Shown: piece after piece, positions 1 to 64,000 of the stretch
Layout of the letters: every line of letters starts with the position of its first letter
How positions within the stretch are numbered: the first letter of the stretch is position 1
IMG/VR virus record: IMGVR_UViG_3300032770_000001
Coordinates: 391,709-455,708 of that record
Length of the DNA stretch: 64,000 nt
Direction: 5' to 3' (one strand)
Notes under the pieces: generated by a model
What the model was told of the DNA's origin: nothing
Seen by the model: the letters and a program-made list of their open reading frames with translations, nothing else
The model's database searches: none
Made by a program: the position numbers and the translations under genes

Positions 1-2105
1 TCATCCTCACCGAACGACTTGGCGACTTCAGTGAGCTTGTCACCCAAACCGCCCCCATCCAACGCCTGACGATCCCAGAATCCTGCACCGTGACCGTTGC
101 GGGTCAGCCAGAAATCGTGTCCAGCTTGCTCTTCTGACGACCACTCACCGTGTCCGTCGTAGCCGGGACGCTGGTAAGCCTCGTTGAGCAGGGCTTCAGC
201 TTTCTGTTGGAACGCCTGACAATCCTGAGACATCTTGTTGAGCGTCTCTGGAGCGATGTCGCGGATATCGTAATTGCGATCCAAAGGCTCACCGCCACTC
301 GGATCGGAGTTGTCATTCGAAGACCACAGGGCGGCTGTAACATAAGCCGTCGTGAAGTCATCAAGCTGCTGAGCAAGCTTCTTCATAGAGCCAGCCCACC
401 ATGCTGCTTTCTTCGACTTCTGTTTCTTGAGCGAAGATGACATCGACATCGGATTCGGCCCCCACTTGCCAGCGTCGATCTCAGCCTGATGATCGAACGT
501 TGCGTGATGTGCCTGATTGTCCTGACTCATGCTGGCAGCGTATTCCATCATGTGGTCTTTGTGTTTTTCGAGACCCTTCTTGTCGCCAACACGGGCAGCT
601 TCCCAAGCGGCACTTGCGGATGCGCTCAGGCTGTCTGTTTCTTGAGCGTGTAGACGCCCAACGTCTGCCTTCGGAGTAAACTCCATGCGCTTTGCTTGCT
701 TGCGCTCTTCTTCCGGACGGCGAGGAACACCAGTCTCATCCAGAGCGATACCAATCGGTGCGCTCGTGAGTTCGACCACAGGCATGTCTTTTTCGGATGT
801 GTAGCCTTCCTTCTCCTGATTGCCCTTTTCGGCGGCTTCGGTGCCCGGCCCAACGTTTGTGAACGGGGTCTCGTGCACTGCGGCACCGCTCTTGTTCTTC
901 TCGCGAATCTTGGCGAAGTCGATACGCATACCAGTACCCTCGCACTGAGGGCAGTTGTCGCGCTGGACACCGGGCTTGCAAGAACAAGGCTGTCCGGTCT
1001 TCGGCTGGTATTCAGCCGTTGTAGGCATCGGCTTCACTGGGGTGCCCGGACGCGGGACGGAAGTCACCGCCTGCGGACGTGAAGATGGATCGGCGAACAG
1101 ACTCATGTCCTTTGGATTGCCGGAGATTTCGTCGGTTTTATCAGCCGGACCAGCCTTCTTGACAACGTAACCCTTGTCATCGCAATAGCGGCAGCCGTCG
1201 CCCTCACACTTCGGGCACTCTTCCTGAGCCGTCTTCTGCTCGGAGGAGATACGTGGAACCTGCACGTTCTTGGTTGGAGCCTTGCCTTCCGACGCATCCT
1301 CAACGCCCTCAGTTTCCGGCAACATGGAGTTGCGGAGTGCCTGATCGAGCGACTCGAATACGTTCATTTCCTGAGGATCGAGTTCCTGTTTGGTGACCTC
1401 GTCGGCAGTCTTGCGGGTCAGCAGAATGGTCTTCTTGAGCGAACTTTGCTTGGTCAACAGCGGGTATTCCTTCAGCGGATTCTCAGCAATCGCCGGGAAG
1501 TTCAGCTTCGGAGTGATGTTGTCCACGCTCCACTGAGTCGTATCCACATCGGTCATGATGGCGTCGAACGCCGAAGAGAGACGCGGATCGAAATATGCGG
1601 AGAAGATCAGGTGACGAACCAAATTGGCGAGTTGGTTGTCGTCCTTGGTAAAGTGGAAGCCGATGTACTCACGCTGGTTAACCCAGTGTGGGGCGAAGAT
1701 GATGAGGGCGGCGAATTTGCCGTCGCCGACACCGAACAACTCTTCCTTGATGGAATCGTAATCTGCCTGCGAATACTCGTCGAACTCGCTATCGCCGATC
1801 TTGTGCGAGATCAGGTCGGACATTTCCTCACCGCCGTAGGTACGCACGAGGCAACCGTAAAGCAGAGAGGTCGGGAATTCAGCACCGCTCTTGCCCGTTA
1901 CAGACGGAGGAATGACGTAGATGCGACCGATGGAAATGTTCTGACGGAAGCCCTTGTAGAAGGCTTCGAAGGACTGAATCGTGCCCGAATTGCGAGCTTC
2001 CTTTTCGCCAGCCTTAATTGCCTCGACAACTTTGGCGAGGAGTCCATCGTTCACCATGTAGCCTTGGAACGACTTCAATGCGATGCTGTTTCCACTGACG
2101 CCCAT
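1..2105 (-). CDS. K-x-A-punctuated modular polyprotein, putative internal head protein (3' end runs off the window)
   Basis: Absent from the ORF track because it has no stop in the window. ATG at 2105 with RBS AAGGGG. Translation MGVSGNSIALKSFQG...; includes KTAQEECPKCEGDGCRYC, CSCKPGVQRDNCPQCEGTG and KKLA-QQLDDFTTAYVTAALWSS...GHDFWLTRNGHGAGFWDR modules. Confidence 0.85.
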   Translation of the reverse strand, partial: MGVSGNSIALKSFQGYMVNDGLLAKVVEAIKAGEKEARNSGTIQSFEAFYKGFRQNISIGRIYVIPPSVTGKSGAEFPTSLLYGCLVRTYGGEEMSDLISHKIGDSEFDEYSQADYDSIKEELFGVGDGKFAALIIFAPHWVNQREYIGFHFTKDDNQLANLVRHLIFSAYFDPRLSSAFDAIMTDVDTTQWSVDNITPKLNFPAIAENPLKEYPLLTKQSSLKKTILLTRKTADEVTKQELDPQEMNVFESLDQALRNSMLPETEGVEDASEGKAPTKNVQVPRISSEQKTAQEECPKCEGDGCRYCDDKGYVVKKAGPADKTDEISGNPKDMSLFADPSSRPQAVTSVPRPGTPVKPMPTTAEYQPKTGQPCSCKPGVQRDNCPQCEGTGMRIDFAKIREKNKSGAAVHETPFTNVGPGTEAAEKGNQEKEGYTSEKDMPVVELTSAPIGIALDETGVPRRPEEERKQAKRMEFTPKADVGRLHAQETDSLSASASAAWEAARVGDKKGLEKHKDHMMEYAASMSQDNQAHHATFDHQAEIDAGKWGPNPMSMSSSLKKQKSKKAAWWAGSMKKLAQQLDDFTTAYVTAALWSSNDNSDPSGGEPLDRNYDIRDIAPETLNKMSQDCQAFQQKAEALLNEAYQRPGYDGHGEWSSEEQAGHDFWLTRNGHGAGFWDRQALDGGGLGDKLTEVAKSFGED

Positions 2106-2116
2106 GTCTATTCCCC

Positions 2117-2767
2117 TTACTTAGTCTGTGCGATATCACGCCGCACTTGATCTTCTTCAGTCTTCCAGAGTTCACGCCACGCCATCAAGAAGTTGCTGAT
2201 GGTGTGGTCACTGACCTGAACCGAGTGCAGAGCACGTTTGTTCATTTCAATGATGTAGTGCATGAGCTTCGCGAATTTCACGCCTTCAAAGTTGATGTTG
2301 TCAACTTTGGCATCGTTCGCTTCGAGAAGCTGCTTACCTAACTCGCGTGCGCCCTTGAGTTGTTCCAAGGACGTTTTCATTCCCTCTTTGTCGTTAGAGC
2401 CGGATACCTTCAGTTCCTCAATGTAGCGGAGCAATGAAGCCATCTCCAGTGCAATCGTTTTGGAAATCTCTTCGTTGGTTGCGGACGGATCGGCAATCAA
2501 CTTCTCGATCTCCTGAATTTTCGACACACGTGTCGGCTTTTTCTTGTCTGCCTCGCTCTGACCTTCGACCGCAGCATCGGCAGCCTTTAGCAGCCCTGCG
2601 GCATCGACCTTCGCCGGGGCCGGGGTTTCCGGTGCTACCGGGAGGTTGCCTACCGCTGTGCTCGCTAAACGTTCAGCGACGGTTGTAGTTTCGGTTGCTG
2701 TTGATGTCACTTCTGCACCCTCTTCCTTAAAATCAACGCTCATACGTTGGGATGTTGACTCGTGCAT
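2117..2767 (-). CDS. Helical hypothetical protein (terminase small subunit is a weak possibility)
   Basis: 216 aa ORF coupled to the upstream gene by TAATG overlap; amphipathic helices. Function is a guess from size and context. Confidence 0.6.
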   Translation of the reverse strand: MHESTSQRMSVDFKEEGAEVTSTATETTTVAERLASTAVGNLPVAPETPAPAKVDAAGLLKAADAAVEGQSEADKKKPTRVSKIQEIEKLIADPSATNEEISKTIALEMASLLRYIEELKVSGSNDKEGMKTSLEQLKGARELGKQLLEANDAKVDNINFEGVKFAKLMHYIIEMNKRALHSVQVSDHTISNFLMAWRELWKTEEDQVRRDIAQTK

Positions 2768-4713
2768 TAAAAGTCTCCCAACTTCGATGAGTTCGGCATC
2801 TGCACATCGCCGAAATCACCGCTGTATTCGATGTCCGCCATCTTGGTGTCGCCCGGACGACCGCTGCTCGCAGTCAGTTCGAACTCAGCGAGAATTGAAC
2901 GTCCATCTTCCGGCACCGATCCGGTCTTGTGACCTTCAGATACCGTAGCGACCTTCTTGGTGCTGCCCTGCTTGTCCATACCGGGGAACGTTAACAACGT
3001 CCCACCAGTCAGACCGCAATGCATACCCTGACGGTACACGCATGTGCCGCACTTCGCAGCGCCCACAATCGGGTTGTGCACGGCGAGCTTGTTCTTGAGG
3101 AACGTGCAATCAATCTGCGACAACGCAACCTTGATCGGCTTATTCTTCAGGCTGGCAATGAAATCCTTCACTGCCTTGCTCGCCTTGGCAGACCCGACTT
3201 TGGCTGCCGCTGACTTGTAAATCTTCTCCAGTGAGTGACCCTTCTTGTGGTAGTGCTCGATCACGCTGGCATCGATTTCCGGACTTGCAGCCAGACGCTC
3301 ACGGCGCAACTGATCCGGGTTGGACTCGACGTAGTTCTGTGGAACGCGAGACAACGGGCTGGCTTTCATTGATTTCTCAAAGCCAGCAGTTTTCTCGATC
3401 TTCTTGCAGCACGCACATTTGGCAGCCCCAACCAGATTCATGGCGTGAACGCCACGCTCTTTCAGGAACTTCACATCGGCGGCAGCGAGAACAACCTGCC
3501 CGTTCACATTCGGACGCAGAGTCGCGACAAAACCAGACAACGCTTTGGCTGCCGGGTAGGTGCCGAACTTCTTCTCAGCGGCGGCTGTGATCGCTTTCAA
3601 GCTGTGACCCTTCTGGTGCAACTTCGCAACATGCGAAGAGTCCCACGAAAGCGGAGCCACGCGGTTAGCACGCTTCGCCTGCGCATCGACGTGACCGACG
3701 ACTGGAGCCGAAATGCCGGATGACGCCGTCTTCGGGCTCTTCGGCATAACCGGAGATTTGGTGCCATCGTTTCCATTGGCGATGTTCACCAAAGCAGCAC
3801 GCTTCATCTTTTCCGGCACACCCGCCGTCAGCTTGTTGACAATCGGAGTCAGTTCCTTGGTGTTTGCCACGATGGGAAGCTTGTACAGACCGCAAGTCTT
3901 CTGGGAACCGTTCTTCTGGAAGAACTGGCAACCCTGACATGCACTGATTTGCTTCACCGACGCCGCCTTCGGCTTAATGCCTGCGGCTTTCCACTGCTTT
4001 GCTTGGCGCAGGCAGTCGTTCGAATCCGAACCCTGCTTCTTGCGCTCATAGGTCGGCGAATTCTTGTCCATGTAAGTATTGGGCTCAAGATACGCCATAC
4101 CGAGCAGTCCCGCGTTGTCCTGCAAGTAGCGGGTGCCGATCTGGTGATTCATCAATTCCAATTCAGCCAGCTTGCGAGCGATCTTCGCCGGGGACACACC
4201 CTGATTGAGCAGATCGTGAATGTATTTCTTGACTTCGGCATCCGAGATGGCTTTCTTCTCGGCGCTGTTCTCAGCAAGATTGTTGTCCTTGCCAGCCTGT
4301 TCGAGACTCTGAGTCACTTCGGCGAACAGAGATTCGTCATCACCAAAACTGTTCTTGTAGTCCTGAGGGCTGCTGGCTTCGTGGTTGCGCCAGTTCTCAG
4401 CCGAGCCGCCGACGCCGGAGAATGCCTGATCCTTGTGCGCCATGCGATCAAGATGTGTCGAGCGGGCCTCAGCGAGGCGCTGCTTCTTCAAATCATTGAG
4501 GTTCGAGCTTTTGCCAGTCGGCCAGACCGGAGTGTGGCGGGAGGCGGACTCGGCGATGTCGTCCGTAAAATCCTCGTCCACGTACTGGTGCGTGCGGTCA
4601 AGCTGCTCTTCGCCAGATTCCTTAGCTTCGTCGAGACCGAGGTCCTTCCAAGCGGGTTCGCGATCTTCCAAAAGCTGGTCGATGAGCGGGGTGTACTTTT
4701 CTTTATCTGCCAT
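2767..4713 (-). CDS. K-x-A-containing putative head protein with internal helical+Cys repeats
   Basis: 648 aa, RBS AGGAG; repeats KGHSL...VGAAKCxxC; motifs KKAIS, KTAS, KTAG, KVAT. Confidence 0.8.
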   Translation of the reverse strand: MADKEKYTPLIDQLLEDREPAWKDLGLDEAKESGEEQLDRTHQYVDEDFTDDIAESASRHTPVWPTGKSSNLNDLKKQRLAEARSTHLDRMAHKDQAFSGVGGSAENWRNHEASSPQDYKNSFGDDESLFAEVTQSLEQAGKDNNLAENSAEKKAISDAEVKKYIHDLLNQGVSPAKIARKLAELELMNHQIGTRYLQDNAGLLGMAYLEPNTYMDKNSPTYERKKQGSDSNDCLRQAKQWKAAGIKPKAASVKQISACQGCQFFQKNGSQKTCGLYKLPIVANTKELTPIVNKLTAGVPEKMKRAALVNIANGNDGTKSPVMPKSPKTASSGISAPVVGHVDAQAKRANRVAPLSWDSSHVAKLHQKGHSLKAITAAAEKKFGTYPAAKALSGFVATLRPNVNGQVVLAAADVKFLKERGVHAMNLVGAAKCACCKKIEKTAGFEKSMKASPLSRVPQNYVESNPDQLRRERLAASPEIDASVIEHYHKKGHSLEKIYKSAAAKVGSAKASKAVKDFIASLKNKPIKVALSQIDCTFLKNKLAVHNPIVGAAKCGTCVYRQGMHCGLTGGTLLTFPGMDKQGSTKKVATVSEGHKTGSVPEDGRSILAEFELTASSGRPGDTKMADIEYSGDFGDVQMPNSSKLGDF

Positions 4714-4724
4714 GGTCTCCTACC

Positions 4725-5048
4725 TTAAAACTCGATGTCGTCCATCACGCTGGACATAAAGCCAGTCGGGTTGCGACGGGGTGCCGCCACAATGGACTCG
4801 CCGTTGTCAACCTCGTCAGCGCCAACGAGTTTGATGATCTTGTTGCCCTTCACCTGCCAGAAGTCGCGGGTGCTGGGACACTCGTAAATGTTGCCTGCCA
4901 CGCGCTCTAAGCCGAGGGAGGCGATCTTCTGCTTGACCTCCGGATCGAGGGGAACGCTGGAAATAAAAGTGTTCAATGTGAATCTGCCGGAGACCTTTTC
5001 TTTGGATTGCCCCAGCCCAAACGATGCTACGTGACGAAGTTTGCCCAT
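4725..5048 (-). CDS. Small putative virion head protein
   Basis: 107 aa downstream of a late-promoter motif; KIAS and RVAG motifs. Confidence 0.7.
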   Translation of the reverse strand: MGKLRHVASFGLGQSKEKVSGRFTLNTFISSVPLDPEVKQKIASLGLERVAGNIYECPSTRDFWQVKGNKIIKLVGADEVDNGESIVAAPRRNPTGFMSSVMDDIEF

Positions 5049-5057
5049 GTCGCTGAC

Positions 5058-5079
5058 CTCTGATTAGAAGTTCGATAGT
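5058..5079 (-). promoter_or_regulatory. Putative late promoter (ACTAT-N12-CAGAG)
   Basis: Match to the recurring bipartite motif upstream of structural genes. Confidence 0.55.
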
Positions 5080-5118
5080 TGATTTTCGGGTAAATTTCCC
5101 CAAAACCGAAATCTCGCG

Positions 5119-5138
5119 ACTTCGGAGTTCCTTAATAG
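5119..5138 (+). promoter_or_regulatory. Putative late promoter (ACTTC-N12-TAG)
   Basis: Same motif, divergent orientation, upstream of 5151. Confidence 0.55.
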
Positions 5139-5150
5139 CGAGGCTTTCTC

Positions 5151-5936
5151 ATGCAGATTAAGAACATCAAAATCTTCGACTCCACCAACGCCGCCGATGG
5201 TTCGTGGATCGATATCAGCAATTGCGTAGCACTCTCGGTCGGTCTTTCCGGCGTCGAAAGCAAAACGTGGATCGAGGTCTCGAACGACCCGAATATCATG
5301 ATCGACGGCACTTCTGTCGTCAGTCCGCCTGCGACTCCCGTCCTGAGCCAAGCCCCCGCGCCGAACGGCGGCGGATTGACATCGCAAGGCACCTACTTCG
5401 TGAAGCTGACCTATATCACCAAGTACGGGCAGACTCTACCTTCTTCGGAAGCAAGCCTCGCAGTCAGCGACGGCAACGTTCTGAGCATCGCGGCTCCCGG
5501 TCCTGATCCAGCAGGTCTGGCAATCGGCTATTTGATCTATGCCAGCAAGACCACTGGCACCGAAAGACTTCAGAACGGTCCGCAATTCGTGAATTCAATT
5601 ACGGTCGATTCCACACCCGGCTACCACTACACTTCCAATACCGCGTTGCCTGTCAATCAGCCTGCGGCTTTGCCGTATCTGTTCAGCACGAGCGGTCCGA
5701 CCGTTCCGGTCTCGAACACGTCCGGCGGACCGGGCATCGGCATCAACATCACCGGAGACTTGGGGACGTTTACGCCCCCGTCCGGGCTTGATGAGATTGC
5801 GATTTTCTATGACAACGTCAACAAATTGGCGATGGTCAATCCATCATGTCTGTGCTGGAAGTTCCTGCGCGTGCGCAAGGACAATACTGCGCAGACGCTT
5901 GAAACCATTGCGTGGTTGATGGGTCAGAACGGATAA
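5151..5936 (+). CDS. Putative virion structural protein (beta-rich)
   Basis: 261 aa, S/T/G/P-rich; GTYFVKLTYITKYGQTLPS-type fibre repeat. Confidence 0.7.
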   Translation: MQIKNIKIFDSTNAADGSWIDISNCVALSVGLSGVESKTWIEVSNDPNIMIDGTSVVSPPATPVLSQAPAPNGGGLTSQGTYFVKLTYITKYGQTLPSSEASLAVSDGNVLSIAAPGPDPAGLAIGYLIYASKTTGTERLQNGPQFVNSITVDSTPGYHYTSNTALPVNQPAALPYLFSTSGPTVPVSNTSGGPGIGINITGDLGTFTPPSGLDEIAIFYDNVNKLAMVNPSCLCWKFLRVRKDNTAQTLETIAWLMGQNG

Positions 5937-6010
5937 AGCTTCCCCGCCTTCGATCAAGAGGGGCTCGTGCTCCTCTGAGGCACATACTAGCCTCTTTACG
6001 GGGGTTGCGG

Positions 6011-6454
6011 CTAGGCGGGGTTAACAGTCGCAGCCTCAACCTTCGGTGCCAAGTAGATCGAGGCACGAAGCAGGGTCTTTGAATCCTGAAAGACCTGAAG
6101 ACCCTTCTGGCAGTCCGAGCAAATCAACCCATGGACGTGACCATCGCGGTAATCGACCACCGTCTTGCGGTTGTAGAGCACCAACGGGCGTTCGCAGATC
6201 GGGCATTGCTGATTCTGAGTACGCCACATGTTGAGATACTCTCCCGGCTGCATGTTGAACTGAGCGAGAAGGTAGGCGTCCTGAACCTTGACCTTCGTCC
6301 AGAAGGTGCCGCAATAGGCATTGTGGCAGGTTTTGCAGTAGTGGGACTTGCCGGAGGCGGTGCGTTTGTTCTCACCGAAGGCACCTAAAGGCAACCATTT
6401 CTTGCACTTGTTGCACCACTTCTCTTTTTCGTTGAACAGCCGTTTACGTCCCAT
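6011..6454 (-). CDS. Endonuclease VII-like protein, apparently catalytically degenerate
   Basis: N-terminal KWCNKC...YCKTC Zn finger; C-terminal CPIC...VDYRDGHVHGLICSDCQKGL where the family normally has DHDH...RGLLCxxCN. Confidence 0.75.
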   Translation of the reverse strand: MGRKRLFNEKEKWCNKCKKWLPLGAFGENKRTASGKSHYCKTCHNAYCGTFWTKVKVQDAYLLAQFNMQPGEYLNMWRTQNQQCPICERPLVLYNRKTVVDYRDGHVHGLICSDCQKGLQVFQDSKTLLRASIYLAPKVEAATVNPA

Positions 6455-6510
6455 GCAATCCTCCTATTTCCTCTCTAAAAATAGGGATTTGATAGTCGGC
6501 GAATTCGCCC

Positions 6511-6531
6511 AATATCAAACCGTAGTTAGAG
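6511..6531 (+). promoter_or_regulatory. Putative late promoter (AATAT-N11-TAGAG)
   Basis: Variant of the bipartite motif upstream of 6558. Confidence 0.45.
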
Positions 6532-6557
6532 GAAACTTTCCTTAGAGGCACACATCA

Positions 6558-7889
6558 ATGGCAACTCCAACACTGGTTTCAGCGGGTTACGGCAACCCGG
6601 TAGTCTACGGTGGGCACATTCAGAACGCTTGGTCAAACAACCAAGGCGACAACATTGTGGTCAGCCCGACCGCTGGCAACACGCTTGTCGTGTTCGTCTT
6701 CGGTTTCCGCACCTACGATCCGTTCAACTTGTTCCACAACACAACTCCGGTTGTCCCGACTGGCTGGTCCGTCGGTATCAACGACATGACTCTGACCCCG
6801 ACGATCACGGACAACTCCGGTGACTCTGTTGCCGTCACGTCCGTCACTGAGACCACAACGGCACTGACCCTGACTGATGTCAACACGGCGGTGGGTGGTT
6901 CGGCAGTCTACGATGGCACCATCACTGGTGGTGCTGCGAACGCTCTGGCTGGCTACAAGTTCCAAGTAGCAGGCTTTACGACCGCAGCCAACAACGGCAC
7001 ATTCCTTTGCACGGCGTCTACCGCGACGAGCTTGACTCTGTCGAACGCAGCCGCAGTTGCCGAGACGCACGCCGCAACCGCGACGTACTCGTCTGTGGCA
7101 CTGACGACCGCGAGCAACAACTTCGGCGTCGGCGACGTAGTCGTTCTGGCTGGCTTTACCACGCAGACGTGGTTGAACGGTCAGTCGCAGGCTGTTGTGT
7201 CTTCCGGCTCGACCTTCAAGGTCAATGACAGCACGTTCCACGCAACCTCCGGTCCGACTGCACAGGCAGCCGCAACCGCAGCCCGTAACTCCGGCAACGA
7301 CTGGGTCACGGTCACTGGCAAGGTTCAGAACGGCGACGTGGATTACACCCCGTCCGGTGTGACCGACTTTACCGTCTCGTCCAAGTGGGACTTGAACGGC
7401 AAGTACCCGTCCGTTATCGCCTACTACGCGACAAACGTTTCGGGCGGCACCTACAACCTGAACGTCAACTCCTGCTATCAGGATGGCACGATCCGCCCCG
7501 GCGATCTCGCGGCTGGCAAGCCGTACTTCGATGGCGGCGTGGACATCCACGTTCTGGAATTCTCCGGTCTGTTGACTTCCGGCATCGGCGATCAGTCCGC
7601 AGGTGCAATGACGGCGTCCAACCCGGCGACGGTTTCTTACACCACGGCGGCGAGCGGCGACCTGATCCTCACGGGCGGTCTCATGAAGAACGGCAACGCC
7701 TTCTCGACCTATGCTCCAGTTGGCACCACGGGCACTTTGATGCTCGCGACTGGCAAGGGCGTAAGCTCGCAGGCTCACTGGGGCATCCAGATGCAGCTTC
7801 AGACTGCGAACGGCGCAATCACCCCCGGCTTTACGAACCCACTGGGTTACGAAATGGCCGTGGTTTCACTCGCACTCAAGCACGCTTAA
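6558..7889 (+). CDS. Virion surface/fibre protein sharing a 73-aa module with the tail sheath
   Basis: 443 aa, T/A/G/S-rich; followed by a strong terminator. Confidence 0.8.
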   Translation: MATPTLVSAGYGNPVVYGGHIQNAWSNNQGDNIVVSPTAGNTLVVFVFGFRTYDPFNLFHNTTPVVPTGWSVGINDMTLTPTITDNSGDSVAVTSVTETTTALTLTDVNTAVGGSAVYDGTITGGAANALAGYKFQVAGFTTAANNGTFLCTASTATSLTLSNAAAVAETHAATATYSSVALTTASNNFGVGDVVVLAGFTTQTWLNGQSQAVVSSGSTFKVNDSTFHATSGPTAQAAATAARNSGNDWVTVTGKVQNGDVDYTPSGVTDFTVSSKWDLNGKYPSVIAYYATNVSGGTYNLNVNSCYQDGTIRPGDLAAGKPYFDGGVDIHVLEFSGLLTSGIGDQSAGAMTASNPATVSYTTAASGDLILTGGLMKNGNAFSTYAPVGTTGTLMLATGKGVSSQAHWGIQMQLQTANGAITPGFTNPLGYEMAVVSLALKHA

Positions 7890-7908
7890 TCCTTCACGGA
7901 TTAGCGCG

Positions 7909-7940
7909 AGGGGCGGCTGATTTGCCGCCCCTTCTTTTTT
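7909..7940 (+). terminator. Rho-independent terminator
   Basis: aggggcggc-tgattt-gccgcccct followed by a T-tract. Confidence 0.85.
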
Positions 7941-7986
7941 CCCATAAAAATGGTCGAAAACCTCTCTTGGAAGTCGAAAAAAGTTC

Positions 7987-7995
7987 GTATTATAT
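7987..7995 (+). promoter_or_regulatory. Putative middle-class promoter element GTATT-N3-T
   Basis: gtattatat upstream of 8019; the motif recurs before other non-structural genes. Confidence 0.4.
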
Positions 7996-8018
7996 CATAG
8001 AGGTCGAATTTTAGTCAA

Positions 8019-8777
8019 ATGAGTGAGAATACACCGTACTTCGACAGCATCACATCCGCCCGTGCAATGCTCCTCGATGAGGATGAAGCCCTTCATGGCG
8101 CAACCCTGCTTTCGATGGAGTCCGATCCGGAGTTTGCCCGTGAGCAGAAAACCCTTGCCTACATCCAAGACAACTTCCCATCGTTCCTGAAGTACCTGCG
8201 GGAACTGAAAAAGGAAGATCAGGAATTGCTCCTGAGCTACTACATTCTCGCCAAGACCCAGAACACGCTCGCGGTGATCCACCGCAGCACTCAAACAGTG
8301 TGCAGCTTCCGCATCCGCATGGCCCGCAAGGTGCTGGGAGCCATGATGCTCTGGAACGGCGTGCCGGACGAAACCATCATGAGTCCGATCCTTGCCAAAG
8401 CAGGACTGGAAGACGGTTTGGCTCAGGAGGATGGCACTCCGGTCGCCCTGTCCACCGTGATCGCCATGTACGCCAAGACCCGCAGCTTCCAGAAGATCGC
8501 CGAGGTCTTCAAGCTCCACCGCCCGGACATCCGCCGCGCCATGAGCCGTTCATCCAAGACCTTGATGGAGACCAAGGACCCGGAGCAGCACGCACTGGGA
8601 GCCTACATCCACAGCTTGATCGACAAGGCAAATCCCAGCGGCACCGGATTTTCCAAAAGAAAAGTCTCGAAACTCGGTAATATATATCGTACAGACCCGG
8701 ATATTCTGGGTGAGTTCCGCATCAAAGTGGATGACCCTGAGTTCGAACACATGTTTGTTTCGAGAGCTAACCGATGA
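8019..8777 (+). CDS. Transcription factor with tandem sigma-region-4-like HTH domains
   Basis: LKKEDQELLLSYYILAKTQNTLAVIHRSTQTVCSFRIRMARKVL and YAKTRSFQKIAEVFKLHRPDIRRAMSR resemble sigma-70 region 4. Confidence 0.6.
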   Translation: MSENTPYFDSITSARAMLLDEDEALHGATLLSMESDPEFAREQKTLAYIQDNFPSFLKYLRELKKEDQELLLSYYILAKTQNTLAVIHRSTQTVCSFRIRMARKVLGAMMLWNGVPDETIMSPILAKAGLEDGLAQEDGTPVALSTVIAMYAKTRSFQKIAEVFKLHRPDIRRAMSRSSKTLMETKDPEQHALGAYIHSLIDKANPSGTGFSKRKVSKLGNIYRTDPDILGEFRIKVDDPEFEHMFVSRANR

Positions 8778-9046
8778 ACGATCAAGAGCTTCAGCAACAT
8801 AGATTAGAGCAAGAACGCGAGGATTCGCGCAGACGGTATCGACTCGTATGCATCAAACAACTGTTGGAAAGCGAGGGCGGTCGCGACAAGTTCGCAACCT
8901 CGTTGGCGGAAGTTCTTCGTCGGAAGCCGGAGGCAACTCGCTTCGCAATAACCGAGACTAGGATTGAGGAAACGGTCGAGGCTCTCGGTAGGGAGTATGA
9001 GCAGCGTTTGCGGGATGTTTTTGAAGTTGCAAAAACGAGAATTTAG
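8774..9046 (+). CDS. Small protein carrying an MCP N-terminal-arm-like motif
   Basis: QLLESEGGRDKFATSLAEVLRR vs MCP QLLKTAGGRQKLAASLGPSLRR (13/22 identical by hand); ATGA-coupled to 8019..8777. Confidence 0.75.
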   Translation: MNDQELQQHRLEQEREDSRRRYRLVCIKQLLESEGGRDKFATSLAEVLRRKPEATRFAITETRIEETVEALGREYEQRLRDVFEVAKTRI

Positions 9047-9054
9047 GAGAGAGT

Positions 9055-9237
9055 ATGACACTCGATATGGTCAAAGCAGTGATTGAACGCGCCAGCGTGG
9101 GGCGCACACCCCAAACGATCAAGTCTTCAGTCGGCTTGTCGTTCCCGGAAGTGAACTACATCATCGAACAGTTCCGCCGTGGTCAAAACGCGAAGCAGAT
9201 CACTGAGACGATGAACAAAAAAGGCTTCAAGCTGTAA
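9055..9237 (+). CDS. Small hypothetical protein, possible HTH with an internal duplication
   Basis: 60 aa, RBS AGGAGA; IERASVGRTPQTI / IEQFRRGQNAKQI. Confidence 0.7.
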   Translation: MTLDMVKAVIERASVGRTPQTIKSSVGLSFPEVNYIIEQFRRGQNAKQITETMNKKGFKL

Positions 9238-9248
9238 GGAAATCCTCA

Positions 9249-9257
9249 GTATTGAAT
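9249..9257 (+). promoter_or_regulatory. Putative middle-class promoter element GTATT-N3-T
   Basis: gtattgaat in the intergenic region upstream of 9310. Confidence 0.4.
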
Positions 9258-9309
9258 AGTGTGTCCCTAACGGGCATGTACCAATTTTCAAGATACTGAG
9301 GATAGTTCC

Positions 9310-9807
9310 ATGCGTACTTTTTCTGTTGAACCGCAGTTCAACGACACCGTTGACATGCTTGCCCTAGCCATTGGCTATCTTTCCGAACCAACCCCCAACA
9401 ACTCCATCGGACAAGCGGCGACCGACGCCGAGGCCGAAGCTCTAATCAAAGAGGCTGAGAAAGGCGGTCAGGTCGCTCAATACGTCATCTTCAACCCGCA
9501 AGATTATCACCTATTTCGCTACCGCAATCCGCGTCTCATCCATCACTTCGATTACGAGACACAGCAGCGCCTCGTCCGCCGTGGCATCGTTGGCTACCTG
9601 TGGGGAACCACGGTCGTGCTCGACAAGAATGTCACACGCGGCTATATCGTAGTCAGTGCGGACAGCCGCGAGAATGCGTTGAAGAGCGACAAATCCCTTA
9701 TTGTCGAGATCAGCAAGTTGGAAATTCCGAATCTTTCGATCACTGTGTCGAAAGCGAGTACGGACTGGTCGAACGGGCCATGCCCGGTATCGCAAGATCA
9801 AGACTAG
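9310..9807 (+). CDS. Truncated MCP paralog (A-domain-like segment only)
   Basis: VIFNPQDY...DYETQQRLVRRGIVGYLWGTTVVLDKNVTRGYIVVSAD aligns to MCP VFFNPRDY...DRETQRKLLKTGVMGYLWGATLLQSRKVGYGSIYILAD; RBS GAGGA. Confidence 0.85.
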   Translation: MRTFSVEPQFNDTVDMLALAIGYLSEPTPNNSIGQAATDAEAEALIKEAEKGGQVAQYVIFNPQDYHLFRYRNPRLIHHFDYETQQRLVRRGIVGYLWGTTVVLDKNVTRGYIVVSADSRENALKSDKSLIVEISKLEIPNLSITVSKASTDWSNGPCPVSQDQD

Positions 9808-10811
9808 GACTTTGGGAGACCCAACACGCTCATGATCCGGGCGACTTCGGCTGGATCATTCTTGATGGGTGCTGTCGCAAAGGGATCGGTCGGATTAAAG
9901 CAGGAGCGAACCATCTCGCTCCATGTCCGGTCGGATTCCCATCGACAGTTTTCCTCACTCCAATGGATGGATGAGAGTCTGGTTTTGAACACTGTGCGCT
10001 TGCCGAACTTGATGAGCACGTATGGCGTGCCGAAATCGGTGATTATCTGCCAGACCACGCCTGTACCCTTGCCGACGACCGTGATCTGCGTCCCCGGCTG
10101 GATTCCCCTGCCGTAACCACGCAACGTTTCATGTCGCCACGCTTCATCTTGAAAGTACCGCAGTCCATCATCCTTCCAGCCGTAATCCTTCACCCAGAGG
10201 GGCACACGCAGGCTGCTCTCGCCGTTGTCGAAACGAGACTCGGTAAGAAACATATCGACGTTGAAAGCTGACAGGTTCTTCAACCATTCTTCGGCGACAC
10301 GCACCTTCGGCGGCAGTACGTCCATCGGGATCACGAAATTCTTTGGATACCCGTACTGCGCCCTGTAGCCGACCTCGCATTCAATGATCGAGCCCCACAG
10401 TGCGACCTGTCCGTGGATGCCCTTCTCCGCGTATTTGATCCGCACCAGATGGGCGAAGTCCTTGGCGGCATAGATACCGCAGCGGCAGTCATCGACTGGA
10501 GATTCGTGTTTCACGACGTTCAAGAAAAACCATCGGGCTTCCGCCTCGGTCATTGGTTCCCTCGCACCGAGGTCGATGAACTGACCATCGGCGGTGAGCG
10601 AGGGACTGGCTCCGCGAACGCGAGTGTTCACCCAACTGGTAAAGTTGTGAACCTTCGGCTTCATGTAATGCTTGGTGATGGCTTTGTTGCAGGTCGCAAC
10701 CATTGCCTGTCCGGGAACCCACGGCTCATGGTTGAGCGACGTGAGCCCCCTAGCGTCCCAATCCCACGTGCGGTACGCGATGAGAGGATCGATGTAATCA
10801 GGGATTATCAT
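9804..10811 (-). CDS. Conserved phage hypothetical protein (AYRxW...CxCGIYA...GxVxLWG...GYRAQY)
   Basis: Start moved to MIIPDY at 10811 (ATGA overlap with the upstream gene); motif pattern recognised from other phage proteins. Confidence 0.75.
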   Translation of the reverse strand: MIIPDYIDPLIAYRTWDWDARGLTSLNHEPWVPGQAMVATCNKAITKHYMKPKVHNFTSWVNTRVRGASPSLTADGQFIDLGAREPMTEAEARWFFLNVVKHESPVDDCRCGIYAAKDFAHLVRIKYAEKGIHGQVALWGSIIECEVGYRAQYGYPKNFVIPMDVLPPKVRVAEEWLKNLSAFNVDMFLTESRFDNGESSLRVPLWVKDYGWKDDGLRYFQDEAWRHETLRGYGRGIQPGTQITVVGKGTGVVWQIITDFGTPYVLIKFGKRTVFKTRLSSIHWSEENCRWESDRTWSEMVRSCFNPTDPFATAPIKNDPAEVARIMSVLGLPKS

Positions 10812-10993
10812 TCTTGTCCGAGGAATGGGTGAAACTCTTCCCACGGCCCGTCGCCGAAGTTGTAGACCGAGACCACGCCGTCATCCCAATGGATTTCGAA
10901 CTTGATCCAACTGAGCACCTTGACGGTGCCCTTGACGCCGGAGTCGTTCAGAATGACGCGGCGTCCTGTCACAATTTCCTGTGCGAATGTCAT
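10808..10993 (-). CDS. Small SH3-like early protein
   Basis: 61 aa; overlaps both neighbours by coupled start/stop codons. Confidence 0.7.
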   Translation of the reverse strand: MTFAQEIVTGRRVILNDSGVKGTVKVLSWIKFEIHWDDGVVSVYNFGDGPWEEFHPFLGQE

Positions 10994-11136
10994 TAGGGCA
11001 CCAGTACAGGTTCCCGTTCGGGAACATTCGGCTCAGGTTCAGGGGTGACAGGGGGTAAATGTTCCCGGTCGGGAACATGCGCCGGGGCTTCCAGCGGCTC
11101 GATCACGAAGCGGCGAACTGGCTCTCCGATGTTCAT
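10993..11136 (-). CDS. 47-aa Pro/Glu-rich peptide (MNIGEPVRRFVIEPLEAPAHVPDREHLPPVTPEPEPNVPEREPVLVP)
   Basis: Below the ORF-track cutoff; leaderless TGATATAAT-N6-ATG start; TAATG coupling to the next gene. Confidence 0.75.
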   Translation of the reverse strand: MNIGEPVRRFVIEPLEAPAHVPDREHLPPVTPEPEPNVPEREPVLVP

Positions 11137-11152
11137 GCCCCGATTATATCAG
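11134..11152 (-). promoter_or_regulatory. Sigma70-type extended -10 promoter, leaderless
   Basis: cTGaTATAATcggggcATG. Confidence 0.7.
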
Positions 11153-11316
11153 TCTCCTCGCGTTCCGACAATGAATGTCAGATCGCCGTCCCGGTGCCTG
11201 TTGATGTGGCCGAAACGCCGCTGGCATTTCACCCGGCGTGGCGATGTATCCAGATAGGCGGGGCAGCGTTTGCCGAGTAATCCGAGCACCCAACCCCAGA
11301 ACGTCCAGTCTCTCAT
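11149..11316 (-). CDS. Small hypothetical protein
   Basis: Start MRDWTFW at 11316 (ATGA overlap). Confidence 0.55.
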   Translation of the reverse strand: MRDWTFWGWVLGLLGKRCPAYLDTSPRRVKCQRRFGHINRHRDGDLTFIVGTRGD

Positions 11317-11531
11317 GCGTATTCCTTCTGAACTCGTTCTTCGATGTGCTTGTACTGATGCCGCATCTGCATGATCGCCGATTGCGGCAGGTATTCTTTC
11401 CCGCACTCCTCGCACTTCACCGCAGAGGCGATACCGAGACAGAACTTGGACTCAATCGCGACAAAGCCACGTGCCTTCCAGACATCTTTCCACCCGGCGA
11501 TGCGATAGCGATTCGGGTCTTTGGCTCTCAT
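11313..11531 (-). CDS. Small C2H2-type Zn-finger protein
   Basis: CEECGKEY...HQYKH; start MRAKDP by ATGA overlap. Confidence 0.65.
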   Translation of the reverse strand: MRAKDPNRYRIAGWKDVWKARGFVAIESKFCLGIASAVKCEECGKEYLPQSAIMQMRHQYKHIEERVQKEYA

Positions 11532-12043
11532 TCTGCCCACCCCAACTCAGCCAGAATCGCCTTACCCTTCTTGGTGCTCGGATTGACGATGCACTTGGTC
11601 AGGCCATCGACGATTTTCCACGTCTCAGTCGGGGTCAACATGATCGCCTTGAACTCGCGACCCTCGCGATGCGCACGCACCGCCCGGTGGTTGCCGTCGA
11701 TCAGGATCGCGGACATCTTCGGACCGCCATCCGGCTTCGCCCATAACACGGTCGCCAGAATGCCGGGGCGCTCCGGGTCTTGCAGGTGCGCCAGATGCGG
11801 CTCGTTGATATAGACCATGCTCATGTGGTGCGACTTCTTGCCGCAGGAGCACTGCGAGATCACGACGCCGCAGTTCAGGCACTTCTCCTCTTCCAGAGGC
11901 AGCCCGATACCCTCCAAGAAAGCCTTCGGCACCGTGCGCAACGGGCGCTCCGGCGTCACCAGCTTGTTGGCGGCGGCGACATCAAACTCCAATGCCAGCA
12001 TCCGAAACCGTTCGTTCTCGTAATTTCCGCAGTTATCGCACAT
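11528..12043 (-). CDS. ParB/Srx N-terminal domain protein
   Basis: ILIDGNHRAVRA motif; RBS GGAG. Confidence 0.75.
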   Translation of the reverse strand: MCDNCGNYENERFRMLALEFDVAAANKLVTPERPLRTVPKAFLEGIGLPLEEEKCLNCGVVISQCSCGKKSHHMSMVYINEPHLAHLQDPERPGILATVLWAKPDGGPKMSAILIDGNHRAVRAHREGREFKAIMLTPTETWKIVDGLTKCIVNPSTKKGKAILAELGWAE

Positions 12044-12055
12044 AAGTCGTCTCCG

Positions 12056-13534
12056 TTAGAACCGTGGCGGCATGTACTCGTTACGACGCTGCCGCATTTC
12101 GCAAATCAAGGCATCCGCCAGAATCCATTCCTCGCGTTCCTTCTGCTCAGCCGCACGCTGCGCCTTACGCGCCTTGGCAGCGGCTTTCTTTTCTTCCTTG
12201 GTCTGGTAAGCCTTGGCGCGGCTGATGGTGGTCTGCTTCACGGCTTCCCTCTGCTCACCCGTGCGCTGATCGGTTCCGGCGTATTCCTCATGCTTCTTCA
12301 CAGTCGCCGTCAGGCTAACCACGTCGCCGACGTTGATGTCCTGCTCAGTCGCCGGGTTGTAGTACACGTTCGAGGAGAACCACACGATCACGTTGCCAGC
12401 CGCATCCTTGAACTTGTACAGGTGCGATACGCCCCAATCGCTCTCAAGATCGCGGGTGAACACCAGCGTCAGGTTCAGGAAGTCGCTACGCTTACCAACT
12501 TCGCCGACGTACTGACTGTTCTTGTCCGACTCGAACTGCTTGCGGCGGTTGATCTCGCGTTCCATCTCACGCATGTAAGTCGGGATCGCGGAGCAAGCGA
12601 TGCCGAAATTCTTGCTGGTGAACGTCGCACCCTTGCCGAGAACCGACAGGTTGTACATGTAGTCGTTCAGGTTCTCGCGTTCCGACAGGGACGCCAGCCA
12701 CTCGGCAACTTCGTGCGCCGTCGCCTTGTCCTCATCGGTCGGCTTCAACGGCTTTTCCCACTGCTTGCGCTCGTGCGCCCGTGCGAAAACCCAATTGGAA
12801 ACTTCGTTGGAAGTCGAGAGCGTACCGTACTCACGGGCCGTCTTGTTCGAGCGCCAACCATTCAGGCGAATCTGGCACGCGGCGAGGGCAAGAATCTCTT
12901 CCGCCATGAACCGCTCGACGTAGCGTCCACCCGCCCCACCGAAGAAGTCGTCATCTTCGGAGCCCATGCACAAATCTTCGGCGGACATCAGGTACTCGGC
13001 GTAACGGCAGAAAACCTCAGGCGATGTGTGACCCAAAAAATCGCGGAGGCAGTTGCGACCGACCTGCTTGTAGGTATCGTCCTCGTGACGCAGGACGAAG
13101 GTCTCGTTGCGGCGGCGGATCGTATTGCAATGATCGCAGTGATTTTCAGCGGAGCGATAGGCAACCGGAACTTCGTGCGAGGCTCCGGGGACGTTGCGCA
13201 GCATGTTGCCGAGGCTCTTGCCTTCCTCGTCGGTGACAGGCTGGATGACGGCGATGAATTCCCAACCGTTCAGCTTGGGGGCTTCGCCGGAGACGGTGAT
13301 GTCGAACACCTTGCGGAAGCAGCGAATCTTGTTGGTCGGGAACCCGGTGTATTCATCGTTCTCGTAAACCGGGACTTCCTTGGAGCCGAGGACGTTGATG
13401 ATGATCGTGCCGCAATTCAGCTTCGCAGCACGCTTGTTCAGCTTGGCGATCTGCTCTTCCAGCTTGGGAAGGTTGAATTCAGGAACTTCGAAGATTTTCG
13501 GCTCGGCGGCGACGTTGTTCATAACCTGTTCCAT
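12056..13534 (-). CDS. Conserved phage early protein, Zn-binding, with C-terminal OB-fold-like region
   Basis: 492 aa; CDHCN..RRRN..KQVGRNCLRDF; YVGEVGKR...YKFKDAAGNVIVWF; first gene behind a leaderless promoter. Confidence 0.8.
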   Translation of the reverse strand: MEQVMNNVAAEPKIFEVPEFNLPKLEEQIAKLNKRAAKLNCGTIIINVLGSKEVPVYENDEYTGFPTNKIRCFRKVFDITVSGEAPKLNGWEFIAVIQPVTDEEGKSLGNMLRNVPGASHEVPVAYRSAENHCDHCNTIRRRNETFVLRHEDDTYKQVGRNCLRDFLGHTSPEVFCRYAEYLMSAEDLCMGSEDDDFFGGAGGRYVERFMAEEILALAACQIRLNGWRSNKTAREYGTLSTSNEVSNWVFARAHERKQWEKPLKPTDEDKATAHEVAEWLASLSERENLNDYMYNLSVLGKGATFTSKNFGIACSAIPTYMREMEREINRRKQFESDKNSQYVGEVGKRSDFLNLTLVFTRDLESDWGVSHLYKFKDAAGNVIVWFSSNVYYNPATEQDINVGDVVSLTATVKKHEEYAGTDQRTGEQREAVKQTTISRAKAYQTKEEKKAAAKARKAQRAAEQKEREEWILADALICEMRQRRNEYMPPRF

Positions 13535-13580
13535 GCCTATATTCTACCAGTGGAAGGCGCGAAAAAGGTAGTATTTTATG
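13532..13580 (-). promoter_or_regulatory. Early leaderless promoter, copy 1 (CTGGTAGAATATAGGC-ATG)
   Basis: Exact 19-bp repeat including the ATG; extended -10 TGnTAGAAT 6 nt before ATG; upstream AAAATACTACCTTTTTC. Confidence 0.85.
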
Positions 13581-13592
13581 GCTATATTTGCC

Positions 13593-14024
13593 CTATTTTG
13601 AGGCACTTACGGATAGTTTTAGCTGATGACCCACGTGCCAGCCCTCACAAAACGGGCAGTGGTAGACATCGTAGGGGACGCCCTCCCGATCCTGCACGGC
13701 GCGTCGGTGCGACTCGGCGAACGACTGGAACTTATGCCGCTGCTTGCCCCGGCACATGCGTGACCACTGGTCGTAGTTCTCGGCAGTGATGAACCGGGGA
13801 CGCTTCACCCGCGTACAGGCTCCGGCGTGCGGCAGGCGCTCCAGCTTGGCGTTGTAGTAGTACGGGCCGAAGTTGTTTGTAGGACGGCTCCCGGTGGTGT
13901 CTTTGCCAACCCTGCGCAGGACGCCGCAGACACAACGGGAAACGTAGATGAGACCGCCGTGGTTGTTGTCCCATACGCCGGGGTTCTCTTTCATGCCGCC
14001 ATGGGGCTTGAATTCGTGGTTCAT
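13593..14024 (-). CDS. Early hypothetical protein with C-terminal CxGK...YxCPFCxGWH Zn finger
   Basis: Probable start MNHEFK at 14024, just after the upstream stop. Confidence 0.65.
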   Translation of the reverse strand: MNHEFKPHGGMKENPGVWDNNHGGLIYVSRCVCGVLRRVGKDTTGSRPTNNFGPYYYNAKLERLPHAGACTRVKRPRFITAENYDQWSRMCRGKQRHKFQSFAESHRRAVQDREGVPYDVYHCPFCEGWHVGHQLKLSVSASK

Positions 14025-14025
14025 G

Positions 14026-14274
14026 TCAGTTTCCCATTTGAATGCCGGACATACTGATGCCTGCATCCTGCGGTTGTTCGGCACGTTTGCGCCGGGGCGT
14101 ATCGAGACTTTCACTAGCTGTGAGTTCTTCCAGACTTGCGGCTGCCCGGAGATCAACGCCCAAAGTTCTAAACTGCCCGTATCCCCGACGATTCGGAGCA
14201 TACCAGCGCGTTCGTCTCTTTGTCCAGCCGATCTCTTTCAGCTTGTTCACGATCTGCAATCGAGTGTATCTCAT
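14026..14274 (-). CDS. Early hypothetical protein
   Basis: MRYTRLQ start with GAGGAG RBS and ATGA overlap. Confidence 0.6.
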   Translation of the reverse strand: MRYTRLQIVNKLKEIGWTKRRTRWYAPNRRGYGQFRTLGVDLRAAASLEELTASESLDTPRRKRAEQPQDAGISMSGIQMGN

Positions 14275-14666
14275 GATTGCTCCTCTTCCCACTCGTTTAG
14301 ACGAGCCATCATATCACGGGGATTATCGGAAAGGCGACCCCACCTTGTGGCTATTCGCGAGGAGCCGACATCGTGGAAATGGTTGTGCATCTTCTCCACC
14401 AGTTCGGACAAGCGGAGCACCAGCGCCATGTCCTTCGCCTTGTTGGAATTCAGGATGTGCCAGTCGGCGATGATCTCGTCTGCCTTGTCGCGTAGATGCT
14501 CAGGGAACTCGTAGTCCGATGTGATCGCTCGGATGTCCTCGATCATTTCCTTCTCGATCTCAGCGACAGCCCGGAGGAATGCGTCGTCAGTGTAGAACGT
14601 GATGCGGGGGTGCTGCTTGGAAGCTTCCCCCACACGTCGCGACAGGTTGTCGAAATAGCTGCTCAT
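14271..14666 (-). CDS. Early hypothetical protein (helical)
   Basis: MSSYFDN start, ATGA overlap. Confidence 0.65.
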   Translation of the reverse strand: MSSYFDNLSRRVGEASKQHPRITFYTDDAFLRAVAEIEKEMIEDIRAITSDYEFPEHLRDKADEIIADWHILNSNKAKDMALVLRLSELVEKMHNHFHDVGSSRIATRWGRLSDNPRDMMARLNEWEEEQS

Positions 14667-15097
14667 AATTCCACTTTGGCAACCGGGTACGTGACTTCCC
14701 ACGCCTCGTACACGCAACGGTCGGTCGAGTCCCAACTATCGTACACGCTGCCGTTGACAACAGCAACTACGTGATGTGCCTGATGCAGGATGAACCGCCC
14801 TTTGCTGTACAGCTTCACGAACTTCTTGGCGGTCATGCGCTTCTCGCCGCGCTTCGCCGGGAAGGGGATGCGCTGCTTGACGCCGAGTTCGTAGCGATCC
14901 AGATAGAGACAGATGTTGAACCCGTTTGTGCGGTACTTGCCCTGCAAAGCGTACAGCTTGTCCCACGCTTCGCCGTAGGTTGTCCCGGCTGCGACCGTCA
15001 AGGCTCGAACCTGACAATCCCCGTTGTCGTCCTCATCGCGGACGTGTTTGCCGGGGTCATACTTCACGAGAATTGGATTGATGCGCTCTAGGCTCAC
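14663..15097 (-). CDS. Conserved phage early protein (GDCxVRA...HVVAVxxGxxYDSWDS; papain-like Cys/His/Asp pattern)
   Basis: GTG start with GGAGGG RBS; C, H and D residues ordered as in a peptidase-like triad (inference). Confidence 0.65.
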   Translation of the reverse strand: MSLERINPILVKYDPGKHVRDEDDNGDCQVRALTVAAGTTYGEAWDKLYALQGKYRTNGFNICLYLDRYELGVKQRIPFPAKRGEKRMTAKKFVKLYSKGRFILHQAHHVVAVVNGSVYDSWDSTDRCVYEAWEVTYPVAKVEL

Positions 15098-15276
15098 TGA
15101 CCCTCCAGAATCTTTGCGCTTGCGTTGTAATAGGCTGAACAAATCAGATACAACCGGGCGACAGCTTCCGCTCTGCCCGATTCGTTTTCAATCGACATCA
15201 GGCGTTCGGTCTGGAACTCGAACCAGCCCATCGAGCCGACTTGAAATCCACCATTCTCCAGTTTAGGCAATGCCAT
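15094..15276 (-). CDS. Small early hypothetical protein
   Basis: 60 aa, fills the operon. Confidence 0.5.
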   Translation of the reverse strand: MALPKLENGGFQVGSMGWFEFQTERLMSIENESGRAEAVARLYLICSAYYNASAKILEGQ

Positions 15277-15484
15277 GACGTTTGTCCCTCGCCTTTTCCC
15301 ATTTCCGCATCTGCTGGCTGCTCAGCGTTGCCGACGCCAGTGCTTGATCTTCCGGGTGCGCCTCGACCACATGTTTCAGGTGGTCTCCCATCCTCGGCGA
15401 CCGGGTGCCGCACTCGCAAACGTAACCGCCGTTCACGATGTCATACGCCGGGTGTGTCGATGCCCACAGTGCGCTTCTGCTCAT
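15263..15484 (-). CDS. Small Zn-finger early protein
   Basis: CECG...HLKH; start MSRSAL by ATGA overlap. Confidence 0.6.
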   Translation of the reverse strand: MSRSALWASTHPAYDIVNGGYVCECGTRSPRMGDHLKHVVEAHPEDQALASATLSSQQMRKWEKARDKRHGIA

Positions 15485-15687
15485 TCTGGGACCGCCTTGA
15501 TCTTCGGCTGCCGGACGTTGGGCAGCTTCACTTCGTGCCCGTTCTGGCATTTGTGCACCGACCCCGGCGTCATTTCGTTCACGCTCCAGTAGAGCGATCC
15601 AGTAGTCGTCTCCGGGACGCACTCGCCGCACGTCGGGCAGATGACATCCACGGTCGTGATCTGGTAGGACGCGGTCTTAGCTGACAT
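15481..15687 (-). CDS. Small Zn-ribbon early protein
   Basis: CPTCG...CQNGH; start MSAKTA. Confidence 0.6.
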   Translation of the reverse strand: MSAKTASYQITTVDVICPTCGECVPETTTGSLYWSVNEMTPGSVHKCQNGHEVKLPNVRQPKIKAVPE

Positions 15688-15937
15688 AGGCGTTGACCTC
15701 GTAGTTACCAGAGTTGTCCATCTTGTGCCACGTGAAGAGAATCCAAGTGCGCTCACCAACCTGCTCGTGGACGCGGCCATCGCGACCGCAGTAGATGCCT
15801 TCCTCCAGCGACTTGAAGCCGTTGGAGGTCAGGATGGCGTCGATGTCAGCGAGGGGGAGGGTTTCCGAGTAAATGGGGAGGGCGTGCAGGGCGTCATTGA
15901 CCGCGTTGCGTGCGCTGCGCTCTTGAGAAGCCGTCAT
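15677..15937 (-). CDS. Conserved small early protein (C-terminal ...GNYEVNAYVS)
   Basis: First gene behind leaderless promoter copy 2. Confidence 0.75.
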   Translation of the reverse strand: MTASQERSARNAVNDALHALPIYSETLPLADIDAILTSNGFKSLEEGIYCGRDGRVHEQVGERTWILFTWHKMDNSGNYEVNAYVS

Positions 15938-15980
15938 GCCTATATTCTACCAGCCAGACGCGACTTTTGGTTAGGATTTA
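15935..15980 (-). promoter_or_regulatory. Early leaderless promoter, copy 2
   Basis: Exact catgcctatattctaccag repeat on the + strand. Confidence 0.85.
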
Positions 15981-15999
15981 CGCCTTTAATTACAACAGT

Positions 16000-16233
16000 T
16001 TACGTGGCGTCCGAGTACAGATAGCGCGTGACGTAACGCTCCGCTTCTGACTTGAGAAGCAAGTTGCCGTTCTCCAGACTCCACAGAAGATTGAAAACTT
16101 CTTCCGGCGTACCGCCAACCTCAAATTGAACGGCAACGAATGCGTCGAAATATCTATCGAGATCGCTGGCACCGCCGTGTACGAAATCGGCACCCTCGTC
16201 TTGCAGCTTGAGTTGCTGTAGCGTTGATGGCAT
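16000..16233 (-). CDS. Small early hypothetical protein
   Basis: 77 aa, RBS AAGGGG. Confidence 0.65.
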   Translation of the reverse strand: MPSTLQQLKLQDEGADFVHGGASDLDRYFDAFVAVQFEVGGTPEEVFNLLWSLENGNLLLKSEAERYVTRYLYSDAT

Positions 16234-16245
16234 ACTGTCCCCCCT

Positions 16246-16437
16246 TTACCAGAGTTCAAGAACGTAGAACGGTTCGTTTCCGATCTTCCGAATTTCCACC
16301 ACCCGAACTTTGTCCCACTTGCCCCGGCTCAATACGAACGGGCGAATCTCAATGATGTCGCCAGCCTTGACGACCCGTTTGTATAGGACGTTGTAGTATC
16401 CTGCCGGACCAGTTCCGAGTTTGGCATGAATCATCAT
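16246..16437 (-). CDS. Small beta-barrel-like early protein
   Basis: Start MMIHAK coupled to the upstream stop. Confidence 0.6.
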   Translation of the reverse strand: MMIHAKLGTGPAGYYNVLYKRVVKAGDIIEIRPFVLSRGKWDKVRVVEIRKIGNEPFYVLELW

Positions 16438-16748
16438 TGCTTTTTCGAGCAGGACTTGAGTTCGTAAAGAACGCCATGATCTACGCCGCCCGGTCGCGTG
16501 ATTTTGTACAGGCAACCATCGGCACCGTAGGTGTCCAGTTCCTTCCCATCTGCACTGACCGGGCATTTGCCGGACGTAACGATGAAAGTGTTGTCAGCCG
16601 ACACCGTGTACTGGCAGGCGTCCACCGTAATCCCGTGATCGACGTATTCGACGGTGCGCACAGGTTGCGTCTGAGCATCGAATTTGGTGCTCGGCATTGT
16701 ACAGGCCGTCAACAGCAAAGGCAGCAGAATTGTAATGGACGATTTCAT
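16434..16748 (-). CDS. Lipoprotein, possible superinfection exclusion protein
   Basis: MKSSITILLPLLLTAC signal peptide with lipobox; TAATG coupling. Confidence 0.7.
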   Translation of the reverse strand: MKSSITILLPLLLTACTMPSTKFDAQTQPVRTVEYVDHGITVDACQYTVSADNTFIVTSGKCPVSADGKELDTYGADGCLYKITRPGGVDHGVLYELKSCSKKQ

Positions 16749-16927
16749 TAGCTCCCCCATCCGCTATCGTCGCGGGTCGTCAGCGATTTCAACATCTTCG
16801 CGGCTTCACAACTATCCACTTTCTCGGACGCCACGAGCAGGATCGCATTGCGTTCATGCTCCGACCGGGTGAAGATCGTGTTCAGAAGTCGTGCCAGTTC
16901 ATCAGCTTTGTCTACGATGTTGCTCAT
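16748..16927 (-). CDS. 59-aa hypothetical protein (MSNIVDKADELARLL...)
   Basis: Hand-translated; coupled to both neighbours. Confidence 0.65.
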   Translation of the reverse strand: MSNIVDKADELARLLNTIFTRSEHERNAILLVASEKVDSCEAAKMLKSLTTRDDSGWGS

Positions 16928-17163
16928 GGCTTTCCCCCCATCCCGAAGAGATACTCAAACGCCGCGATCACGGCTGGCTCATTGCCCATCGTTCGACGAA
17001 GATCAGTCATCAGACGGTATCGCTTGGCGAAGTCCATCAATTGTGACATCGAACCCAATCCGGCTTCGTAATGTGCACGAGCCCATGCCTGCGGGTCTTC
17101 GAGAATGTTGATGTGGTCGATCTTGCACGTCAACGGTCGGCAATGTGGACAAGTCCAGTTCAT
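16924..17163 (-). CDS. Small early hypothetical protein (CPHC)
   Basis: Start MNWTCPHC, TGATG overlap. Confidence 0.6.
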   Translation of the reverse strand: MNWTCPHCRPLTCKIDHINILEDPQAWARAHYEAGLGSMSQLMDFAKRYRLMTDLRRTMGNEPAVIAAFEYLFGMGGKP

Positions 17164-17585
17164 CAGTCTACTGTCTCCTCGTCGCTGGTATCCTGCCACT
17201 CAGCGATACGATCCTCTTCGACGTACCAACCCACAACCTGCCGGACGACTGTGACGGCACCGAAAGCTGTCTTGCCAGAGTCTATCACCTTCCGACCGTA
17301 AGCCAAAGCCTTCTCTTTCGCTCCCTCACCCCGGAAAACCCTCATCAGGTGATCCAGATCGGCGTCGATGTCGATGTCCAGTTCGTACCGCTTGAGCCGA
17401 CACGCTTCGATCTCGCACTTGTCGAAATCCCCGGCGTGCCCTAGCTGCGCGTGCTTGCGCTTGGCGTTCATTTCGACCATGCGGATACGCCGCTGTGCCG
17501 AAACTTTCACCTGCTCCCACGAGCACTTCCACCGCTCGGCACCGAACTCCTCGTGCGTCCTGTCTGGATAGAGCCAAACCTGCAT
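17163..17585 (-). CDS. Early hypothetical protein
   Basis: 140 aa, RBS GGAGG. Confidence 0.7.
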   Translation of the reverse strand: MQVWLYPDRTHEEFGAERWKCSWEQVKVSAQRRIRMVEMNAKRKHAQLGHAGDFDKCEIEACRLKRYELDIDIDADLDHLMRVFRGEGAKEKALAYGRKVIDSGKTAFGAVTVVRQVVGWYVEEDRIAEWQDTSDEETVD

Positions 17586-17597
17586 ACCAGCCTCCGG

Positions 17598-17867
17598 TTA
17601 CGCTACGGCGGTTTTACGGATGTGGTACATCACGAAACTCATGTCCTCGGTGCGGACATAGTTCGAGTTCTCGCGAACCCACACGATTGGACGACCGTTC
17701 TTTCCTGCCTGCTTGCGATAGTCCTTCTCGGCATACTGCTTCGCCGTGGCGAGATCGCTGAACGGCTTGGTGAAGTTGGTTGTCGTGTACTCGGAACCCA
17801 TCTGACCGCCAAGGTGCGTCAGGTTCTCGGATGTGAGTTGAAAGACCACTACTTTCTTTTTCGCCAT
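17598..17867 (-). CDS. Early hypothetical protein
   Basis: Start MAKKKV at 17867 with GGGAG RBS. Confidence 0.65.
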   Translation of the reverse strand: MAKKKVVVFQLTSENLTHLGGQMGSEYTTTNFTKPFSDLATAKQYAEKDYRKQAGKNGRPIVWVRENSNYVRTEDMSFVMYHIRKTAVA

Positions 17868-17869
17868 AG

Positions 17870-18004
17870 TTATGCTCCCAAGTGAATTTTGAGATAAACG
17901 TAGAACAGCGTACCGACGATCAGATAGCTCCACATGCGAATGTTGCGCTTCTGCTTTGCGGGGCTCTCCTGCTCGATGTTTCCTTGATCCCAAGCTGCGC
18001 TCAT
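17870..18004 (-). CDS. 44-aa single-pass membrane peptide
   Basis: MSAAWDQ...MWSYLIVGTLFYVYLKIHLGA; ATGA overlap. Confidence 0.55.
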   Translation of the reverse strand: MSAAWDQGNIEQESPAKQKRNIRMWSYLIVGTLFYVYLKIHLGA

Positions 18005-18702
18005 TTCCATCCCCTTCCGATATCGTATTCGACTCCATCGATCCTGATGACCTTCGGCTTGCCGCCAGAAGTCACCGCCGTGCGGTCGTATTTAGGCAAC
18101 AGTCCAAGCCAAACCATGGCGTAGCACCACTCCCACCAAATCTCGATCATGCCGTCCGCGCTCTCGATGACCATCATTTCATCGTTCACGACCTGCAATT
18201 CGTTCGCGTCCGGCTTGACCCGGTCTTTCATCTTCCGAATGGCTGAACGCAGGTACGCCACATCGATGCGTTCCGAGGCGTCGATGGGAAGTTCGTCCTG
18301 TTCGCAGACATCCTCCAGAACGTCCGCCCGGTGCTCCAGTTCCTCGATGATCGTTTCGGAGACATACGCGGTCGAGAGTCGCCGTGGCTTGCGGGGACAG
18401 TCGTCCTTGTGCGCCCGGTTGAACTCGCAGATTTCAATGTTGCAGATGCACGACTCCGTCGCACTGATCTTAGGCTGAAACCAGACACCCGGCTCCGGCG
18501 TAATACCGTTCATGTCCTTACCCCAACAGCCTTCGTTGTAGTAAGTGTTGAGTTCGTGCAGGTTCATCCTGCCGCTGCTATACCCGGCTTGATTGATGAG
18601 CTTGACCGCTTGCGTCTTGGTCTCGGCGCACACGAAGATGTGTCCGTCCAGCTTCCAGAAGTCGCCGCGACCGTTCCAGATTTTGAGCGCCCTCTTACCC
18701 AT
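18001..18702 (-). CDS. Early hypothetical protein (two-domain)
   Basis: Start MGKRALKIWNGRG at 18702. Confidence 0.7.
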   Translation of the reverse strand: MGKRALKIWNGRGDFWKLDGHIFVCAETKTQAVKLINQAGYSSGRMNLHELNTYYNEGCWGKDMNGITPEPGVWFQPKISATESCICNIEICEFNRAHKDDCPRKPRRLSTAYVSETIIEELEHRADVLEDVCEQDELPIDASERIDVAYLRSAIRKMKDRVKPDANELQVVNDEMMVIESADGMIEIWWEWCYAMVWLGLLPKYDRTAVTSGGKPKVIRIDGVEYDIGRGWK

Positions 18703-19156
18703 TGAGCACCACCTTGAGTTCCGCACGCTTCGCGGCAAGCTGCTTCTCCAGCTTCTCGATATCTTCCTCGATCCGCTGCGCCTTGTTGTTGCGGTCGGCA
18801 GTCTTGCCAGCCTCCCGGAGTTCCGGGTGCTCACTCATGAACTTGTTCACTGCTGGAACCCACGCGGCGAGAACCGCCTTACGCTGCGCGTCGGTCGCGG
18901 AGTTGCCGAAGGAACCCTCTTTGTTGATGTAGAGCGAGTTCCACGTCATGCCGCTGGAGTCCTTCGAGGGCTCGAAGCCGTTGCCGTAGTCGTTGACATG
19001 GAGAGAGCCGCTGATCTGCTTGCCCCGGACGATGCACTTCTCGCCGTCCGGCGTGCTGATGTAGATGTGGTTGAAGTCGGTGATCGCGAGAACCACCGCA
19101 CCGATGGCGGTCTCAACTCGAACCTTGTCGGGATACTGCTTCCATTCTCTGCTCAT
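18695..19156 (-). CDS. Early hypothetical protein with C-terminal coiled coil
   Basis: Start MSREWK, ATGA overlap, GGAG RBS. Confidence 0.7.
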   Translation of the reverse strand: MSREWKQYPDKVRVETAIGAVVLAITDFNHIYISTPDGEKCIVRGKQISGSLHVNDYGNGFEPSKDSSGMTWNSLYINKEGSFGNSATDAQRKAVLAAWVPAVNKFMSEHPELREAGKTADRNNKAQRIEEDIEKLEKQLAAKRAELKVVLNG

Positions 19157-19395
19157 TTGGACTCCAGTGATTCTTCGGAGATCACGTTCTCGGCGGCGAA
19201 GCGGCAGTGCCAGCACGACATCTTGCTGCCCATTTCGTAGTGGAAAATCTGGTTGAAGGTGCCCGTGTGACCGCAGGGCGAGAAGGTGATGTAGGTGCCG
19301 TCCGTCTGCTCGTTGATCGCGACGACCTCGCGCTCCGGGCCGGACGAGTTCCTCAGGTTGACCCGCATGTTCCGGTCATAATCGATAACGATCAT
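19153..19395 (-). CDS. Small Zn-binding early protein (CGH...CWHC)
   Basis: First gene behind leaderless promoter copy 3. Confidence 0.75.
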   Translation of the reverse strand: MIVIDYDRNMRVNLRNSSGPEREVVAINEQTDGTYITFSPCGHTGTFNQIFHYEMGSKMSCWHCRFAAENVISEESLESK

Positions 19396-19440
19396 GCCTA
19401 TATTCTACCAGCTAAGGGTCTGAAAAAGGTAGGATTTTAG
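19393..19440 (-). promoter_or_regulatory. Early leaderless promoter, copy 3
   Basis: Exact 19-bp repeat; upstream AAAATCCTACCTTTTTC nearly identical to copy 1. Confidence 0.85.
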
Positions 19441-19475
19441 AGGTATATTTGTATTATAATCAACAGTTTGGGGAT

Positions 19476-19504
19476 GAAATAAAGGCGGGGCTATCAACCC
19501 CGCC
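19476..19504 (-). terminator. Rho-independent terminator (second of a tandem pair)
   Basis: ggcggggtt-gat-agccccgcc followed by tttatttc. Confidence 0.75.
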
Positions 19505-19545
19505 CCCTGTTTTGCTGCATTTCACATGCAGTCCTCCGATAGCTC

Positions 19546-19573
19546 AAGAAAAGGGAGGCGATGAACGCCTCCC
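19546..19573 (-). terminator. Rho-independent terminator (first of a tandem pair)
   Basis: gggaggcg-ttcat-cgcctccc followed by ttttctt. Confidence 0.8.
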
Positions 19574-19600
19574 CAGTTCCTCGTACACGTGGTACGTGAA

Positions 19601-19828
19601 TTACGCGACTGGATCAGTCGGTGCGCGGCGAGCGCCTTGACGCTTCGGACGCGGACCGCCTTTGCCGAGAACGTAGTTGACAAAGGTGTTGATGTCGAAA
19701 CGCGGATTCTCCGCACTCAACGGTTGTGCAATGCGACGTGCAAATTGTTCCATCTGCTCAGGCGAGAGACCCGATTCCTTGATCGCATCTGCGATCATGA
19801 TGTAGTCCTTACGGCTCAGGGCAACTTT
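19601..19828 (-). CDS. SRKDY...ENPRFD module, probably the +1-frame C-terminal extension of 19830..20594
   Basis: The frame reads KVA-LSRKDYIMIADAI...; the recognisable SRKDY lies upstream of the first ATG, which has no obvious RBS. Confidence 0.6.
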   Translation of the reverse strand, partial: KVALSRKDYIMIADAIKESGLSPEQMEQFARRIAQPLSAENPRFDINTFVNYVLGKGGPRPKRQGARRAPTDPVA

Positions 19829-19829
19829 G

Positions 19830-20594
19830 CTAAAGACTCCCGGAGGCTGATTTCGCGCCTGCGGGGGTAACCTTTGCAGAAGATTTGTTCACTTCACTAA
19901 CACCCTCAGCACGCGGAATTTCGAGCTTACTCGGAGCCTTCGGTTGTCCGGCTGCGTCACGATCAGTGACGTATGCGTCGGAGCCAACGGCGGCTTCTTT
20001 TTCTTCAGGTTTCTCTTCCTTGTCTTCGGATTCGGACTTGTCCTCGGACTCGGATTTTTCTTCCTTCCCCTTCTCGAACGAGGGCTTTTCGTCAATCGGA
20101 GATTCCTGCGACTCTTCGCCCTTTTCCTCACCAAGCTCAAGCTCAGCCTTGCCTTCGTCAGTGAATGCTTGTTCGGCTGGGGTTGCGCCCAGATCGACAC
20201 CGAGAACCTCGGCTGCCATCTCGATAGCGGCTGCCTGCTCATCCAGTGCCTTGTAGGACTGACGGAGGGCGTCTGCCAGCATGTCCGGCTTTTCGTCGGC
20301 AGTCTGACGGAATCCCTTGGCGTAGTTACGGGCGGCGGCGACACGAACCTTTGCCGGAGCATCGGCGGCGGCACGGACGAGACCGAGATTGGTCTGGAGA
20401 CCTTCCATCCAGTCAGCCTGACGTGCGGACTTCTCTACCAGAGAAGCCAGAATCTTCTCAAATTTCTGCGGGTTCTTGGCAGCGGCACGCATCTTCTCGT
20501 ACTTCGCCGCCTCTTCCGCTTTACGGGCTTCCTTACGGGCTACGATAGCCTCACGGAGCGCCTTGCGGTCGATTGCTTTCTTTTCCTTTGCCAT
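19830..20594 (-). CDS. K-x-A-containing putative head/core protein
   Basis: 254 aa, GGAGG RBS, late promoter; RVAAA, KEAAV, KSAS; shares the TDRDxxGQPKAP module with 48685..50214. Confidence 0.85.
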   Translation of the reverse strand: MAKEKKAIDRKALREAIVARKEARKAEEAAKYEKMRAAAKNPQKFEKILASLVEKSARQADWMEGLQTNLGLVRAAADAPAKVRVAAARNYAKGFRQTADEKPDMLADALRQSYKALDEQAAAIEMAAEVLGVDLGATPAEQAFTDEGKAELELGEEKGEESQESPIDEKPSFEKGKEEKSESEDKSESEDKEEKPEEKEAAVGSDAYVTDRDAAGQPKAPSKLEIPRAEGVSEVNKSSAKVTPAGAKSASGSL

Positions 20595-20606
20595 GTTTCC
20601 TCCACC

Positions 20607-20627
20607 CTATTAAAGGGGTCAAAAAGT
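20607..20627 (-). promoter_or_regulatory. Putative late promoter (ACTTT-N13-TAG)
   Basis: Bipartite motif upstream of 20594. Confidence 0.55.
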
Positions 20628-20634
20628 TCAGTTG

Positions 20635-23600
20635 TTAGGCGACTTTCAGCCCGTCGCCCTGAATACCTGCAACAATATCTTGAATATAGCGGTGCTCGAC
20701 AACCACAGAGTCGCCCCAGTATGTTACCCCGCTTTCAGGGTTAGGCTCGCCGCTGCTGTAGCTTGAGTCGAGGTTTTCGATGATCCAGTCCTCAGCCGCC
20801 GCCGTCATTGGGGTCAACAGGAAGATGCCGCCCTCGTTGCGAACTTCAAAATCCGGCCCCTCGTAGGGAGCACCTTGTGGGGTGTACTGCGGCTTATCCG
20901 CCTTTTTCTTACGACCACGTGCGCCGGGGTGACCGCTTGACTTCTTGCTGCTGGTCAGCGGAAGTGCCTGCTGATTCGGATCGGGAGCAGGTGCTTCCGG
21001 TTGCTCTTCCTCGTACAGGTTGCCGCCGTACTGCATGAAAACCTCGTGCCCCTGCTTGAGTTCCTCGACCATATCTTCGATCTGGTAACGCTCGTGCCAG
21101 TACAGATTGCCGTTCGGATCAGCGAAGATTTCACCGGAGGTCAGAGCCCCGATGTCGGCGGGATTGACATTCTCCCAGCCGTTGGTGAAGAAGTCTTCCA
21201 TGAGTTCCCAGATGCTCTGGTACGTCTGCGCATCTTGCGGTCCACCCTGAGCAACTTCCTGAAGCAACTGTGCAGTCGGCTTCAGTTTGATGCCGCCCTT
21301 ACCGTAGAGGACATCGACGTAGGTGCCTTTGTCTTCGCCCTTGGTCGGCGTGCGTGCTTCCTGCGCATCCACTTTGTTCTGCTCGTCCTGCTGTTTCAAC
21401 TCATCAAGCGTCACAGCCGTTTTCTTTGATGCGACAGCGGAGTTCGGAACGTAACCGACTTCCGGCTGTTTTGGCTTCAGACCGAGTTGGTCTGGAGTCT
21501 TCGGATTGCCACGCTGCTTCATGTTGAGAATTGCTGGATTTGCCGCTTCCTTGTCAGATGCGATCACTTCACCTTCCTCGTCATCATCATCGAACGGGAC
21601 GTAGCCATCATAATCGGAACGCTCCGGATAGAATGCTGCCCATTCCGCCAATGCTTCAGCGTTGCCGCGACCGGATTCCTTGAAGCGAGCGATCATCTCG
21701 TTCAGATACTCATAGCCATGCGTGGTCAGCGGGTTCTTTAGGAACTCACCGCAGCCTGCGCAGTTCTGCGGACTGTCGGACTCTTGATCGAAGAACGGAC
21801 CTTTCGGATAGTTGTCGGAGTCATAGCTTGACTCGTCTTCCGGGTTCTCCGGGCCTTCGCCGTTCGCGTCGATTCTCTGCGCGATTTTTATAGCGCAGTC
21901 TTCGCACCACACGTCAGCGGCGTAGATGTATTCACCGTCGTTAGAACCACGGATACCACTGTCGGCACCGGGCTCGAATGCTTCTTTTTCCATTGTGCCC
22001 TCTTTCACTTGCTCGTTCTTAAATGTCACGAAACGGTGACGCCCACCGTGCAGAGAAGTTCCGCAGCAATCGCAAGGACGTTTCGAAAACTCATCGATGC
22101 CTTCGCCCGTCTCGCTGTCGAAGTCAGGAACCAGCCAACCCAATCTCTGGATGCCTGCCTGAATCTGCTCCATGCGCTTGTTAGCCTCTTCGCCCTGATA
22201 GTAATAATCAAGGCCGGAGTAGTCATCGTTCACTGCCGCTTGCAGACAGTCGTCGCACAACCACAAATTGTCCTGCTCAATTTCAGCGGCAGTTTTGTTT
22301 GCCTGAATGCCCATGTCTTTCAACATCTGCTTCTCTTCGTCCGTGGGGTTGTATTCCTTCTCGTGCCCGTGGAACTCTTCGATACCCGCAGGCTCTTCCA
22401 ATTCTACGTCACCGGGGGTGATGTAGTCCGCGAGGCTCTGCAACTCAGCCAGTTCCGCATAGCTAATGCGCTCGGCACGAAGTTGGCTACGGAGATATTC
22501 CAGACGCTCCTGAATTTCCTCTGGCTCCAACTCGTCCTCGTCCTCATCAATCCATGCCTTCTTGCTCGATGCTTCCTTGGAGCAAGTGCCGCAGTACCAC
22601 TTGTTGCCGATCTCGTGGCTGCCTTCGTCTACGTCAGATGAATCGAACACCTTACCGCAGCCAGCACATTCAACTTCGCGTGAAGAGGTCTTGTCGCTGC
22701 TTTCGACCGCATCCAGTCCCTCATCCACATGACGATCCATGCAGGATTCGTCGCCAGACTCAATCTCTTCGAGGTCGAGACCTTCGATGCTTTGCCCACC
22801 CTCGGCATCGACCACCGACCAAATCGCACCACACGGTCCGCACGTAACCCACCACTGTCCGTGCTCGAACGCAGGCACGCAACCTTCGTGAATCTCAGTG
22901 AGAGGGTGAGACGCGATTAGACGCTCTACTTCCATCTCCATTTCCGGAGTGTTCTGCTCCGTTTTCAACGCTGCTTTCTTCATGGTGCCCTCTTCTGACG
23001 ACATGTGGAATTTCTTGTTGGGAAGCTCCGGTGGGACGGTCTTCCGCTTCAGCCCTTCGTTTTCTTTCTCCTGTGGCAGCACAGCCATCGGTGCCCCCGG
23101 CTGTCCGGGGATCGGCTGCACTACCGGATTTGGTTCCGCTGTGGGTGCTTGCGGTTGCGCTGCTGGTGCCTGAACCGGAGCCGGAGCCGCCGCCACAGTC
23201 ATGGAAACAACCTTCTCACCCGGCTTGAGCTTCTTGGTAACGGCTTTCTCCGCTCCCTGATAATCGTTGCCGCCTACGGTTTCTTCACGCTGATTGCCTT
23301 TGGTGTCACGCAGGGTGACCTTCCACTTGGCTTCCTTCAACATCTTGATACCGTGATTGCGATTGACACTGTGCTCATTCGCGGTGTCTTCAGTCGTGCC
23401 CCATACCGGACAATTGCGGCACTGCCACATCTTCTCCGGAACGGTGACGCCCTTGAGAGCGTCCGGGTTGCGAGCTAACAACTTGTCCAAACGTCCAGCC
23501 GTCTTGCTTGCACCCTTCATTTTCTTATAAGCTTCGAATTTCTGATCCTGCGGTACACCCGGCATGTGTTCTCCACCACCACGACAAGGGCGTAAATTGC

Positions 23601-25683
23601 AGGTTACACATTCCAGACAACGAGGGCAATACAGATGCGTGCGCTCTTGCTCATCATAGTCCGGTTCCTCAGGCATGTCGGCAGGCAAGAGGTTCTCCGC
23701 AAATTCTGCGGTCTTTGACGCTTGCTTGAGCTTCGAATAACGTTCCCGCATCTGTGCTAATGTCTTTTCGTCGAAACGGATGATGTCGGCATTGCGCTTC
23801 AGACCCTCTTCAGAGCCAAATCCGCCAGTCACCAACTTCTCCTCATCGTTCACGAAATGGTAGGAACCGTCGTTGAGCTTCTCAACTTTCCACTTGGGGT
23901 CATCGAGTTTGATGCCAACGGTCTTCGGCCCGGCGGGTTTCTTGCCGCCATGAATGTATTGCTCGTAATAAGCATCGTGCTCTTCAGCACTGATTTTGCC
24001 AGCATAGCGCAATGCGTCAATCACGCCAGCGATGTAGTTGTAGGCGTTTGAATTCTTTGCTGAGTCATCCCAGATTTTCGTCAGGAAGGTGCCGACATCC
24101 AAACCACGGAGGCTATCCTTCAACTCGGCGACTTTAACTGCTCCGGCATGATAACTGCCTTGCGTGCGTCCATGCGGTGGACGCCCGGTGTCGCCTTCAG
24201 TGATCTGTGGCTGAATGCCATCATAGAATTGATCGCCGCCCTCAGCGCCGTCTTTCTTCTTAGGTTCGGTCTTCTTCATCAACTCCACGGTTTTGTCGAA
24301 GTTTTCGCTGTAGACCGGGCAATCGATGCGGTGCCGTCCATGATAGCCGCCGCAGCACTTTGAAGTGTCAATCGTCGGAACCGAAGTATCGGCAGCTTCT
24401 TTGCAAATGCAATTTTCCTTCACCCGGTCACACGCATCACAGTACGGCACACCAGCAGGCGGGTGAATATCCCGCTCAGTCTGAACCGCAGCCGCTTTCG
24501 GATCATTGATGCCGGGGACGATACCGTGTTCCCAATTCTTGCCACAGTCATTGCACTTGGCAGTCTCGAAGTCGGTCGGCATGAGCCCGTAGTCTGAGGA
24601 GCCGCAGTGTGGGCACTTCGGTTTAGCCGATGCCGTGGCGTGTACTTTCGCCTGCGGTTCTTTCATCTGAGTGATGAGATTGATAAGTTGGTATCCAGTC
24701 TCTTCGCCACGAGGCAACTGTCCTTCGGTCGCAAACTCTTCAAGTAGACCGGGCAGTTCCGAGTAGTAACGCTTCAATGAGTCCTGACCGAGGTTGGTGA
24801 CTTTCAGCCAGTCCTGTACCAGATCGCTCACCGTAATCTTGGCTTCCCCAGTGCTCTCCTGTGCGTGCTTCCAGAACAGTAAGAGAACGATCATGTTGTA
24901 CTTGGCAGCCGTGCGGGATACCTTGGTTGGGAGCCATGCGGCGAATCGCTTCGCTACGTTCTTGAATTCCTGCTCGGATTCAAACTCAGTGTGCGGCGAT
25001 GGAGCATTCAACTGCTGACTGTCGATCAAACTATAAGTTTCGTCCTCCTCGTGCTTGCCGCCAGCAGGCTGCTCGCCGGAGACTTCCTCCGGATGCTGCA
25101 CCTGACGGATATAGCTCTTGGCACGCTCGATGCGGAAGGTAAACTGCTTCTTCAGGAATTCCGTAATCTGTTCGGCCACTGGGAGCTTCTTGACGCCAGC
25201 GGGAAAGTTCTTGATGGCTCGCGGAAAGTCCTGCATCGCCTTGCCGTGCTGGAGCACGTAAAGGATGACGTGATAGATCGCCTCATCCTTCAGTTCGAAG
25301 TCGAGGGTTGTGGATGTGAGTGAGGGAACGAAGACTGTCTGAAACCACTTCGACCAATCCATCTTGGGATCGACCGGATATCCCGCCTGCTCAATGTAGG
25401 ACTTGACGAACTTGTCGAAATCCTTGTTGTAGGCGAAGACGTAGCGGATTCGTGACGCAATACGCGCCTGACCCGGTGAGATCGGGTGGAAATTGGCTGG
25501 GGTCTGAACAGGCTTCCCGGTGTACGGGTCGGCCAACCTGAAGGCGTAGCCGTCCGGTCCGGCGACTTTAGACACCACCCGGTAGGCGGAACCATCGAGA
25601 GTATCGACAATTTGCCCCGGCGCGATAAGGCGGGAAAACTTGGTCAGGTTCGCCGCTGGTACTCGTACAGCGTCCTGAGGCAT
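20635..25683 (-). CDS. 1682-aa modular polyprotein: sigma-like N-terminal domain plus more than 15 K-x-A-delimited modules
   Basis: Linkers KAAA, KEAA, KVA, KQASKTA, KGASKTA, KEA, KKAA, KEASSKKA, KTAA, KKTA, KKKA separate Zn-finger and acidic modules. Confidence 0.9.
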   Translation of the reverse strand: MPQDAVRVPAANLTKFSRLIAPGQIVDTLDGSAYRVVSKVAGPDGYAFRLADPYTGKPVQTPANFHPISPGQARIASRIRYVFAYNKDFDKFVKSYIEQAGYPVDPKMDWSKWFQTVFVPSLTSTTLDFELKDEAIYHVILYVLQHGKAMQDFPRAIKNFPAGVKKLPVAEQITEFLKKQFTFRIERAKSYIRQVQHPEEVSGEQPAGGKHEEDETYSLIDSQQLNAPSPHTEFESEQEFKNVAKRFAAWLPTKVSRTAAKYNMIVLLLFWKHAQESTGEAKITVSDLVQDWLKVTNLGQDSLKRYYSELPGLLEEFATEGQLPRGEETGYQLINLITQMKEPQAKVHATASAKPKCPHCGSSDYGLMPTDFETAKCNDCGKNWEHGIVPGINDPKAAAVQTERDIHPPAGVPYCDACDRVKENCICKEAADTSVPTIDTSKCCGGYHGRHRIDCPVYSENFDKTVELMKKTEPKKKDGAEGGDQFYDGIQPQITEGDTGRPPHGRTQGSYHAGAVKVAELKDSLRGLDVGTFLTKIWDDSAKNSNAYNYIAGVIDALRYAGKISAEEHDAYYEQYIHGGKKPAGPKTVGIKLDDPKWKVEKLNDGSYHFVNDEEKLVTGGFGSEEGLKRNADIIRFDEKTLAQMRERYSKLKQASKTAEFAENLLPADMPEEPDYDEQERTHLYCPRCLECVTCNLRPCRGGGEHMPGVPQDQKFEAYKKMKGASKTAGRLDKLLARNPDALKGVTVPEKMWQCRNCPVWGTTEDTANEHSVNRNHGIKMLKEAKWKVTLRDTKGNQREETVGGNDYQGAEKAVTKKLKPGEKVVSMTVAAAPAPVQAPAAQPQAPTAEPNPVVQPIPGQPGAPMAVLPQEKENEGLKRKTVPPELPNKKFHMSSEEGTMKKAALKTEQNTPEMEMEVERLIASHPLTEIHEGCVPAFEHGQWWVTCGPCGAIWSVVDAEGGQSIEGLDLEEIESGDESCMDRHVDEGLDAVESSDKTSSREVECAGCGKVFDSSDVDEGSHEIGNKWYCGTCSKEASSKKAWIDEDEDELEPEEIQERLEYLRSQLRAERISYAELAELQSLADYITPGDVELEEPAGIEEFHGHEKEYNPTDEEKQMLKDMGIQANKTAAEIEQDNLWLCDDCLQAAVNDDYSGLDYYYQGEEANKRMEQIQAGIQRLGWLVPDFDSETGEGIDEFSKRPCDCCGTSLHGGRHRFVTFKNEQVKEGTMEKEAFEPGADSGIRGSNDGEYIYAADVWCEDCAIKIAQRIDANGEGPENPEDESSYDSDNYPKGPFFDQESDSPQNCAGCGEFLKNPLTTHGYEYLNEMIARFKESGRGNAEALAEWAAFYPERSDYDGYVPFDDDDEEGEVIASDKEAANPAILNMKQRGNPKTPDQLGLKPKQPEVGYVPNSAVASKKTAVTLDELKQQDEQNKVDAQEARTPTKGEDKGTYVDVLYGKGGIKLKPTAQLLQEVAQGGPQDAQTYQSIWELMEDFFTNGWENVNPADIGALTSGEIFADPNGNLYWHERYQIEDMVEELKQGHEVFMQYGGNLYEEEQPEAPAPDPNQQALPLTSSKKSSGHPGARGRKKKADKPQYTPQGAPYEGPDFEVRNEGGIFLLTPMTAAAEDWIIENLDSSYSSGEPNPESGVTYWGDSVVVEHRYIQDIVAGIQGDGLKVA

Positions 25684-25695
25684 GTTCTTCCGTCC

Positions 25696-25926
25696 TTAGT
25701 CGATGTGGATGTCGTTCGGGTCGCCTTCGGTCTTCTCGTCTTCCTTCATGATCTGCTCAAGGGTCTTGAGGTACTCTTCGTGATCCTCAAAAGCCTGCGG
25801 GTCATGCGGAGCGCCCTTTTCGTCCTTGATCGTGGACTGAGCTTTCTTCAGTCCAAGGCGGTCAAGCTCGCCTGCGTACAGGCGGTTCATTGCGGATGAC
25901 TCTGCTGCTGCGAATTTCTTTGCCAT
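25696..25926 (-). CDS. Small putative head protein
   Basis: 76 aa, AGGAG RBS; KKFAAA, KKAQ. Confidence 0.75.
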   Translation of the reverse strand: MAKKFAAAESSAMNRLYAGELDRLGLKKAQSTIKDEKGAPHDPQAFEDHEEYLKTLEQIMKEDEKTEGDPNDIHID

Positions 25927-25960
25927 TTGTTATCTCCTAGCTAGGGAAAGCGGAAAACCG

Positions 25961-25982
25961 CTCTATACTTGAATACCGTAGT
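25961..25982 (-). promoter_or_regulatory. Putative late promoter (ACTAC-N12-TAGAG)
   Basis: Would drive 25926 and the 1682-aa polyprotein. Confidence 0.6.
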
Positions 25983-26004
25983 AAGGATTTGTGTTCACAA
26001 CCGT

Positions 26005-26676
26005 TTAGGTGATCGTCACCGTTGCGCTCGCGGTCAGCCCCAGAGGGTGCCCCGTCGCGTCGTAGCACGTCATGGTCAGCAGGATAGTGTGAGTCCACCC
26101 CGTGCCCTTGATGTAAATACCTGATCCAGCAGTAGTTATGCGACCGGAATCGAACGGCGGATCGATGCCGTTGTTTCCCGTAATCTCAATCTGAGCCACG
26201 TTGATGGTGTCCCAGATCAGGGTGACGGAATGTCCTGCCGTCGTGTTGCTGGGATTGGCTGCCAGAGCCGCCTGTGGCGGCAGGCTGCTGTCCCCGGTGG
26301 ACTGATAGCTCGCGATCAAAGCGAAACCGGGCACAATCGGTGCCGCCGAGACGACGGCGATGACCTGCTGTACAAATGGGTCCGGGGTTGCCGTGCAACC
26401 AATGTAGTTGGCATCACCGACGTAAATAGCCGACAGGTTGTGGAAGCCGACTGTCAGGATGGTGAGATCGAGTTCTGCCGTGGAAATTGTGCTGGTCGGC
26501 GAGAGCGGCGTCAGGTTTACGGTCCCGAGCAGGTTGACGCCATCGAAGAAATTGACCGCGCCTGATGGCGGGGCAACGTTAAACGAAGACGCCGTGACCG
26601 TGACCGTCATCGCGATCTGTTGTTCGAACTGCGACGGCGACGGCGAAACGACGAGAGTGGCGGTTGTGGATACCAT
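26005..26676 (-). CDS. Ig-like (Big_3 type) domain virion protein
   Basis: STTATLVVSPSPS...PSGAVNFFDGVNLLGTVNL...GFHNLSAIYVGDANY matches the bacterial Ig group 3 pattern. Confidence 0.8.
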   Translation of the reverse strand: MVSTTATLVVSPSPSQFEQQIAMTVTVTASSFNVAPPSGAVNFFDGVNLLGTVNLTPLSPTSTISTAELDLTILTVGFHNLSAIYVGDANYIGCTATPDPFVQQVIAVVSAAPIVPGFALIASYQSTGDSSLPPQAALAANPSNTTAGHSVTLIWDTINVAQIEITGNNGIDPPFDSGRITTAGSGIYIKGTGWTHTILLTMTCYDATGHPLGLTASATVTIT

Positions 26677-27297
26677 TTACTGTAACCCCGGCACTTTCAC
26701 GACGTACCAACCAACATTCGACGCGGCACCGACGAGTTCCTGCGTGTGCACCGTGAGGTTCTGAGTGTCAGCCGGATGCATGGCGATCACTGGACGAATC
26801 ACGTACTTGCTCAAATCAAAGCCGTTGTTGTAGGTCTGTAAAGTCGAAATTGACGATTGAAACAAAGGGTCAATTGCAGCGTACAGGTTGTGGTGTAATC
26901 CGTCATCCACCATGAGCAGATACGCCGGAGGGATGCTCTGTGGAACATACGTGACCGAAAACGTCACGATACTGGAGACGTTAATGTTATCGATAACCAC
27001 CTGCCCACCGAGCAGCGTGTACGAGATGTGGTGCAGCGAGCCATTCATGTCCGCGTAATACACGTGAACGATACCGGGACGGGAGATAGTGCCAACCCAC
27101 GCAACATTTTGAGCCAGAGAGAAAGCCGTGTTGCCGGGAACTGCCGATCCTCCGGTACTAATCATGTTGACCACGCGAAGCGATCCCGTCTCTGTGATGT
27201 AGAAAAACAGATCGGTACCGTTCAAGGTCGCATACGACTTGGAGATGAACTCCGACCCCGGCGTTACGATGAAGTATGTGTCAACAGGAATGCCCAC
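26677..27297 (-). CDS. Putative tail-fibre-associated beta-rich protein
   Basis: GTG start, AAGGGG RBS. Confidence 0.7.
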   Translation of the reverse strand: MGIPVDTYFIVTPGSEFISKSYATLNGTDLFFYITETGSLRVVNMISTGGSAVPGNTAFSLAQNVAWVGTISRPGIVHVYYADMNGSLHHISYTLLGGQVVIDNINVSSIVTFSVTYVPQSIPPAYLLMVDDGLHHNLYAAIDPLFQSSISTLQTYNNGFDLSKYVIRPVIAMHPADTQNLTVHTQELVGAASNVGWYVVKVPGLQ

Positions 27298-27306
27298 GGA
27301 GCCCCC

Positions 27307-30300
27307 TTAGATTCGGCGACCCCACTGGTAGTTGATCGAAACGTTGGTTCCAGTGATAGTCTGCACGCCGCCGTCCTGACCACCGTTCTGGAACTGTGTG
27401 AAGCCGAAGAACGGGTGCACTTTGTAGCAACCCAGCGAAGCCCCAGCCGGAGCGTTCGTCGGGTTCTGCACGGCGTACCAGTCCCACCAGCCATGAACCG
27501 CAGCACTCTCAAGGCTGCTGTACGGAGCCAGCAAGTTCGGACTCTGACTGTCTATGCTGATGTTCGCCACGTCGGTCGCGATACCAAGGCAGTTGGGATC
27601 GAACGAAGCTGCCGGAGCCGTGCCAACAGCGGCGAGGCTGTTACCCAGACGAGCCGCATCTATTGCTACCTGTGAGGCGTTGTAGTCAACCAGATAGAAC
27701 GGGCCGAACTCAGTGATTGTGTTGCTGGTCGCGGAATTGCGCCCATGCTGCACAGTCACACGAAGATTCGTGATACCAGTTTGACGGGCAAACGAGTACG
27801 CATAACCGTTATGGGCACGCCACAGCGGAGTGATTTGCGTGTAGCTAGTTCCGCCGTTGGTTGAAACTTCAAACTTCAAACCACGGCACAAATTGCGATT
27901 CTGCAAGAATTTGTAAGTTGAACCCTCAGCAGGGTTGACTTGCGAACCGTAGCTGTAAAACACCAGATCAACGAAGTTGCAGGTTGTCTGCAATACTGAA
28001 GTGCTGAGACGGAACGTGCTGACCGATGGCAAGCTGGAGTTCGTTGCCGTGATGTTCAAGCGGTAGTAACGGTACGAACCCGGTGTCGTCACATTATAGG
28101 CGTAGCCGCGTGACGCCGATACACCAGTGCGTGTATCCAGCGTAGTCCACGAGGAGTTATCATTCGAACCCTGCAACTGGAAATTCGTCGGCAGACCGCT
28201 GCTTGGGTTATCCGAAGTGTCATAAACGGTGCGGAAACCATAAGACAGAACTGTCTGAGCATTGCCGAGACCGAGATCGATTTCGAGCCATTGTGTCGGA
28301 GAGCCACTAGCCTGCCAGAACTCTTGCGGGTTATTCATGAAGGCTTTCCAGCTTGCGGTAGTCGTACCGCTTTGTGAACTGCTGGAAGCCGTGTAAGTGT
28401 TGGAGCCCACCGTCCATGAGTACGGGTTGCTGCCTGTGACGATGTTAACGTTCGCCGGAGCATAAGCATAGCTTCCGGTAGCGAATCCGTTCGGCGTCCA
28501 TACCAGAACCAGCGGTGAGGCGTCGAAGCCTACGTTAGAGCCGTCCAATTTGTTCCACGAAGCCGACGTTGTCCAGCCCTTATAAGCTGTAGTCAACGAC
28601 GCAGTGTTCGGCGTTGTGCTGGTCGGAGCAGTCCAAGTCGCACCACCCGGATCGGTGTCGATAAAGTACGGAGTGATGGCTTCTTCTTGAGCAATGGTGC
28701 GGCTATCAGTGTTGGTGAACGTCTGACCCGCGAATTGTGCCCACGAAGAGCGCAACTTACGAGCAAACTTGGTGTTGCCATAGCACATGTTCCACGTGTG
28801 GAACTCGCCGTTAGTCCATGAAGTCGAAGACAACGGGCCGAACTGTACAGCCAAACCATACGGCAGGTTGATCGTGCTGGTGTAGCCGCCAGCATACGCA
28901 CCCACAGTGTAGGGGTTGCTCGAAGCGTCGGAGAAACTGTCCGCCATTACCCAATTGCCGCCCGAATATTTCCAGTAAGTTGGCAGGAATGCCATGCCCT
29001 GCCCAGCCGCACGACCATAGGTCGCGTTTGAGGGCAAACCATCCTGTCCACCACCAGCGCAGCGCAAGAACACCATGTAATTGTCGGTCAACGAAACTGG
29101 GAACATCCACGCCCCACGGTCGAGGAACTGTCCGGAAACCGGAGTCAAATCCATCCAAGACCAATAATCTTGCTGAACGCTTTGAATCGATGGAGGATTG
29201 CTGCTGTAGCTGTTGCGTTGAATCAACGACAAGCTGGTCGGCGAACTCCAGTTAAACCCCGGAGGAGCCAAGTAAATTGGGCACGTAGCGTTGTTCGAGT
29301 GAATCGGCTGATGCGGGAAGAACGTGGTGCGGTCGGCGTTCGTCGCATAGTCACGTGCGTGCGTAATCGAGATCGGCTGCGTGGCCGGGTTGAACTGGCT
29401 CGGATTGAAGCTATCGTTCGCGAACAATGTGCTTGACGCGACAGCGGTCAACTGCGTATTGCTCAGCGAAGCCGTAGAGCCGGATACGTTGAGTGTAAAG
29501 ACCGATGCGCAATGCCAGCTACCCTGAACCAACAGGATGTTTGGAGCCACGTCATGCATGAATGCGTTGATGTCGTAGAACCAAAAATCTGGGTTCTGGC
29601 TTGGTGAAGTCGCATTGGCACCGAAGTTCGTACCGTACTGAATCGGTGAAGAACCGTTGATCTTGGACGTGTTCCATGTCGCAGCGACCGGATCGTATGC
29701 CTGCACTTGCCAGTTGACATTAGTGACTGCACCGAAAGCGTTCGATACAGTGTACGGGCCGCCGCCCGAAACGCTAACGTCCTCGCACAGAATGTAGAGC
29801 TTGCCATCGCGAGGGGAAATCATCTCGCTCAATGAACGACCGTTATGACGCCCGGTGTTTCCACTGAAGGTGATCGAACCCCATGCGCCCGTACCGATGA
29901 AGTAATTGACGACACCAATGCGAGCCGTAGCGACCAAGCCCGTCTGTGTAGTGCGCGGATCGGCTGTCATGGTGCCGTAAAGCGCCCACAGTTCGTAACA
30001 AGTCGCCGTACCTGTGTCGGAGGCGTTGGTGTAGTTGCCGACCGTTGTCGGGACTTGGAAGCTGCTTGTGGATAATCCGGTTGCCGACACCACATAGGTG
30101 ATGTTGTTAATTCCGGACTCCTGCGTGCCTGTGATGTTCACCACATCGCCAGCTTGGAAATTATTTGCTGCCGTCACAGTCAGAACGCCGCCAGTTGCGG
30201 AAGTCGCCGTGATCGGCCCGGTGATTGTGCGCGTCTTCAATGCGCCGTAAGCCTCGCCCACGTGCGCAACTGCTGGAGCATTGGTCGCGAAACTGAATGA

Positions 30301-31893
30301 ACCGGAGCCAGCCAGTTCGAGAACACCGTTGGTCTGCGTGAAATCGTAACGAGCCAGTTTGCCATCCTCAGAGAGGAAGAAGACCTGATATCCCAATACC
30401 TGCGTAGAGTTGCTGGTATAGTAAGTCGGCACAGTCGCAACACCTGCAATACGCATCGCGGTGGAGCCTGTCCACGTATCCGCAAGATCAAAGAACAAGA
30501 GCGGCACCATCGAAGACTTATTGCTCCAGATCGAGCATTTGGTGTCCATCACCAAGCCGTAATATTCTTCGTTGATGTTGAATGTCGCCGCCTGACGAAC
30601 GCGGAAGTCCGGGTTATAAACTGCAATACCACCCGAAGTTTCTCCCTGTGCGGAGTAAACACTGTGCACCGTGTTGATGGTGAATTGGGTGCTGGTTGCA
30701 GTAGCCACAGTCCAAAGCTGACCATTGAGCCACGTGTTGTTGCCGTTGGTCAAACCCTGAATGAAGACAATCTGGTTTGTCGAGAACGTATTTTTCGCAG
30801 TGACCGTAACTACGGTGCCGGATGAGGCCACAGAAGTGATTGCCGCACCCACATCACGCCCACCTGCCCAAACATATTCCTGTTGATCGTTGACGTAGGT
30901 ATACGGGTTCTGAATATTCTGACTTGAAACTACGACGCCCGTGCCGAGTGTCTGACCATCTTCCTCATACGGATAAGCGAATGAGTTGAAGCCGTTGTCA
31001 AATACTTTTGCCAAATGGAACGATAGACCACGACTGTTCAGCTTGCGCACACCTGTGATCTGGAACAGTTCGCGGTAGTTGTCGCTCGCGGCTGAGTTAA
31101 GACCGCCGCTCTGACGCAGAGGATCGCTAGTCGCCGGGTATGTCTGGCCTAAAGTATTTGGAGTTTCCGCACCCGACCACGCTGGCAACTGACCTGACAC
31201 GCTGTTGTTGTCATTAAATCCCGTCATGCGGAGCGAAGGGCGATTCTCCATGAAAAACTTCAGGCTGCCGGAGCCAGTTGACTGTGAGCCCGTGCTTGCA
31301 ATGTGGAAAATCATGTAGCTCGCAGGCATGTAGATCGAGCGTGTCAACGCCGAGGACATGTTAATGATCGAGTCTGTACCATCGGAGGGCGAAGAGTTCG
31401 AGTCTAGCCACTGATGAGCAATGTCCGCCGTCATCGGCCATGACGCTACACCATGCCCGTATACGGGTTCATAATCCGCAGATTCTCCATTTGGATCGTG
31501 GCTATAATCGGCATAGACAAGACCACCGACAAGACTCCCAATGTAGCCGTCACGAAAACCGCTCACAGCAGGCGGAACAGCGGTTCCCACGAATGCCATT
31601 GTGCGAACGAAATATCCACCGTTCGGACGCCATGCCTGACCACTGGACGTACCATCACCGGAGCCCGTTGTCTGCATGTAGCAATCGCTGCTCGGCGAGG
31701 CTGGGTTTGTTGAAGCCTGAGGATTGATGCTTCCCCATGTACTCAGAAGATGGAAGTAACGTGCGGTCTGTCCGTTTACGTTGTCCGGAATGATACCGAA
31801 TTCTGAAGCGAATGCACTGGCATTGCGTGTGACCGGAGAAGTAGCAAGAAACTGCCAGTTTAGATCGGCGATTTGATATGGGTGAATTGCCAT
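27307..31893 (-). CDS. Large tail fibre / receptor-binding protein with a discoidin (F5/8 type C)-like domain
   Basis: 1528 aa, S/T/G/N-rich; ASSSSQ...WKAF...QWLEIDLG...PTNFQLQGSNDNSSWTTLD...YRYYRLNIT. Confidence 0.85.
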   Translation of the reverse strand: MAIHPYQIADLNWQFLATSPVTRNASAFASEFGIIPDNVNGQTARYFHLLSTWGSINPQASTNPASPSSDCYMQTTGSGDGTSSGQAWRPNGGYFVRTMAFVGTAVPPAVSGFRDGYIGSLVGGLVYADYSHDPNGESADYEPVYGHGVASWPMTADIAHQWLDSNSSPSDGTDSIINMSSALTRSIYMPASYMIFHIASTGSQSTGSGSLKFFMENRPSLRMTGFNDNNSVSGQLPAWSGAETPNTLGQTYPATSDPLRQSGGLNSAASDNYRELFQITGVRKLNSRGLSFHLAKVFDNGFNSFAYPYEEDGQTLGTGVVVSSQNIQNPYTYVNDQQEYVWAGGRDVGAAITSVASSGTVVTVTAKNTFSTNQIVFIQGLTNGNNTWLNGQLWTVATATSTQFTINTVHSVYSAQGETSGGIAVYNPDFRVRQAATFNINEEYYGLVMDTKCSIWSNKSSMVPLLFFDLADTWTGSTAMRIAGVATVPTYYTSNSTQVLGYQVFFLSEDGKLARYDFTQTNGVLELAGSGSFSFATNAPAVAHVGEAYGALKTRTITGPITATSATGGVLTVTAANNFQAGDVVNITGTQESGINNITYVVSATGLSTSSFQVPTTVGNYTNASDTGTATCYELWALYGTMTADPRTTQTGLVATARIGVVNYFIGTGAWGSITFSGNTGRHNGRSLSEMISPRDGKLYILCEDVSVSGGGPYTVSNAFGAVTNVNWQVQAYDPVAATWNTSKINGSSPIQYGTNFGANATSPSQNPDFWFYDINAFMHDVAPNILLVQGSWHCASVFTLNVSGSTASLSNTQLTAVASSTLFANDSFNPSQFNPATQPISITHARDYATNADRTTFFPHQPIHSNNATCPIYLAPPGFNWSSPTSLSLIQRNSYSSNPPSIQSVQQDYWSWMDLTPVSGQFLDRGAWMFPVSLTDNYMVFLRCAGGGQDGLPSNATYGRAAGQGMAFLPTYWKYSGGNWVMADSFSDASSNPYTVGAYAGGYTSTINLPYGLAVQFGPLSSTSWTNGEFHTWNMCYGNTKFARKLRSSWAQFAGQTFTNTDSRTIAQEEAITPYFIDTDPGGATWTAPTSTTPNTASLTTAYKGWTTSASWNKLDGSNVGFDASPLVLVWTPNGFATGSYAYAPANVNIVTGSNPYSWTVGSNTYTASSSSQSGTTTASWKAFMNNPQEFWQASGSPTQWLEIDLGLGNAQTVLSYGFRTVYDTSDNPSSGLPTNFQLQGSNDNSSWTTLDTRTGVSASRGYAYNVTTPGSYRYYRLNITATNSSLPSVSTFRLSTSVLQTTCNFVDLVFYSYGSQVNPAEGSTYKFLQNRNLCRGLKFEVSTNGGTSYTQITPLWRAHNGYAYSFARQTGITNLRVTVQHGRNSATSNTITEFGPFYLVDYNASQVAIDAARLGNSLAAVGTAPAASFDPNCLGIATDVANISIDSQSPNLLAPYSSLESAAVHGWWDWYAVQNPTNAPAGASLGCYKVHPFFGFTQFQNGGQDGGVQTITGTNVSINYQWGRRI

Positions 31894-32504
31894 TATGCTA
31901 CCCCAACGATGGACAGGAAGTAGGAGACCTGAAGAATGTCAGGTGTTCCCGAACCGCCGTTACGTCCATGAATTAAAATCGATGACGGCAGAACCACGAG
32001 GGTCTGCGGAATAAAAATTGTCGGCTGTTGGTTAACCGCACCGAACTGTGCGTCCGGAATGTCTCCACCTGCGGACGATGACTGCCAACCTGTCAGACCG
32101 AGAGCTTTCAACTGAAAATCCAGCGGCAACTTTGTCCACTCGAAGAACAATTTGTGGCGTCCACCGACCGGAGTCAACGGTGCCGTGTAGGTCTGACGGG
32201 TCTGCCATTGCGGGTCGGCCCCAGTATCTACCGAGTTGTTTGCGGTTGCACAATACGGGGCATACGGATTGGTGCGATCAAATGTGAAGCCTGTCCAGTT
32301 CGTATAGCCTATAGGATCATCGGGAAGCAGGAAGCACCACGGCGCTCCACCGCCCTGCATCTGAGTGATGAAGATGTGCCCGTAAGCGCAGAGAACGTCA
32401 TCCGAGATGGCGTTATCCTTAGACCACTCGGCGACCGTCTCACCTGTCTTGCCGGAGATGACCTTAAGCTGGACTTCGTTTTCGAATTTCAATCCTTGAT
32501 ACAT
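31893..32504 (-). CDS. Putative tail/baseplate protein
   Basis: 203 aa, translationally coupled within the structural operon. Confidence 0.7.
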   Translation of the reverse strand: MYQGLKFENEVQLKVISGKTGETVAEWSKDNAISDDVLCAYGHIFITQMQGGGAPWCFLLPDDPIGYTNWTGFTFDRTNPYAPYCATANNSVDTGADPQWQTRQTYTAPLTPVGGRHKLFFEWTKLPLDFQLKALGLTGWQSSSAGGDIPDAQFGAVNQQPTIFIPQTLVVLPSSILIHGRNGGSGTPDILQVSYFLSIVGVA

Positions 32505-33539
32505 TTAGTTCCCCATCCATGCTGGCAGAGCATTGCCGCCTGTCGCTAACTCTTGCGAGAGACTCAAAGTGATCTCATCCGCACCCGCTTCATTTACAAA
32601 GGCTTGACGAACATCGAAGAAACTGAACGTGTTACCGTTGCCTGCTTCTAAAGAAGACTTCGAAAGTTGAATTGCATCATCTGGCCCCTCATTCAGGAAT
32701 GCCTCACGAGTATCGAAACCAGCGAATGCCACGCTGCTCGCATATTTCAGCGTAAGTGACTCATCCAAAAAGAGTTGAGTATTGGCGTGCTGCGTGTTTG
32801 AATCCACGGTAACGGTCGTCTGACCGGGGATTCCCTCGTTGTGGAGGACTGGATTCCATGGGTGCTGCGCGTTGACACCATCTCCCCACGTGACAGAAAA
32901 CTGGTAGCGCAGGCTGCCGACATTGCTGAACGGGAAGCTGAAGTACGGACGAACCGGAGAGCCGAGGAATGTGTTAATCGGAGTCCAGTCCTGAACAAGC
33001 ACCCATGATCCGGTGTATGGGAACGGACGTGCATAGAAACGGAAGAGAACTGAAGCGGCATTCGGCGTCGGCTGCCACGGTTCCCACGTACTAAGCTCAG
33101 ACACGGTGACCGAATAGGTGTTCGTGAATGCATCGAGGAAAAGACTTGGCTGCGGAAGCAATGGCGGATTGAAATAGTCGTCAACCACAGCGGTTGAAGA
33201 TTGGCCTTCCTGTTTCGCCGTCAGTGAGTCCTGAAGCAACTGGAAATTGTAAGTGAATGGCGTCGGTGGATTCGGACCGCCGGAAACCTGCACCGGGTTG
33301 ACCTGTGTAGGAGGCCACGTTGCGGTATCAACCACGCGGCAAAACAAATGCGATAGATATTCGAACGTTAAAATGTACTGCGTGCCGCTGTAAACCTGAA
33401 TTGATGGGCGTGCGCCCGGCCCGACAAAGTGCCAGACATCTGGGACACCCGGCTGCGTGCTGCTGACAGTCTGCGGCATCCGCGTGACGTACACGCTTCC
33501 GTTGATCTCTTTGCAAGCGAGAATGTAGGCGGCTGGCAT
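32505..33539 (-). CDS. Putative structural protein
   Basis: 344 aa, coupled; short D-x-L-T-L repeats near the C-terminus. Confidence 0.7.
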   Translation of the reverse strand: MPAAYILACKEINGSVYVTRMPQTVSSTQPGVPDVWHFVGPGARPSIQVYSGTQYILTFEYLSHLFCRVVDTATWPPTQVNPVQVSGGPNPPTPFTYNFQLLQDSLTAKQEGQSSTAVVDDYFNPPLLPQPSLFLDAFTNTYSVTVSELSTWEPWQPTPNAASVLFRFYARPFPYTGSWVLVQDWTPINTFLGSPVRPYFSFPFSNVGSLRYQFSVTWGDGVNAQHPWNPVLHNEGIPGQTTVTVDSNTQHANTQLFLDESLTLKYASSVAFAGFDTREAFLNEGPDDAIQLSKSSLEAGNGNTFSFFDVRQAFVNEAGADEITLSLSQELATGGNALPAWMGN

Positions 33540-33865
33540 TAGGTGTCCTCACCCGGCTCGATACCCGGCGTCAAGTCATACAACGGCGGATTGACGAGAG
33601 CAGTAAATGGCGGTTGTGGCATGTGATGCACCACTTGAATCACACCCTGAAGATTGAACGATTGCTGCATGAAAATCAGATAGCGATTGTTCACTGAGTC
33701 GAATGACCACGACTGCACAACCTGTAAAGAACCATCGACGTAAATTTCCAGATCGCGCTGCGGATTGAAAACACCCAGCGGACCGTCCTGCACGAACGGG
33801 CCGATGTACGGTGCCAGCGTGATCTGAAGTCGATTTGGATACGGGCCGTTGGTGATCGCCTGCAT
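33539..33865 (-). CDS. Putative structural protein
   Basis: 108 aa, TAATG overlaps on both sides. Confidence 0.7.
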   Translation of the reverse strand: MQAITNGPYPNRLQITLAPYIGPFVQDGPLGVFNPQRDLEIYVDGSLQVVQSWSFDSVNNRYLIFMQQSFNLQGVIQVVHHMPQPPFTALVNPPLYDLTPGIEPGEDT

Positions 33866-34833
33866 TATTCTTCTTCCTCTTCTTCTGGTTCCTGCTTGTA
33901 CGGCAGACCTTTGTGAAGATGCGGTTTGTGTTTCTTGTGCGCATCCTCGATCCGTTTCTGCTCACCCTCAAATAGATCGCCGATAGATTCTTCTTCCGTT
34001 TTCTGCGGAGCCTTCGGCTTGTACGCTTCGGGAAGCTCCATCCACGCTGGCTGCTTCTTCTCTTGAGGCGCAGTAGCGGGGGCTTCACGCTGCACCAGCG
34101 GCTCAGCCTGCTCTTCCAAATCTTTCTCATGGAGCATACGAGCTTCTTCTTTTTTGCGCAGAGCTTCGAGCAGCTTGTCCTGAATTTCCTTATCCTTGAC
34201 CTTCCGGATTTTCTCGATCTCCTGTTTCTTCTTCATCCGGTCTTGCTTCTTCTTCAACTCCTCCGGCGTCATGTCGCGCTCTTCCTTGTGACGCTCAACC
34301 TCACGCTCGCGAAGAATCTTCACGATGTTGTGTTGCACTGAAGGCAGGATGCGTTCGAACACCGCGTGAATGTGTTTGCAGATGACGTAGTTGCCACGCA
34401 AATCGAGACGCTCGGTCGGCGGCGACAACTCCGGTCGTGGCGTACCCAGCAGCCCGTCACGCTGGTGGAGATTCCATTGGGCTCCCCAGTACAGAAACGC
34501 GGGGCACGAGCAACTCACCTGCACATCGAGGTCTTTCGCCTGAGCCGACTCCTGCACCTTCGTAACATCGAATTGCACTCTAACATCGTGACCGTTAGGG
34601 TCGCTGTCTTCCTTGCTGCACTTCACGTTATAGTGGAGGAAGAGAGCTTTGGGGTTCGAGTCGAGCAACTTCGGCTGGCAGCCGCCACGATACTTTTTCG
34701 AGAAAGCGTTGGTCTGCCGGACGATGTCAGGCAGTGAAACTGCGGTCTTGACGGCCCGGTTCCCCACGCCATCGACCACGTCCACGGCGGCGGACAGTGG
34801 AATTGTCATTGTGACTGGGAGATTTCCGCTCAT
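33865..34833 (-). CDS. SWIM-type Zn-finger protein with charged C-terminal coiled coil
   Basis: VSCSCPAFLY...ICKHI; N-terminal leader ending in KTA. Confidence 0.8.
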   Translation of the reverse strand: MSGNLPVTMTIPLSAAVDVVDGVGNRAVKTAVSLPDIVRQTNAFSKKYRGGCQPKLLDSNPKALFLHYNVKCSKEDSDPNGHDVRVQFDVTKVQESAQAKDLDVQVSCSCPAFLYWGAQWNLHQRDGLLGTPRPELSPPTERLDLRGNYVICKHIHAVFERILPSVQHNIVKILREREVERHKEERDMTPEELKKKQDRMKKKQEIEKIRKVKDKEIQDKLLEALRKKEEARMLHEKDLEEQAEPLVQREAPATAPQEKKQPAWMELPEAYKPKAPQKTEEESIGDLFEGEQKRIEDAHKKHKPHLHKGLPYKQEPEEEEEE

Positions 34834-34846
34834 GAACGCAATAAAC

Positions 34847-34868
34847 CCTCACTGAAGAATCAGAAAGT
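34847..34868 (-). promoter_or_regulatory. Putative late promoter (ACTTT-N12-TGAGG)
   Basis: Heads the fibre operon. Confidence 0.55.
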
Positions 34869-35203
34869 CACCATCTCAGAGGACTGGGATTTCCTTCCCC
34901 GTAAAACACTATGCGGAAAGACTTTAGGCTGACAACCACGCCCAGTTCCCACAGTTGACGGGCAACCAGATGCTTCAGGTAGCGGCGGAATTGGCTGATC
35001 GTCATGCTGTCCTTCATCTGGTTGCAGTACAGGCAGGCAGGGAGCAGATTGGACATGGCATTGGTTCCGCCCCGGCTTTCAGGCAGGGAGTGATCGACGG
35101 TCAAGTCCATCAGGTCTTGTGGTTTCCAGCCACAATACCAACAACGACCGCCGCATTTGCGAACGGTTTTCCACCACTGGGTCTTACGGGTTGTGCGCGG
35201 CAC
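34868..35203 (-). CDS. HNH endonuclease
   Basis: CWYCG...TVDHSLPESRGG..NLLPACLYCNQMK. Confidence 0.9.
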   Translation of the reverse strand: MPRTTRKTQWWKTVRKCGGRCWYCGWKPQDLMDLTVDHSLPESRGGTNAMSNLLPACLYCNQMKDSMTISQFRRYLKHLVARQLWELGVVVSLKSFRIVFYGEGNPSPLRW

Positions 35204-35205
35204 GA

Positions 35206-35682
35206 TTAGACTGTCTTATCAACGATGGGCTCAGGGATTTCTACTTTGAGCGGCGGACGCTTGGACTCTTGGTCTTTCAGAGCGAGAGCCTCTTTAAGGC
35301 GCGGAGGGAAGTTCTCCTCCCCCTCGATAACGGTAGGTACGGCCTTCTTGCGTTTCTGTTCAAGTTCCTCTTTAGTCGGCTTGATCGCTTCCTTCTTCGG
35401 CTCCGGCTTAAGATCGGGCTTGAGCTTCGGCAATGAACGCTTCAACATATCAATTACGGCAGGTGCCGGAGGAGCCGGGATCGTCTGCTCGTAGATGAAA
35501 CCGTTCTTGATGAGGGCAGCCATGCCCAAAGAAGTCTGCTGGAGGGTTTTAACGATCTCGCCAGCCCGATATACCGTCAAACGGTGACTCGCGAGTTCAT
35601 GGACCAGAACGTCCCCGGAATTGACCCGGAAATTGAACTCGACGAAGTTGATCGGCGATTTAGCTATGTAGCTCTTTTGCAT
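35206..35682 (-). CDS. Hypothetical protein with Lys/Pro-rich C-terminus
   Basis: 158 aa, GGGAG RBS. Confidence 0.7.
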   Translation of the reverse strand: MQKSYIAKSPINFVEFNFRVNSGDVLVHELASHRLTVYRAGEIVKTLQQTSLGMAALIKNGFIYEQTIPAPPAPAVIDMLKRSLPKLKPDLKPEPKKEAIKPTKEELEQKRKKAVPTVIEGEENFPPRLKEALALKDQESKRPPLKVEIPEPIVDKTV

Positions 35683-36157
35683 CTACAAGGCTCCCTTCTA
35701 TGTAATACTCTGGATTTTCCGCATGAAATTGCAAATATTGCACCAACCCCAGTAACTTGGAGACACTGTCATTTACATGCCCTAAAGCTATGTTGCACCC
35801 TCCACATAAAACCCCTCGCTTTTTACCCGTTTTGTGATTGTGATCGGAGTGACCCCCACCGCTGGGAAGTTCCTTACCGCAGCCGGGATTCGCGCAACGG
35901 TAGTCCTGCGCCTTTAATTGTTTCTCACGGTCCGCCTGCTTTCTTTTCGTTTGTTGCCGCGATACTTCTCGTTGCTTCCCTAATATCACTTCTTTATTGG
36001 CTTCATAGTAATTGCGTGCCGCTTCTGAATCATGAACACGAGGTTGTCCCTGACCGCAGAGACGACAGCGAGAATACACTTTACCGTGGTCTCGAACCTC
36101 AACCATGTTTTCAGGGGTTAAAGGATGAAGTCTGTTAGAGCACAATTCAACGGACAT
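35660..36157 (-). CDS. Endonuclease VII-type homing endonuclease
   Basis: CANPGC...SDHNHKTGKKRGVLCGGCNIALG; AT-richer than its neighbours. Confidence 0.85.
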   Translation of the reverse strand: MSVELCSNRLHPLTPENMVEVRDHGKVYSRCRLCGQGQPRVHDSEAARNYYEANKEVILGKQREVSRQQTKRKQADREKQLKAQDYRCANPGCGKELPSGGGHSDHNHKTGKKRGVLCGGCNIALGHVNDSVSKLLGLVQYLQFHAENPEYYIEGSLVDAKELHS

Positions 36158-36175
36158 TTTCTTTTACGGGAAGGC

Positions 36176-36197
36176 TCCTATAAAAGAAAATGATATT
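36176..36197 (-). promoter_or_regulatory. Putative late promoter (AATAT-N12-TAGGA)
   Basis: Bipartite motif variant. Confidence 0.45.
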
Positions 36198-36204
36198 GGG
36201 AGAA

Positions 36205-36711
36205 TTACTGAGAAACTTCCTCTTCGTAATGCACGTGCCAAGGCTCCCAGTAGATGAGAGCCGCCAATTCGTACAGGAACTTGCGCTGTCCGGGCAGAAT
36301 GTAGTCGTAGGCTTCTTCTTTTAGCTTGAACCAGCTAGCCCGGTCGATTTCCGGGATCGTAAGCATCTTGCCGGAGCCCGCTGGATATTCGATCTCACAC
36401 GTGTTGCTCTTGAGCCTAGATACCTCCCATTCGCCTTCAAAGGCGAATACAGAGACCTTTTTAGTCTTGGACTGCTGGTGGGTACCCAGAAACTTCGGAG
36501 CCACTACAGACGGCGTAAAGCCCAATTCTTCCTCGAACTCGCGCATGGCGGCACCGAGGATTTCTTCCCCGTCCTCGACTTTGCCTTTGGGGATCGACCA
36601 CCAGCCTTTGTCGCGGTGCTGCCAGTACGGTCCGCCGGGGTGCACGAGGAGCACCTGCGTGCTATAAGCAGGACGCCAGCGATACATCAACAAACCTGCG
36701 GAGTGATCCAT
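36205..36711 (-). CDS. NUDIX hydrolase
   Basis: LLVHPGGP...WSIPKGKVEDGEEILGAAMREFEEELG Nudix box. Confidence 0.9.
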   Translation of the reverse strand: MDHSAGLLMYRWRPAYSTQVLLVHPGGPYWQHRDKGWWSIPKGKVEDGEEILGAAMREFEEELGFTPSVVAPKFLGTHQQSKTKKVSVFAFEGEWEVSRLKSNTCEIEYPAGSGKMLTIPEIDRASWFKLKEEAYDYILPGQRKFLYELAALIYWEPWHVHYEEEVSQ

Positions 36712-37037
36712 TATGGCTCCAGTTGATCGGATTTGTCGCTTGCGTAAGCGAAGGCATCCCGCCGCCCTTCGTTCGTCGCCGGAAACCGGGCGAGCAGGTG
36801 GTTGCTCTCAGTGAAGTGCGGGTCGAGTTCATCGATACCCTTGAAATGCTTGGGATCGCCCCGGAAGACCATGACTTTTTTACCCTCGAATGTCGTGCAG
36901 CCGGGATAGAAAGCTTCGACGATCACGATGCATGATTTGTGCTCAACCGCCGTGATGCCGAGGATTTTGAATTTCTTCGGGTCGGGGTTCGGTGGTGTCG
37001 GGTTGTTGTCGCTAGCTCTGAAAAGGCTCAGTCCCAT
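36711..37037 (-). CDS. Conserved phage hypothetical protein (YPGCTTFEGKK...LDPHF)
   Basis: 108 aa; TACAAT-N6-ATG suggests a leaderless start. Confidence 0.75.
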   Translation of the reverse strand: MGLSLFRASDNNPTPPNPDPKKFKILGITAVEHKSCIVIVEAFYPGCTTFEGKKVMVFRGDPKHFKGIDELDPHFTESNHLLARFPATNEGRRDAFAYASDKSDQLEP

Positions 37038-37055
37038 AAGAAAATTGTATACTTG

Positions 37056-37493
37056 CTATTGTAGAGCAGGGGGATGCTTGATGTAAAGAGCGGCTCTTTC
37101 CAGAAGCTCCGGAGAATCATAGAAACTACCGAGACCCCAGTTACATGTCCCGCACAGCAATCCGCGAAACTTTCCTGTTTGATGATCGTGATCTGGTTTC
37201 GCCGCTTCAGCGCGAGTCTTACCGAATGGTTTTCGACAAATCCAACACTTGTGCTCTTGACGTTCTGACTGGTCAAAATATTCAGTCAGCGTGATGCCGC
37301 ACAGCGCCTCCAACCGCTCTCCGAATCTACGTCTAGCTCTTGCGTTGGCAGCCGCTATTTTTCTTGCTCGATGTTGGGGGTTGGAATGGTATTTCTCTCG
37401 TTCAGCATCTCGACGGCACTTCTTACAGTACCCCTGTTTTGATGTGATAAGAGATTTCGGGTCTTCGCATTTCGGGCAAATTCTTGTCTCCAT
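37056..37493 (-). CDS. Endonuclease VII-type homing endonuclease
   Basis: CWICR...PDHDHQTGKFRGLLCGTCNWGLG. Confidence 0.9.
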   Translation of the reverse strand: METRICPKCEDPKSLITSKQGYCKKCRRDAEREKYHSNPQHRARKIAAANARARRRFGERLEALCGITLTEYFDQSERQEHKCWICRKPFGKTRAEAAKPDHDHQTGKFRGLLCGTCNWGLGSFYDSPELLERAALYIKHPPALQ

Positions 37494-37558
37494 ACTCAGG
37501 AGCCCGAAAGTCGTTTCTTACAATTCTGACAATGCAAGTTCCTTACAAAATTGAGGGC

Positions 37559-37714
37559 TTAACGACTCAAAGCGATGCGAAAAAGTTCTTTCTCACGCAC
37601 TTTGTATTCAGGCGTGCCTTCTGTCATCTTAAGCCACTCAATGTAAAGAGACTCGAATTGCTGCTTCGAGATCGAAGAAGTTGTCTGAGTAGCGGTTGCT
37701 GTGGTCTGTGCCAT
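37559..37714 (-). CDS. 51-aa hypothetical protein (MAQTTATATQ...)
   Basis: ATG at 37714 with GAGGGG RBS, behind GATTT-N12-TAGAG at 37730..37751. Confidence 0.6.
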   Translation of the reverse strand: MAQTTATATQTTSSISKQQFESLYIEWLKMTEGTPEYKVREKELFRIALSR

Positions 37715-37749
37715 GTTCACAAAAATCCCCTCTAAATAGAGTTCCAAAA

Positions 37750-38154
37750 TCACTTTTTAGCCGCCAGTGCCGTGATTGCCACGGTCTGTCGCCATGCATC
37801 CAAGTTCACACCGTGTGGGTTAAACCCCCTCGGTAACACCGAATGAATCCATTCCGCGTAACCTACTACGATAACGTGGTGTTCTTTCAATAGTTTATAC
37901 CATCCCCCATAACCTGTCTCACCCGGCGTTTGAGCATTGCCATGTTCAGCCATCCAAATCAATGCCTCTTCGGTTGTGGGAGCAAATGGCTTTGGGTTTT
38001 GAGAAGTACGCCATTCACCTAAGGCCCACAGAGCATCCATTCCCTCCATCCCAGCGCGACGAGCCCCGCTCATGATATGCTCTAGCAGAGTTTCTCGACG
38101 GTCAAAAGGCCGCTGGTCGTACATCTCCCAGTCGAAGTTGATGTAAACAGGCAT
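37750..38154 (-). CDS. Hypothetical protein
   Basis: 134 aa; GTATT-N3-T-N4-ATG upstream. Confidence 0.7.
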   Translation of the reverse strand: MPVYINFDWEMYDQRPFDRRETLLEHIMSGARRAGMEGMDALWALGEWRTSQNPKPFAPTTEEALIWMAEHGNAQTPGETGYGGWYKLLKEHHVIVVGYAEWIHSVLPRGFNPHGVNLDAWRQTVAITALAAKK

Positions 38155-38196
38155 TATTACTTAATACGCTGGCCGCTAGTGACTTCTTACAAATTT

Positions 38197-38802
38197 TCAA
38201 AGGAACCGGGCGTGCACTTCACGCATGTACGCGGGGTCGCACTTGTGGGTCGTAATCATGTCGTTCCCCGGCGTCGGGAACCGCCAGTGCAGGTTGCTGT
38301 GCACATAACGTTGGTCGTCGAACAGCGGTGCTTTCTGGTTCATTACCAGATAGTAGCCGACCGAGGAATCTTCGAGCTTACGATTCTTCCATTCTTGCTC
38401 CGGCTCGGCGACGAGAATCTTCATCGCACGCCGCGACAGCCAGTACCCGCAGCCGCCTGCCGCATAGAACAGTTGCCGTGCGCTTCCGCAATAGTCATGG
38501 TACTGATAGCCGGAGGCGAGCAGACGGGGGATGTGCACATAGGTGTCATCATCCGCTTTGAACAGGTTGGTGTAGTCGCGCTCCAGCGTCCACTTCATCG
38601 TGTAAAACAGCTTCAGCGGCAGACTCTCGTAATTGTCGGGAACGGGTAGGTAGACTTCATCCTTCTTGGCCCGTTTCTTCGGATCACCGATGAAGAATCG
38701 GTAGTCGATCTCTTTGCCCCATGTTTTCAACCACGTGTCACGGCAGGCGTCCTGCTGTTCTTTGAAGGCGTGACAGGTGAGGATGGCGAGGAGAGGTTTC
38801 AC
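38197..38802 (-). CDS. Glycosyltransferase, GT31 (galactosyltransferase/Fringe-like) family
   Basis: RDTW, DNYESLPLK, FKADDDTYV (DxD), GGCGYWLS, EDSSVG, TTHK motifs; GTG start at 38802 behind GTATT-N3-T-N4. Confidence 0.85.
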   Translation of the reverse strand: MKPLLAILTCHAFKEQQDACRDTWLKTWGKEIDYRFFIGDPKKRAKKDEVYLPVPDNYESLPLKLFYTMKWTLERDYTNLFKADDDTYVHIPRLLASGYQYHDYCGSARQLFYAAGGCGYWLSRRAMKILVAEPEQEWKNRKLEDSSVGYYLVMNQKAPLFDDQRYVHSNLHWRFPTPGNDMITTHKCDPAYMREVHARFL

Positions 38803-38836
38803 ACTAAATAAATACCGCGTCCTATGTCCAATCCAC

Positions 38837-38867
38837 AAAAGAAAAGGGCTCGCATCGCTGCGAGCCC
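38837..38867 (-). terminator. Terminator after the MCP gene
   Basis: gggctcgca-gcga-tgcgagccc followed by ttttctttt. Confidence 0.9.
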
Positions 38868-38895
38868 AATCTGATTATCCAACCAGAGAGAACGA

Positions 38896-39855
38896 TTAGT
38901 TCTCGCCGTAGTTGGCGGTCGAGTTGAAGCGACCATTGACCGTAAGACGCTGCACGCCGGACGGGTTGAACACGAGGAAGCCGAGGTTCTCGAAGATCGA
39001 GAAGCCGATCTGACGGAGGTCAGGACGGTCGGCGCTCATGACCGTGAGCGGAATACGCTCTGGGATAACGCCGAGGAACTCTGCGTCCGCCAGAATGTAG
39101 ATCGAGCCGTAGCCGACCTTACGCGACTGGAGGAGCGTTGCGCCCCAGAGATAGCCCATCACGCCCGTTTTCAACAGCTTGCGCTGTGTTTCGCGGTCGA
39201 TGTTCTGTTGGGTCCACTTCAACAGGTCCGTGTAGTCACGGGGGTTGAAGAAGACGAACGCGACTGAGAGGTCATGACGCTGCACCTGACCAAAGCCGTC
39301 TGCCATCGAGTTGATGTCAATCGGAGCGTTGATCGGAATGTCAGGGTTGTAGACCGGATCATTCGAGTTCTTACCCGCTGCGCTGTTCGCGACACCGTCA
39401 AACAGAACGAACACGTATCCGTCTTCGGCTGCGCCCACTTCGGCTTTCGCCAAGTTCAGTGAACGAGCAACCAAGTCGAAACGGCGCTCTTTGATCTGCG
39501 TGATCGGGATCATCGGATTGGACACGATTTCGAACGTCGGAACCGTGACGCGCTTCGGTTTTGTAACGCGGACGATGTCACCACCTTCTTCGCCGACGAT
39601 GAATGCTTCGACGAAGGACGAACCCGGAGTCGAGCCAACGGTCATCGCGTTGACATCGAATTCCTTGTCGTAGATGGGCAGTGCGCCATCCGGAAGAGTT
39701 TCGACCATGAGAGCCTTGCGAGCAATGCTCATATAGTCACGGCGACGACGCAGGGACGGACCGAGCGAAGCCGCAAGCTTCTGACGCCCACCCGCCGTCT
39801 TCAAAAGTTGGCCGAGCATTTGCGTCTGCTGTTGTGTGCGAGAAAGTTGTGCCAT
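38896..39855 (-). CDS. Major capsid protein (HK97 fold)
   Basis: 319 aa; gene order protease-scaffold-decoration-MCP-terminator; DYMSIARKALMVETLPDGALPIYDKE, VPTFEIVSNP, GFSIFENLGFLVFNP; GAGGAG RBS. Confidence 0.9.
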   Translation of the reverse strand: MAQLSRTQQQTQMLGQLLKTAGGRQKLAASLGPSLRRRRDYMSIARKALMVETLPDGALPIYDKEFDVNAMTVGSTPGSSFVEAFIVGEEGGDIVRVTKPKRVTVPTFEIVSNPMIPITQIKERRFDLVARSLNLAKAEVGAAEDGYVFVLFDGVANSAAGKNSNDPVYNPDIPINAPIDINSMADGFGQVQRHDLSVAFVFFNPRDYTDLLKWTQQNIDRETQRKLLKTGVMGYLWGATLLQSRKVGYGSIYILADAEFLGVIPERIPLTVMSADRPDLRQIGFSIFENLGFLVFNPSGVQRLTVNGRFNSTANYGEN

Positions 39856-39870
39856 TGTGAATTCTCCTCG

Positions 39871-40437
39871 TTAGATCAGTGACGCTACGCCGAGCCATGC
39901 TTCCGAAGCGGAAGGAACGTGAGTGCAAATGCCAATTGCAATTGGAGCGGAACCGCCCGAATTGCCAGCACGAGCCGCGCTCGTGTACTGTCCGACATTG
40001 TTGTGCGTGGTCGTATGCCCGCAGTAGACGTATCCACCGAGAGTAAACGTCGCATTCGTGTCGTAAATTGAAACCGTTGCACCCGAAGTGAAGCTAGTGT
40101 TGCCAACGTTGCCCTGCCACATCGCACGAACTACAGGGGCACGCTTGGAGCCAGAAGCGCCAATTGCACCGGAGAATTCGTTTGCAGAGTCGTTGAGCAA
40201 GGTTGCGAATGGGATTTGACTATCTGTGTCGCACGGCGCGATAGCACCGATTGCACCAAAAGCAGGCTGATTGGTGTATACGCCAGCGGAAGGCGTGGTC
40301 AAAGCCACGATCTTTCCACCGTAGTACCCAGCGTTATCCAGTGTGAACTGGTCAGTACCGGGATCACCAGTCAAAACTACGTTCGGTGTGCAGTTGACAG
40401 AGTCGTTCTGCCCCATGTAGGTCAGCTTAAGGGACAT
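39871..40437 (-). CDS. Head decoration/cement protein
   Basis: 188 aa, directly upstream of the MCP; G/T/A-rich, ends IAIGICTHVP...LGVASLI. Confidence 0.75.
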   Translation of the reverse strand: MSLKLTYMGQNDSVNCTPNVVLTGDPGTDQFTLDNAGYYGGKIVALTTPSAGVYTNQPAFGAIGAIAPCDTDSQIPFATLLNDSANEFSGAIGASGSKRAPVVRAMWQGNVGNTSFTSGATVSIYDTNATFTLGGYVYCGHTTTHNNVGQYTSAARAGNSGGSAPIAIGICTHVPSASEAWLGVASLI

Positions 40438-40537
40438 GCTGATTCCTCCACCTTGAGTTTTGGTTCAGTTGAGCAGTTTGAATTTGCCGTTCCCAATCCG
40501 GCCTGTGTTCGCAGGCTAAAGGACTATAGGACAGCGT

Positions 40538-40559
40538 GCTCAATAAAGAGGCAGGTAGT
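40538..40559 (-). promoter_or_regulatory. Putative late promoter of the decoration-MCP operon (ACTAC-N12-TGAGC)
   Basis: Bipartite motif about 100 nt upstream of 40437. Confidence 0.55.
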
Positions 40560-40631
40560 GAAAAAACCCAATTACTTGCGAAAAAATTATTTCGATGGGA
40601 TTTCTGCTATAATTTTCAGGTATTTACCGAT

Positions 40632-41093
40632 ATGAGTGTCTCCACAAACAGACGCCGTCTGAGAGAGCAAATCTTCACTCTGCTCGGCAATCGCTGTGTC
40701 GGGCCGGATTGCGGGTGGATTAACGAAGACGGGACTCGTGGGTGTACCGATATCCGATGCCTTCAAATTGACCATAAAAACGGCGGCGGACATCAAGCAG
40801 TTCTCAAAGCCGGAAACAACTACGAGCATTTGAAAGAAATCTTACGAGACCCAGAAATTCACGAACACTATCAGCTTCTCTGCGCCAACTGCAACTGGAT
40901 CAAACGACATCTGAACAACGAATTCAATCGCAAAGGAACTCGACAATCGACCGAGCGTCAACTTCGTATTCGAGACATGATTTTAGAACGACCTGATCTC
41001 ACTCAAGCGGCTATCGGAGAGATTTTCGGCATCAGCCGGGTATCGGTGTACCACATATCCAAAAAGTTTGGAATCCAACCCACCAAGCAATGA
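40632..41093 (+). CDS. HNH-type homing endonuclease with C-terminal HTH
   Basis: LQIDHKNGGG...YQLLCANCNWIK; LTQAAIGEIFGISRVSV; TGcTATAAT at 40605..40613. Confidence 0.85.
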   Translation: MSVSTNRRRLREQIFTLLGNRCVGPDCGWINEDGTRGCTDIRCLQIDHKNGGGHQAVLKAGNNYEHLKEILRDPEIHEHYQLLCANCNWIKRHLNNEFNRKGTRQSTERQLRIRDMILERPDLTQAAIGEIFGISRVSVYHISKKFGIQPTKQ

Positions 41094-41100
41094 TCTTTTA

Positions 41101-41673
41101 CTATTTCTTCAAACAACCACAGGGGTAGCCCGGAGGATGCACATGGTTCTTGTTGGGGGTAATCATCTTTCCGCTGTAGAACGGCCCGTCACGATGCACG
41201 GCTTCTGTGTTAGCCCAGCCTTGGAAAATCGGGCTGGTCAGCCAGAAGTTCCCCGCGAACTCCAACCACATACCGATCTGCGGATCGCTCCCGGCGTCGA
41301 GAAGAGTCATAGTGCCCTGAGAGACTGGACGCTGATTGATGGCGTCCATCGTAGCCAGTGTTTGAAGGTTGGTCGCATTCTGAAGCGGAACATGCGTCAA
41401 CTGCACATACGTCATCGGCACGTTGAACCAGCCCGACAAAGCCATGTGGAAGATGTAGTCCGTGTCGAGTGATCCCTGCCAGCGTCCACCGGGCACGACA
41501 AGTTGATTGCCGAAGAAGATAGTGGTCTGCACCTTGCCGAAGATTTGCGTCACTGACAGCAGCGGTCGCCACGATGGTGTGAATGTCAACTGCCCCGCTT
41601 GGTTGGCTTGCGGTGCTTTGGGCTGTTGAAGCTGAATCGCGAGGACGCGAGAATCGAGAGGACTGAGTGCCAT
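41101..41673 (-). CDS. Hypothetical late protein
   Basis: 190 aa behind ACTTT-N12-TAGAG at 41681..41702. Confidence 0.7.
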   Translation of the reverse strand: MALSPLDSRVLAIQLQQPKAPQANQAGQLTFTPSWRPLLSVTQIFGKVQTTIFFGNQLVVPGGRWQGSLDTDYIFHMALSGWFNVPMTYVQLTHVPLQNATNLQTLATMDAINQRPVSQGTMTLLDAGSDPQIGMWLEFAGNFWLTSPIFQGWANTEAVHRDGPFYSGKMITPNKNHVHPPGYPCGCLKK

Positions 41674-41696
41674 AAATGATCTCTATCTATGGTTCC

Positions 41697-41726
41697 AAAA
41701 GTGAAGGGCTGGCTTTCGCCAGCCCC
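41697..41726 (-). terminator. Terminator after the scaffold gene, overlapping the next late promoter
   Basis: gggctggc-gaaa-gccagccc followed by ttcactttt. Confidence 0.7.
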
Positions 41727-41752
41727 TCGGTTAACTACCGTGTAACGGTGGA

Positions 41753-44008
41753 TTAGAACTCTTCGCTGCCGAACAGCGCGGTTGCAATGTCCACAGGCTT
41801 CGGCGAAGCGACGACCGGGCGAACACGCTTAATGCTGCCCTTCTTCTCGTCCTTCTTCTCTGATGCCGCCTTTGCTGACTGTTTCGGAGCCTGCAATTCC
41901 GGACGTGCATCTTGAGGAGTGCGCTTTGCGCCCTGCTCTTCAGGCTTGATGTCCTTCATTGCTTCCGCGAACAAGTCCTCATCGTGATCGGTGTCGTTGT
42001 CGCGTGCTTCCGAACCGTCCTGCTTGAAGTGGTTCGCCGCGTCAACAAACGCCTCGACCACGTCTTCGCCTTCAACGCTGGTTGCCGTTTTGTTGTCAAC
42101 CGACGCCATCAGGCTGGCAAGCGGATCATTTTCCGAGCCCTGAACTGTGAAGTAGTCCTCGATTGAAGCGACTTGCATACCGCTGTCTTCGAGTGCTGCT
42201 TCCATCTGTGCCGCCGAGGTCGGTGCGAAAAAGTCTTCCGCAGCCATGTGCTCGACGCTACCGTCGCCTTCGTTTGCAAGAGCCGAAACTTTATCGTCCA
42301 TTGCACCCTCATCAAATACGGACGAAAGGTCAAGCTCGCCCTCTGCCGGGCCTTCAGTCTCTTCGAGCGAAATTTCTTCCTCGCCTTCCAACGGAAGAGC
42401 AGGCTCTTCCTCGGACTCTTCGAGAATTTCCTGTTCGAGTGCCTTGATCGCTTCCTCGGCTTCCTCGATCTTTTCCTGCACGACCATCTTCTTCTCGTCG
42501 GTCAGGATTGCACCAGCGGCTTCCTCAGGCGGTGCGCCTGCATCGCCAGCCGGAGCTTCTGCCAACGGATCGCCCGGTGCTTCAGGAGCAGGCGGTGCGT
42601 CTGGAGCCGGAGCATCGACCGGAGCTTCCGCTGCCGGATCGTCTGCGACTTTCTGATCTGCGCCCTTTACTGGAGGAGCAGGGAGATCGGCCTTCTTTTC
42701 GGCAGCAGCTTTCTTCTCTGCGGCAGCCTTGCACTCAGGGCAATCACCAGCACACTTGCCGTCCTTGCCATGAGCAGTCTTCGCGGCAGCCTTCTTGCTG
42801 TCGCCTTCGGAGAGGTTCACGGTCTGACCCGGCTTCTCACCAGCGTCCGGACGCTCGGCGGCTTTACCCGCTTCGAGTTCCTTCGGCTCAGTGTGCTCAC
42901 CGCCGCCGCAACCGCGACCATCGTTGTACGTGCCTGTCTGTGGACCTGCATCCTTGCGGTCGTCGGCAGTCTTCGCGGCTGCTTCTTTCGCAGAACCATG
43001 AAGTTCCTTTTCGACGGCGGCACGCTCAGACTTGAGCACGGACGGGTCTTCAAGATACTGATTGAGTTCGGTCTTGTGGACTTCTTTGAACTGTTCAGCA
43101 AGGTGGGTGGAGTGAGCGTTCTTTGCGGTCTGACGGAGGGCGGCGACGAGAGTCTTCGTGTCATTGCCATCCAGCAGCGATGTCGCGAATGCTTGACGAC
43201 GCTCGACGGAGGCTGTCGGCAACATCGTGTTAGCGATGGTATACGCCGCAGCCGTGCGAATCTGTGCTTCTTTCTTGATAGACTCGCGCTGTTTCTTTGC
43301 CTCAGCGAGCTTCTCTTTCAGATTCGCGGGCTTGGTAGCAGTCTGATTTGCCATGGTAGAGCCTTCCTTTTTCATGTCAGAACGGGCAGAAACGCCCTTC
43401 TTTAGAGGTACTTGATAGTTATTTTTCTTGCTAATTGGAGCTTTTGCACTAGCAAGGGGTGCTTCCAGAGGGGCTGCTTCCGCAGCCGCATCATCTGTGG
43501 GAAGTGGTTCTGCCGCCCCAGCCGCGCCGTCAACCGGGGGCTCAGGGGTAGCTGCCGGAACAGCAGCTTCAGGGGCAGGAGGGGGTTCCGGTGCCGGGGG
43601 TGCTGCCGGAGCGGAAATGCCAAGATCGGGTGCCGGGGGTGCCAGCGGTGCTGCCGGAGCAGCCAAGGGATCGATAGCGGGTTCACCGCCAGATGCGTCG
43701 GCGATCTGCGAATCCAGACCATCCAAAACGGACTTGATCTCTTCCGACCACGGTCCGCCCTTGAACTTTTCCCACTCACCAATCAATTGCACGCCTTCGC
43801 GCATGTGACGAATTTCTTCTTCGAGTTCTTCGCGCTTCTGGGAGAGGAGGTCGAATTCCGGCGATGGGCCGAGATCAGTGGGTGCGTCGGGAGCCATCTC
43901 AGGCATACCCATAAGCTGGTCGTCCATGCCGTCCAGCAGGGCTTGTTTACGAGCGATTTCCGCCGCTACGTGTGATTTGATCTGTGCAACTGTCTTCGGT
44001 TTTGCCAT
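41753..44008 (-). CDS. Prohead scaffold/core protein
   Basis: 751 aa, acidic, Pro/Ala-rich, coiled coils; many K-x-A motifs (KEAAAKTA, KKAAAKTA, KKAAAEKKA, KVA, KTAT); lies between protease and MCP. Confidence 0.8.
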   Translation of the reverse strand: MAKPKTVAQIKSHVAAEIARKQALLDGMDDQLMGMPEMAPDAPTDLGPSPEFDLLSQKREELEEEIRHMREGVQLIGEWEKFKGGPWSEEIKSVLDGLDSQIADASGGEPAIDPLAAPAAPLAPPAPDLGISAPAAPPAPEPPPAPEAAVPAATPEPPVDGAAGAAEPLPTDDAAAEAAPLEAPLASAKAPISKKNNYQVPLKKGVSARSDMKKEGSTMANQTATKPANLKEKLAEAKKQRESIKKEAQIRTAAAYTIANTMLPTASVERRQAFATSLLDGNDTKTLVAALRQTAKNAHSTHLAEQFKEVHKTELNQYLEDPSVLKSERAAVEKELHGSAKEAAAKTADDRKDAGPQTGTYNDGRGCGGGEHTEPKELEAGKAAERPDAGEKPGQTVNLSEGDSKKAAAKTAHGKDGKCAGDCPECKAAAEKKAAAEKKADLPAPPVKGADQKVADDPAAEAPVDAPAPDAPPAPEAPGDPLAEAPAGDAGAPPEEAAGAILTDEKKMVVQEKIEEAEEAIKALEQEILEESEEEPALPLEGEEEISLEETEGPAEGELDLSSVFDEGAMDDKVSALANEGDGSVEHMAAEDFFAPTSAAQMEAALEDSGMQVASIEDYFTVQGSENDPLASLMASVDNKTATSVEGEDVVEAFVDAANHFKQDGSEARDNDTDHDEDLFAEAMKDIKPEEQGAKRTPQDARPELQAPKQSAKAASEKKDEKKGSIKRVRPVVASPKPVDIATALFGSEEF

Positions 44009-44904
44009 TAGCGTATTAGCCTCCCGCGTAAATCGGCGTTGAGTAAAGCTTCCCCCAAATCAAGGGTCTCGAAATCATTATTTTTACTGGCAATTTTTGT
44101 AAGCTTTGCGATCTTGCCAGCCCCAGCCGCTTTGGTGTATGGAGATTTGGGACCGATCCATACCTCGCCGCCCTCGATAATGTTGCGTTTCGAGGCTCCG
44201 GGGAACGCTGGGGTCGCAACCCAAGAAGCTTCCACGAACTTCACACCGCCGTTCGGCAACGTCTTGTGACCGCAGAGTTCAGCGATGCGACGGGCGATGC
44301 CGTCTTCGTCCGGAAGGAAAGTGCCCTTCTGGTACGACAGATGATTGCAATAGGTGCTTTGATCGGTGACATGGGTGCCGCAATAAGAGCAGATCACCAG
44401 ATCGGTGACGCAACCCATCGACAGATAGCGAACTTCCTCGTTCTTGATGTCCTCAATCAGTTTCTCGTGTCCGAGATCGGTAGCGACGAGGATATCGACG
44501 AAGTACACCCAAACTTCGTTGCCGACAACGTGCACCTTACGAAGCTGGGAATCCAGAATGTGCCCTTTGGCGTACTTGCTGTTCTGGTAGTGCTCAACGA
44601 AGTTGAAGGCACCAGTGAAACTCTTGTGCGAAAGCTTTATGACCTCGTTCGTCCATGCGTCATCGTTGTTGTTGACAAGATGCGCAGTCTCCGGCTTGAT
44701 GAGGTAGTCGTAAGGATCGTGCTCAGTCATCACGCTCGCCATGATGGTGCAATGCGAAAGCATGTACCGGGAATTGTCGGCGGCGATTTTGATTTCCGAC
44801 GCTTGCTTGTGACCGAAGGCACGATTGCCATACATCAACTGCCAGTCGTTGGCAGAGACAATGGGGTCTTCGATAAGCGCGTTGGCAAACTTCTTGAAAG
44901 GCAT
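44008..44904 (-). CDS. Prohead maturation protease (assemblin/HK97-type Ser protease with Zn-finger insert)
   Basis: NNNDD, FVEH (His), LSMGC (Ser), CSYCG...CNHL, FVEASWVATPAFPGA. Confidence 0.85.
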   Translation of the reverse strand: MPFKKFANALIEDPIVSANDWQLMYGNRAFGHKQASEIKIAADNSRYMLSHCTIMASVMTEHDPYDYLIKPETAHLVNNNDDAWTNEVIKLSHKSFTGAFNFVEHYQNSKYAKGHILDSQLRKVHVVGNEVWVYFVDILVATDLGHEKLIEDIKNEEVRYLSMGCVTDLVICSYCGTHVTDQSTYCNHLSYQKGTFLPDEDGIARRIAELCGHKTLPNGGVKFVEASWVATPAFPGASKRNIIEGGEVWIGPKSPYTKAAGAGKIAKLTKIASKNNDFETLDLGEALLNADLRGRLIR

Positions 44905-44909
44905 AGGTC

Positions 44910-44932
44910 TTCTATTAAAATAGGGCTAAAGT
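44910..44932 (-). promoter_or_regulatory. Putative late promoter (ACTTT-N13-TAGAA)
   Basis: Upstream of the protease gene. Confidence 0.55.
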
Positions 44933-47778
44933 CAGAAAAAGCTCCCACAACGAGTACACTCTAACATCCCGGCGACTGCCGCGACCTTTTTCCCCTGTGT
45001 ATTGTTGCAGTTACCGCATTTTGATCCAACACGGTGCTGAGTGCCTTCAAACCACTCATTGGTGTACTCTTCACCCAGTTCATCCCACAACTGCTCCATA
45101 CCGATTCCGGCATCCTGAGCCTGTTGCAGCATAAATTTGTCTTCCATGAACGCAGCTTTGGCTTCTTTCTGAACGTCGCGGACCTGATCCATGAAATGTT
45201 CGTCTTGCTCATCCATGCGCATCTCTTCGCCGAGGTCGGCGGTCTTGCCAGCGACCGAAGTCATCGTGAGAAGACTCGATTCCAATGAATCCGCTTCTCC
45301 TGACGGATTGAGATTCGGATCAATCTGACCGTTCGAAGGTTTCTGCTGCGGTTGAGCAGGCTGCGCAGGGTTGACACCTTCCATCACTTCGTCCTGAACG
45401 TTCTGGTCGATGTGACGACGCATGTCATCGCGTTGTGGCAGGAACTTCGGAGTTTCATGGAACTCAATCGACTCAGCCGGAGGAACAACGGCTCTTTTAT
45501 CGAGCGTGTCTGCGGTGCGCAGGGCTCTCAGCAGCGAACCGAGATGGCTACTGGCAGTCGTTCCCTCTTCATCCTCTTCTCCCTGAAGTATGTCGATGGC
45601 GTTGATATCGCCGCCAATCGGCACACCCGTACCATACGTCTTGGTGATGGCTGATTCTTTCTCATGCGGTGGATCAGAAATCTTTTTGAATTTGCCTTCG
45701 CAGTTTGCGCAGGAGTCAACTTCTACCGTGGTTTTTGGTGCTGAGCAACGGCAGGTCTGCACGCTATGGCAGTTCTTGCACACGATGCGTTCATGATGAT
45801 GTTCCGCATGTTTGACACCCAGATAACCTTCACTCCCGTCATCCTGACCCAATGCTTTCTTGAGTTCACGGTGGAAAGTTTTGGCGTATGTTGCCATCGA
45901 CGATTCTTTCGGTTCTGCCTTTTCGGGCTCACCCTTTAGGGCTTCAACCGGGACATCGATATTGCCCCCAGCCTCAGTAAACATGGTGTCATCATCACCC
46001 TCGTTCTCTGCGCAGCACGCATTCGGAACCACGTGCATACCCCAGAACGAACACCACGACTTGCGCCCTTCCGGGTCTTCACCCTGAGCTTCGCTACCGT
46101 ATTCGCAGCGGTGACAACCGAAACCTTTCACGTGCGGACGCTCAGTATACTTGGCGTCTTCCTTCGTGAATTTGTGCTTCATCGGTGCGTCAGTTTCGGG
46201 GTCGCCCAGATGATAGAGACGGCAGGAGCCCGTCGTGAAACTGATCGGGCCATTTACACGGGCGCACTCATCGGTGCCCCGGCGCATATCGCAGGTACCG
46301 CACAAGTAGTTGCCGCTCGGATCGAACGGCTTAATCGTGTCAGTGTTGTCGCTCTCTTCCGCATACTGAGCCCAGTCTTTTGCCTCTTGGCGAACGTGCG
46401 CTTCGTGCTCGAAATCGTATTCACCCGTGTCTGGAACGTTGCCTTCCTCTTCTTCAGAAGCATCAGCCTGTTTCTCAACATCCTCATCGGGACGAAGAAC
46501 CTGCCCTTCCGTGTCGGGACGCACAATACCAGTAGCTTGATCGACTTTATCTCTAAAAAGGTCGGACGGAGATGGACGGATCGCACCGGACTTGGTGACG
46601 GTCACATCACTCTGACTGCTGTAACGCTGGGAATACAACTTACGCTGCTCCTCGGTCGGTGTGGCTTCCTTGGCTTTGATGGCGTTGCTCAGCACGAACC
46701 ACTCGGCTTGCATACCACAGTAATTGCTCTCTTTCGGACGGAGGCGGTTGCGTGCCGTGCAAATGTCGGCGAGAGCCACGCCTTTGATCTTGCCTACGGT
46801 CTGCCAAACGAACCCACGGTTTTCGGCGAAGTATTTGGCGGTGTCCCAGTTCGAAGACCACGATGTGACTTCACGATGGCTCCCAGTCCACGTCGGGATT
46901 CCCTCGTTGTGATACTTCTCGTTATACTCCCCGTAGTACCCCGGCTCGCCGCGATACAAGCACTTGCCTTGCGTCCACTGATTCGGTACGAACGCAGGAA
47001 TAGTCTTGATGATCGGAGCCAGCTTTTCGATGGGAGCATCAGGGACAGAAACATAGTCGGCGACCATGTTCCAAAGCTCATCGTCATCGGCAATCAGATA
47101 GCAGGCACGTTCGTACTTGCTATTTGGGTCGTCAGCCAGTTCCTTGAACCGTTTGTCGAAATCGCCGCCGACCGCAGCCTTTTTCTTGAGGCTGGCTTTG
47201 ATGCCAATGTCCTTCAACCACTTTTTCTCATCATCAGTCGGATTGTAAGTTTTCTCGTGAACGACGGGCTCAGATGTCGGGTTCGGGTCGTCCATGATCT
47301 GCAACATGTCGGCGAGGTCTTCAGTGTTGCGGCTCCAAACCTCGATTTCGCCCTCGTCGAGCATCATCCAGAACGGCCCGGCTTCGTCGGCATGAACCAC
47401 GATCTGCGTGTCCGGCCACTCCGGGTACGTCCATGATTCCATGCCGCTCAATGAACTCGGAGTATAGCCGTGCGACTGGAGGATGTCCCGCCACACGTCG
47501 TCCTGATATTGTTTGTTCGGATCGCCCTCTTTGAAGAACGTGCCCTTTTCGATAGTCGGCATCTCCTCGACAAGATTGTCTCCGGTGTCGGGATCGGTGA
47601 CTTCCTGCGCGGTAACATTCAGCGCACCTTCCTCAACCTCGGTGCCCTTGCCCATCAATTTACCGTTCTGGGTGGTATAGTCGGGATCGGAATGCCACAT
47701 GCCTGACTGCGCACGATCAGGATCGTTGTACATCTGATTGAGTGCTTCGAGTGCCCGTTTTTGGAAGAGAGGATTCAT
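44932..47778 (-). CDS. 948-aa modular polyprotein with ADP-ribosyltransferase and HiPIP-like modules
   Basis: LYRG...TSWSS...QAEWFV; two CxxC...C...C modules; linkers KRA, KKKAA, KQA, KKA, KHA, RTA, KTA. Confidence 0.85.
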   Translation of the reverse strand: MNPLFQKRALEALNQMYNDPDRAQSGMWHSDPDYTTQNGKLMGKGTEVEEGALNVTAQEVTDPDTGDNLVEEMPTIEKGTFFKEGDPNKQYQDDVWRDILQSHGYTPSSLSGMESWTYPEWPDTQIVVHADEAGPFWMMLDEGEIEVWSRNTEDLADMLQIMDDPNPTSEPVVHEKTYNPTDDEKKWLKDIGIKASLKKKAAVGGDFDKRFKELADDPNSKYERACYLIADDDELWNMVADYVSVPDAPIEKLAPIIKTIPAFVPNQWTQGKCLYRGEPGYYGEYNEKYHNEGIPTWTGSHREVTSWSSNWDTAKYFAENRGFVWQTVGKIKGVALADICTARNRLRPKESNYCGMQAEWFVLSNAIKAKEATPTEEQRKLYSQRYSSQSDVTVTKSGAIRPSPSDLFRDKVDQATGIVRPDTEGQVLRPDEDVEKQADASEEEEGNVPDTGEYDFEHEAHVRQEAKDWAQYAEESDNTDTIKPFDPSGNYLCGTCDMRRGTDECARVNGPISFTTGSCRLYHLGDPETDAPMKHKFTKEDAKYTERPHVKGFGCHRCEYGSEAQGEDPEGRKSWCSFWGMHVVPNACCAENEGDDDTMFTEAGGNIDVPVEALKGEPEKAEPKESSMATYAKTFHRELKKALGQDDGSEGYLGVKHAEHHHERIVCKNCHSVQTCRCSAPKTTVEVDSCANCEGKFKKISDPPHEKESAITKTYGTGVPIGGDINAIDILQGEEDEEGTTASSHLGSLLRALRTADTLDKRAVVPPAESIEFHETPKFLPQRDDMRRHIDQNVQDEVMEGVNPAQPAQPQQKPSNGQIDPNLNPSGEADSLESSLLTMTSVAGKTADLGEEMRMDEQDEHFMDQVRDVQKEAKAAFMEDKFMLQQAQDAGIGMEQLWDELGEEYTNEWFEGTQHRVGSKCGNCNNTQGKKVAAVAGMLECTRCGSFF

Positions 47779-47799
47779 CCTATTAAAGGATTGAAAAGC
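47778..47799 (-). promoter_or_regulatory. Putative late promoter (GCTTT-N12-TAG) abutting the ATG
   Basis: gcttttcaatcctttaatagg-ATG. Confidence 0.55.
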
Positions 47800-47827
47800 A
47801 AAATAAAAGGGCGGTTTTAAGCCGCCC
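47800..47827 (-). terminator. Terminator after the tail tube gene
   Basis: gggcggc-ttaaa-accgccc followed by ttttatttt. Confidence 0.8.
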
Positions 47828-47851
47828 CCTCATTCCGTGCGAAGATCATGG

Positions 47852-48517
47852 TTATGTGCTGTAGAGGAGTGAACGGCCCGTCGAATCGCCGGAGTTCATA
47901 CCAGCGTCGAGGAACTCGCCGTACACCGAGCCAGCCACGTCGAAAATGTCGGTGACGATGACCGTGCAGTCTTCCTGCACTGCGGCGGTATCAGTCGTGA
48001 AGCCCGTGTTATAAGTCTCCATCCAGCAACCTTCGTAAACTGTTGCAATGGCGAAGAGTCCGGGGTTACCGAGGTTGTTCAGACCGCCCTCGTTCGGGAT
48101 GTCTGCCAGAGTCGCCTGACCCACGTTCGGGTCTTCCGATGCAAGCTGCGAGAAGACGATCTCCTGCTTAATGTCGAACGGCCAACGGTGATGCTTGAGC
48201 GAACGCACAGCGCCCGACACGCCAGCCTTGTAGCCGAGAACCTGCATAAGGTTCGCCAGATACAGGCAAGTACGTGTGATCGAGATGGACAAAGGCTGGG
48301 TCACGCTCGGAACGAGTTCCGCAACCTGATCGCCGTATCCAAGACCGCGCACCGGATCGATGGTCTTCGATTCGTTGTAATTGAACGCCGAAGTCACACC
48401 GAGCTTCACGAACTTGCCGACATCAACGGCGTCCGTAAAAATCTTGAACCGCGACGAAATTACTGTCTCGGTGTTAGGCGATGTGCCCTGACGATATACA
48501 TATCCACCTTGGGGCAT
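47852..48517 (-). CDS. Tail tube protein
   Basis: 221 aa downstream of the sheath; ESKTIDPVRGLG..VAELVP, WPFDI, YEGCWMETY; GGAGG RBS. Confidence 0.8.
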   Translation of the reverse strand: MPQGGYVYRQGTSPNTETVISSRFKIFTDAVDVGKFVKLGVTSAFNYNESKTIDPVRGLGYGDQVAELVPSVTQPLSISITRTCLYLANLMQVLGYKAGVSGAVRSLKHHRWPFDIKQEIVFSQLASEDPNVGQATLADIPNEGGLNNLGNPGLFAIATVYEGCWMETYNTGFTTDTAAVQEDCTVIVTDIFDVAGSVYGEFLDAGMNSGDSTGRSLLYST

Positions 48518-48600
48518 GTTTGTTTCCTCCAGCCTCTAAAAAGAAGGCTTCTGACTTAATGACCGCGTAAACGGTCTTTGCGAAATCACCTGCGAACCAC

Positions 48601-48682
48601 TTTAGCGGGTCGGGGCGTTTCCAAACGCACACAAAGTAACGTAACGGTCCTGAGTTCGCGTGCCCGAACCCGACCCGCTAAA
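48601..48682. repeat. 14-bp perfect inverted repeat enclosing two hairpins (candidate structured RNA)
   Basis: tttagcgggtcggg ... cccgacccgctaaa; internal gcgtttccaaacgc and ttcg-cgtgcc-cgaa. Confidence 0.7.
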
Positions 48683-48684
48683 CT

Positions 48685-50214
48685 TTACTCAGCGGCGGCT
48701 ACCAGCTTGAGACCACCGAACACCGAGGACTGCTTTCCTTTGCTGCCCTTGGCATCCTTGATCTTCTCGGCTTCTGCCGCCGACTCTTCCTGAATCTCCT
48801 GCTTGTTGAGGACTTTCACGGCCTCATCAAACATGTCGCCTGCGCGGAAAATGGCTTCAACCGCTTCACGCACCGGACGCGAACTGTTGGTCTGAACCAA
48901 CGGCTTTGCATCCAAATACATGCGCTTCAGCGTTTCGCCTAGCCTTTCCGCCTCCTTCACAGCCTTGCTCGTGCTCATCTCGGCTGCTAATTTGATAGGC
49001 GCTGTCGTTTCTGGACGCTTGATCCCGGTGTTGTCGTCACGCTCTGAGTGCGCTTTCGCGATCTCAGGGACGCGACTTCCACCGTCTGTCACATCCATCG
49101 TGTCTTGATCCTGAACGAACCAAGCACCACCGTTGCCACTCGCAATCTTGCGTGCGATTATGGCAGCCGCGTACTTCGCACCTGCATCAAATGCAGCTTC
49201 GATCTGCTGTGAAGATTCCTTCTTGTTGTGAATTGACCATGCCGTTGCATAGGCTTTGTCTTTTTCGCCGGGGTACTCATCCTTCAGCTTGTGCATGAGG
49301 GATTCGCTGATTCCCGGAGGCGTAACGGCAACCTTTGCCGAGGCGTCCTTCTCATCCTCGAAACCGACGAGGGCGAGACCGCCAAAACGCTTCAGGTCGA
49401 AGATCGGTGACGCGGCCTTGGACGAAGCAGCTTTCGGCGCTTCAGGTGCCACAGGCTCAACGGGGCGATTCTTCAAAATTTCCGCGAGGCGTTCAACCGC
49501 AGCTTGCACGGACTTGTTGGCTTCGAAGCCCTCCAGACCCGTAAGGTCTTTCACTAGCTGAGCGATGAACTCGCTCGGCAGCGACTCGAACAGCGTGTCG
49601 AGAGACCCATCACCAACCGGGCCGCCCGGTGCCGGAGCAGCGGGAGCGGGGGCTGGAGCCGGAGGCGGCACAGGAGCGGCAGCCGCAGGAGCAGGAGGAA
49701 TCGGGGCGGCACCAGCAGCCGGGTCTTCCGCTTCCTTCTTTTTCTTGCGTGCAGCTTCTTTATCAGCAGCCAAACGAGGAACATCAGCCTTTTCAGGAGC
49801 TTTCGGCTGACCCTTCTCGTCACGGTCGGTCACGAAGGCGGAATCCGCTGAACCAGCGGCATCCTTCTTCGACGCCATTGATGGCTTTCCGACTGGAGCA
49901 GTTTGAGTTACCTTTGCGGGGCGTTGTTCCCCACGCCAATTTGCAATCATGTCAACCTCTTGTTTTACTTTCTGTGCGATCTCCGGCGAGTACGAATCGT
50001 CGAGATAGCTGTCAGAGTTTGGTGCTGCTGAAACTTCTTTCAGGTAATCAATCGATGATGCCAACTGATCGACCTTTGGATCATCCAGCCCTTCCTGCAT
50101 CCACTGATTCAGAAGCGATTCACCAATCGAAATCGCATCACGTACAGTTTCAGGTGACGTGAGGATCGTGCTTTTCTTCGTTGCCGCTGCGCGGCGTTCC
50201 ATCAGTTTGCTCAT
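48685..50214 (-). CDS. K-x-A-punctuated putative head/core protein
   Basis: 509 aa; KDAA, KEAA, KEA, KAASSKAAS, KDASAKVA, KIAS, KLAA; KAYATAWSI motif. Confidence 0.8.
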   Translation of the reverse strand: MSKLMERRAAATKKSTILTSPETVRDAISIGESLLNQWMQEGLDDPKVDQLASSIDYLKEVSAAPNSDSYLDDSYSPEIAQKVKQEVDMIANWRGEQRPAKVTQTAPVGKPSMASKKDAAGSADSAFVTDRDEKGQPKAPEKADVPRLAADKEAARKKKKEAEDPAAGAAPIPPAPAAAAPVPPPAPAPAPAAPAPGGPVGDGSLDTLFESLPSEFIAQLVKDLTGLEGFEANKSVQAAVERLAEILKNRPVEPVAPEAPKAASSKAASPIFDLKRFGGLALVGFEDEKDASAKVAVTPPGISESLMHKLKDEYPGEKDKAYATAWSIHNKKESSQQIEAAFDAGAKYAAAIIARKIASGNGGAWFVQDQDTMDVTDGGSRVPEIAKAHSERDDNTGIKRPETTAPIKLAAEMSTSKAVKEAERLGETLKRMYLDAKPLVQTNSSRPVREAVEAIFRAGDMFDEAVKVLNKQEIQEESAAEAEKIKDAKGSKGKQSSVFGGLKLVAAAE

Positions 50215-50222
50215 GTCGCCTC

Positions 50223-50657
50223 TTACACCGTGAAATCAGGCAATGCTGGCACAATCATCTTGGCTCGAAGTGCCATCATCGACTGCTGAATACGACTCAC
50301 GACCACGTTGTACCAAGCAGTCGCAGCCTCAGTCGGATTGGTCGTAATGCAATCCAACGGCCCCTGATTTGGGGCTGGCTGGTTGGGGTTGCTCGCGTTC
50401 GGCAACGCCAACATAAAATTCGCCGTCTGAGAAGAGAGTTGCGTAGTGATACCCACGTACTTCTCAGTCGTCGGGAACTGGAACGTGAACGACGGATTCT
50501 GCGGGTCAGCAAAGCTTCCAGCGATGTTCACCAGCGGATCGCCAAACGCCCCGATCTTCGCAATGTCCGTTGCATCTGTCGGATCACCGACGAATGTAGC
50601 TTGGATCACTACGCTGATGATGCCATTCGCCTGTGTCACAATCGGATGAATCTTCAT
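50223..50657 (-). CDS. Putative structural protein
   Basis: 144 aa, downstream of the sheath. Confidence 0.7.
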   Translation of the reverse strand: MKIHPIVTQANGIISVVIQATFVGDPTDATDIAKIGAFGDPLVNIAGSFADPQNPSFTFQFPTTEKYVGITTQLSSQTANFMLALPNASNPNQPAPNQGPLDCITTNPTEAATAWYNVVVSRIQQSMMALRAKMIVPALPDFTV

Positions 50658-50676
50658 TTCTCAGCCTCAAGTATTC

Positions 50677-50698
50677 AAAGGGCGGCTACTGCCGCCCT
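50677..50698 (-). terminator. Terminator/hairpin after the sheath gene
   Basis: agggcggc-agta-gccgccct followed by tt. Confidence 0.65.
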
Positions 50699-50703
50699 CT
50701 GCC

Positions 50704-53700
50704 TTATGCATTGTTCAAGTTCGTGTTGACCGTGAAGACCACGCTCACATACAGCAAGCTGAAGAGCGGCTGGTAAGTCACAGTAACGTCTGCCTGCGTC
50801 GGATCGACCGGGTCTTGCACGACCGACAGGCTCTTGTAACCAGCGATGATCTGCTGATCCACCAAGCTCTTCAGGCGAGCATTGCAAACCACCTGAATGT
50901 CTGTGGTGAGCGAGTCCAGCATCTTGCGACCGATGAACTGGTTGAGATCGCTGCGGAACACCTGAGCCACGTAGTCAGAGATCGTGGTCGAAGTCGGCTC
51001 GGAAGTGAGCGGGTTCGACGGATCAGTGGACTTGTAATGGCGAATCTTGAGCGAACCATTGTTGTCCAAGATGCAGGTTAAGCCGTCCGCTGCCATCAGG
51101 TCCATCGTCGGATCATCGTACTTGATGAACAGGCGGGTGAACCCAACCAAATTCTGGAACGTCAGCGTGGTCGCCACGTCGTTCGCCGGGTTGCAGTTCA
51201 AACCAGCCATTGCCGCTGCGATGAACTCGCCGGAGACCGGGTACTCGACTGTCACACCCGTGGACGGGTTGGTGATGTTCACACCGGACAGCGGGGTGCC
51301 GATGGCGATGATGCGCTTGTTGGCGATGCTGCGTGCCGATTGACGCATCGAAGCCGGAGTTGCGAACTGATCGTAACCGATGAAGCCGATAGCCTCACCC
51401 TTGTTGCGGATCGTCGCCTGACTCGTCAGGAAGCGGCTGAGGTACTGTTGAACTGTCGGGCTGGTGCTCAGCGGAACGATAACGTTCGCCTTGCTGCTGC
51501 TACCCGGCAGCGCAGTTGCCAGAGACGCGATTGCGTTGATGTAGTCCTGATCGGACGCCTGATTGGTGCCCGGAACCACAGGAACCTGAATGACGCCGAA
51601 CAACTGCACACCGTTCTGCGACATGAACTGGATGCCCAGCGAAACGCGGTTGACCGTGTTCGGCTGACCATACACAGCGTATGCGTCGGCAGGGTTGGTG
51701 TACATCTGGATCGCGTAGTCGGCAGCCGTCTTGTTGCGCGTGTAGCTGACGTAGTAGAACTCGCCCACGTTCGGATCGTTGCCGGACTTCACGAAGGTGC
51801 TCACGATCACCGTATCGCCAGCGGTCGAACCGTAGTTCGATGACACAATCGTCCAAATACCGGGAATCGCAATGCGGTTGTTAGACTCAGCCGGAGCAGT
51901 TCCCGGATTGCCGCAGTGACGGATCGCTGCATTTGCGCCAGTGGCGTCTGCCTTCACAATGAAGTTCAGCACGTCGCCGACTTGGAAGTTGTAGCTCGCC
52001 GGGATGCTCGGCACGCCGTAAGCGGCGTGATCGGCAGGATTGACCACCGTGATGCGGAAGCCAGTGACCTCGTCCTCGTAAGTCTGATCGAGGTAGCCGA
52101 TTGCGGTGCCCTGTGAACCGGAACCCTTTGAATTGGTCGAAGTGACCGTGTAGCTGTGGGTGACCGGAGTCGTAACCGCATCATGGCCGCTAGCCAGCGG
52201 AGTTGCCGCCGTGGTGCTTGCCTGACCGGAGGTTGTACCCGAAGCCACGCATACGATCTGACCGCCGCTGATGGTCTCAGCAGACGGGAACCATGTCTGG
52301 ATCACAGCCAGAGTGTTAGCAGTAGCGTTGCCGTTCCAGTTGGCGTAGATCGTGACCACGTCGCCGACCACGCTCACCGGGATCGCGTTGAGGCTCGAAG
52401 CATCGATTGCGATCTGAACGTTGTTGCCATTTGCACCCGGCGTTGTTGCCGTGAAGGTCAGAGTGCCTGCACCCTGAACGATAGCGACCGAAGCCGGGAC
52501 CGCAGGAGAGATAACGTTTGTACCGTCATTGTTGAAAGTCAGTGTGACCGTTTCATCAACTGCCGCACCAGCTTGCGCCTGAATGTCAGGGAAGTTGAAC
52601 GGATAGACGATGCCAGTCGCTTGGAAGGCTGCGTTCTGCGCAACCGTCGCACTTGCGAAGGTCACCAGCGGCATAACGCGCTGGAGTTCGTCGGAGATGA
52701 TGAAGGTGCCGTTGCCAGCGTAACCGGGCTGAACAACCTCGACCGTATACTGGTGGTCTGACAAGCGGCTACGGTAGTAGCTCGCCCACACACCCACAGG
52801 TTCGAGTGGCTGATTGCTGACGCTCGTTGACGGTGCCGGAGGATTGAACAGAGTTACAGTCTGTGCTGCACCAGCGAGACGGGCAACCTTGACTGCGCCG
52901 TTGAGGAACGCGGTTAGAGGATCGCTGCCGACGTAAACCTGAATCAGGCTGACATCGTCAGTTTCGACTGCCTGTCCGCTGCCATCCACCGGAACATCGG
53001 GGATGGAGTAAACTGTGTTCTTACCGTTGACTGCGCCTGTCAGCGGTTGCAGGTAGACCTTTTCGTCAGCGAGAGTTGCGTTAATCTCGGACGGGGTGAA
53101 GTTCGCCTGCTCGCCAGCGGCAGAGATGTCGATAGCTTCCGTGACATAGGAGCCCCACTGCACTGTGCCGTTACCAGCGGAGTCCTTGCCGAGCACGTAA
53201 TCAGTGCCCTGAATGAAGTCTGCACGATCCGGGCCGAGACCGACAAGCGTGATTGCTTCCACATTGGAATCGGGGAGCAGATCGAACGTGTTCGGCCACG
53301 TGTTGAAGTAGTAGCTGATCGTCAAGGAAGAGGTTGTGCCGCCCTGTGCCGTGGTAGGAGGCACGGGACTCGCCAGTGTGACGAGACCATGCTGACCGTC
53401 GAGCGATGCAACCGTTACCGGGTTGCCATTCAGTTCAACAGTCACCTTGGTGACATCGGTTGTCACGACGCCGCCGTTGGTGCCATCGACCACCGGGGTG
53501 TGTGCGACCTTGAAAACTGTGTTGCTGTTCTGACCGGAACCACCTGAGTATGCGACCGATGCGCCTGCCGTCAATGCCTGCGTTGGCGCTGTCGAAGTAC
53601 CTGCGGTAAGGAACCCGCCGTCCAGCGTCGGGATGCCAGCCGCGATCAGAGTGATGAGGCTTGCAACCGTGCGGAGCGTGCCGTTCGCGTTGCGGATGTT

Positions 53701-54642
53701 GATCGTGACCGCATCCGAACCTGCCCCGCTGACCGCCAGAGCATCAACCACACCGCCCGTAGCCGAAGCTGCGGTCGCGGCATGAGTCTCAATTACCGCG
53801 TTGGCGTTCGCCAAGGTAAGGGTCGTGATGCTCGAAGCAGTGCAAAGGAAGGTGCCGTTGTTTACGGAGTTGGTGAAGCCGGAGACCGTGAAGACATATC
53901 CGGCGAATGCGTTAGCGGCACCGCCAGTGATCGTACCCGTGTAGACTGCGCTCGAACCAACCGAGGCCGCAACCGAAGCCAGCGTGAGGCTGACCGGGGT
54001 GCCGCTATCCACAAGCTGGATCGTAACGAGATTGCCTGTTGCGCCGGGGGTGGAAAGACCGAGAGCGAGAATGTTGCCGCTCTGCGTCTGGGTCAGTGCA
54101 CCGCTGGAATTGACGTACAGGGCCGCTGTGACCGGAACCTGATAGAGCAGGCTTTCCGGCACGTTGTAGGGAGCCACACCACCCACACCGATAAAGGTGT
54201 CGCCACGTTTGAAGAAGTAGTCGATGGTGAGTTCGGTGCCCTGCGGGATGATCTGCTGTGTGCTGAACTGACCTGTTGCACCGTTGAGCGAGATCACTGT
54301 AACTGGGAAGATGTTGCCTGACGAATCAACAGCCTGAACTTGAACCTTGCTCGGATCGTTTGTGACGGTGCCGTGTCCAGTACCGTCTGTGACCGGGAAA
54401 TAGGTCGTCTGGAAGTTGCGGGTCAAACCCGTGACTTGAGGCGTGATATTTTCGTTGACCGCTTCATCATCCTGCACCGCAGAGGAACCACGGAACAACT
54501 CGACGTTGTTCACTGCGAAAAATTGCTGACCCTCGCCAATGATGACGGGTACACGCTGCGTTCCATTCGTCGGAGCCGCGTTCGTCTGAATAATAGTCTG
54601 CGTGTATACTCCGGGCGGGGCATACGATGTAAACAGTGCCAT
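50704..54642 (-). CDS. Contractile tail sheath protein (large, with inserted domains)
   Basis: N-terminal YAPPGVYTQT; C-terminal sheath domain (IAAAMAG, IRHYKSTD, FIGRK, VTVTYQPLFSLLYVSVVF). Confidence 0.92.
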   Translation of the reverse strand: MALFTSYAPPGVYTQTIIQTNAAPTNGTQRVPVIIGEGQQFFAVNNVELFRGSSAVQDDEAVNENITPQVTGLTRNFQTTYFPVTDGTGHGTVTNDPSKVQVQAVDSSGNIFPVTVISLNGATGQFSTQQIIPQGTELTIDYFFKRGDTFIGVGGVAPYNVPESLLYQVPVTAALYVNSSGALTQTQSGNILALGLSTPGATGNLVTIQLVDSGTPVSLTLASVAASVGSSAVYTGTITGGAANAFAGYVFTVSGFTNSVNNGTFLCTASSITTLTLANANAVIETHAATAASATGGVVDALAVSGAGSDAVTINIRNANGTLRTVASLITLIAAGIPTLDGGFLTAGTSTAPTQALTAGASVAYSGGSGQNSNTVFKVAHTPVVDGTNGGVVTTDVTKVTVELNGNPVTVASLDGQHGLVTLASPVPPTTAQGGTTSSLTISYYFNTWPNTFDLLPDSNVEAITLVGLGPDRADFIQGTDYVLGKDSAGNGTVQWGSYVTEAIDISAAGEQANFTPSEINATLADEKVYLQPLTGAVNGKNTVYSIPDVPVDGSGQAVETDDVSLIQVYVGSDPLTAFLNGAVKVARLAGAAQTVTLFNPPAPSTSVSNQPLEPVGVWASYYRSRLSDHQYTVEVVQPGYAGNGTFIISDELQRVMPLVTFASATVAQNAAFQATGIVYPFNFPDIQAQAGAAVDETVTLTFNNDGTNVISPAVPASVAIVQGAGTLTFTATTPGANGNNVQIAIDASSLNAIPVSVVGDVVTIYANWNGNATANTLAVIQTWFPSAETISGGQIVCVASGTTSGQASTTAATPLASGHDAVTTPVTHSYTVTSTNSKGSGSQGTAIGYLDQTYEDEVTGFRITVVNPADHAAYGVPSIPASYNFQVGDVLNFIVKADATGANAAIRHCGNPGTAPAESNNRIAIPGIWTIVSSNYGSTAGDTVIVSTFVKSGNDPNVGEFYYVSYTRNKTAADYAIQMYTNPADAYAVYGQPNTVNRVSLGIQFMSQNGVQLFGVIQVPVVPGTNQASDQDYINAIASLATALPGSSSKANVIVPLSTSPTVQQYLSRFLTSQATIRNKGEAIGFIGYDQFATPASMRQSARSIANKRIIAIGTPLSGVNITNPSTGVTVEYPVSGEFIAAAMAGLNCNPANDVATTLTFQNLVGFTRLFIKYDDPTMDLMAADGLTCILDNNGSLKIRHYKSTDPSNPLTSEPTSTTISDYVAQVFRSDLNQFIGRKMLDSLTTDIQVVCNARLKSLVDQQIIAGYKSLSVVQDPVDPTQADVTVTYQPLFSLLYVSVVFTVNTNLNNA

Positions 54643-54665
54643 GGGTTTTCCCTCTTAAAAATGGA

Positions 54666-54687
54666 CTTCAACTAGGAAGCCCATAGT
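54666..54687 (-). promoter_or_regulatory. Putative late promoter (ACTAT-N12-TGAAG)
   Basis: Upstream of the sheath gene. Confidence 0.5.
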
Positions 54688-54721
54688 TCATTTGTCGTCA
54701 AATCTGCGATTTCTGAGCCCT

Positions 54722-55105
54722 TTAGTCTTCCTTTGGCGGTTTCGGCAGTTCAACGAACGTCAATTTCTTATCGCTACTCTCGACTCCAGAAAACTGATAG
54801 TCGGAATCGCCAGACCCAGCAATCGTTTCTTGCACAGCACGCTTGCCAGCCGCCTCACGAACCTTGTTGCGCTCTTCTCTACGTTCGTAAATACGGTCCC
54901 AGCGTTTGGCTGCTGCCTGTCCGATCTTCACGTCGTCGGACGCATTCGACATGCCGCCTGTCAGGACGGCTGCGGCGGTGATGCGGTGAACCGCAACGCC
55001 CCCACACTTTAAGCATTCTCGATCTTCGAATGTTGCCGAACCTATCGGCTGAACAATGTCGCGGATCGCCCCGCACTTCTCACATTTGAATTCGTAAACT
55101 GCCAT
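54722..55105 (-). CDS. FmdB-family Zn-ribbon protein
   Basis: MAVYEFKCEKCG...CLKCGG; GGAGG RBS. Confidence 0.8.
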   Translation of the reverse strand: MAVYEFKCEKCGAIRDIVQPIGSATFEDRECLKCGGVAVHRITAAAVLTGGMSNASDDVKIGQAAAKRWDRIYERREERNKVREAAGKRAVQETIAGSGDSDYQFSGVESSDKKLTFVELPKPPKED

Positions 55106-55173
55106 TGAATTCCTCCAAATATGTCGTTCTAATTAGTGGTTACGGAAGATGGTTTCTCGCGTTTGCCTGTAAG

Positions 55174-56913
55174 CTAGACATACGCCGGAATAAATCGAGA
55201 CGCCCCGAACGCGGTCATGCGCGGGGTGTTTTCAATGCGGCTGGTAGTACCCGTCACAGTCGCCATTTGGGAAATTTCAAAGCTCAACAGCCGTGTAACC
55301 AATGGTTTATAGACCTTCCAGTCGGCTGCCGCCGTGCACGACACGTCGTAGACGTAGTTGGTCGCGGTGCCGGAGGGGTCACGCATCTCGCCTCGGAAGT
55401 CGCGGGTCATCTCATAGATGGTCAGACCATCAGCCTCGACATCCTTGCGGCTGGTGATGAGCAAATACTGCTTGACCATCTCGGACATCTCCGAAGATGT
55501 CTGTAAGTCATTGGATTTGAACTCCAAAGTGAATGTCAGGTTCTCTTTGGTGCCGTAAACCGCGTGCGTTTCGGTCATCGTCGGGCTGATGAGGATCGCC
55601 GCCTGATCGCCGACGAAGACGTTGTCGCCGATTGCCAGCCAAAGGCCGGGGAAGACGTACTGATGTTGACCAGTGCTGGTTAACATAGGATCGCCAGCGT
55701 TGACCTGCACCTGCGCAGGCGGCGGGGCTCCCACCGGAAGCGGCTGGGGTGGGACCGGGGTCTCGAACTTGATCGAATTCGGATCGACAATCGTTAAGCT
55801 ATTGACTTCGTACTTTTTAGCCTTCGCCTTAAATTGTCCGGCGTCGATACGGAAGCTCCAGTAGGCGTTATCACCCGGCTGCAAAAGCTGGGGGATGGTC
55901 ACAGTCCCATCTGGATTCGGCGTCACCGCCGTGTAAGTGCCGCCAGAAGTCTGGATGACGACCTGATTGGGGGCGAGCGTCTGGCTCCCCGGCTGCAATC
56001 CGATATTCAGGACGTTCTCCGGGTTGGTTGCATTGCCAGTCAGGGGGCTAACTTTGACTACCAAGTTCGCTGTGACTGTGGTTCCGGGCGGCGTCCACTG
56101 GGAACTGTGAACCCATTGCGGTCCGCCGTAGAACGTATAATCAATGTTGGGACGCCATACGTAGCCAGTCTGATCTACCAGTTCCATCGTCACGTACTGC
56201 TCTGGAATGTTGAACAGGACTTGTCCGGAAATGTTGGTCGCAACCACGACGCTGAGGTTGCGCTGATACCAATAGTCGGTCTCGCGTGCGAGCGGCATAC
56301 CGTTCGCAAAGTACAGAACAAGGTTGGTGACCGGGGTCAGAAGGATGATCGTGCCGCCGAATGATGAATTCAATGCGGTAAACTGCACGAGTTCACCAGT
56401 CTCGCCATCACGGGCGATGATCGTATTCAAATCGACCTGCTGCGATGTGCCGGGATCGATCAGGCCCTGTTTGAAATAAACGATGGAACCGACAGCGTTT
56501 TTGTAGTTGCCTTCCGCCCACGTGTACTTCTGCACTGTCAGGCCGATGTCGCGGGTACGCTCATCCACAAAATCGACGTTCATGTAGTAAACGCCGGGTT
56601 GCGGGGTCTTGTGGGTGGGATCGACTTCTTTGATCCATTCCACGAACAGGCCATCCTTATCCGCGACCTTCGCGAGGATGGCGCGGCCAATTTGCGTGCA
56701 CATGAAATAGTCGGGTGAGAAACGGTTGCCGGACGTAGTGACACTTTTAACGATGACCTGCACGTCCTTCCAGCGAAGGGCGGTGGTCGGGTTCGAATTC
56801 ATTGGGTACGTCACGTCGCCCAATGCGTTCCGAAACCGGGGATTCTTGTAGATAACGTCCCGGATGATGCGCATTAGGTAAGCGACGAGATTGGCCCCAG
56901 TTAAATCGATCAT
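55174..56913 (-). CDS. Putative tail completion/terminator protein
   Basis: 579 aa between neck genes and sheath; C-terminal LTFTLEFKSNDLQTSSEMSEMV pattern. Function inferred from synteny. Confidence 0.6.
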   Translation of the reverse strand: MIDLTGANLVAYLMRIIRDVIYKNPRFRNALGDVTYPMNSNPTTALRWKDVQVIVKSVTTSGNRFSPDYFMCTQIGRAILAKVADKDGLFVEWIKEVDPTHKTPQPGVYYMNVDFVDERTRDIGLTVQKYTWAEGNYKNAVGSIVYFKQGLIDPGTSQQVDLNTIIARDGETGELVQFTALNSSFGGTIILLTPVTNLVLYFANGMPLARETDYWYQRNLSVVVATNISGQVLFNIPEQYVTMELVDQTGYVWRPNIDYTFYGGPQWVHSSQWTPPGTTVTANLVVKVSPLTGNATNPENVLNIGLQPGSQTLAPNQVVIQTSGGTYTAVTPNPDGTVTIPQLLQPGDNAYWSFRIDAGQFKAKAKKYEVNSLTIVDPNSIKFETPVPPQPLPVGAPPPAQVQVNAGDPMLTSTGQHQYVFPGLWLAIGDNVFVGDQAAILISPTMTETHAVYGTKENLTFTLEFKSNDLQTSSEMSEMVKQYLLITSRKDVEADGLTIYEMTRDFRGEMRDPSGTATNYVYDVSCTAAADWKVYKPLVTRLLSFEISQMATVTGTTSRIENTPRMTAFGASRFIPAYV

Positions 56914-56914
56914 T

Positions 56915-57490
56915 TTAAGCCCTCCCCGCCCAATGAGCTTTTACAGCCTCACGAATTCGATTTCGAGTTTCAAGACTGCGTTTCTTACCTCGATGGCTTT
57001 GTCCACCTTTACGACAACCCTCTAATCCTTGACCTATATGAGTCTTCCCGAAGAAACCGTTTCGTTCACCGGATGTCGCTCTACTTCTCTTTTCATTAGA
57101 CTCCGGACTATTTTTCGTTCCTAAACGTAGAGCCCGAAGTTTAGCTTTGACTTGATCCGTGTGGGTTTTTTCCCACATAGGATTCAATTCACCCGGAGCC
57201 GCACCATCACCACCGAGGGTAAGGTTGTAACCATTTTCAGGTTTATGGGATTGGTGCAGAACGATAAAGAAGGTTTCCATCGCGTTCAACTCTTCAAAGG
57301 TCTTCGCGACGTGTAAAATCTCAGTTTTGAAAGCAGCAGCGCCGTACTTACGAATCGCGTTATGCACTGGATTAGTGCTTCCACGCTTCACTTCGGCAAG
57401 CAAATTGATCCAGCGTTCCTCAGGAGTCCGCGTTGTCTTCCCGATGTACACTTTGCCAGTCTTCGTGTTGGTTCTGCGATAAACGTACAT
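56915..57490 (-). CDS. GIY-YIG homing endonuclease with NUMOD3 repeats
   Basis: MYVY...KVYIGKT...AIRKYG...GYNLTLGGDG; late motif GCTAT-N12-TAGGG at 57498..57519. Confidence 0.9.
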   Translation of the reverse strand: MYVYRRTNTKTGKVYIGKTTRTPEERWINLLAEVKRGSTNPVHNAIRKYGAAAFKTEILHVAKTFEELNAMETFFIVLHQSHKPENGYNLTLGGDGAAPGELNPMWEKTHTDQVKAKLRALRLGTKNSPESNEKRSRATSGERNGFFGKTHIGQGLEGCRKGGQSHRGKKRSLETRNRIREAVKAHWAGRA

Positions 57491-57522
57491 CCAAAGCCCC
57501 TATTTATGCTTCAGATAGCCGT

Positions 57523-58035
57523 TTACCAGCCTCCCGAAACAGTCGGGCGAACCTGCGGAAGCGCGTCAGCGTCCGTGTTCTTGTCGTCCACAATGCGAAC
57601 CTTCAATGTGCCGTAATCGACACCCGGAGGCGGCGGTGGGACAGTTTGCTGAATTGGTTCCACCCACTGATCGATGGAGCGGCGGACATCGTAAACCGAG
57701 ACCTGTGCGTTCCAACGCGGGTACCAGCGGTTCTCGATGTGCACCATGCCCTGCCACGGATAGTCCAGAATGTTCCATTGGCTGCCGTCATGGGCTTGGA
57801 AAGTCGCACCGGGGATCATGTAGGCAAAGAAAATTTCATCGCCCTCAATCGGGGAGAGCGGATTGGGCAACTGAAGAGTGCCCGGATTCGGCTTGGTCTG
57901 CGCGAACGTCGAAATGCGAGCGTCGTCAGGGTCGCCGACCATCTTCTGAAGCTCCGGATTGGAGTTCGGAACGTCGTCTTCGACGAGGATACGGGCTGAT
58001 TTTGCCAGTGTTCCTGCTAAAACTTTTGCATCCAT
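57523..58035 (-). CDS. Hypothetical late (virion) protein
   Basis: Start MDAKVL at 58035 with GAGGG RBS and ACTTT-N12-TAGAG at 58045..58066. Confidence 0.75.
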   Translation of the reverse strand: MDAKVLAGTLAKSARILVEDDVPNSNPELQKMVGDPDDARISTFAQTKPNPGTLQLPNPLSPIEGDEIFFAYMIPGATFQAHDGSQWNILDYPWQGMVHIENRWYPRWNAQVSVYDVRRSIDQWVEPIQQTVPPPPPGVDYGTLKVRIVDDKNTDADALPQVRPTVSGGW

Positions 58036-58070
58036 AGCGTTGCCCTCTACTTTATTGTTCGAAAGTCCAT

Positions 58071-58619
58071 TTATGTCTGAATCTGTGGTCTCCATCGACC
58101 CATCGGCAATCCCTGAGCCTTCTTTTCAGCCCAAATGCGTTTCAAAGCCGCCGACGTGCTTTTACGAATTTGTTCTTTTGTTTCTTCAGGATGAGTCTTC
58201 CCGAACATCGGGTGTTTTTGACCATCCACCAACCCCTGATGGGCATTAGACATCCGCTGTCGTGTCGCCTCGGAATGCTTCTTGCCCAGCATCCCCTTCG
58301 GGTGTTCGACGTATTGATTAAACCACCCGCCCTCACCACCAACAGTCATGTTGTAACCGAAAGCCGGGTCATTGCTGCGGTATTCCGCTATGAACTGTTT
58401 TTCTAATCGATCAAGCTGAGCCGGAGAAGAAGCCTCAGCGAGAATTTCAACCTGAAACGCCGGGACCCCATACTTACGAATAGCTCGGTGAATATAGAAC
58501 GGGCTGCATTCAGTCAGAGCCGCCGCGATATGCTTTTTCCAACGATCCGCCGCACTCTTCTCGGTTTTTCCGATATAGACTTTTTCGTTCTTCAAATTCC
58601 TAATGAGATAAATGACCAT
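58071..58619 (-). CDS. GIY-YIG homing endonuclease with NUMOD3 repeats
   Basis: Start MVIYLIRN at 58619; KVYIGKT, AIRKYG, GYNMTVGGEG, GKKHSEATR. Confidence 0.9.
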   Translation of the reverse strand: MVIYLIRNLKNEKVYIGKTEKSAADRWKKHIAAALTECSPFYIHRAIRKYGVPAFQVEILAEASSPAQLDRLEKQFIAEYRSNDPAFGYNMTVGGEGGWFNQYVEHPKGMLGKKHSEATRQRMSNAHQGLVDGQKHPMFGKTHPEETKEQIRKSTSAALKRIWAEKKAQGLPMGRWRPQIQT

Positions 58620-58620
58620 G

Positions 58621-59958
58621 TTAAGTTTGTATCTTCCCAAACGTGACCGTGCGACCGATAGGAATGTGCGGATTCTCCCAGTCCTTACCCGGCACCGTGC
58701 GCGGATCGAAGATCGGCTCCCCGCTGCCTTGCCCGGTGTACGGGCTAGCCTTGCCATCCTGCGGGTCTTTGTGAACCACAGGGTTGTAAATCGTTGGCAG
58801 CCCGGTGTTAATCGGGATCAGATAACGGGTATCGCCCTCATCCAAGAGACTGGTATTGAAGCTCTGCATTAACAGAATGCCGCGAGGGTTCTTGTAGGTC
58901 ACCCCGGAAATCACCAGACGCTCGAAGTTGCGGCGAACAATAAGGTCGCCGTTCTGAACGATGGGCGTAGGACCGAGGAAGCTTCCCGAATCACGAGTCA
59001 CCTTGCGACCACCTTCGTTCAGTTCCACCTGCAAAGCGGTGTCCGGTGGGACGTAAACGAAATCGTAAGGACCGTAGTAACCGCCAACGATACCGACGCC
59101 GAAACATACCGGGCAGGCGGTGCGTGCCGAGTTGAGCCCGGTGTTGGAGCAGCCGCAAAGCTCACCACGGGTTTTGCGGAACAACAGATAGGCGGGTTCG
59201 CCCACCTGCTCAAAGAGCCAGTCGTTGCGGCGTACCATCTCTTGGTACTCCCACGTGATCTGATCGACTTCCATCGTGTTGACGATGATGCTGCCGTGCG
59301 CACCGGGCGCGTGGCATTCACCTTTGTCGCCAACCGGGACAACCGTATAGAAGGTGCGAATCAGCGAGGCGTAAACTTCGACGAAGTTTTGGAGCTTCTT
59401 GTAGACCACTTGAAAGGTCTTCACCCCGGAGTAGTCCGCCTGCCATACGACGCCGTTGGACTTGATCGGATATGCTGACGTTGAGCCGCCAAGCGGCACC
59501 GTATTGTCCATCTGCAACCAAACTTCACGGTCGAGCCCGTTGACGCGGGCCGGACGGAACGATTGCCCATCCATGATGACGGTGACATCGTTGACATCGT
59601 TACTGATGACCGGGCGTCCCTTGACTACGTCACTGTAGATGTGATCGGGCACGCGAAGCACCCAGCGTCCAACGTTGAGCGGATTGCCGAGGACATTGTC
59701 GATGACGTTGCCCTGCTCGATCCAGTCTTGCGGCTGAACCGTATAGGTCACCTGCTCCAACGAAGACATATCGCGATAGAAGTGGCCGACGTGAGGAGTC
59801 TCATTGATCTTGATCCAGTGAGTCGGGTGATCGAACGCACGGTAGATGTTGTAGCCTTTCGTGGCGGCGGGGTCATCCACCCACCACAGATCGCGGCTGC
59901 CCACATAGCTCGAATTCAGAACGATTAGTTGTTCAACCATTTTTATCCCAGCAACCAA
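58621..59958 (-). CDS. Putative neck/head-closure protein with Zn finger
   Basis: GEPAYLLFRK..GELCGC...CPVCFGVGIVGGYYGP...GDLIVR; follows the adaptor gene. True start may be MVEQL at 59940. Confidence 0.65.
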   Translation of the reverse strand: MVAGIKMVEQLIVLNSSYVGSRDLWWVDDPAATKGYNIYRAFDHPTHWIKINETPHVGHFYRDMSSLEQVTYTVQPQDWIEQGNVIDNVLGNPLNVGRWVLRVPDHIYSDVVKGRPVISNDVNDVTVIMDGQSFRPARVNGLDREVWLQMDNTVPLGGSTSAYPIKSNGVVWQADYSGVKTFQVVYKKLQNFVEVYASLIRTFYTVVPVGDKGECHAPGAHGSIIVNTMEVDQITWEYQEMVRRNDWLFEQVGEPAYLLFRKTRGELCGCSNTGLNSARTACPVCFGVGIVGGYYGPYDFVYVPPDTALQVELNEGGRKVTRDSGSFLGPTPIVQNGDLIVRRNFERLVISGVTYKNPRGILLMQSFNTSLLDEGDTRYLIPINTGLPTIYNPVVHKDPQDGKASPYTGQGSGEPIFDPRTVPGKDWENPHIPIGRTVTFGKIQT

Positions 59959-60899
59959 CGCTGCTGACGCAAGCCGACGCTGACTGGACGGTTCGCGGTC
60001 ACCAACGGTGCCATGTTGTTAAACTGTTGCATGTATGCATCGCCCAGTCCGCGATACAGGTCAGCCTTATTGATGTCCAGCGTGACGCCGTTCAATGAGT
60101 ACGCGAACTGATCGCCTGCCCAGCGGATGGCTTCGCTTGACAGACAGAGCCCAGCGGCACCGAGAGCGGCGATGTTGCCCCAGTCCTTCGGAATCGTGTC
60201 CAGCGTCCAGTTGTAAATGTTCTTCGGGTTGTACAGGTTCAGCATGGAGATCGCCTGATCCAATGCCATGAGAATCTGGGTGTCCAGCCAGATAAAGCCG
60301 ACGCGGGTGTTAAAGCCTGCGACCACGCGACCGGGGGTTGGCGGACGGAAATGATAGTTGCGATCCGGATTGGTATCCGATAGGTTCCAGCGGACGTACA
60401 TGACCGCCTTGGCGATCATCTCCGGAGTTGCGTTGCCGACGTTCACGATGGATGGCGGCACAGCGATGACGGTCGAGGGTGCCTCGAAGCCGGGGTTGGT
60501 CGGATCGACGTTCTGCACCACGAAAGTTTCCTGCACGGTGTCAATCGGGCAGTTGGTGGAGTAAAGCTGAAGGTTCCAGACCAGACGATAGACGCCCTTC
60601 CACGTGGTAGGGATCGTGATCGGCACATAGTAAGCGCCTTGGGATACACGGGTCGGCACCTGCTGAGGCAGGCTTGCCAATGTCCAGCCCTCAGGCGGGA
60701 GCGGCGGGCCGCCAGCCATGTTCTGCGGCTGGTGCAAATCCCACTCATACGCTTGATCGATCTTCATGGGGATGGTGTCAGTGATCTTGAAAATCGTGTA
60801 GTTCAACAGTGCGGGGTCGATCAGAGCCCCGTTCGCATCTCGAACAAGGATTGAGAGATTGTTCGGACCCAACGTTGTGCCTTGCGTAAACGTAACCAT
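59943..60899 (-). CDS. Putative head-tail adaptor (neck) protein
   Basis: Start MVTFTQG at 60899 (TAATG overlap); helical C-terminal domain IWLDTQILMAL...FAYSLNGVTLDINK. Confidence 0.7.
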   Translation of the reverse strand: MVTFTQGTTLGPNNLSILVRDANGALIDPALLNYTIFKITDTIPMKIDQAYEWDLHQPQNMAGGPPLPPEGWTLASLPQQVPTRVSQGAYYVPITIPTTWKGVYRLVWNLQLYSTNCPIDTVQETFVVQNVDPTNPGFEAPSTVIAVPPSIVNVGNATPEMIAKAVMYVRWNLSDTNPDRNYHFRPPTPGRVVAGFNTRVGFIWLDTQILMALDQAISMLNLYNPKNIYNWTLDTIPKDWGNIAALGAAGLCLSSEAIRWAGDQFAYSLNGVTLDINKADLYRGLGDAYMQQFNNMAPLVTANRPVSVGLRQQRWLLG

Positions 60900-61489
60900 T
60901 ATGCAACCCCCGGAAAGCGGCTTTTCTTGTGAGTTTCTACCCAATTTTTGGATGGGAGAATCTGTCGAAGGATCGGACTTAGCCGCATCATGTCCTCATA
61001 AGAGAGATAGTTATTCTTAATCCGATTGCAAACAATACATGCGACCACGCAGTTCTCCGTTGAGTACCCTTCTTCGTTGTTTTTTCTATCTAAATTTGTT
61101 CGACCATTCCCGGTCTTTCCCATGTTGTGTTTTGTCCACGAGATGGCTGAACCACAGTAATGACATTCGGACACCCTCGTGAACTGCAAGAATTCTTCAT
61201 AGGTCAGATCGACCTCAACGTCTCGTTTCTCCGAGATATGACGGAGCCTATTTAACAACCACTCATACGGACGGAGAATCTTTCCCCGTTGATGCGGAAG
61301 GATTTGCAGCATTGAATTTCGTCTCACACATTTGAGACAAAATCCTTTATGCTTTTCAAAACGTCTCGGTTCCACCCAAAACTCGTTGGGACATCCTTCA
61401 GTCGCACAACGGAAGAGGTACATATTCTTATTCTGACGCCCCTGCGGGCGTAACTCTTTTCGGAGCGCATCTGTGATTTGCAAACTCAA
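60899..61489 (-). CDS. HNH homing endonuclease
   Basis: CHYCG...LDRKNNEEGYSTENCVVACIVCNRIK; TTG start; AATTT-N12-TAGAG at 61497..61518. Confidence 0.9.
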   Translation of the reverse strand: MSLQITDALRKELRPQGRQNKNMYLFRCATEGCPNEFWVEPRRFEKHKGFCLKCVRRNSMLQILPHQRGKILRPYEWLLNRLRHISEKRDVEVDLTYEEFLQFTRVSECHYCGSAISWTKHNMGKTGNGRTNLDRKNNEEGYSTENCVVACIVCNRIKNNYLSYEDMMRLSPILRQILPSKNWVETHKKSRFPGVA

Positions 61490-61548
61490 GGTAGTCCTCT
61501 ATATATGAGTTTGAAATTGGGTATTACATAACGAGGAGGATTATTTTC

Positions 61549-61836
61549 ATGGAACGCAAAGTCGTGGATTGTGATCGCTGCGGTGCCCCGGACTCGGTCG
61601 AGCAGGGCAGATTTAAGGTTCCCGTGCATCGAGGACTCGATGCGGCAGGTTCTAACTCAACGGATTTTCAAGATATCGATCTGTGCCCCGGTTGCATGGC
61701 GGCAGAACTGAAGGCAATCATCAAGGAAATGTCGTTTGAGCAGGGGAAGGCGTTTGTAGATCGCGTCCTTAGTTCAACGGCTCATCCGAATCGGAAGACT
61801 GGGAAGGGTCTGACGGGATGGCGTAGTCTTCAGTAG
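61549..61836 (+). CDS. Small Zn-binding protein (CDRCG...DLCPGC)
   Basis: GAGGAGG RBS; gtattacat at 61521. Confidence 0.75.
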   Translation: MERKVVDCDRCGAPDSVEQGRFKVPVHRGLDAAGSNSTDFQDIDLCPGCMAAELKAIIKEMSFEQGKAFVDRVLSSTAHPNRKTGKGLTGWRSLQ

Positions 61837-62263
61837 CGATGTCCCACGGCGTCACGCCTGCCGCAACGAGGGCCTCATAGAGCTTCTGGTTTTCCGGCAA
61901 GGTGAAGTCCAACGGATAGTCGATGCCGGGGACGGGCGGCACATCTCTCCAGTGCGGTTTGACGAGTTGATCTTCGGTCACGTACTTGCCGTCCACCGGA
62001 AGTTCAGTACCGCAATAGGTGCAGCGGGGCGGCTCGAACCGCTCTTCGGGCTCCAGCTTCCAGTAGAGCACATCAAAATCACTATGCCCGTGACGCATAC
62101 AGGCGAGGCTATTCAGCACGGTACAGATCGCCTGCTTGAACCACCGGGGAAGCCATTGACCCCAGCCGGAGTCCATTCCCCATGTGACACGACCGTCCGC
62201 GTCGAAGAATAAACCCCAACCCTTTTCAAAATCGTCGTCAGTTCTGTTTAGGACGAGCCCCAT
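61769..62263 (-). CDS. Hypothetical protein (C..GH...CTYCG)
   Basis: ORF in the minus-strand operon; start uncertain. Confidence 0.6.
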   Translation of the reverse strand: MGLVLNRTDDDFEKGWGLFFDADGRVTWGMDSGWGQWLPRWFKQAICTVLNSLACMRHGHSDFDVLYWKLEPEERFEPPRCTYCGTELPVDGKYVTEDQLVKPHWRDVPPVPGIDYPLDFTLPENQKLYEALVAAGVTPWDIATEDYAIPSDPSQSSDSDEPLN

Positions 62264-62612
62264 AGACCACACGCTTTCCGTTCTTCTTGATGACCGTCAG
62301 TCCGCCGTCTTGCAGGCGTTCCATCATGCAGACGATCAACCATTGTGCTGCCACGCACGCACCTGTCGCCTTGAGGGTCGTCGGCTCAATCGTAATGGGC
62401 TCGACCTTGAATCCCTTGGGGGCGACTTTCTCGATCTTGCGCTGTGACTCAAACAGGTAGTTGATGACTTGCAATCCGCCGCGAAGATTCTTGGCGACGA
62501 TAATGTTGGTGGGATCACCCGTGGCGACGAGGGCTTTCTTCGCCTTCGAGATCATTGCACTCTGGCTCTTGGTCAACTTCGGGCCGACCATCGGAACCGT
62601 CAATTTGGACAT
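62238..62612 (-). CDS. Hypothetical basic protein
   Basis: 124 aa, GGAG RBS. Confidence 0.7.
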   Translation of the reverse strand: MSKLTVPMVGPKLTKSQSAMISKAKKALVATGDPTNIIVAKNLRGGLQVINYLFESQRKIEKVAPKGFKVEPITIEPTTLKATGACVAAQWLIVCMMERLQDGGLTVIKKNGKRVVYGARPKQN

Positions 62613-62624
62613 AGAACGCTCCAG

Positions 62625-62963
62625 TTAACCGTGTGCTTGTAGTGTATCAGCAGACAGGTTAGCTGGCAAGCGTGTGGCAAGAGCCCGGATTTTCTCGGTG
62701 ATTTCGATGATCTCCGGCACGTCGCCGTTCTCTCGAATCTTCACATCCTCATACTCAGCAGCAACGCGGCGATACATCTCCATCAGGGACATGACGAGGG
62801 TGCCGAAGGTGTTGTTGATGTTCTCGTACTTGAGCCCCGCGTCCAACAGGGAGTGCAGGGTCAGGCGGGTAATGACGTAATTAAGGTCTCCGACGTTTTC
62901 CATCACCGGAAACAGGTCTACGAGGAGAGCGTCGATTTCCTCGCGGTTACGAATGTATGGCAT
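62625..62963 (-). CDS. DUF6899-like protein
   Basis: MPYI...GDLNYVITRL...EMYRRVAAEYEDVKIRENGDV pattern, recalled from phage nucleotide-metabolism clusters. Confidence 0.7.
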   Translation of the reverse strand: MPYIRNREEIDALLVDLFPVMENVGDLNYVITRLTLHSLLDAGLKYENINNTFGTLVMSLMEMYRRVAAEYEDVKIRENGDVPEIIEITEKIRALATRLPANLSADTLQAHG

Positions 62964-62973
62964 GATACCTTCC

Positions 62974-63960
62974 TTAAGCGCAGTTTGTCTCTACCGCAGA
63001 GATGCGCATCCCATCTTCAATGGAAACCTTCTGTCCGCGATGCAATGACCCGGAACCGGACTTTTTGTGGTAGATCACGGTCGGCATTCGCTTTGAGCCA
63101 GCACCGTACACGTGCTCCACAATGTCCTCAAACGAGATCGATTCCCGCAATAACGGGATGTTCTTCCCATTAAGGTTGATGGTGATTGTCGGTAGCTCCG
63201 GTACTGGGTGCGATTCGAACATGTACAGTTCGCGCACCAGACTCCACGCAATCACGGAGTAGCCGAGCAGGTCCTTCACGGCGTCTGTTTTCGGTTCGTA
63301 GTTAGCTTCGCGACCGAGCGCACTCAATTGAGCGTACCGGGCGATCTTGTCCCACAAACGCGGGATCGTACCCTGCAACCCATGGCGGCGGTAGCTCTCA
63401 CCGTAATCATGGGTCTTAGACAGAAGCGTCTCAATGATCTTCGTAATGCGGGCCTGTACCATCGGTTTGAGGGTCATGAAACTTTCTTTGGTCGGGGCTC
63501 CCTTGATTTGCCCCTCTTCGAGCAAGCACAGGACGGCTGCCACGTAGGTCAGGAATCGAAGCTTCTTTTCCGCCAGCACCACTATGCTGACAGGCCACTC
63601 GCCAAGCGGTTTATTCCAGAAGACATTGGTGACGCCTTCGAGAATAATGAACTGGTAGACCCACTGAAGCGTAAGGAATTCACCGTTGTAATGCCCATTT
63701 GGGGGCAACCCGGCTTCGATGATCGCCGAATCGAGCGACCCGGTAACCAGTTCGCCGTTAACGATGGACTGACCGCTGAGAGAGAGCACGAGTTGCTCAC
63801 GGGTCTGGAGTTCCTCGACTATGGATTGATCGATGTCAAATATCTGAGGTAGGGTGTTCAGAGTCGCTTCCCAATCATAATCCTGAAGCACGAACAGCCC
63901 TTTGCGGACGTTTTGCCAAAATGGTGAACCTTTGAAAAGGTCGGTTGTAGACGTTCCCAT
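62974..63960 (-). CDS. Nucleotide-modification-associated (DUF1599/Nmad1-like) protein fused to a C-terminal multi-ubiquitin-like domain
   Basis: KTHDYGES...RLWDKIAR...DAVKDLLGYS; C-terminus ITINLNGK...SISFEDIV...TVIYHK...GSLHRGQKVSIEDGMRISAVET. Confidence 0.75.
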   Translation of the reverse strand: MGTSTTDLFKGSPFWQNVRKGLFVLQDYDWEATLNTLPQIFDIDQSIVEELQTREQLVLSLSGQSIVNGELVTGSLDSAIIEAGLPPNGHYNGEFLTLQWVYQFIILEGVTNVFWNKPLGEWPVSIVVLAEKKLRFLTYVAAVLCLLEEGQIKGAPTKESFMTLKPMVQARITKIIETLLSKTHDYGESYRRHGLQGTIPRLWDKIARYAQLSALGREANYEPKTDAVKDLLGYSVIAWSLVRELYMFESHPVPELPTITINLNGKNIPLLRESISFEDIVEHVYGAGSKRMPTVIYHKKSGSGSLHRGQKVSIEDGMRISAVETNCA

Positions 63961-63998
63961 GCTTATTCAATACCAACTTTCGAGTATTAAATATTGTG
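63961..63998. promoter_or_regulatory. Divergent pair of GTATT-N3-T elements
   Basis: Minus strand gtattgaat-aagc-ATG (63960); plus strand gtattaaat-att-GTG at the window edge. Confidence 0.5.
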
Positions 63999-64000
63999 GG

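What the first reader, a model, noticed from the sequence alone, without database searches (positions are those of the whole stretch)
8774..9046. Second MCP piece nearby: N-terminal arm motif in a 90-aa protein
Seen: QLLESEGGRDKFATSLAEVLRR vs MCP QLLKTAGGRQKLAASLGPSLRR (13/22). The MCP's KTA is replaced by ESE, which would remove a putative protease site. The gene is coupled to the tandem-HTH regulator and lies two genes before the A-domain-like fragment, in the same order as in the MCP. Inference: an old MCP duplicate split into separately retained mimics, or a shared binding epitope.
Basis: partly seen in the sequence, partly recalled or inferred. Interest (0 to 1): 0.68.

Follow-up and report, generated by a model that had tools for sequence, protein, structure and literature searches.

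The report
Small phage protein copying capsid N-arm
A soil megaphage carries a conserved 90-residue helical protein whose core was copied from the N-terminal arm of its own major capsid protein and kept similar by selection, so it is probably a molecular mimic of a capsid contact; its partner is unknown.

Summary
ORF 8774-9046 (+) encodes a 90-aa protein. Its residues 18-54 match residues 5-41, the N-arm, of the major capsid protein (MCP, 38896-39855, -).

- **Not chance.** No shuffle out of 5000 reached the score. A profile built only from MCP N-arms ranks this ORF as the best non-MCP hit in the 455.7-kb genome (E 6e-5). hhalign gives E 2e-6.
- **Conserved gene.** A 58%-identical homolog (P0129) sits in the same gene order in a diverged relative. 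It keeps the motif as its most conserved block and is closer to the MCP there. dN/dS is about 0.23.
- **Old similarity.** Third codon positions are randomised, so the likeness is held at protein level.
- **Accessory location.** The gene lies in a variable cassette island just after a conserved Q/sigma-like regulator. The island also holds a small HTH-like gene and a second MCP-derived gene (9310-9807).
- **Recurrent theme.** An unrelated family of small N-arm-bearing proteins occurs in this genome and one relative.
- **Fold.** AlphaFold2 gives a confident four-helix protein with no known structural match.

Best reading: an exapted MCP piece acting as an N-arm mimic. "One duplicate split in two" is plausible but unproven. 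The "lost protease site" idea is unsupported. Partner and function remain inferred.

The parts
8774..9046 (+). P0001: 90-aa accessory gene. Predicted four-helix protein carrying the MCP N-arm-like segment.
   Evidence: ORF and translation. Homolog P0129, 58% identical, in conserved synteny. dN/dS about 0.23. AF2 pLDDT 94 with helices 3-32, 36-50, 53-71, 73-88.
8825..8935 (+). N-arm-like segment (aa 18-54): end of helix 1, SEGG turn, helix 2.
   Evidence: BLASTP. MCP-only N-arm HMM, E 6.3e-5. hhalign E 1.9e-6. No shuffle of 5000 reaches the score. Codon positions 1 and 2 are 59% identical to the MCP and position 3 is 27%.
9008..9043 (+). Second conserved block of the family (aa 79-90, C-terminal helix), with no MCP counterpart.
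   Evidence: 11/12 residues identical between P0001 and P0129.
8019..8777 (+). P0005: 252-aa Q/sigma-region-4-like regulator. Core gene of the clade; its stop overlaps the start of P0001.
   Evidence: PF06530 Phage_antitermQ E 1e-5, 25.9 bits against a cut-off of 26. Weak sigma-70 hits. Present in 14 of 17 related records at 57-73% identity.
9055..9237 (+). P0004: 60-aa small helix-turn-helix-like protein between the two MCP-derived genes.
   Evidence: ORF. Homologs follow the regulator in L111 and in G006, G010, G011 and G014. The HTH character is judged from the sequence only; no family hit.
9310..9807 (+). P0003: 165-aa protein with an MCP A-domain piece.
   Evidence: BLASTP against the MCP, E 4e-13. 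Five homologs at 60-64% identity, most with a Cys-rich insert. ESM Atlas structural neighbours of homolog P0131 are all HK97-fold MCPs.
9478..9663 (+). A-domain-like segment of P0003 (aa 57-118), matching MCP 199-257.
   Evidence: hhalign probability 98.7%, E 4.7e-16, 59 columns.
38896..39855 (-). Major capsid protein (MCP1), HK97 fold: the source of both pieces.
   Evidence: phrog_2522, 7e-42. 70% identical to the Tunturi_5 major head protein. PDB 6WKK phage G gp27, E 1e-52.
39733..39843 (-). MCP N-arm residues 5-41, the template of the mimic.
   Evidence: Aligned range. Highly conserved among MCPs from this clade out to phage G.
7908..7933 (+). Terminator-like hairpin that closes the upstream unit. 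No terminator-like site on the + strand lies inside 8019-9807.
   Evidence: 10-pair stem with 8 G-C pairs followed by a T-run.

Best explanation
Shown. 8774-9046 is a real accessory gene under purifying selection in a 455.7-kb soil megaphage. The phage's MCP is 70% identical to that of Tunturiibacter phage Tunturi_5. The gene encodes a compact 90-residue, four-helix protein. Residues 18-54 (end of helix 1, a Gly-Gly turn, helix 2) are homologous to residues 5-41 of the phage's own major capsid protein, the N-arm. This segment resembles this lineage's MCP more than distant MCPs. The likeness is ancient and is held at the amino-acid level, because synonymous positions are randomised. The gene is the first cassette in a variable island directly after a conserved Q/sigma-like regulator. 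The island also holds a small HTH-like gene and a second MCP-derived gene.

Inferred. The protein works as a molecular mimic of the N-arm. It presents the N-arm helix-turn-helix on a stable helical body. It would then occupy whatever site normally receives the MCP N-arm: a neighbouring capsid subunit, the scaffold or protease in the prohead, or a host factor that recognises the capsid protein. That would modulate or compete with capsid assembly, or decoy a capsid-recognising factor. Its patchy distribution suggests a conditional, conflict-type or tuning role rather than a core assembly role. The partner is not identified.
For: Homology. Real gene: the homolog P0129 is found only by the exhaustive HMMER search, gene order is conserved in L098, and dN/dS is 0.23 against 0.16-0.38 for neighbours. 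Selection on the mimicking part: identity between P0001 and P0129 is 19/24 in the motif core and 10/24 in the middle of the protein. P0129 is closer to the MCP than P0001 is (51.5% over 33 aa, E 5e-7). Third codon positions are 27% identical. Independent second case: the 164-aa ORF of G001 (L089:1492-1986) is 24/37 identical to its own genome's MCP N-arm, yet only 8/24 third positions agree at the conserved residues. Its homolog in this genome (L002:6952-7191, 79 aa) lies two genes upstream of a second MCP paralog. Source lineage. Fold: AF2 pLDDT 94, ESM Atlas model pLDDT 0.82. Accessory island.
Against: No binding partner is shown. The co-fold with the MCP gave no answer. The N-arm-like segment is predicted to be part of a packed helical bundle, not a free arm, so it may not be available in the way the MCP arm is. 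That model rests on only 3 sequences. MCP-invariant residues D40, Y41, R46 and K47 are not kept in P0001, so only half of the N-arm signature is mimicked. The gene is missing from 17 of 17 related IMG/VR records, two of them rated complete, and from Tunturi_5, LR745208 and phage G. It is therefore dispensable for assembly. No expression data could be obtained.
Confidence: 0.5

Rival explanations
1. Exapted helical module with a function unrelated to capsids. The N-arm piece was reused simply as a helix-turn-helix building block of a small regulator-associated protein, for example a partner or anti-factor of the upstream Q/sigma-like regulator P0005 or of the small HTH-like protein P0004.
For: The stop/start overlap with the regulator occurs here and in L098. 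The unit has regulator-type neighbours. The segment is buried in a confident helical bundle. A second conserved block (aa 79-90) has no MCP counterpart.
Against: The regulator occurs at 57-89% identity without any P0001-like gene in L111 and in 14 related records. Free reuse does not explain why two unrelated small-protein families both keep MCP-like residues over saturated synonymous divergence.
Confidence: 0.25
2. Anti-defence decoy. The island is an accessory counter-defence locus: variable small genes beside a conserved small HTH gene, as in acr-aca loci. P0001 and P0003 would be non-activating mimics of MCP epitopes that blunt a host sensor of capsid protein.
For: The cassette slot is variable and the P0004-like HTH gene is its most widely kept member. 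Distribution of all MCP-derived small genes is patchy. Similarity to the MCP is maintained by selection.
Against: No host sensor is known for these Acidobacteriota phages. A faithful mimic would be expected to trigger rather than block a sensor. There is no hit to known systems apart from a weak PADLOC Cas11e match that the homolog lacks.
Confidence: 0.12
3. Decaying relic of a duplicated MCP gene: the ORF is leftover N-terminal coding sequence with no function of its own.
For: Two MCP pieces lie in N-to-C order only about 260 bp plus one small gene apart. The genome also keeps a full second MCP paralog, so MCP duplication does happen here.
Against: The ORF is intact in genomes whose neighbouring proteins are only 51-73% identical. 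dN/dS is 0.23. The motif and the C-terminal block are strongly conserved. The predicted fold is confident and independent. No frame-shifted MCP remnants lie around it.
Confidence: 0.05
4. Chance or convergent similarity of two basic amphipathic helices.
For: The segment is short (37 columns) and rich in L, R, K and A.
Against: No shuffle of 5000 reached the score. The MCP-only HMM gives E 6e-5 for P0001, 4e-8 for P0129 and 2e-8 for the G001 ORF against all genome ORFs. The homolog is closer to the MCP than P0001 is.
Confidence: 0.03

Closest known systems
SaPI1 CpmB, which mimics the C-terminus of the 80alpha scaffolding protein (Dearborn et al. 2017, eLife, PMC5644958)
   Same: A small helical accessory protein carries a short segment copied from a capsid-assembly protein. 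It is thought to act by occupying that protein's docking site.
   Different: CpmB copies the scaffold C-terminus, which binds the MCP N-arm. P0001 copies the N-arm itself. CpmB is encoded by a satellite and acts against a helper phage, whereas P0001 sits in the phage's own genome. There is no sequence relation, and binding is not shown here.
Full-length MCP paralogs such as T4 gp24 (vertex protein, paralog of gp23); from my own knowledge
   Same: A duplicated capsid gene is retained for a specialised role. This genome also has a full second MCP paralog.
   Different: P0001 keeps only about 37 of about 313 MCP profile columns and lacks the HK97 fold.
HK97-fold MCP of Bacillus phage G (gp27, PDB 6WKK) and Tunturiibacter phage Tunturi_5 gp334
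   Same: They are members of the MCP family that donated the segment. The N-arm signature (G-R, L-A, R) is shared.
   Different: These are complete capsid proteins. Neither genome holds an N-arm small protein.
acr-aca type anti-defence loci (variable small genes beside a conserved small HTH regulator); from my own knowledge
   Same: The locus is a variable cassette slot with a widely kept small HTH-like gene.
   Different: No anti-defence activity or target is known. The HTH assignment is by eye only. The upstream 252-aa regulator is a core gene.
T4 Gol peptide of gp23 recognised by the Lit protease; from my own knowledge
   Same: A short stretch of an MCP acts as a recognisable epitope outside the capsid lattice.
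   Different: Gol is part of the MCP itself, not a separate gene. It triggers host defence rather than being a phage-encoded copy.

Membership tests
HK97-fold major capsid protein (phrog_2522 / PF25209 Phage_capsid_4) | Complete fold of about 280-320 aa with N-arm, E-loop, P-domain and A-domain | tested here: not met
   P0001 has 90 aa. Only profile columns 5-41 of 313 align. The model is all-helical. Pfam gives no hit and PHROGs only weak hits to two families of unknown function (E 0.045 and 0.27), none to a capsid family.
HK97-fold major capsid protein (phrog_2522 / PF25209 Phage_capsid_4) | N-arm segment homologous to that of family members | tested here: met
   MCP-only N-arm HMM E 6.3e-5. 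Full MCP HMM E 0.0012 for P0001, 7e-6 for P0129. hhalign E 1.9e-6.
P0001/P0129 small-protein family (not described before, as far as these searches show) | 76-90 aa; conserved LL-x-[ST]-E-G-G-R-D-K-F-A-T-S motif and a conserved C-terminal block; position directly after the Q/sigma-like regulator | tested here: met
   Alignment A2. Synteny in L098-L101. Only members among 1.84 billion representative proteins: P0007, P0129 and a spurious repeat protein.
Phage scaffolding protein | Gene between the protease and the MCP; long, charged, helical protein | tested here: not met
   P0001 lies about 30 kb from the head module. The 751-aa charged protein at 41753-44008 next to the protease (phrog_18299) fits the scaffold description better.
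Assembly-interface mimic (CpmB-like mode of action) | Carries a segment copied from an assembly protein | tested here: met
Assembly-interface mimic (CpmB-like mode of action) | Binds the partner of the copied segment | tested here: inconclusive
   Complex prediction of MCP with P0001 returned 'no answer', score 0.01. This is evidence neither for nor against binding.
acr-aca-like anti-defence locus | Variable small genes next to a conserved small HTH gene | tested here: met
   Cassette content differs among G000, L098, L111, G010 and G006/G011/G014, while the P0004-like gene recurs.
acr-aca-like anti-defence locus | Demonstrated inhibition of a host defence system | not testable with these tools
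   No host or defence system is available. PADLOC gives no supporting hit.
Cas11e (Cse2/CasB) small subunit | Significant profile match shared by family members | tested here: not met
   P0001 alone scores E 4.6e-4, 19 bits. P0129 has no hit. Foldseek and VIA-align give no supporting structural match.
Pseudogene or relic of an MCP duplicate | Relaxed constraint, disrupted frames | tested here: not met
   dN/dS is 0.23. ORFs are intact in diverged genomes.

The most novel reading that the evidence does not exclude
This megaphage clade repeatedly turns pieces of its own capsid protein into separate genes that selection keeps MCP-like. At least four such gene families appear here, besides a full-length MCP paralog with a Tat export signal: P0001/P0129; the 79/164-aa N-arm family; the P0003 A-domain family; and a Tat-signal A-domain fragment in G003. 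The most novel reading is that these form a 'self-mimicry' tool kit, serving as decoys or competitors for factors that read the capsid protein. Such factors could be host immune sensors, rival co-infecting relatives, or an assembly checkpoint tied to the adjacent late regulator. Some of the proteins would act outside the cytoplasm.
Probability: 0.2. Interest if true: 0.85.

Novelty: new variant of a known kind. Interest (0 to 1): 0.6.

Why it matters
Capsid proteins are usually seen as fixed structural parts. Here a short, functionally critical arm of an HK97-fold capsid protein has been copied into small stand-alone proteins. Selection then held them similar to the original long after synonymous sites saturated, and this happened in two unrelated small-protein families. 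That is the signature expected of molecular mimicry of a capsid contact.

If a partner is found, it would define a phage-encoded way to tune, poison or disguise capsid assembly. It would also give a handle on what the N-arm of phage-G-type capsids binds. A cultured relative with a near-identical N-arm (Tunturi_5 on Tunturiibacter psychrotolerans) makes the idea testable.

Tried and rejected
- **Co-fold of MCP with P0001** (complex prediction): verdict 'no answer' (score 0.01, controls not run). Not used as evidence either way.
- **AF2 of P0003 with 9 sequences**: pLDDT 38.7, unusable.
- **Fold searches with the P0001 model**: Foldseek against PDB and BFVD found nothing at E <= 0.001. VIA-align wide gave a best Z of 6.0, generic helical matches only. 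The ESM Atlas structural neighbour DUF7696 (TM 0.53/0.63) has no sequence support.
- **PADLOC Cas11e hit**: found for P0001 only, absent in P0129; rejected.
- **P0130** (2135-aa repeat protein, E 1e-7): the match is to a repeated PE-x-TFFDI-x-ET unit outside the N-arm motif core; judged spurious.
- **L143**: a picorna-like RNA-virus polyprotein that shares only the EGGRDKF word; a chance hit, not pursued.
- **Phage GenBank collection**: no P0001 relative. P0003 hits only the Tunturi_5 MCP. IMG/VR pattern scans for P0003 found nothing.
- **Residual MCP similarity in the flanks** (P0001 55-90, P0003 1-56 and 120-165): none above shuffles.
- **A DNA- or RNA-level shared element** between the two genes: none.
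- **Tunturi_5 gp310**: weak P0003-profile hit (E 8e-4), not confirmed by hhalign (probability 4.6%).
- **L001 and P0006/P0007**: the same phage at 98-100% identity; uninformative.

Full report
**What is there.** The window is the last 64 kb of a single 455,708-bp virus contig. Its major capsid protein (MCP1, 38896-39855, minus strand, 319 aa) matches phrog_2522 'major head protein' at 7e-42. It is 70% identical to the major head protein of Tunturiibacter phage Tunturi_5, a 309-kb phage of an Acidobacteriota host, and 34% identical to gp27 of Bacillus phage G. The solved structure of gp27 (PDB 6WKK) matches at E 1e-52. ORF 8774-9046 (+) encodes 90 aa (P0001). Its ATG overlaps the stop codon of the upstream 252-aa gene (ATGA at 8774-8777).

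**Is the similarity real?** The quoted 22-mer is 13/22 identical to MCP residues 16-37.
- BLASTP extends the match to P0001 18-65 against MCP 5-52 (17/48, pairwise E 1e-6).
- In a six-frame search of the window with the MCP, this is the third hit after the MCP itself and the 9310-9807 gene. It scores E 0.002, against 0.11 for the best chance hit.
- In the whole genome, P0001 finds the MCP N-terminus at E 0.001.
- None of 5000 shuffles of P0001 reached its Smith-Waterman score: 69 against a mean of 27.6, sd 4.1, maximum 52.
- A profile built only from the N-arms of five diverse MCPs (MCP1, the second paralog of this genome, Tunturi_5, uncultured phage LR745208, phage G) was searched against all 8908 stop-to-stop ORFs of the genome. 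P0001 came first after the two MCPs, at E 6.3e-5.
- With the extended N-arm profile, reversed-sequence decoys reached only E 0.077.
- hhalign of the P0001 family against an MCP alignment gives probability 89.6%, E 1.9e-6, over columns 18-54 and 5-41.

**Homologs and selection.** The word-indexed search of 5.8 billion proteins found only near-identical copies. The contig L001 is the same phage at 99.8%. The exhaustive HMMER search of 1.84 billion representatives found one diverged homolog, P0129 (76 aa, 58% identical). It occurs on four contigs.

In the 6-kb contig L098 the gene order matches the window: endonuclease VII (minus strand), a 443-aa protein, the regulator (71% identical), P0129, an unrelated 88-aa gene, then a homolog of the 165-aa gene (52% identical). 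P0129 is closer to the MCP than P0001 is: 51.5% over 33 residues, E 5e-7 against the window.

Between P0001 and P0129 the motif core (aa 29-52) is 19/24 identical and the C-terminal block (aa 79-90) is 11/12 identical. The middle of the protein (aa 55-78) is only 10/24 identical. dN/dS is about 0.23, like the neighbours at 0.16-0.38, with synonymous sites near saturation. Against the MCP, codon positions 1 and 2 are 59% identical and position 3 is 27%. There is no nucleotide-level repeat. The likeness is therefore old and maintained at protein level. It is not a recent copy or an RNA element.

**Structure.** AlphaFold2 with the three-sequence alignment gives pLDDT 94 and pTM 0.76, with helices 3-32, 36-50, 53-71 and 73-88. 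The ESM Atlas model is also confident. The N-arm-like segment is the end of helix 1, the SEGG turn and helix 2. No solved or predicted structure matches beyond generic helical bundles.

**Neighbourhood.** A strong terminator-like hairpin at 7908-7933 precedes the unit, and no terminator-like site on the + strand lies inside 8019-9807.
- The 252-aa protein P0005 scores just under the Pfam cut-off for Phage_antitermQ (25.9 against 26 bits), with weak sigma-70 region-4 hits. It is a core gene, present in 14 of 17 related IMG/VR records at 57-73% identity.
- What follows P0005 varies. In this genome it is P0001, P0004, P0003. In L098 it is P0129, an 88-aa gene and a P0003-like gene.
- In L111 the regulator is 89% identical and is followed by a P0004-like gene and a P0003-like gene, with no P0001.
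- In G010 it is a 51-aa gene, a P0004-like gene and a 63-aa gene. In G006, G011 and G014 it is the 51-aa gene and a P0004-like gene.
- In G001, G002, G005 and G008 nothing related follows.

P0001 is therefore an accessory cassette, not a core assembly gene.

**The other MCP piece.** P0003 (9310-9807) aligns to MCP 199-257 over its residues 57-118 (BLASTP E 4e-13; hhalign probability 98.7%, E 5e-16). It has five homologs at 60-64% identity, most carrying a Cys-rich insert that P0003 lacks. The nearest ESM Atlas structures to its homolog P0131 are all HK97-fold capsid proteins, aligned over residues 1-164. My own AF2 model was too poor to use.

Both pieces score best against this lineage's MCP1/Tunturi_5 type rather than against LR745208 or phage G. 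This fits a local MCP copy as the source. A single split duplicate is the most economical origin for two collinear pieces in one island, but it is not demonstrated:
- the flanks keep no MCP similarity;
- the intervening gene is swapped between genomes;
- P0003-like genes occur without P0001.

**A recurrent theme.** The N-arm profile finds a second, unrelated family.
- In relative G001 (463 kb), a 164-aa ORF (L089:1492-1986) starts with a segment 24/37 identical to that genome's own MCP N-arm. Only 8 of 24 third codon positions agree at the conserved residues.
- Its homolog in this genome is a 79-aa ORF (L002:6952-7191; BLASTP E 1e-9). It lies two genes upstream of a second full-length MCP paralog (43% identical to MCP1).
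- Across 17 related records plus Tunturi_5, LR745208 and phage G, no other N-arm small proteins were found.

Two independent families that keep MCP-like residues through saturated synonymous divergence are the main argument that the likeness itself is selected, as expected for mimicry.

**Mechanism.** Shown: homology to the N-arm, purifying selection focused on the N-arm-like block, an independent compact fold, and accessory status in a variable island coupled to a regulator.

Inferred: the protein competes for, or occupies, the site that receives the MCP N-arm. In other HK97-fold phages the N-arm contacts neighbouring subunits and the scaffolding protein; the 80alpha/SaPI1 case is in PMC5644958, found. 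Candidates in this window are the MCP itself, the 751-aa highly charged protein next to the protease (41753-44008), and the protease (44008-44904, phrog_18299). A host factor that recognises the capsid protein is an alternative target.

The single co-fold job (MCP with P0001) gave no answer. P0001 does not keep the MCP-invariant D40, Y41, R46 and K47. Only the first half of the arm is therefore mimicked.

**The protease-site idea.** P0129 has KTE where the MCP has KTA and P0001 has ESE. Phage G's MCP itself has ETE at that position. The change lies within the family's normal variation, and nothing here shows cleavage.

**Verdict.** This is an MCP-derived, selection-maintained small protein, best read as an N-arm mimic, in an accessory island that also holds an A-domain-derived gene. 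The single-split origin and the protease argument are not established. No described family contains it. The closest known mode of action is the CpmB-type interface mimic. Function and partner need experiments.

Noticed in passing
Genome C1:273651-274748 (L002:7652-8749), outside the window: A second full-length HK97 MCP paralog (43% identical to MCP1) begins with a textbook twin-arginine (Tat) signal: RRNFLRG, a hydrophobic stretch, then TWA before the N-arm. The start is a TTG preceded by AGGAGG. Pfam TAT_signal scores E 0.0014, below its cut-off. The paralog is absent from relatives G001-G005. An exported capsid-protein paralog would be very unusual.
   Followed up: partly
L096:1285-1776 (relative G003, C1:125061-125552): A 163-aa ORF has a Tat-like signal (RRGFLNG, a hydrophobic stretch, TLA) followed by an MCP A-domain piece. 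It scores higher against MCP1 than its E-value against P0003 suggests, so it may be a separate MCP-derived fragment family.
   Followed up: partly
L002:6952-7191 (genome C1:272951-273190) and L089:1492-1986 (G001): A second family of small proteins (79 and 164 aa) has an MCP N-arm-like N-terminus and a shared LQEAA-x-R-x-G helix. The G000 member lies two genes upstream of the Tat-signal MCP paralog, next to a DUF4326 gene.
   Followed up: yes
Window 8019-9807 and loci L098, L111, L133-L142: The slot after the conserved Q/sigma-like regulator is a variable cassette island. A roughly 60-aa HTH-like gene (P0004 type) is its most widely kept member, an arrangement reminiscent of acr-aca loci.
   Followed up: partly
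Window 6558-7889 (+) and 50704-54642 (-): A homolog (L098) of the 443-aa protein upstream of the regulator matches a roughly 63-aa segment inside the 1312-aa protein at 63% identity (tblastn hit at 53788-53976). This suggests a repeated module in putative fibre-like proteins.
   Followed up: no
Window 6011-6454 (-) and 35660-36157 (-): There are two endonuclease VII-type genes (phrog_2633, phrog_2914). An ORF at 40536-41093 (+), lying between minus-strand head genes, has an HNH-like Cys/His pattern by eye but no Pfam hit. These look like homing-endonuclease-type insertions.
   Followed up: partly
P0003 family (P0131, P0132; L090:1234-1812): Most homologs of the A-domain-like protein carry a Cys-rich insert of about 30 aa (CxxC ... 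C ... C, zinc-ribbon-like) where P0003 has an acidic helical stretch.
   Followed up: no
L152:2084-2944 (Tunturi_5 gp310): There is a weak match of the P0003-family profile (E 8e-4) to the N-terminus of a 286-aa hypothetical protein. hhalign against the MCP did not confirm it (probability 4.6%).
   Followed up: yes
L090:650-1010 and L114:970-1400: In G005 and in contig L114 the P0003-like gene is preceded by a region whose overlapping ORFs look like translated tRNA genes. It may be a tRNA cluster; no tRNA scan was run.
   Followed up: no

What the first reader, a model, noticed from the sequence alone, without database searches (positions are those of the whole stretch)
9310..9807. Stand-alone fragment of the major capsid protein: possible decoy or assembly modulator
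Seen: a 165-aa gene 30 kb from the MCP, on the opposite strand, matches only one internal MCP segment (6/8 and 17/38 ungapped identities by hand, including GYLWG). It has its own RBS and a GTATT-type rather than late promoter. Known: several defence systems (e.g. CapRel, Lit) are triggered by capsid proteins. Inference: the segment corresponds to the HK97 A-domain, expressed before the real MCP as a decoy for capsid sensors, or as a poison/chaperone of capsid assembly. Its divergence with an intact frame suggests selection rather than debris.
Basis: partly seen in the sequence, partly recalled or inferred. Interest (0 to 1): 0.82.

Follow-up and report, generated by a model that had tools for sequence, protein, structure and literature searches.

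The report
Stand-alone capsid A-domain gene, jumbo phage
A giant wetland phage carries, far from its capsid gene, a small conserved gene that encodes only the central "axial" domain of the capsid protein, preceded by an unusually conserved RNA leader that hides its ribosome-binding site; the gene is real and under selection, but its role (capsid-protein cap or shield, immune decoy, or something else) is untested.

Summary
ORF 9310..9807 (+), 165 aa, is homologous to the window's major capsid protein (MCP, 38896..39855 −): BLASTP 24/63 identities, E 4e-13; profile-profile 99.2%, E 2e-19. A confident model (pLDDT 82) superposes on the whole HK97 A-domain (HK97 gp5 240-383, Z 9.4). So it is a complete stand-alone A-domain without N-arm, E-loop or spine helix, and more than one segment.

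It is not debris. Homologs in about 10 contigs give dN/dS of 0.12-0.31. Distant 100-190-aa relatives exist, and a tree separates all mini-proteins from all G-type MCPs, indicating an old duplication.

It is accessory: absent from phage G and LR745208, and 36% identical between two phages whose MCPs are 94% identical.

The "GTATT promoter" is instead the 5' arm of a ~70-nt structured leader that pairs with the Shine-Dalgarno sequence. The leader is better conserved than the protein, unique in the genome, and moves with the gene, often directly after amber-suppressor tRNA genes. Early expression is unsupported.

The closest described kind is the cellular "A-domain encapsulins" (DUF1884); sequence membership is not met.

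Favoured mechanism (inferred, about 0.3): a cap or shield on free MCP at its capsomer-forming face. A direct decoy for immune sensors is the main rival.

The parts
9310..9807 (+). ORF165: stand-alone HK97 A-domain protein (165 aa). Helix 13-24, variable linker 34-55, A-domain core 56-136, conserved low-confidence tail 137-165 (…TDWSNGPCPV…).
   Evidence: ORF. Homology to the MCP. AF2 model with pLDDT 81.7, and >90 across 56-140. Fold matches to HK97 gp5 240-383 at Z 9.4. dN/dS 0.12-0.31. The TAG is a true stop, because homologs stop at the equivalent place with TGA or TAA.
9241..9309 (+). Conserved structured 5' leader. Outer helix: 5' arm 9244-9252 (CCUCAGUAU) pairs with 3' arm 9293-9301 (AUACUGAGG), which contains the SD GAGG at 9298-9301. 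Apical hairpin CCC-UAAC-GGG at 9265-9274.
   Evidence: MFE -26.8 kcal/mol, z -3.3. Present upstream of every close homolog. Compensatory changes in the inner helices. No Rfam match. Single copy in the 455.7-kb genome.
8019..9237 (+). Upstream cistrons probably co-transcribed with ORF165: a 252-aa protein with borderline antiterminator-Q / sigma-70 region 4 matches (8019..8777), a 90-aa ORF (8774..9046) and a 60-aa ORF (9055..9237).
   Evidence: ORFs and short gaps. Pfam PF06530 at 25.9 bits against a cutoff of 26. The same order (252 aa, 59 aa, target) occurs in contig L004.
7908..7933 (+). Terminator-like stem-loop (10 pairs, 8 G-C, followed by a T run) that delimits the start of the transcription unit containing ORF165.
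   Evidence: consensus scan only.
9804..10844 (-). Convergent 346-aa gene of unknown function. Its stop overlaps the ORF165 stop in the palindrome CTAG (9804-9807).
   Evidence: Homologs of 327-329 aa occur in L004 and L012. No family match.
38896..39855 (-). Major capsid protein (319 aa), phage G / Tunturi_5 type; the parent family of ORF165.
39016..39324 (-). MCP residues 178-280: the A-domain segment (with the adjoining strand) that is homologous to ORF165 residues 11-136.
   Evidence: hhalign, multiple alignment, and the structural alignment to 6wkk_A 138-280.

Best explanation
ORF165 is a real accessory gene encoding only the axial (A) domain of the HK97 capsid fold. It belongs to an old family of 100-200-aa stand-alone A-domain proteins that split from the phage-G-type MCP lineage by duplication and truncation (shown). 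It lacks the N-arm, E-loop and spine helix that tie capsomers into a lattice. It keeps the axis-proximal motif shared with the MCP (D-x-E-T-Q … G-x-x-G-Y-L-W-G-A/T-T) (shown). Its translation is gated by a gene-specific ~70-nt leader whose outer helix base-pairs with the Shine-Dalgarno sequence (structure supported; regulatory effect inferred). Favoured mechanism (inferred): the protein docks on newly made, unassembled MCP as a neighbouring subunit's A-domain would, capping the penton/hexon-forming face. Such a cap would restrain premature or off-pathway capsomer formation. It would also hide the surface that host MCP sensors recognise, until stronger MCP-MCP contacts displace it during procapsid assembly. 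The leader would keep its dose or timing matched to MCP production. Identity and selection: confidence about 0.9. This particular mechanism: about 0.3.
For: Homology and fold. Truncation to the A-domain only: the model aligns to HK97 gp5 240-383 and to 6wkk 138-280, and there is no match to the full-length MCP model NF042927. Shared conserved polar motif in the mini-proteins and the MCPs. Purifying selection. Old, diverse family. Co-occurrence with a G-type MCP in a second genome, G003. Between G000 and G003 the conserved part of the mini-protein is exactly this motif block, while the N-terminus, linker and tail diverge, as expected if that block contacts the near-invariant MCP (94% identity). 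Tight translational control. Relevance of the A-domain face: Avs7/8/10 bind the penton/hexon-forming A-domain interface (preprint 10.64898/2026.01.04.697583).
Against: There is no binding, expression or proteomic data. The motif conservation could reflect only the fold's core. The gene is absent from phage G and LR745208, and at best very diverged in Tunturi_5, so it is not a core assembly factor. It lies outside the virion module. It is among the fastest-diverging shared genes, 6th lowest of 92. The SD-sequestering outer helix never varies, so covariation cannot test it, and it is not kept in the most distant members.
Confidence: 0.3

Rival explanations
1. Direct immune decoy. The free A-domain binds host sensors that recognise the MCP A-domain (Avs7/8/10, Dsr1, CapRel-type, TIR/Thoeris-type) without triggering them, and so competes with the real MCP.
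For: Sensors are reported to bind the penton/hexon-forming A-domain interface. MCPs are frequent triggers. The gene has a typical anti-defence profile: accessory and patchy, fast-evolving, a mobile cassette placed among tRNAs and small genes, and outside the virion module. There is a precedent for a phage protein occupying a sensor's trigger site: DSAD1 against DSR2 (PMC11087589 abstract).
Against: No MCP-derived decoy was found in the literature searched. A truncated ligand might activate the sensor instead of blocking it. Avs7 also contacts the P-domain and E-loop. ORF165 is only 38% identical to its own MCP in the core, while the MCP is almost invariant, so surface mimicry is imperfect. There are no PADLOC matches or defence-related neighbours.
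Confidence: 0.17
2. Exapted fold with a function unrelated to the capsid, as proposed for the cellular A-domain encapsulins. It would be a small oligomeric scaffold or chaperone for another phage or host protein, or a regulator; some members carry a CxxC…CxxC insert.
For: Stand-alone A-domains exist in cells with non-capsid roles still unknown (PMC8346489), and 2pk8 matches at Z 6.8. A Cys-rich, zinc-ribbon-like insert occurs in P0002, P0003, P0008, P0009 and the L032 protein. Tunturi_5 has an A-like module fused to a region with a Walker-A motif. The gene sits next to a putative transcription regulator.
Against: There is no conserved partner gene: the neighbouring ~60-aa genes belong to two unrelated families, and the membrane one is absent from this genome. 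The family keeps the MCP-specific polar motif over deep divergence. The family was found here only with phage-G-type MCP genomes, on few data.
Confidence: 0.25
3. Dominant-negative 'poison' subunit used against co-infecting related phages (superinfection or inter-phage interference), or a minor procapsid/virion component such as a plug at capsomer or vertex centres.
For: An A-domain without lattice-forming parts could enter a capsomer ring and block lattice growth (inference from the HK97 architecture). MCP paralogs with specialised structural roles are known, for example T4 gp24 (fold hit 1yue). This genome has a further full-length MCP paralog.
Against: The phage's own MCP, being nearly invariant, would be poisoned too unless timing is strict. 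The gene lies outside the virion module. No proteomics exist for any carrier. Its fast evolution is unlike that of structural proteins.
Confidence: 0.15
4. Decaying fragment of a duplicated MCP gene, or a chance ORF.
For: It matches only part of the MCP and lies far from the virion genes.
Against: dN/dS is 0.12-0.31 with saturated synonymous sites. The start and end are conserved in about 10 contigs. The fold is predicted confidently. The gene has a dedicated conserved leader. The family branches deep in the tree.
Confidence: 0.01

Closest known systems
Family 4 'A-domain encapsulins' (Pfam DUF1884 / PF08967; structure 2PK8, P. furiosus PF0899), Andreas & Giessen 2021, PMC8346489
   Same: A small protein (~100 aa) consisting of the HK97 A-domain alone, with every other part of the fold missing. 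2pk8 aligns to the ORF165 model at Z 6.8 over 83 residues. The function is unknown in both cases.
   Different: The cellular family occurs in hyperthermophilic archaea and a few Bacteroidetes, usually downstream of an enzyme gene (hydrogenase, OsmC, GAPDH, DeoC). ORF165 is phage-encoded, has no enzyme partner and no Pfam match to PF08967. It is clearly related in sequence to its own phage's MCP type, and it has an N-terminal helix, a linker and a conserved tail.
Phage G-type HK97-fold major capsid protein (gp27, PDB 6WKK; NCBIfam NF042927; phrog_2522)
   Same: Homologous A-domain. The family profile hits only 6wkk in the PDB, at E 8e-8 over residues 156-232. The D-x-E-T-Q … GYLWGA motif is shared.
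   Different: ORF165 lacks the N-arm, E-loop, spine helix and most of the P-domain. It does not reach the family models. It is encoded outside the virion module and evolves far faster than the MCP (36% against 94% identity between G000 and G003).
Specialised MCP paralogs such as T4 gp24 (vertex protein; PDB 1YUE)
   Same: A product of MCP gene duplication retained in the same genome for a distinct role; a fold match was found.
   Different: gp24 is a full-length HK97-fold subunit that builds pentons. ORF165 is truncated to one domain and cannot make lattice contacts (inference from the missing parts).
Phage inhibitors that occupy a sensor's trigger-binding site, e.g. DSAD1 against DSR2 (PMC11087589)
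   Same: A conceptual precedent for the decoy or shield reading: a phage protein competes with a structural-protein trigger.
   Different: DSAD1 is not described as derived from the trigger. No binding of any kind has been shown for ORF165.
SD-sequestering mRNA leaders (translational operators, RNA thermometers, riboswitch expression platforms; RNase III-processed leaders such as that of lambda N) - from general knowledge
   Same: The leader helix pairs with the Shine-Dalgarno sequence. The unpaired nucleotides are strongly conserved.
   Different: No Rfam family matches. The effector (protein, ligand, temperature or processing) is unknown. The leader travels with one gene family only.

Membership tests
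HK97-fold major capsid protein, phage G type (NF042927 / phrog_2522) | Match to the family model above its cutoff over the full length | tested here: not met
   ORF165 has no NF042927 hit. It has only partial, weak PHROG hits: phrog_544 at E 0.0065 and phrog_2522 at E 0.013. The true MCP scores 124.9 bits and E 6.8e-42.
HK97-fold major capsid protein, phage G type (NF042927 / phrog_2522) | Complete fold: N-arm, E-loop, P-domain with spine helix, and A-domain | tested here: not met
   The model and alignments cover only HK97 gp5 240-383 / MCP 178-280. At 165 aa there is no room for the remaining parts.
HK97-fold major capsid protein, phage G type (NF042927 / phrog_2522) | Homology of the A-domain to the family | tested here: met
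   BLASTP E 4e-13; hhalign 99.2%, E 2e-19; profile against 6wkk E 8e-8.
A-domain encapsulins (Family 4, DUF1884 / PF08967) | Protein consists of the HK97 A-domain alone | tested here: met
   AF2 model. VIA-align to HK97 A-domains at Z 9.4 and to 2pk8 at Z 6.8.
A-domain encapsulins (Family 4, DUF1884 / PF08967) | Sequence match to Pfam PF08967 | tested here: not met
   No Pfam family at E<=1 for ORF165. None of the 20 family members matches PF08967.
A-domain encapsulins (Family 4, DUF1884 / PF08967) | Two-gene operon downstream of an enzyme (hydrogenase, OsmC, GAPDH, DeoC); cellular, thermophile genomes (PMC8346489) | tested here: not met
   The neighbours are a regulator-like gene, small ORFs or tRNAs in phage contigs.
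Anti-defence decoy or inhibitor of MCP sensors | Binds the sensor or its trigger and suppresses MCP-triggered immunity | not testable with these tools
   Only circumstantial evidence: accessory, fast-evolving and mobile, and the A-domain is the sensed surface.
Known RNA families (Rfam 15) for the 5' leader | Covariance-model match | tested here: not met
   No match at E<=1 in window 8900-10000.
Phage promoter class ('GTATT-type') | Recurrent, orientation-specific box upstream of many genes, with the ORF165 box being one of them and lying outside the transcript | tested here: inconclusive
   [CG]AGTATT[AG]NN[TC] has 21 genomic copies, about half close upstream of genes, but enrichment is modest. 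In ORF165 the box forms the 5' arm of a conserved helix complementary to the SD region, and in relatives it starts about a dozen nt after tRNA ends.

The most novel reading that the evidence does not exclude
A family of phage-encoded, MCP-derived stand-alone A-domains acts as a cap or decoy. It neutralises bacterial immune receptors that sense the capsomer-forming face of the capsid protein (Avs7/8/10, Dsr1, CapRel-like), and its synthesis is gated by a previously undescribed structured RNA leader that travels with the gene, often behind amber-suppressor tRNA genes. This would be the first anti-defence protein made from a piece of the trigger itself.
Probability: 0.2. Interest if true: 0.85.

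Novelty: new variant of a known kind. Interest (0 to 1): 0.6.

Why it matters
Capsid proteins are now known to be among the commonest triggers of bacterial immunity, and the sensed surface is the A-domain face that builds pentons and hexons. A phage gene family that expresses just this domain, separately from the capsid gene and under its own tight translational control, is a natural candidate for a new counter-defence or for a new kind of assembly control in giant capsids. It also shows that the "A-domain only" truncation of the HK97 fold, so far described in archaeal and bacterial cells, arose independently in phages and remains recognisably related to the parental capsid gene, which bears on how HK97-fold proteins are exapted. 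The leader is a separate candidate for a new cis-regulatory RNA. A possibly related gene (gp219) exists in the culturable phage Tunturi_5, which could make the question testable.

Tried and rejected
- **Expression data:** only DNA runs from wetland metagenomes hold the region, and no RNA run was listed, so timing could not be tested and read laying was not used.
- **Family libraries:** Pfam, PADLOC and NCBIfam give no family for ORF165. PHROGs give only weak MCP hits.
- **Promoter reading of GTATT:** the 13-nt box is not repeated above chance in the window. The covariance model finds a single copy in the genome. A looser box is modestly enriched genome-wide but also occurs in the virion block. 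I rejected it as evidence for early timing.
- **TAG read-through:** ORF165 ends in TAG, its frame stays open to 10116, and the genome encodes two tRNA-CUA genes. I rejected read-through because homologs end at the same place with TGA or TAA, and there is no TAG-specific recoding signal. The extension would also run antisense through a conserved convergent gene.
- **Conserved partner gene:** the ~60-aa neighbours belong to two unrelated families, and the membrane one is absent from this genome.
- **Tight co-evolution with the MCP:** rejected, because the MCP is 94% and the mini-protein 36% identical between G000 and G003. The calibration shows that the MCP is the outlier (median 57%).
- **Metagenome scan for the leader:** the pattern was too loose (120+ mostly chance hits). 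After covariance-model filtering only one new copy remained.
- **Tunturi_5 gp219:** only a possible member (E 0.016; hhalign 68%).
- **AFDB clusters:** added nothing beyond weak hits to MCPs and MCP fragments.
- **Debris hypothesis:** rejected.

Full report
**1. What is there**

The window is the last 64 kb of a 455,708-bp viral record from a wetland metagenome. Its MCP is 70% identical to that of the acidobacterial jumbo phage Tunturi_5 and 34% identical to Bacillus phage G gp27. The ORF at 9310..9807 (+) is intact, at 165 aa.

The MCP is 38896..39855 (−). This rests on phrog_2522 at 6.8e-42, NF042927 at 124.9 bits and PDB 6wkk at E 1.4e-52.

**2. Is the similarity real, and how far does it extend?**

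- BLASTP aligns ORF165 58-119 with MCP 200-258: 24/63 identities, E 4e-13.
- In a six-frame search of the whole genome the only matches besides the gene itself are the MCP (8e-10) and a second, full-length MCP paralog at about 274 kb (6.8e-6).
- Using 20 family members, the profile-profile comparison with G-type MCPs gives 99.2% probability and E 2e-19, covering ORF165 11-119 against MCP 178-258.
- The only PDB sequence hit for the family profile is phage G gp27, residues 156-232, E 8e-8.
- An AlphaFold2 model is confident: pLDDT 81.7, pTM 0.73, and above 90 for residues 56-140.
- All top Foldseek hits are HK97-fold capsid proteins.
- VIA-align places model residues 1-136 on HK97 gp5 240-383 (Z 9.4, about 97 residues, rmsd ~3.2 Å) and on 6wkk 138-280. 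It also matches lambda gpE, T4 gp23/gp24, encapsulins and the DUF1884 protein 2pk8 (Z 6.8).

So ORF165 is a complete stand-alone A-domain with one adjoining strand, preceded by the helix that precedes the A-domain sheet in MCPs. It has no N-arm, E-loop or spine helix.

**3. Gene or debris?**

- Five full-length homologs at 60-64% identity were found, with the same start.
- Pairwise dN/dS is 0.12-0.31, with synonymous sites near saturation.
- A scan of 1.84 billion representative proteins adds members of 152-191 aa, and a set of 100-172-aa proteins that share the helix motif (xLAxAFG), the strand (YVLFNPxD) and the block D-R-E-T-Q…G-x-V-G-Y-L-W-G-A-T.
- IMG/VR adds three contigs (103, 31 and 223 kb).
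[quoted passage not shown] Support is moderate, at 76/96.

The family is therefore old and diverse, and not a recent fragment of this phage's MCP. No Pfam, PHROG, NCBIfam or PADLOC family covers it.

**4. Accessory and fast-evolving**

The profile finds only the MCP in phage G and in LR745208. In Tunturi_5 it finds only a weak 115-aa candidate, gp219 (E 0.016; hhalign 68%), and an A-like module fused to a region with a Walker-A motif.

Genome G003 (223 kb) carries both a G-type MCP and a mini-protein about 40 kb apart. Between G000 and G003:

| Comparison | Identity |
|---|---|
| MCP | 94% (301/319) |
| Mini-protein | 36% (68/188) |
| 92 shared genes, median | 57% (IQR 47-66%) |

The MCP is the most conserved of the 92 shared genes and the mini-protein the sixth least conserved. 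What stays conserved in the mini-protein is the motif block it shares with the MCP. The N-terminus, the linker and the tail diverge; in several members the linker is a CxxC…CxxC insert.

**5. The leader**

The 70 nt before the ATG are better conserved (78-85% mean column identity) than the coding DNA (62-77%). They are nearly identical even in L032, where the protein is only 36% identical (91.8 bits).

The RNA folds at −26.8 kcal/mol, z −3.3, into three elements:
- an outer helix (9244-9252 with 9293-9301) that includes the SD GAGG;
- a middle helix;
- an apical hairpin with loop UAAC or CAAC.

The inner helices show compensatory changes. On the model-fitted alignment there are 6 such pairs, 0 of 500 shuffles reach this, and the signal collapses when partners are slid. 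On an independent MAFFT alignment there are two such pairs. The outer helix never varies, so it rests on thermodynamics and on the invariance of both complementary arms.

The leader has no Rfam match and occurs once in the genome. In every true copy found elsewhere it precedes a member of this protein family. The most distant members keep the CAGTATT and CAAGAAnC boxes but not the outer pairing.

**6. Context and the promoter claim**

In the window and in L004, ORF165 is the last cistron after a regulator-like 252-aa gene (borderline antiterminator-Q / sigma region 4 matches) and small ORFs. A terminator-like hairpin lies upstream at 7908-7933.

In L007, L010, L032 and L051 the leader starts about a dozen nt after a tRNA gene, in most cases after tandem tRNA-CUA genes. 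In G003 the regulator homolog and the homolog of the convergent 346-aa gene are adjacent, and the mini-protein sits at the tRNA array. So leader plus ORF behaves as a mobile cassette.

There is no room for, and no conservation of, a dedicated upstream promoter. A looser AGTATT-type box is modestly enriched upstream of genes genome-wide and also occurs inside the virion block. A clear extended −10 class (CTGGTAGAATA) also exists. Neither says anything about timing. No RNA data were listed.

**7. Stop codon**

ORF165 ends in TAG, the frame continues to 10116, and the genome encodes two amber-suppressor tRNAs. Homologs end at the equivalent position with TGA or TAA in 7 of 12 cases, and treating TAG as sense gains no more long ORFs than treating TAA as sense. 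The TAG is therefore a real stop. It shares the palindrome CTAG with the stop of the convergent gene.

**8. Mechanism**

Shown:
- an A-domain-only protein derived from the MCP;
- purifying selection;
- accessory distribution and fast divergence outside a conserved motif;
- a dedicated structured leader.

Inferred: because it keeps the axial domain and the axis-proximal polar motif but none of the lattice-forming parts, it most plausibly acts through the capsomer-forming face.

I favour a cap or shield on unassembled MCP (0.3). This needs only native-like A-A contacts, fits conservation of the shared motif against a near-invariant MCP, explains a need for dose or timing control, and would also hide the surface that Avs7/8/10 are reported to bind.

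Rivals:
- direct sensor decoy, 0.17;
- unrelated exaptation, as in the cellular A-domain encapsulins, 0.25;
- poison subunit or minor virion component, 0.15;
- debris, 0.01.

None can be separated further with the tools at hand.

**9. Comparison with what is known**

The closest described kind is the Family 4 "A-domain encapsulins" (DUF1884, 2PK8; PMC8346489). They share the architecture, but the sequence family, host and operon logic differ, and sequence membership is not met.

ORF165 is homologous to the G-type MCP family but is not a member of it as a capsid protein.

I found no description of phage-encoded stand-alone A-domains or of MCP-derived decoys. That is the limit of the library searched, not proof of absence.

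**10. Verdict**

I class it as a new variant of a known kind, with interest 0.6.

Noticed in passing
Outside the window: G000:C1:273651-274748 (+) = L003 895..1989: A second, full-length MCP paralog (365 aa; NF042927 at 47 bits, below the cutoff). It has a shortened E-loop region and an N-terminal extension that looks like a twin-arginine (Tat) signal (MQRRNFLRG…TWA; Pfam TAT_signal 19.7 bits, E 8e-4). The TTG start has a perfect AGGAGG 9 nt upstream. Homologs P0027-P0029 (46-53% identity) keep the RRxF signal, while P0030-P0032 carry a different extension. A possibly exported HK97-fold protein in a jumbo phage is unexplained.
   Followed up: partly
L007 1377-1530, L032 3763-3921, L051 1982-2134, L030 3032-3203, L010 61-140; G000:C1:25852-26052 (-): Tandem tRNA genes with a CUA (amber-suppressor) anticodon sit directly upstream of the leader and mini-protein cassette in several relatives. 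The window's genome has such a pair elsewhere among its 61 tRNAs. There is no genome-wide sign of TAG recoding in G000: the TAG-as-sense gain equals the TAA control.
   Followed up: partly
window ~13541, ~15944, ~19402 (all - strand) and 16 further sites in the genome: A clear extended -10-type promoter-like motif, CTGGTAGAATA(TA), is 12-20-fold enriched in oriented upstream regions, often 6-26 nt before a start codon as called by a crude ORF finder.
   Followed up: partly
window ~35700 (-), and G000 sites 131, 109465, 141831, 176067, 296872, 297922 and others: A [CG]AGTATT[AG]NN[TC] box lies shortly upstream of about half of its 21 genomic occurrences' nearest genes in sense orientation, for example GAGTATTACAT, then an RBS, then ATG. 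It may be a second promoter class. GTATT-like boxes also precede window genes starting at 8019 (+), 38154 (-), 25926 (-) and 63960 (-).
   Followed up: partly
window 38197..38838 (-): A galactosyltransferase-like gene (Pfam PF01762, E 2e-8; Fringe-like, weak) lies immediately downstream of the MCP gene. It may indicate virion glycosylation.
   Followed up: no
L020 1417..2304 (Tunturi_5, record 254056-254943, +): A 295-aa ORF whose N-terminus weakly matches the mini-A-domain profile (E 1.4e-3), followed by a region with a Walker-A-like motif (GRRQTGKTT). It suggests the A-domain module can be fused to other functions.
   Followed up: no
window 8774..9046 (+): The 90-aa ORF in the same operon as ORF165 has a weak PADLOC match to Cas11e / Cse2 small-subunit models (E 4.6e-4, 19 bits). 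It is probably just a helical bundle.
   Followed up: no
window 6455..6557 and 5049..5150: Two ~103-nt divergent intergenic regions. The first has a near-palindrome centred on GGCGAATTCGCC, flanked by TTTGATA / TATCAAA arms, which could be an operator between divergent genes.
   Followed up: no
BFVD hits of the ORF165 model: Short uncharacterised proteins (106-146 aa) of other jumbo phages (Erwinia vB_EamM_Y3, two proteins; Pseudomonas PaBG and Noxifer; Achromobacter Motura) give weak structural matches (E 1e-3 to 0.15, TM 0.4-0.5). Stand-alone A-domain-like proteins may be more widespread among jumbo phages.
   Followed up: no
window 9804-9807: ORF165 and the convergent 346-aa gene share their stop codons in the 4-nt palindrome CTAG. 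All homologs with a convergent downstream gene (L004, L012, L051) also end in TAG.
   Followed up: yes

What the first reader, a model, noticed from the sequence alone, without database searches (positions are those of the whole stretch)
19790..19850. prfB-like +1 frameshift site joining a K-V-A-led module to a head protein
Seen: 19830..20594 ends TCC GGG AGT CTT TAG C. In the +1 frame this continues AGC AAA GTT GCC CTG AGC CGT AAG GAC TAC = S-KVA-LSRKDY..., so a cleavage motif sits directly before a recognisable module whose N-terminus has no start codon. Known: prfB shifts +1 at CUU-UGA-C with an SD-like run 3 nt upstream (AGG GGG UAU CUU UGA C). Inference: programmed frameshifting sets a low copy number of this cargo. 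Alternative: a single extra G (mutation or assembly error), since removing it gives KSASGVFSKVA in frame.
Basis: partly seen in the sequence, partly recalled or inferred. Interest (0 to 1): 0.66.

Follow-up and report, generated by a model that had tools for sequence, protein, structure and literature searches.

The report
Phage +1 frameshift site, prfB-like
A huge wetland phage splits one protein gene into two reading frames at a CUU-stop site like the one in the bacterial release-factor-2 gene, and related phages keep the same short cassette, so ribosomes most likely slip forward one base there to make a long form beside a short form.

Summary
On the minus strand a 254-aa ORF (20594..19830) ends GGG AGT CTT TAG C. 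The +1 frame runs on for 76 codons (19831..19601) with no start codon before ATG 19798.

It is not an assembly error. Four other assemblies and one independent contig have the same junction.

Both ORFs are parts of one protein. About 20 relatives encode the two parts fused in one frame: a helical N-domain, an acidic disordered linker and a C-terminal three-helix module.

Fourteen distinct relatives, spread over both deep clades of the family, carry the same 36-43 nt cassette. GGGA, two variable bases and CTTT are invariant, a stop always follows (TAA x7, TGA x4, TAG x3), and the protein continues in +1.

A conserved hairpin ends 3 nt before CUU. That is where prfB has its Shine-Dalgarno duplex.

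Best reading (confidence 0.8): programmed +1 ribosomal frameshifting by slippage of tRNA-Leu from CUU to UUU, giving a 254-aa and a 330-aa product.

Not supported: that KVA is a cleavage motif, that this is a head protein, and that the long form is made at low copy. The protein's function is unknown. I rate it a new variant of a known mechanism.

The parts
19830..20594 (-). Frame-0 ORF (P0001, 254 aa). It has an N-terminal helical domain (about residues 1-150) and an acidic, disordered linker with FVTDRD..PKAP and IPRAEG-type motifs. It ends G-S-L-stop.
   Evidence: It is homologous over its full length to the N-terminal two thirds of the fused relatives (59% identity to P0009). The fold of fused relative P0028 is 5 helices followed by a disordered stretch.
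19829..19835 (-). Shift site CUU UAG C. CUU would sit in the P site, the slippery run is CUUU, the UAG stop would sit in the A site, and a C follows.
   Evidence: CTTT plus a stop is invariant in 14 distinct cassettes. The stop is TAA x7, TGA x4 and TAG x3. The next base is C x9, G x4 and T x1. All 10 chance matches to the upstream pattern have a sense codon there.
19836..19841 (-). Invariant GGGA followed by two variable bases (GGGAGU here), at -6..-1 from CUU. It is the SD-like G-run and the 3' arm of the hairpin. AGU would be the E-site codon.
   Evidence: invariant columns G61-A64. prfB has AGGGGG ending at -4 (PMC12421855).
19839..19865 (-). Two-tier mRNA hairpin (CCCG...inner stem...CGGG). 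Its last base pair uses G at -4, which leaves a 3-nt spacer to CUU.
   Evidence: the same architecture is predicted in all 10 lineages folded, with dG -8.9 to -16.8 kcal/mol and z -0.65 to -4.6, and the inner stems differ in sequence; 96.4% of cells are paired against 30-52% when the partners are slid. There is G-C/A-U covariation at the -7 pair.
19871..19874 (-). Invariant AAGG (Lys codon plus G), complementary to CUUU. It extends the hairpin over the shift site in free mRNA. Its role is unexplained.
   Evidence: pairs 42-45 with 81-84; 14/14 conserved.
19601..19831 (-). +1-frame continuation (P0002, 76 codons plus stop). Joined to P0001 it gives a 330-aa trans-frame product.
   Evidence: It matches the C-terminal domain of the fused relatives from its residue 2 onward (62% identity to P0004, 69% to P0043). 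Strain differences are 6 synonymous and 0 non-synonymous.
19667..19813 (-). Three-helix 'RKDY' module (P0002 residues 7-55). Helix 1 is R-K-D-Y-I-M-I-A-D-A-I-K.
   Evidence: pLDDT 85; helices 7-18, 24-41, 47-55. Family alignment. It also occurs as a standalone gene (L006, L007) and inside larger phage proteins (phrog_2922).
19796..19798 (-). ATG that gene callers take as the start of a 65-aa ORF. In fact it is the conserved internal Met12 inside helix 1. The 'SD' AAGGA upstream is the K-D codons of the RKDY motif.
   Evidence: The fused relative L028 has the same internal AAG GAC TAC ATC ATG. Starting here would remove 5 of the 12 residues of helix 1.

Best explanation
The 254-aa ORF and the 'small ORF' are one gene read in two frames.

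Proposed mechanism: ribosomes translating frame 0 reach CUU (19835-19833) with the UAG stop in the A site. Some terminate and give the 254-aa helical-plus-acidic protein. In the others the peptidyl-tRNA-Leu re-pairs from CUU to UUU, one base forward. Decoding then resumes at AGC, giving a 330-aa product with the C-terminal three-helix RKDY module. This is the prfB (release factor 2) type of programmed +1 frameshift.

The upstream stimulator is most likely a duplex that ends 3 nt before CUU, next to the E-site codon. It could be a conserved mRNA hairpin that refolds behind the ribosome, pairing of GGGAG with the 16S anti-SD, or both.

Shown here:
- the frame structure;
- that it is real in several assemblies;
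- homology of both parts to single-frame fusions;
- conservation of the cassette and of the hairpin potential;
- purifying selection on the +1 part.

Inferred, not shown:
- that ribosomes actually slip, and the efficiency;
- which upstream element stimulates;
- the biological role of having two isoforms.
For: (1) One ancestral gene. P0004, P0009, P0011, P0018 and about 16 more relatives are single ORFs of 320-476 aa. Their N-terminal part matches P0001 end to end (59% identity, E 9e-74 for P0009). Their C-terminal domain matches P0002 from residue 2 onward.

(2) Conserved recoding cassette. Fourteen distinct sequences (the window, L008, L009, L030, L032, L034, L023, L025, L021, L035, L024, L037, L045, L050) share AAGG-NN-ACCCC...GGGA-NN-CTTT followed by a stop, and the protein continues in +1. 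All three stop codons occur, while CTT never changes, although CTT is only 18.5% of Leu codons in this genome. Near-identical L009 and L030 differ TAA versus TAG. That change is silent as a stop in frame 0 but is Asn versus Ser in +1.

(3) No independent start. In L009 and L030 the 42 codons after the stop encode conserved linker, including the FVKxIPQAQG motif that also occurs upstream in frame 0, with no start codon. In the window, the position of the family's conserved Met is CTG, and the ATG 11 codons after the shift site (codon 12 of the +1 frame) is an inherited internal Met.

(4) The cassette lineages are scattered over both deep clades of the N-domain tree, with at least 5 changes forced. 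The cassette is therefore old or exchanged, not a private mutation.

(5) L035 and L036 carry two compensating indels (+1 nt and -4 nt). Together these keep frame-0 arrival at GGG AGT CTT TAA.

(6) Purifying selection on the +1 part. Differences from strain L003 are 6 synonymous and 0 non-synonymous.

(7) Hairpin ending at -4 in all 10 lineages folded, with covariation. An E-site-juxtaposed upstream hairpin stimulates +1 frameshifting at CUUUGA in a 70S system in vitro and mimics the SD duplex (PMC6321510).

(8) The phage's genes use GGAG-type SDs, and the genome encodes two tRNA-Leu(GAG).
Against: There is no protein-level or ribosome-level evidence. No RNA run holds the locus.

The SD-like element is not prfB-like in detail. 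Only GGG lies in the prfB register. The 5-bp GGGAG:anti-SD pairing would leave a 1-nt spacer, which is probably too close.

The ATG at 19798 has an AAGGA 7 nt upstream, so a 65-aa product could also be made.

Most relatives manage without the cassette. One cassette relative (L024) also has a premature in-frame TAA, so some copies may be decaying.

In the lineages where a different downstream gene follows (L021, L023, L034, L050), that gene has its own SD and start. There the cassette could simply be a conserved C-terminus.

The outer part of the hairpin (AAGG:CUUU) cannot exist while CUU is in the P site, and its conservation is unexplained.
Confidence: 0.8

Rival explanations
1. Split gene. 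A one-base frame disruption separated the module from the N-domain. The 254-aa protein is the only product of ORF1, and the module is made separately from ATG 19798 (65 aa) or not at all.
For: Gene callers annotate 254-aa and 65-aa genes in every assembly. AAGGA lies 7 nt before ATG 19798. The module exists as a standalone small gene in unrelated phage contigs (L006, L007).
Against: Standalone and fused homologs all start the module at M-[ST]-[RK]-K-D-Y. The window has L-S-R-K-D-Y-I conserved upstream of its ATG. A start at ATG 19798 would delete 5 of the 12 residues of helix 1. The AAGGA and the ATG are inherited internal codons that are also present in fused relative L028. A private mutation would not recur as the same cassette with three different stop codons across both deep clades. 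L009 and L030 have 42 conserved codons after the stop with no start codon.
Confidence: 0.1
2. Another recoding route gives the same frame change. Candidates are quadruplet decoding of stop plus the next base by an unusual tRNA, a -2 shift, or a short hop. The phage's own translation factors might help.
For: The genome encodes two amber-suppressor-type tRNA(CUA), a tRNA with an 8-nt anticodon loop (GCAA), a tmRNA and a truncated RF1-like GGQ protein.
Against: The two tRNA(CUA) have normal 7-nt anticodon loops. The GCAA tRNA would read UUGC, which is not in the right frame at this site (read from the sequence). Relatives use UAA, UGA and UAG with C, G or U after the stop, so no single quadruplet fits. 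The invariance of CUU is what P-site slippage predicts.
Confidence: 0.04
3. Termination-reinitiation. Ribosomes terminate at UAG, stay on the mRNA and restart downstream, so two separate proteins are made in coupled amounts.
For: An SD-like GGGAG lies just before the stop. ATG 19798 is only 32 nt downstream.
Against: No start codon in the module's frame lies within normal reach of GGGAG in the window. In L009, L030 and L032 the first ATG is 33-43 codons away, and conserved coding sequence fills the gap. The N-terminal residues of the module upstream of the ATG are conserved.
Confidence: 0.03
4. Sequencing or assembly artefact (one extra G in GGG).
Against: The junction is identical in five assemblies from different samples and in an independent contig. 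The same frame structure is present in 13 diverged relatives from other studies.
Confidence: 0.01

Closest known systems
prfB (release factor 2) programmed +1 frameshift: AGGGGG-N3-CUU-UGA-C
   Same: Both have a CUUU slippery run with CUU in the P site, an in-frame stop immediately after it, a C after the stop (here and in 9 of 14 relatives), and G residues at -6..-4. In both, the functional protein continues in +1 with no start codon. In both families, some members have the frameshift and others are in frame (PMC12421855).
   Different: This is a different gene: a phage virion-module protein of unknown function. The site lies near the C-terminal third, not at codon 26. All three stop codons are used, so RF2-specific autoregulation cannot be the logic. 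The full AGGGGG SD is absent. A conserved hairpin ends where the prfB SD duplex ends. According to PRFect's survey, all RECODE CUU-stop cases are prfB (PMC10885494).
Upstream refolding hairpin as +1 stimulator at CUUUGA (engineered; PMC6321510)
   Same: Both have a stable hairpin next to the E-site codon, upstream of a CUU-stop site. In vitro with 70S ribosomes such a hairpin stimulates +1 shifting and mimics the SD:anti-SD duplex.
   Different: That case is an artificial construct. Here the hairpin is natural, conserved in at least 10 lineages and only predicted by computation. Its function is untested.
Two-isoform structural proteins of phages made by frameshifting: Listeria phage PSA capsid and tail proteins (+1; Zimmer 2003, pmid 14507382, cited), lambda gpG/gpGT and T7 10A/10B (-1; my own knowledge)
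   Same: A short product and a C-terminally extended product come from one start, within a virion gene block, in a ratio set by the recoding efficiency.
   Different: From my own knowledge, PSA shifts at proline codons next to a stop with downstream structure, and lambda and T7 shift -1 on heptamers. None of these uses CUU-stop. Here many relatives make only the long form.
Standalone RKDY-module small proteins and phrog_2922
   Same: The +1 part belongs to this three-helix module family.
   Different: The family has no known function. Here the module is reached only through a frame change.

Membership tests
prfB-type programmed +1 ribosomal frameshift site | CUU Leu codon followed by U (slippery CUUU) | tested here: met
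   CTT is invariant in 14/14 cassettes, although it is only 18.5% of Leu codons in this genome.
prfB-type programmed +1 ribosomal frameshift site | In-frame stop codon directly after CUU | tested here: met
   The window has TAG. Across the 14 cassettes (window included) the counts are TAA x7, TGA x4 and TAG x3. Non-family matches to the upstream pattern all have sense codons there. prfB itself uses TGA.
prfB-type programmed +1 ribosomal frameshift site | Purine-rich SD-like sequence (consensus AGGGGG) ending 3 nt before CUU | tested here: inconclusive
   GGG occupies -6..-4 as in prfB, but -9..-7 are not purines. GGGAG could pair 5 bp with the anti-SD but would leave only a 1-nt spacer. The phage's genes do use GGAG-type SDs.
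prfB-type programmed +1 ribosomal frameshift site | Weak termination context (C after the stop) | tested here: met
   The window has C, as do 9 of 14 cassettes; G occurs x4 and T x1.
prfB-type programmed +1 ribosomal frameshift site | The +1 ORF continues the same protein and lacks its own start | tested here: met
   Fused relatives. There is no start codon before conserved residues.
prfB-type programmed +1 ribosomal frameshift site | Autoregulation by the release factor that reads the stop | tested here: not met
   The gene is not a release factor, and the stop type varies among relatives. The system works like prfB mechanically but is not a member of the prfB regulatory circuit.
prfB-type programmed +1 ribosomal frameshift site | Trans-frame protein observed | not testable with these tools
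   No RNA or protein data are available. The runs found are DNA contigs only.
Hairpin-stimulated +1 frameshifting (E-site-juxtaposed upstream duplex) | Stable hairpin whose 3' end lies next to the E-site codon | tested here: met
   the last pair uses G(-4) in 10/10 lineages, with dG -8.9 to -16.8. Searches show covariation. This is computational only.
Broken gene / pseudogene | Relaxed selection on the downstream part, and a disruption private to one lineage | tested here: not met
   Differences are 6 synonymous and 0 non-synonymous in the +1 part. The cassette is shared across deep clades.
Head (capsid or scaffold) protein | Homology or fold match to a known head protein family | tested here: not met
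   No Pfam, PHROG, PDB-sequence, Foldseek or Atlas match was found. The major head protein is a different gene at 38896-39855.

The most novel reading that the evidence does not exclude
The 36-43 nt element (5' arm AAGG-NN-ACCCC, variable inner stem, GGGA-NN-CUUU-stop) is a self-contained, portable +1 frameshift cassette. A cis hairpin, rather than the ribosomal anti-SD, provides the stimulatory duplex 3 nt before CUU. The cassette has been kept or exchanged among huge phages to convert an always-fused protein into a short/long isoform pair. In some lineages it also joins the N-domain to a different downstream gene. Its output could be tuned during infection by the phage's own RF1-like factor and suppressor tRNAs.
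Probability: 0.3. Interest if true: 0.82.

Novelty: new variant of a known kind. Interest (0 to 1): 0.68.

Why it matters
CUU-stop +1 frameshifting is the textbook recoding event of bacteria. In the RECODE data surveyed by PRFect, every CUU-stop case is a prfB gene.

A second, unrelated gene family uses the same slippery site in uncultivated huge phages, with all three stop codons and with a conserved upstream hairpin where prfB has its SD duplex. Three things would follow:
- The mechanism would be shown to be a general tool, not a one-gene curiosity.
- It would give a natural test case for hairpin-stimulated +1 shifting, so far shown only with engineered constructs.
- It would correct the annotation of these phages, where the gene is now called as a 254-aa ORF plus an orphan 65-125-aa ORF.

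It also gives annotators a concrete signature to look for: GGGA-NN-CTTT-stop preceded by a hairpin, with the homolog continuing in +1.

Tried and rejected
- BLAST of the locus (DNA) and of the module (protein) against 50,697 phage records found no match.
- Pfam and PHROG scans of both parts, the neighbours and the fused relatives found only a weak phrog_2922 hit of unknown function.
- A profile search of PDB sequences found nothing.
- Foldseek on the full fused model and on the module model gave no match with E <= 0.001.
- ESM Atlas searches by shape and by features returned only viral hypotheticals.
- The function therefore stays unknown, and 'head protein' is rejected as unsupported.
- The search for related loci with the family alignment on metagenome contigs failed because no conserved stretch was available. 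A DNA pattern scan replaced it.
- A second G-S-L-stop site in the same genome (31595-31600, minus strand; P0051 plus the +1 ORF P0050) looked like another cassette. Its only relatives (P0052, P0053) do not contain a P0050-like part, so it is not supported.
- TAG recoding, suggested by the two tRNA(CUA): coding density is 92% under the standard code, and TAG-terminated genes show no excess of long in-frame extensions. Reading TAG through here would add only 7 residues in frame 0. No other genetic code was used.
- Transcriptional slippage is rejected because the longest homopolymers at the site are GGG and TTT.
- Laying contigs from four wetland runs gave thin coverage. Only one contig bridges the site, and no raw reads or RNA were available.

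Full report
**Setting**

The window is the last 64 kb of a 455,708-bp IMG/VR virus record from a wetland metagenome. It uses the standard genetic code: crude coding density is 92% and all three stops are in use. The window holds a minus-strand virion gene block:
- a major head protein at 38896-39855;
- a sheath-like protein at 50704-54642;
- a tail protein with an F5/8-type-C domain at 27307-31893.

The finding lies just downstream of a 1682-aa ORF with no family match.

**1. The observation**

On the minus strand the 254-aa ORF 20594..19830 (P0001) ends GCC TCC GGG AGT CTT TAG C. The +1 frame then reads S-K-V-A-L-S-R-K-D-Y-I-M-I-A-D-A-I-K... for 76 codons to a stop at 19601 (P0002). That frame has no ATG, GTG or TTG until ATG 19798, where gene callers begin a 65-aa ORF.

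The junction is identical in four further ENA assemblies from other samples (L002-L005). One independent contig covers 19642-19905 without any difference. The other strains differ from the window only by substitutions, and these are all synonymous: 3:0 in ORF1 and 6:0 in the +1 part. An assembly error is therefore excluded, and the +1 part is under purifying selection.

**2. What it is: one gene in two frames**

An exhaustive HMMER search with the 76-aa +1 product found it as the C-terminal domain of longer proteins, matching from its residue 2. Examples are P0004 (418 aa, 62% identity), P0009 (351 aa), P0011 (379 aa) and P0018 (476 aa). The N-terminal parts of those same proteins match P0001 end to end (59% identity, E 9e-74 for P0009).

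A word-based search with P0001 returned 26 relatives (27 proteins listed, one of them P0009 already counted above):
- About 16 are further in-frame fusions of 320-430 aa.
- Some are short forms that end exactly like the window: P0030 ...K-V-T-P-T-G-K-A-A-R-G-S-L, P0042 ...A-S-G-S-L, P0046 ...A-R-G-R-L and P0040 ...C-G-S-L.

AlphaFold on a fused relative gives five helices (residues 10-158), a disordered acidic linker, and a confident three-helix C-terminal module. The module modelled from the window's own sequence has pLDDT 85. Its helix 1 is residues 7-18 (R-K-D-Y-I-M-I-A-D-A-I-K). ATG 19798 is residue 12, so a 65-aa product would start in the middle of helix 1.

The family alignment shows that both standalone homologs (L006, L007) and fused homologs begin the module at M/L-[ST]-[RK]-K-D-Y. 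The window keeps A-L-S-R-K-D-Y-I upstream of its ATG, as does the fused P0004.

The apparent SD (AAGGA) plus ATG in the window is the K-D...I-M coding sequence itself. It is also present internally in the fused relative from a 463-kb phage (L028).

**3. The cassette in relatives**

I read the DNA of the short-form relatives and ran a pattern scan of metagenome contigs. Together these gave 14 distinct versions of the site (alignment A4).

Invariant features are AAGG, ACCCC, GGGA, two variable bases and CTTT, always followed by a stop. The stop is TAA in 7, TGA in 4 and TAG in 3. The next base is C in 9, G in 4 and T in 1. The codon before CTT varies (AGT, AGC, AGG, AAT), and so does the one before GGG. 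CTT never changes, although it is only 18.5% of Leu codons in this genome. The ten chance matches to the upstream pattern all have sense codons after CTT.

In eight versions the +1 frame continues into the RKDY module. In L009 and L030, 42 conserved codons lie between the stop and the first ATG. They include the linker motif FVKxIPQAQG, which also occurs upstream in frame 0. L009 and L030 are nearly identical but have TAA versus TAG. That change is neutral as a stop but non-synonymous in +1.

In six versions (L021, L023, L025, L034, L037, L050) a different, SH3-like ORF follows. It is in the +1 frame and open in all six. Four of these have their own SD and start, while L025 and L037 have no canonical start near the domain.

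On a maximum-likelihood tree of the N-domains, the cassette forms are scattered among fused forms in both deep clades, with at least five changes forced by well-supported branches.

L035 and L036 carry a 1-nt insertion and a 4-nt deletion flanking 33 codons. Together these restore frame-0 arrival at GGG AGT CTT TAA.

None of this fits a private frameshift mutation. It is what a functional recoding signal looks like.

**4. Mechanism**

The site has the core of the prfB signal as defined across 12,753 genomes: an SD-like AGGGGG, 3 nt, CTTT, a stop, then C (PMC12421855). The likely event is the same as in prfB. With CUU in the P site and a slowly read stop in the A site, tRNA-Leu(GAG) re-pairs with UUU and decoding resumes one base on. 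The genome encodes two copies of that tRNA. The result is a 254-aa product and a 330-aa product.

The upstream element differs from prfB. Only GGG (-6..-4) lies in the prfB register. GGGAG could pair 5 bp with the anti-SD, but only 1 nt from CUU.

What is conserved instead is a hairpin. RNAalifold pairs ACCCC(G/A) with (C/U)GGG and AAGG with CUUU. In the alignment 96.4% of cells are paired, against 30-52% when the partners are slid. There is G-C/A-U covariation at the -7 pair.

I also folded only the stretch that would have left the ribosome, up to -4. All ten lineages tested gave the same two-tier hairpin, with its last pair at G(-4). The dG was -8.9 to -16.8 kcal/mol and the z-score -0.65 to -4.6. 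The inner stems differ in sequence.

An upstream hairpin next to the E site stimulates +1 shifting at CUUUGA on 70S ribosomes in vitro, as a mimic of the SD duplex (PMC6321510). So I propose that the duplex ending 3 nt before CUU is supplied by this hairpin, by the anti-SD, or by both. This step is inference.

The AAGG:CUUU pairing cannot exist during the shift, and its conservation is unexplained.

Because relatives use all three stops, the logic cannot be release-factor autoregulation. A fixed or infection-stage-dependent ratio of short to long protein is the likely purpose, as in other phage structural genes made by frameshifting.

**5. Rivals**

- Independent initiation at ATG 19798 after a gene split (confidence 0.1) is disfavoured by the points in sections 2 and 3, but only an experiment can exclude it.
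- Quadruplet decoding or another shift (0.04) does not explain the invariant CUU together with variable stops.
- Termination-reinitiation (0.03) lacks a start codon within reach.
- An artefact (0.01) is excluded by the independent assemblies.

**6. Comparison and novelty**

The site works like prfB, but it is not part of the prfB circuit. The PRFect survey states that all CUU-stop frameshifts in RECODE are prfB genes (PMC10885494). My literature searches found no phage case. Known phage +1 cases, such as Listeria phage PSA (pmid 14507382, cited), use other sites. I therefore rate this a new variant of a known kind.

The function of the protein is unknown: Pfam, PHROG, PDB and Atlas searches gave nothing. 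The labels 'head protein', 'cleavage motif' and 'low copy number' are not supported.

**7. Limits**

Everything here is comparative and computational. No RNA or protein data exist for this phage, and its host is unknown.

Noticed in passing
same genome, outside the window: G000 25852-26302 (minus strand), 30867-31271, 134039-134362 (L058:1219-1875): The phage encodes 62 tRNAs. Three cluster together: two tRNA(CUA) amber-suppressor types with normal 7-nt loops, and a tRNA with an 8-nt anticodon loop (GCAA, a possible quadruplet reader). The genome also has a tmRNA and a 218-aa truncated release-factor-like ORF with a GGQ motif and an RF1-like P-P-T motif. I saw no sign of genome-wide TAG recoding. 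These factors could affect termination versus shifting at the UAG site.
   Followed up: partly
same genome, G000 31595-32266 (minus strand; L055:1296-1967) with the +1 ORF at L055:1046-1297: A second gene ends ...K-T-A-G-S-L-stop with GCGGGG-TCT-CTT-TGA-C, which is closer to prfB in its G-run and 3-nt spacer. An 83-codon +1 ORF follows it. Its two relatives have unrelated C-termini, so a frameshift there is not supported.
   Followed up: yes
L021, L023, L025, L034, L037, L050 (relatives): The same CUU-stop cassette ends the N-domain gene, but a different, SH3-like gene follows. It is in the +1 frame and open in all six. Five of them (all but L025) share a conserved CGTATA motif in the short gap, which reads R-I-L in +1. 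L025 and L037 lack a canonical start near the domain. The cassette may also fuse the N-domain to that gene.
   Followed up: partly
L035:2180-2420 and L036 (relative P0040, 4 contigs): A 1-nt insertion in a C-run and a 4-nt deletion before GTGGGAG put 33 linker codons out of frame but restore frame 0 at the CUU-TAA site. This is a natural compensating pair.
   Followed up: yes
L024:2742-2825 compared with L045:3616-3699: L024 has TAA where its close relative L045 has CAA (Gln), 17 codons upstream of the cassette. It is either a premature stop in that genome or a variant.
   Followed up: no
L028:2841-2939 (fused relative from a 463-kb phage; P0043, P0039, P0004): The in-frame linker ...G-A-V-L-T-S-I-I-K-K-A-M-S (GGG GCA GTT TTG ACC TCG) resembles the trans-frame reading G-S-L|D-S-T-V-K-K-T-A-M-S of L008. 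It looks as if the cassette had been resolved into one frame by a small indel (compared).
   Followed up: partly
window 49774-49866 (within ORF 48685-50214, minus strand) and G000 138544-139125: A 31-residue stretch of P0001 (residues 199-228, the [FY]-V-T-D-R-D...P-K-A-P motif) recurs at 61% identity in the 509-aa ORF. The short motif also occurs in a 193-aa ORF elsewhere. It is a shared linker or signal motif of unknown role.
   Followed up: partly
window 19834/19835: Logan contigs from two independent runs (X2 and X5) both end exactly at 19834, one base inside CTT. This could be low coverage or a branch in the assembly graph, meaning strain variation next to the site. Only the X3 contig bridges it.
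   Followed up: no
P0012, P0013, P0015, P0020-P0022, L006:198-389, L007:5-211: The RKDY three-helix module is widespread in phage proteins. It occurs standalone (63-76 aa), in tandem pairs, and inside proteins of 333-1173 aa that have unrelated partner domains. It is an uncharacterised small domain family.
   Followed up: partly
window 25696-25926 and 20635-25683 (minus strand): A 76-aa ORF ends in TAA and lies in the same frame as the 1682-aa ORF that starts 10 nt later. Genome-wide, TAA-terminated genes show more long in-frame extensions (12.7% reach >=100 codons) than TAG-terminated (5%) or TGA-terminated (5.9%) genes. This is probably tight gene packing, but I did not examine it.
   Followed up: no
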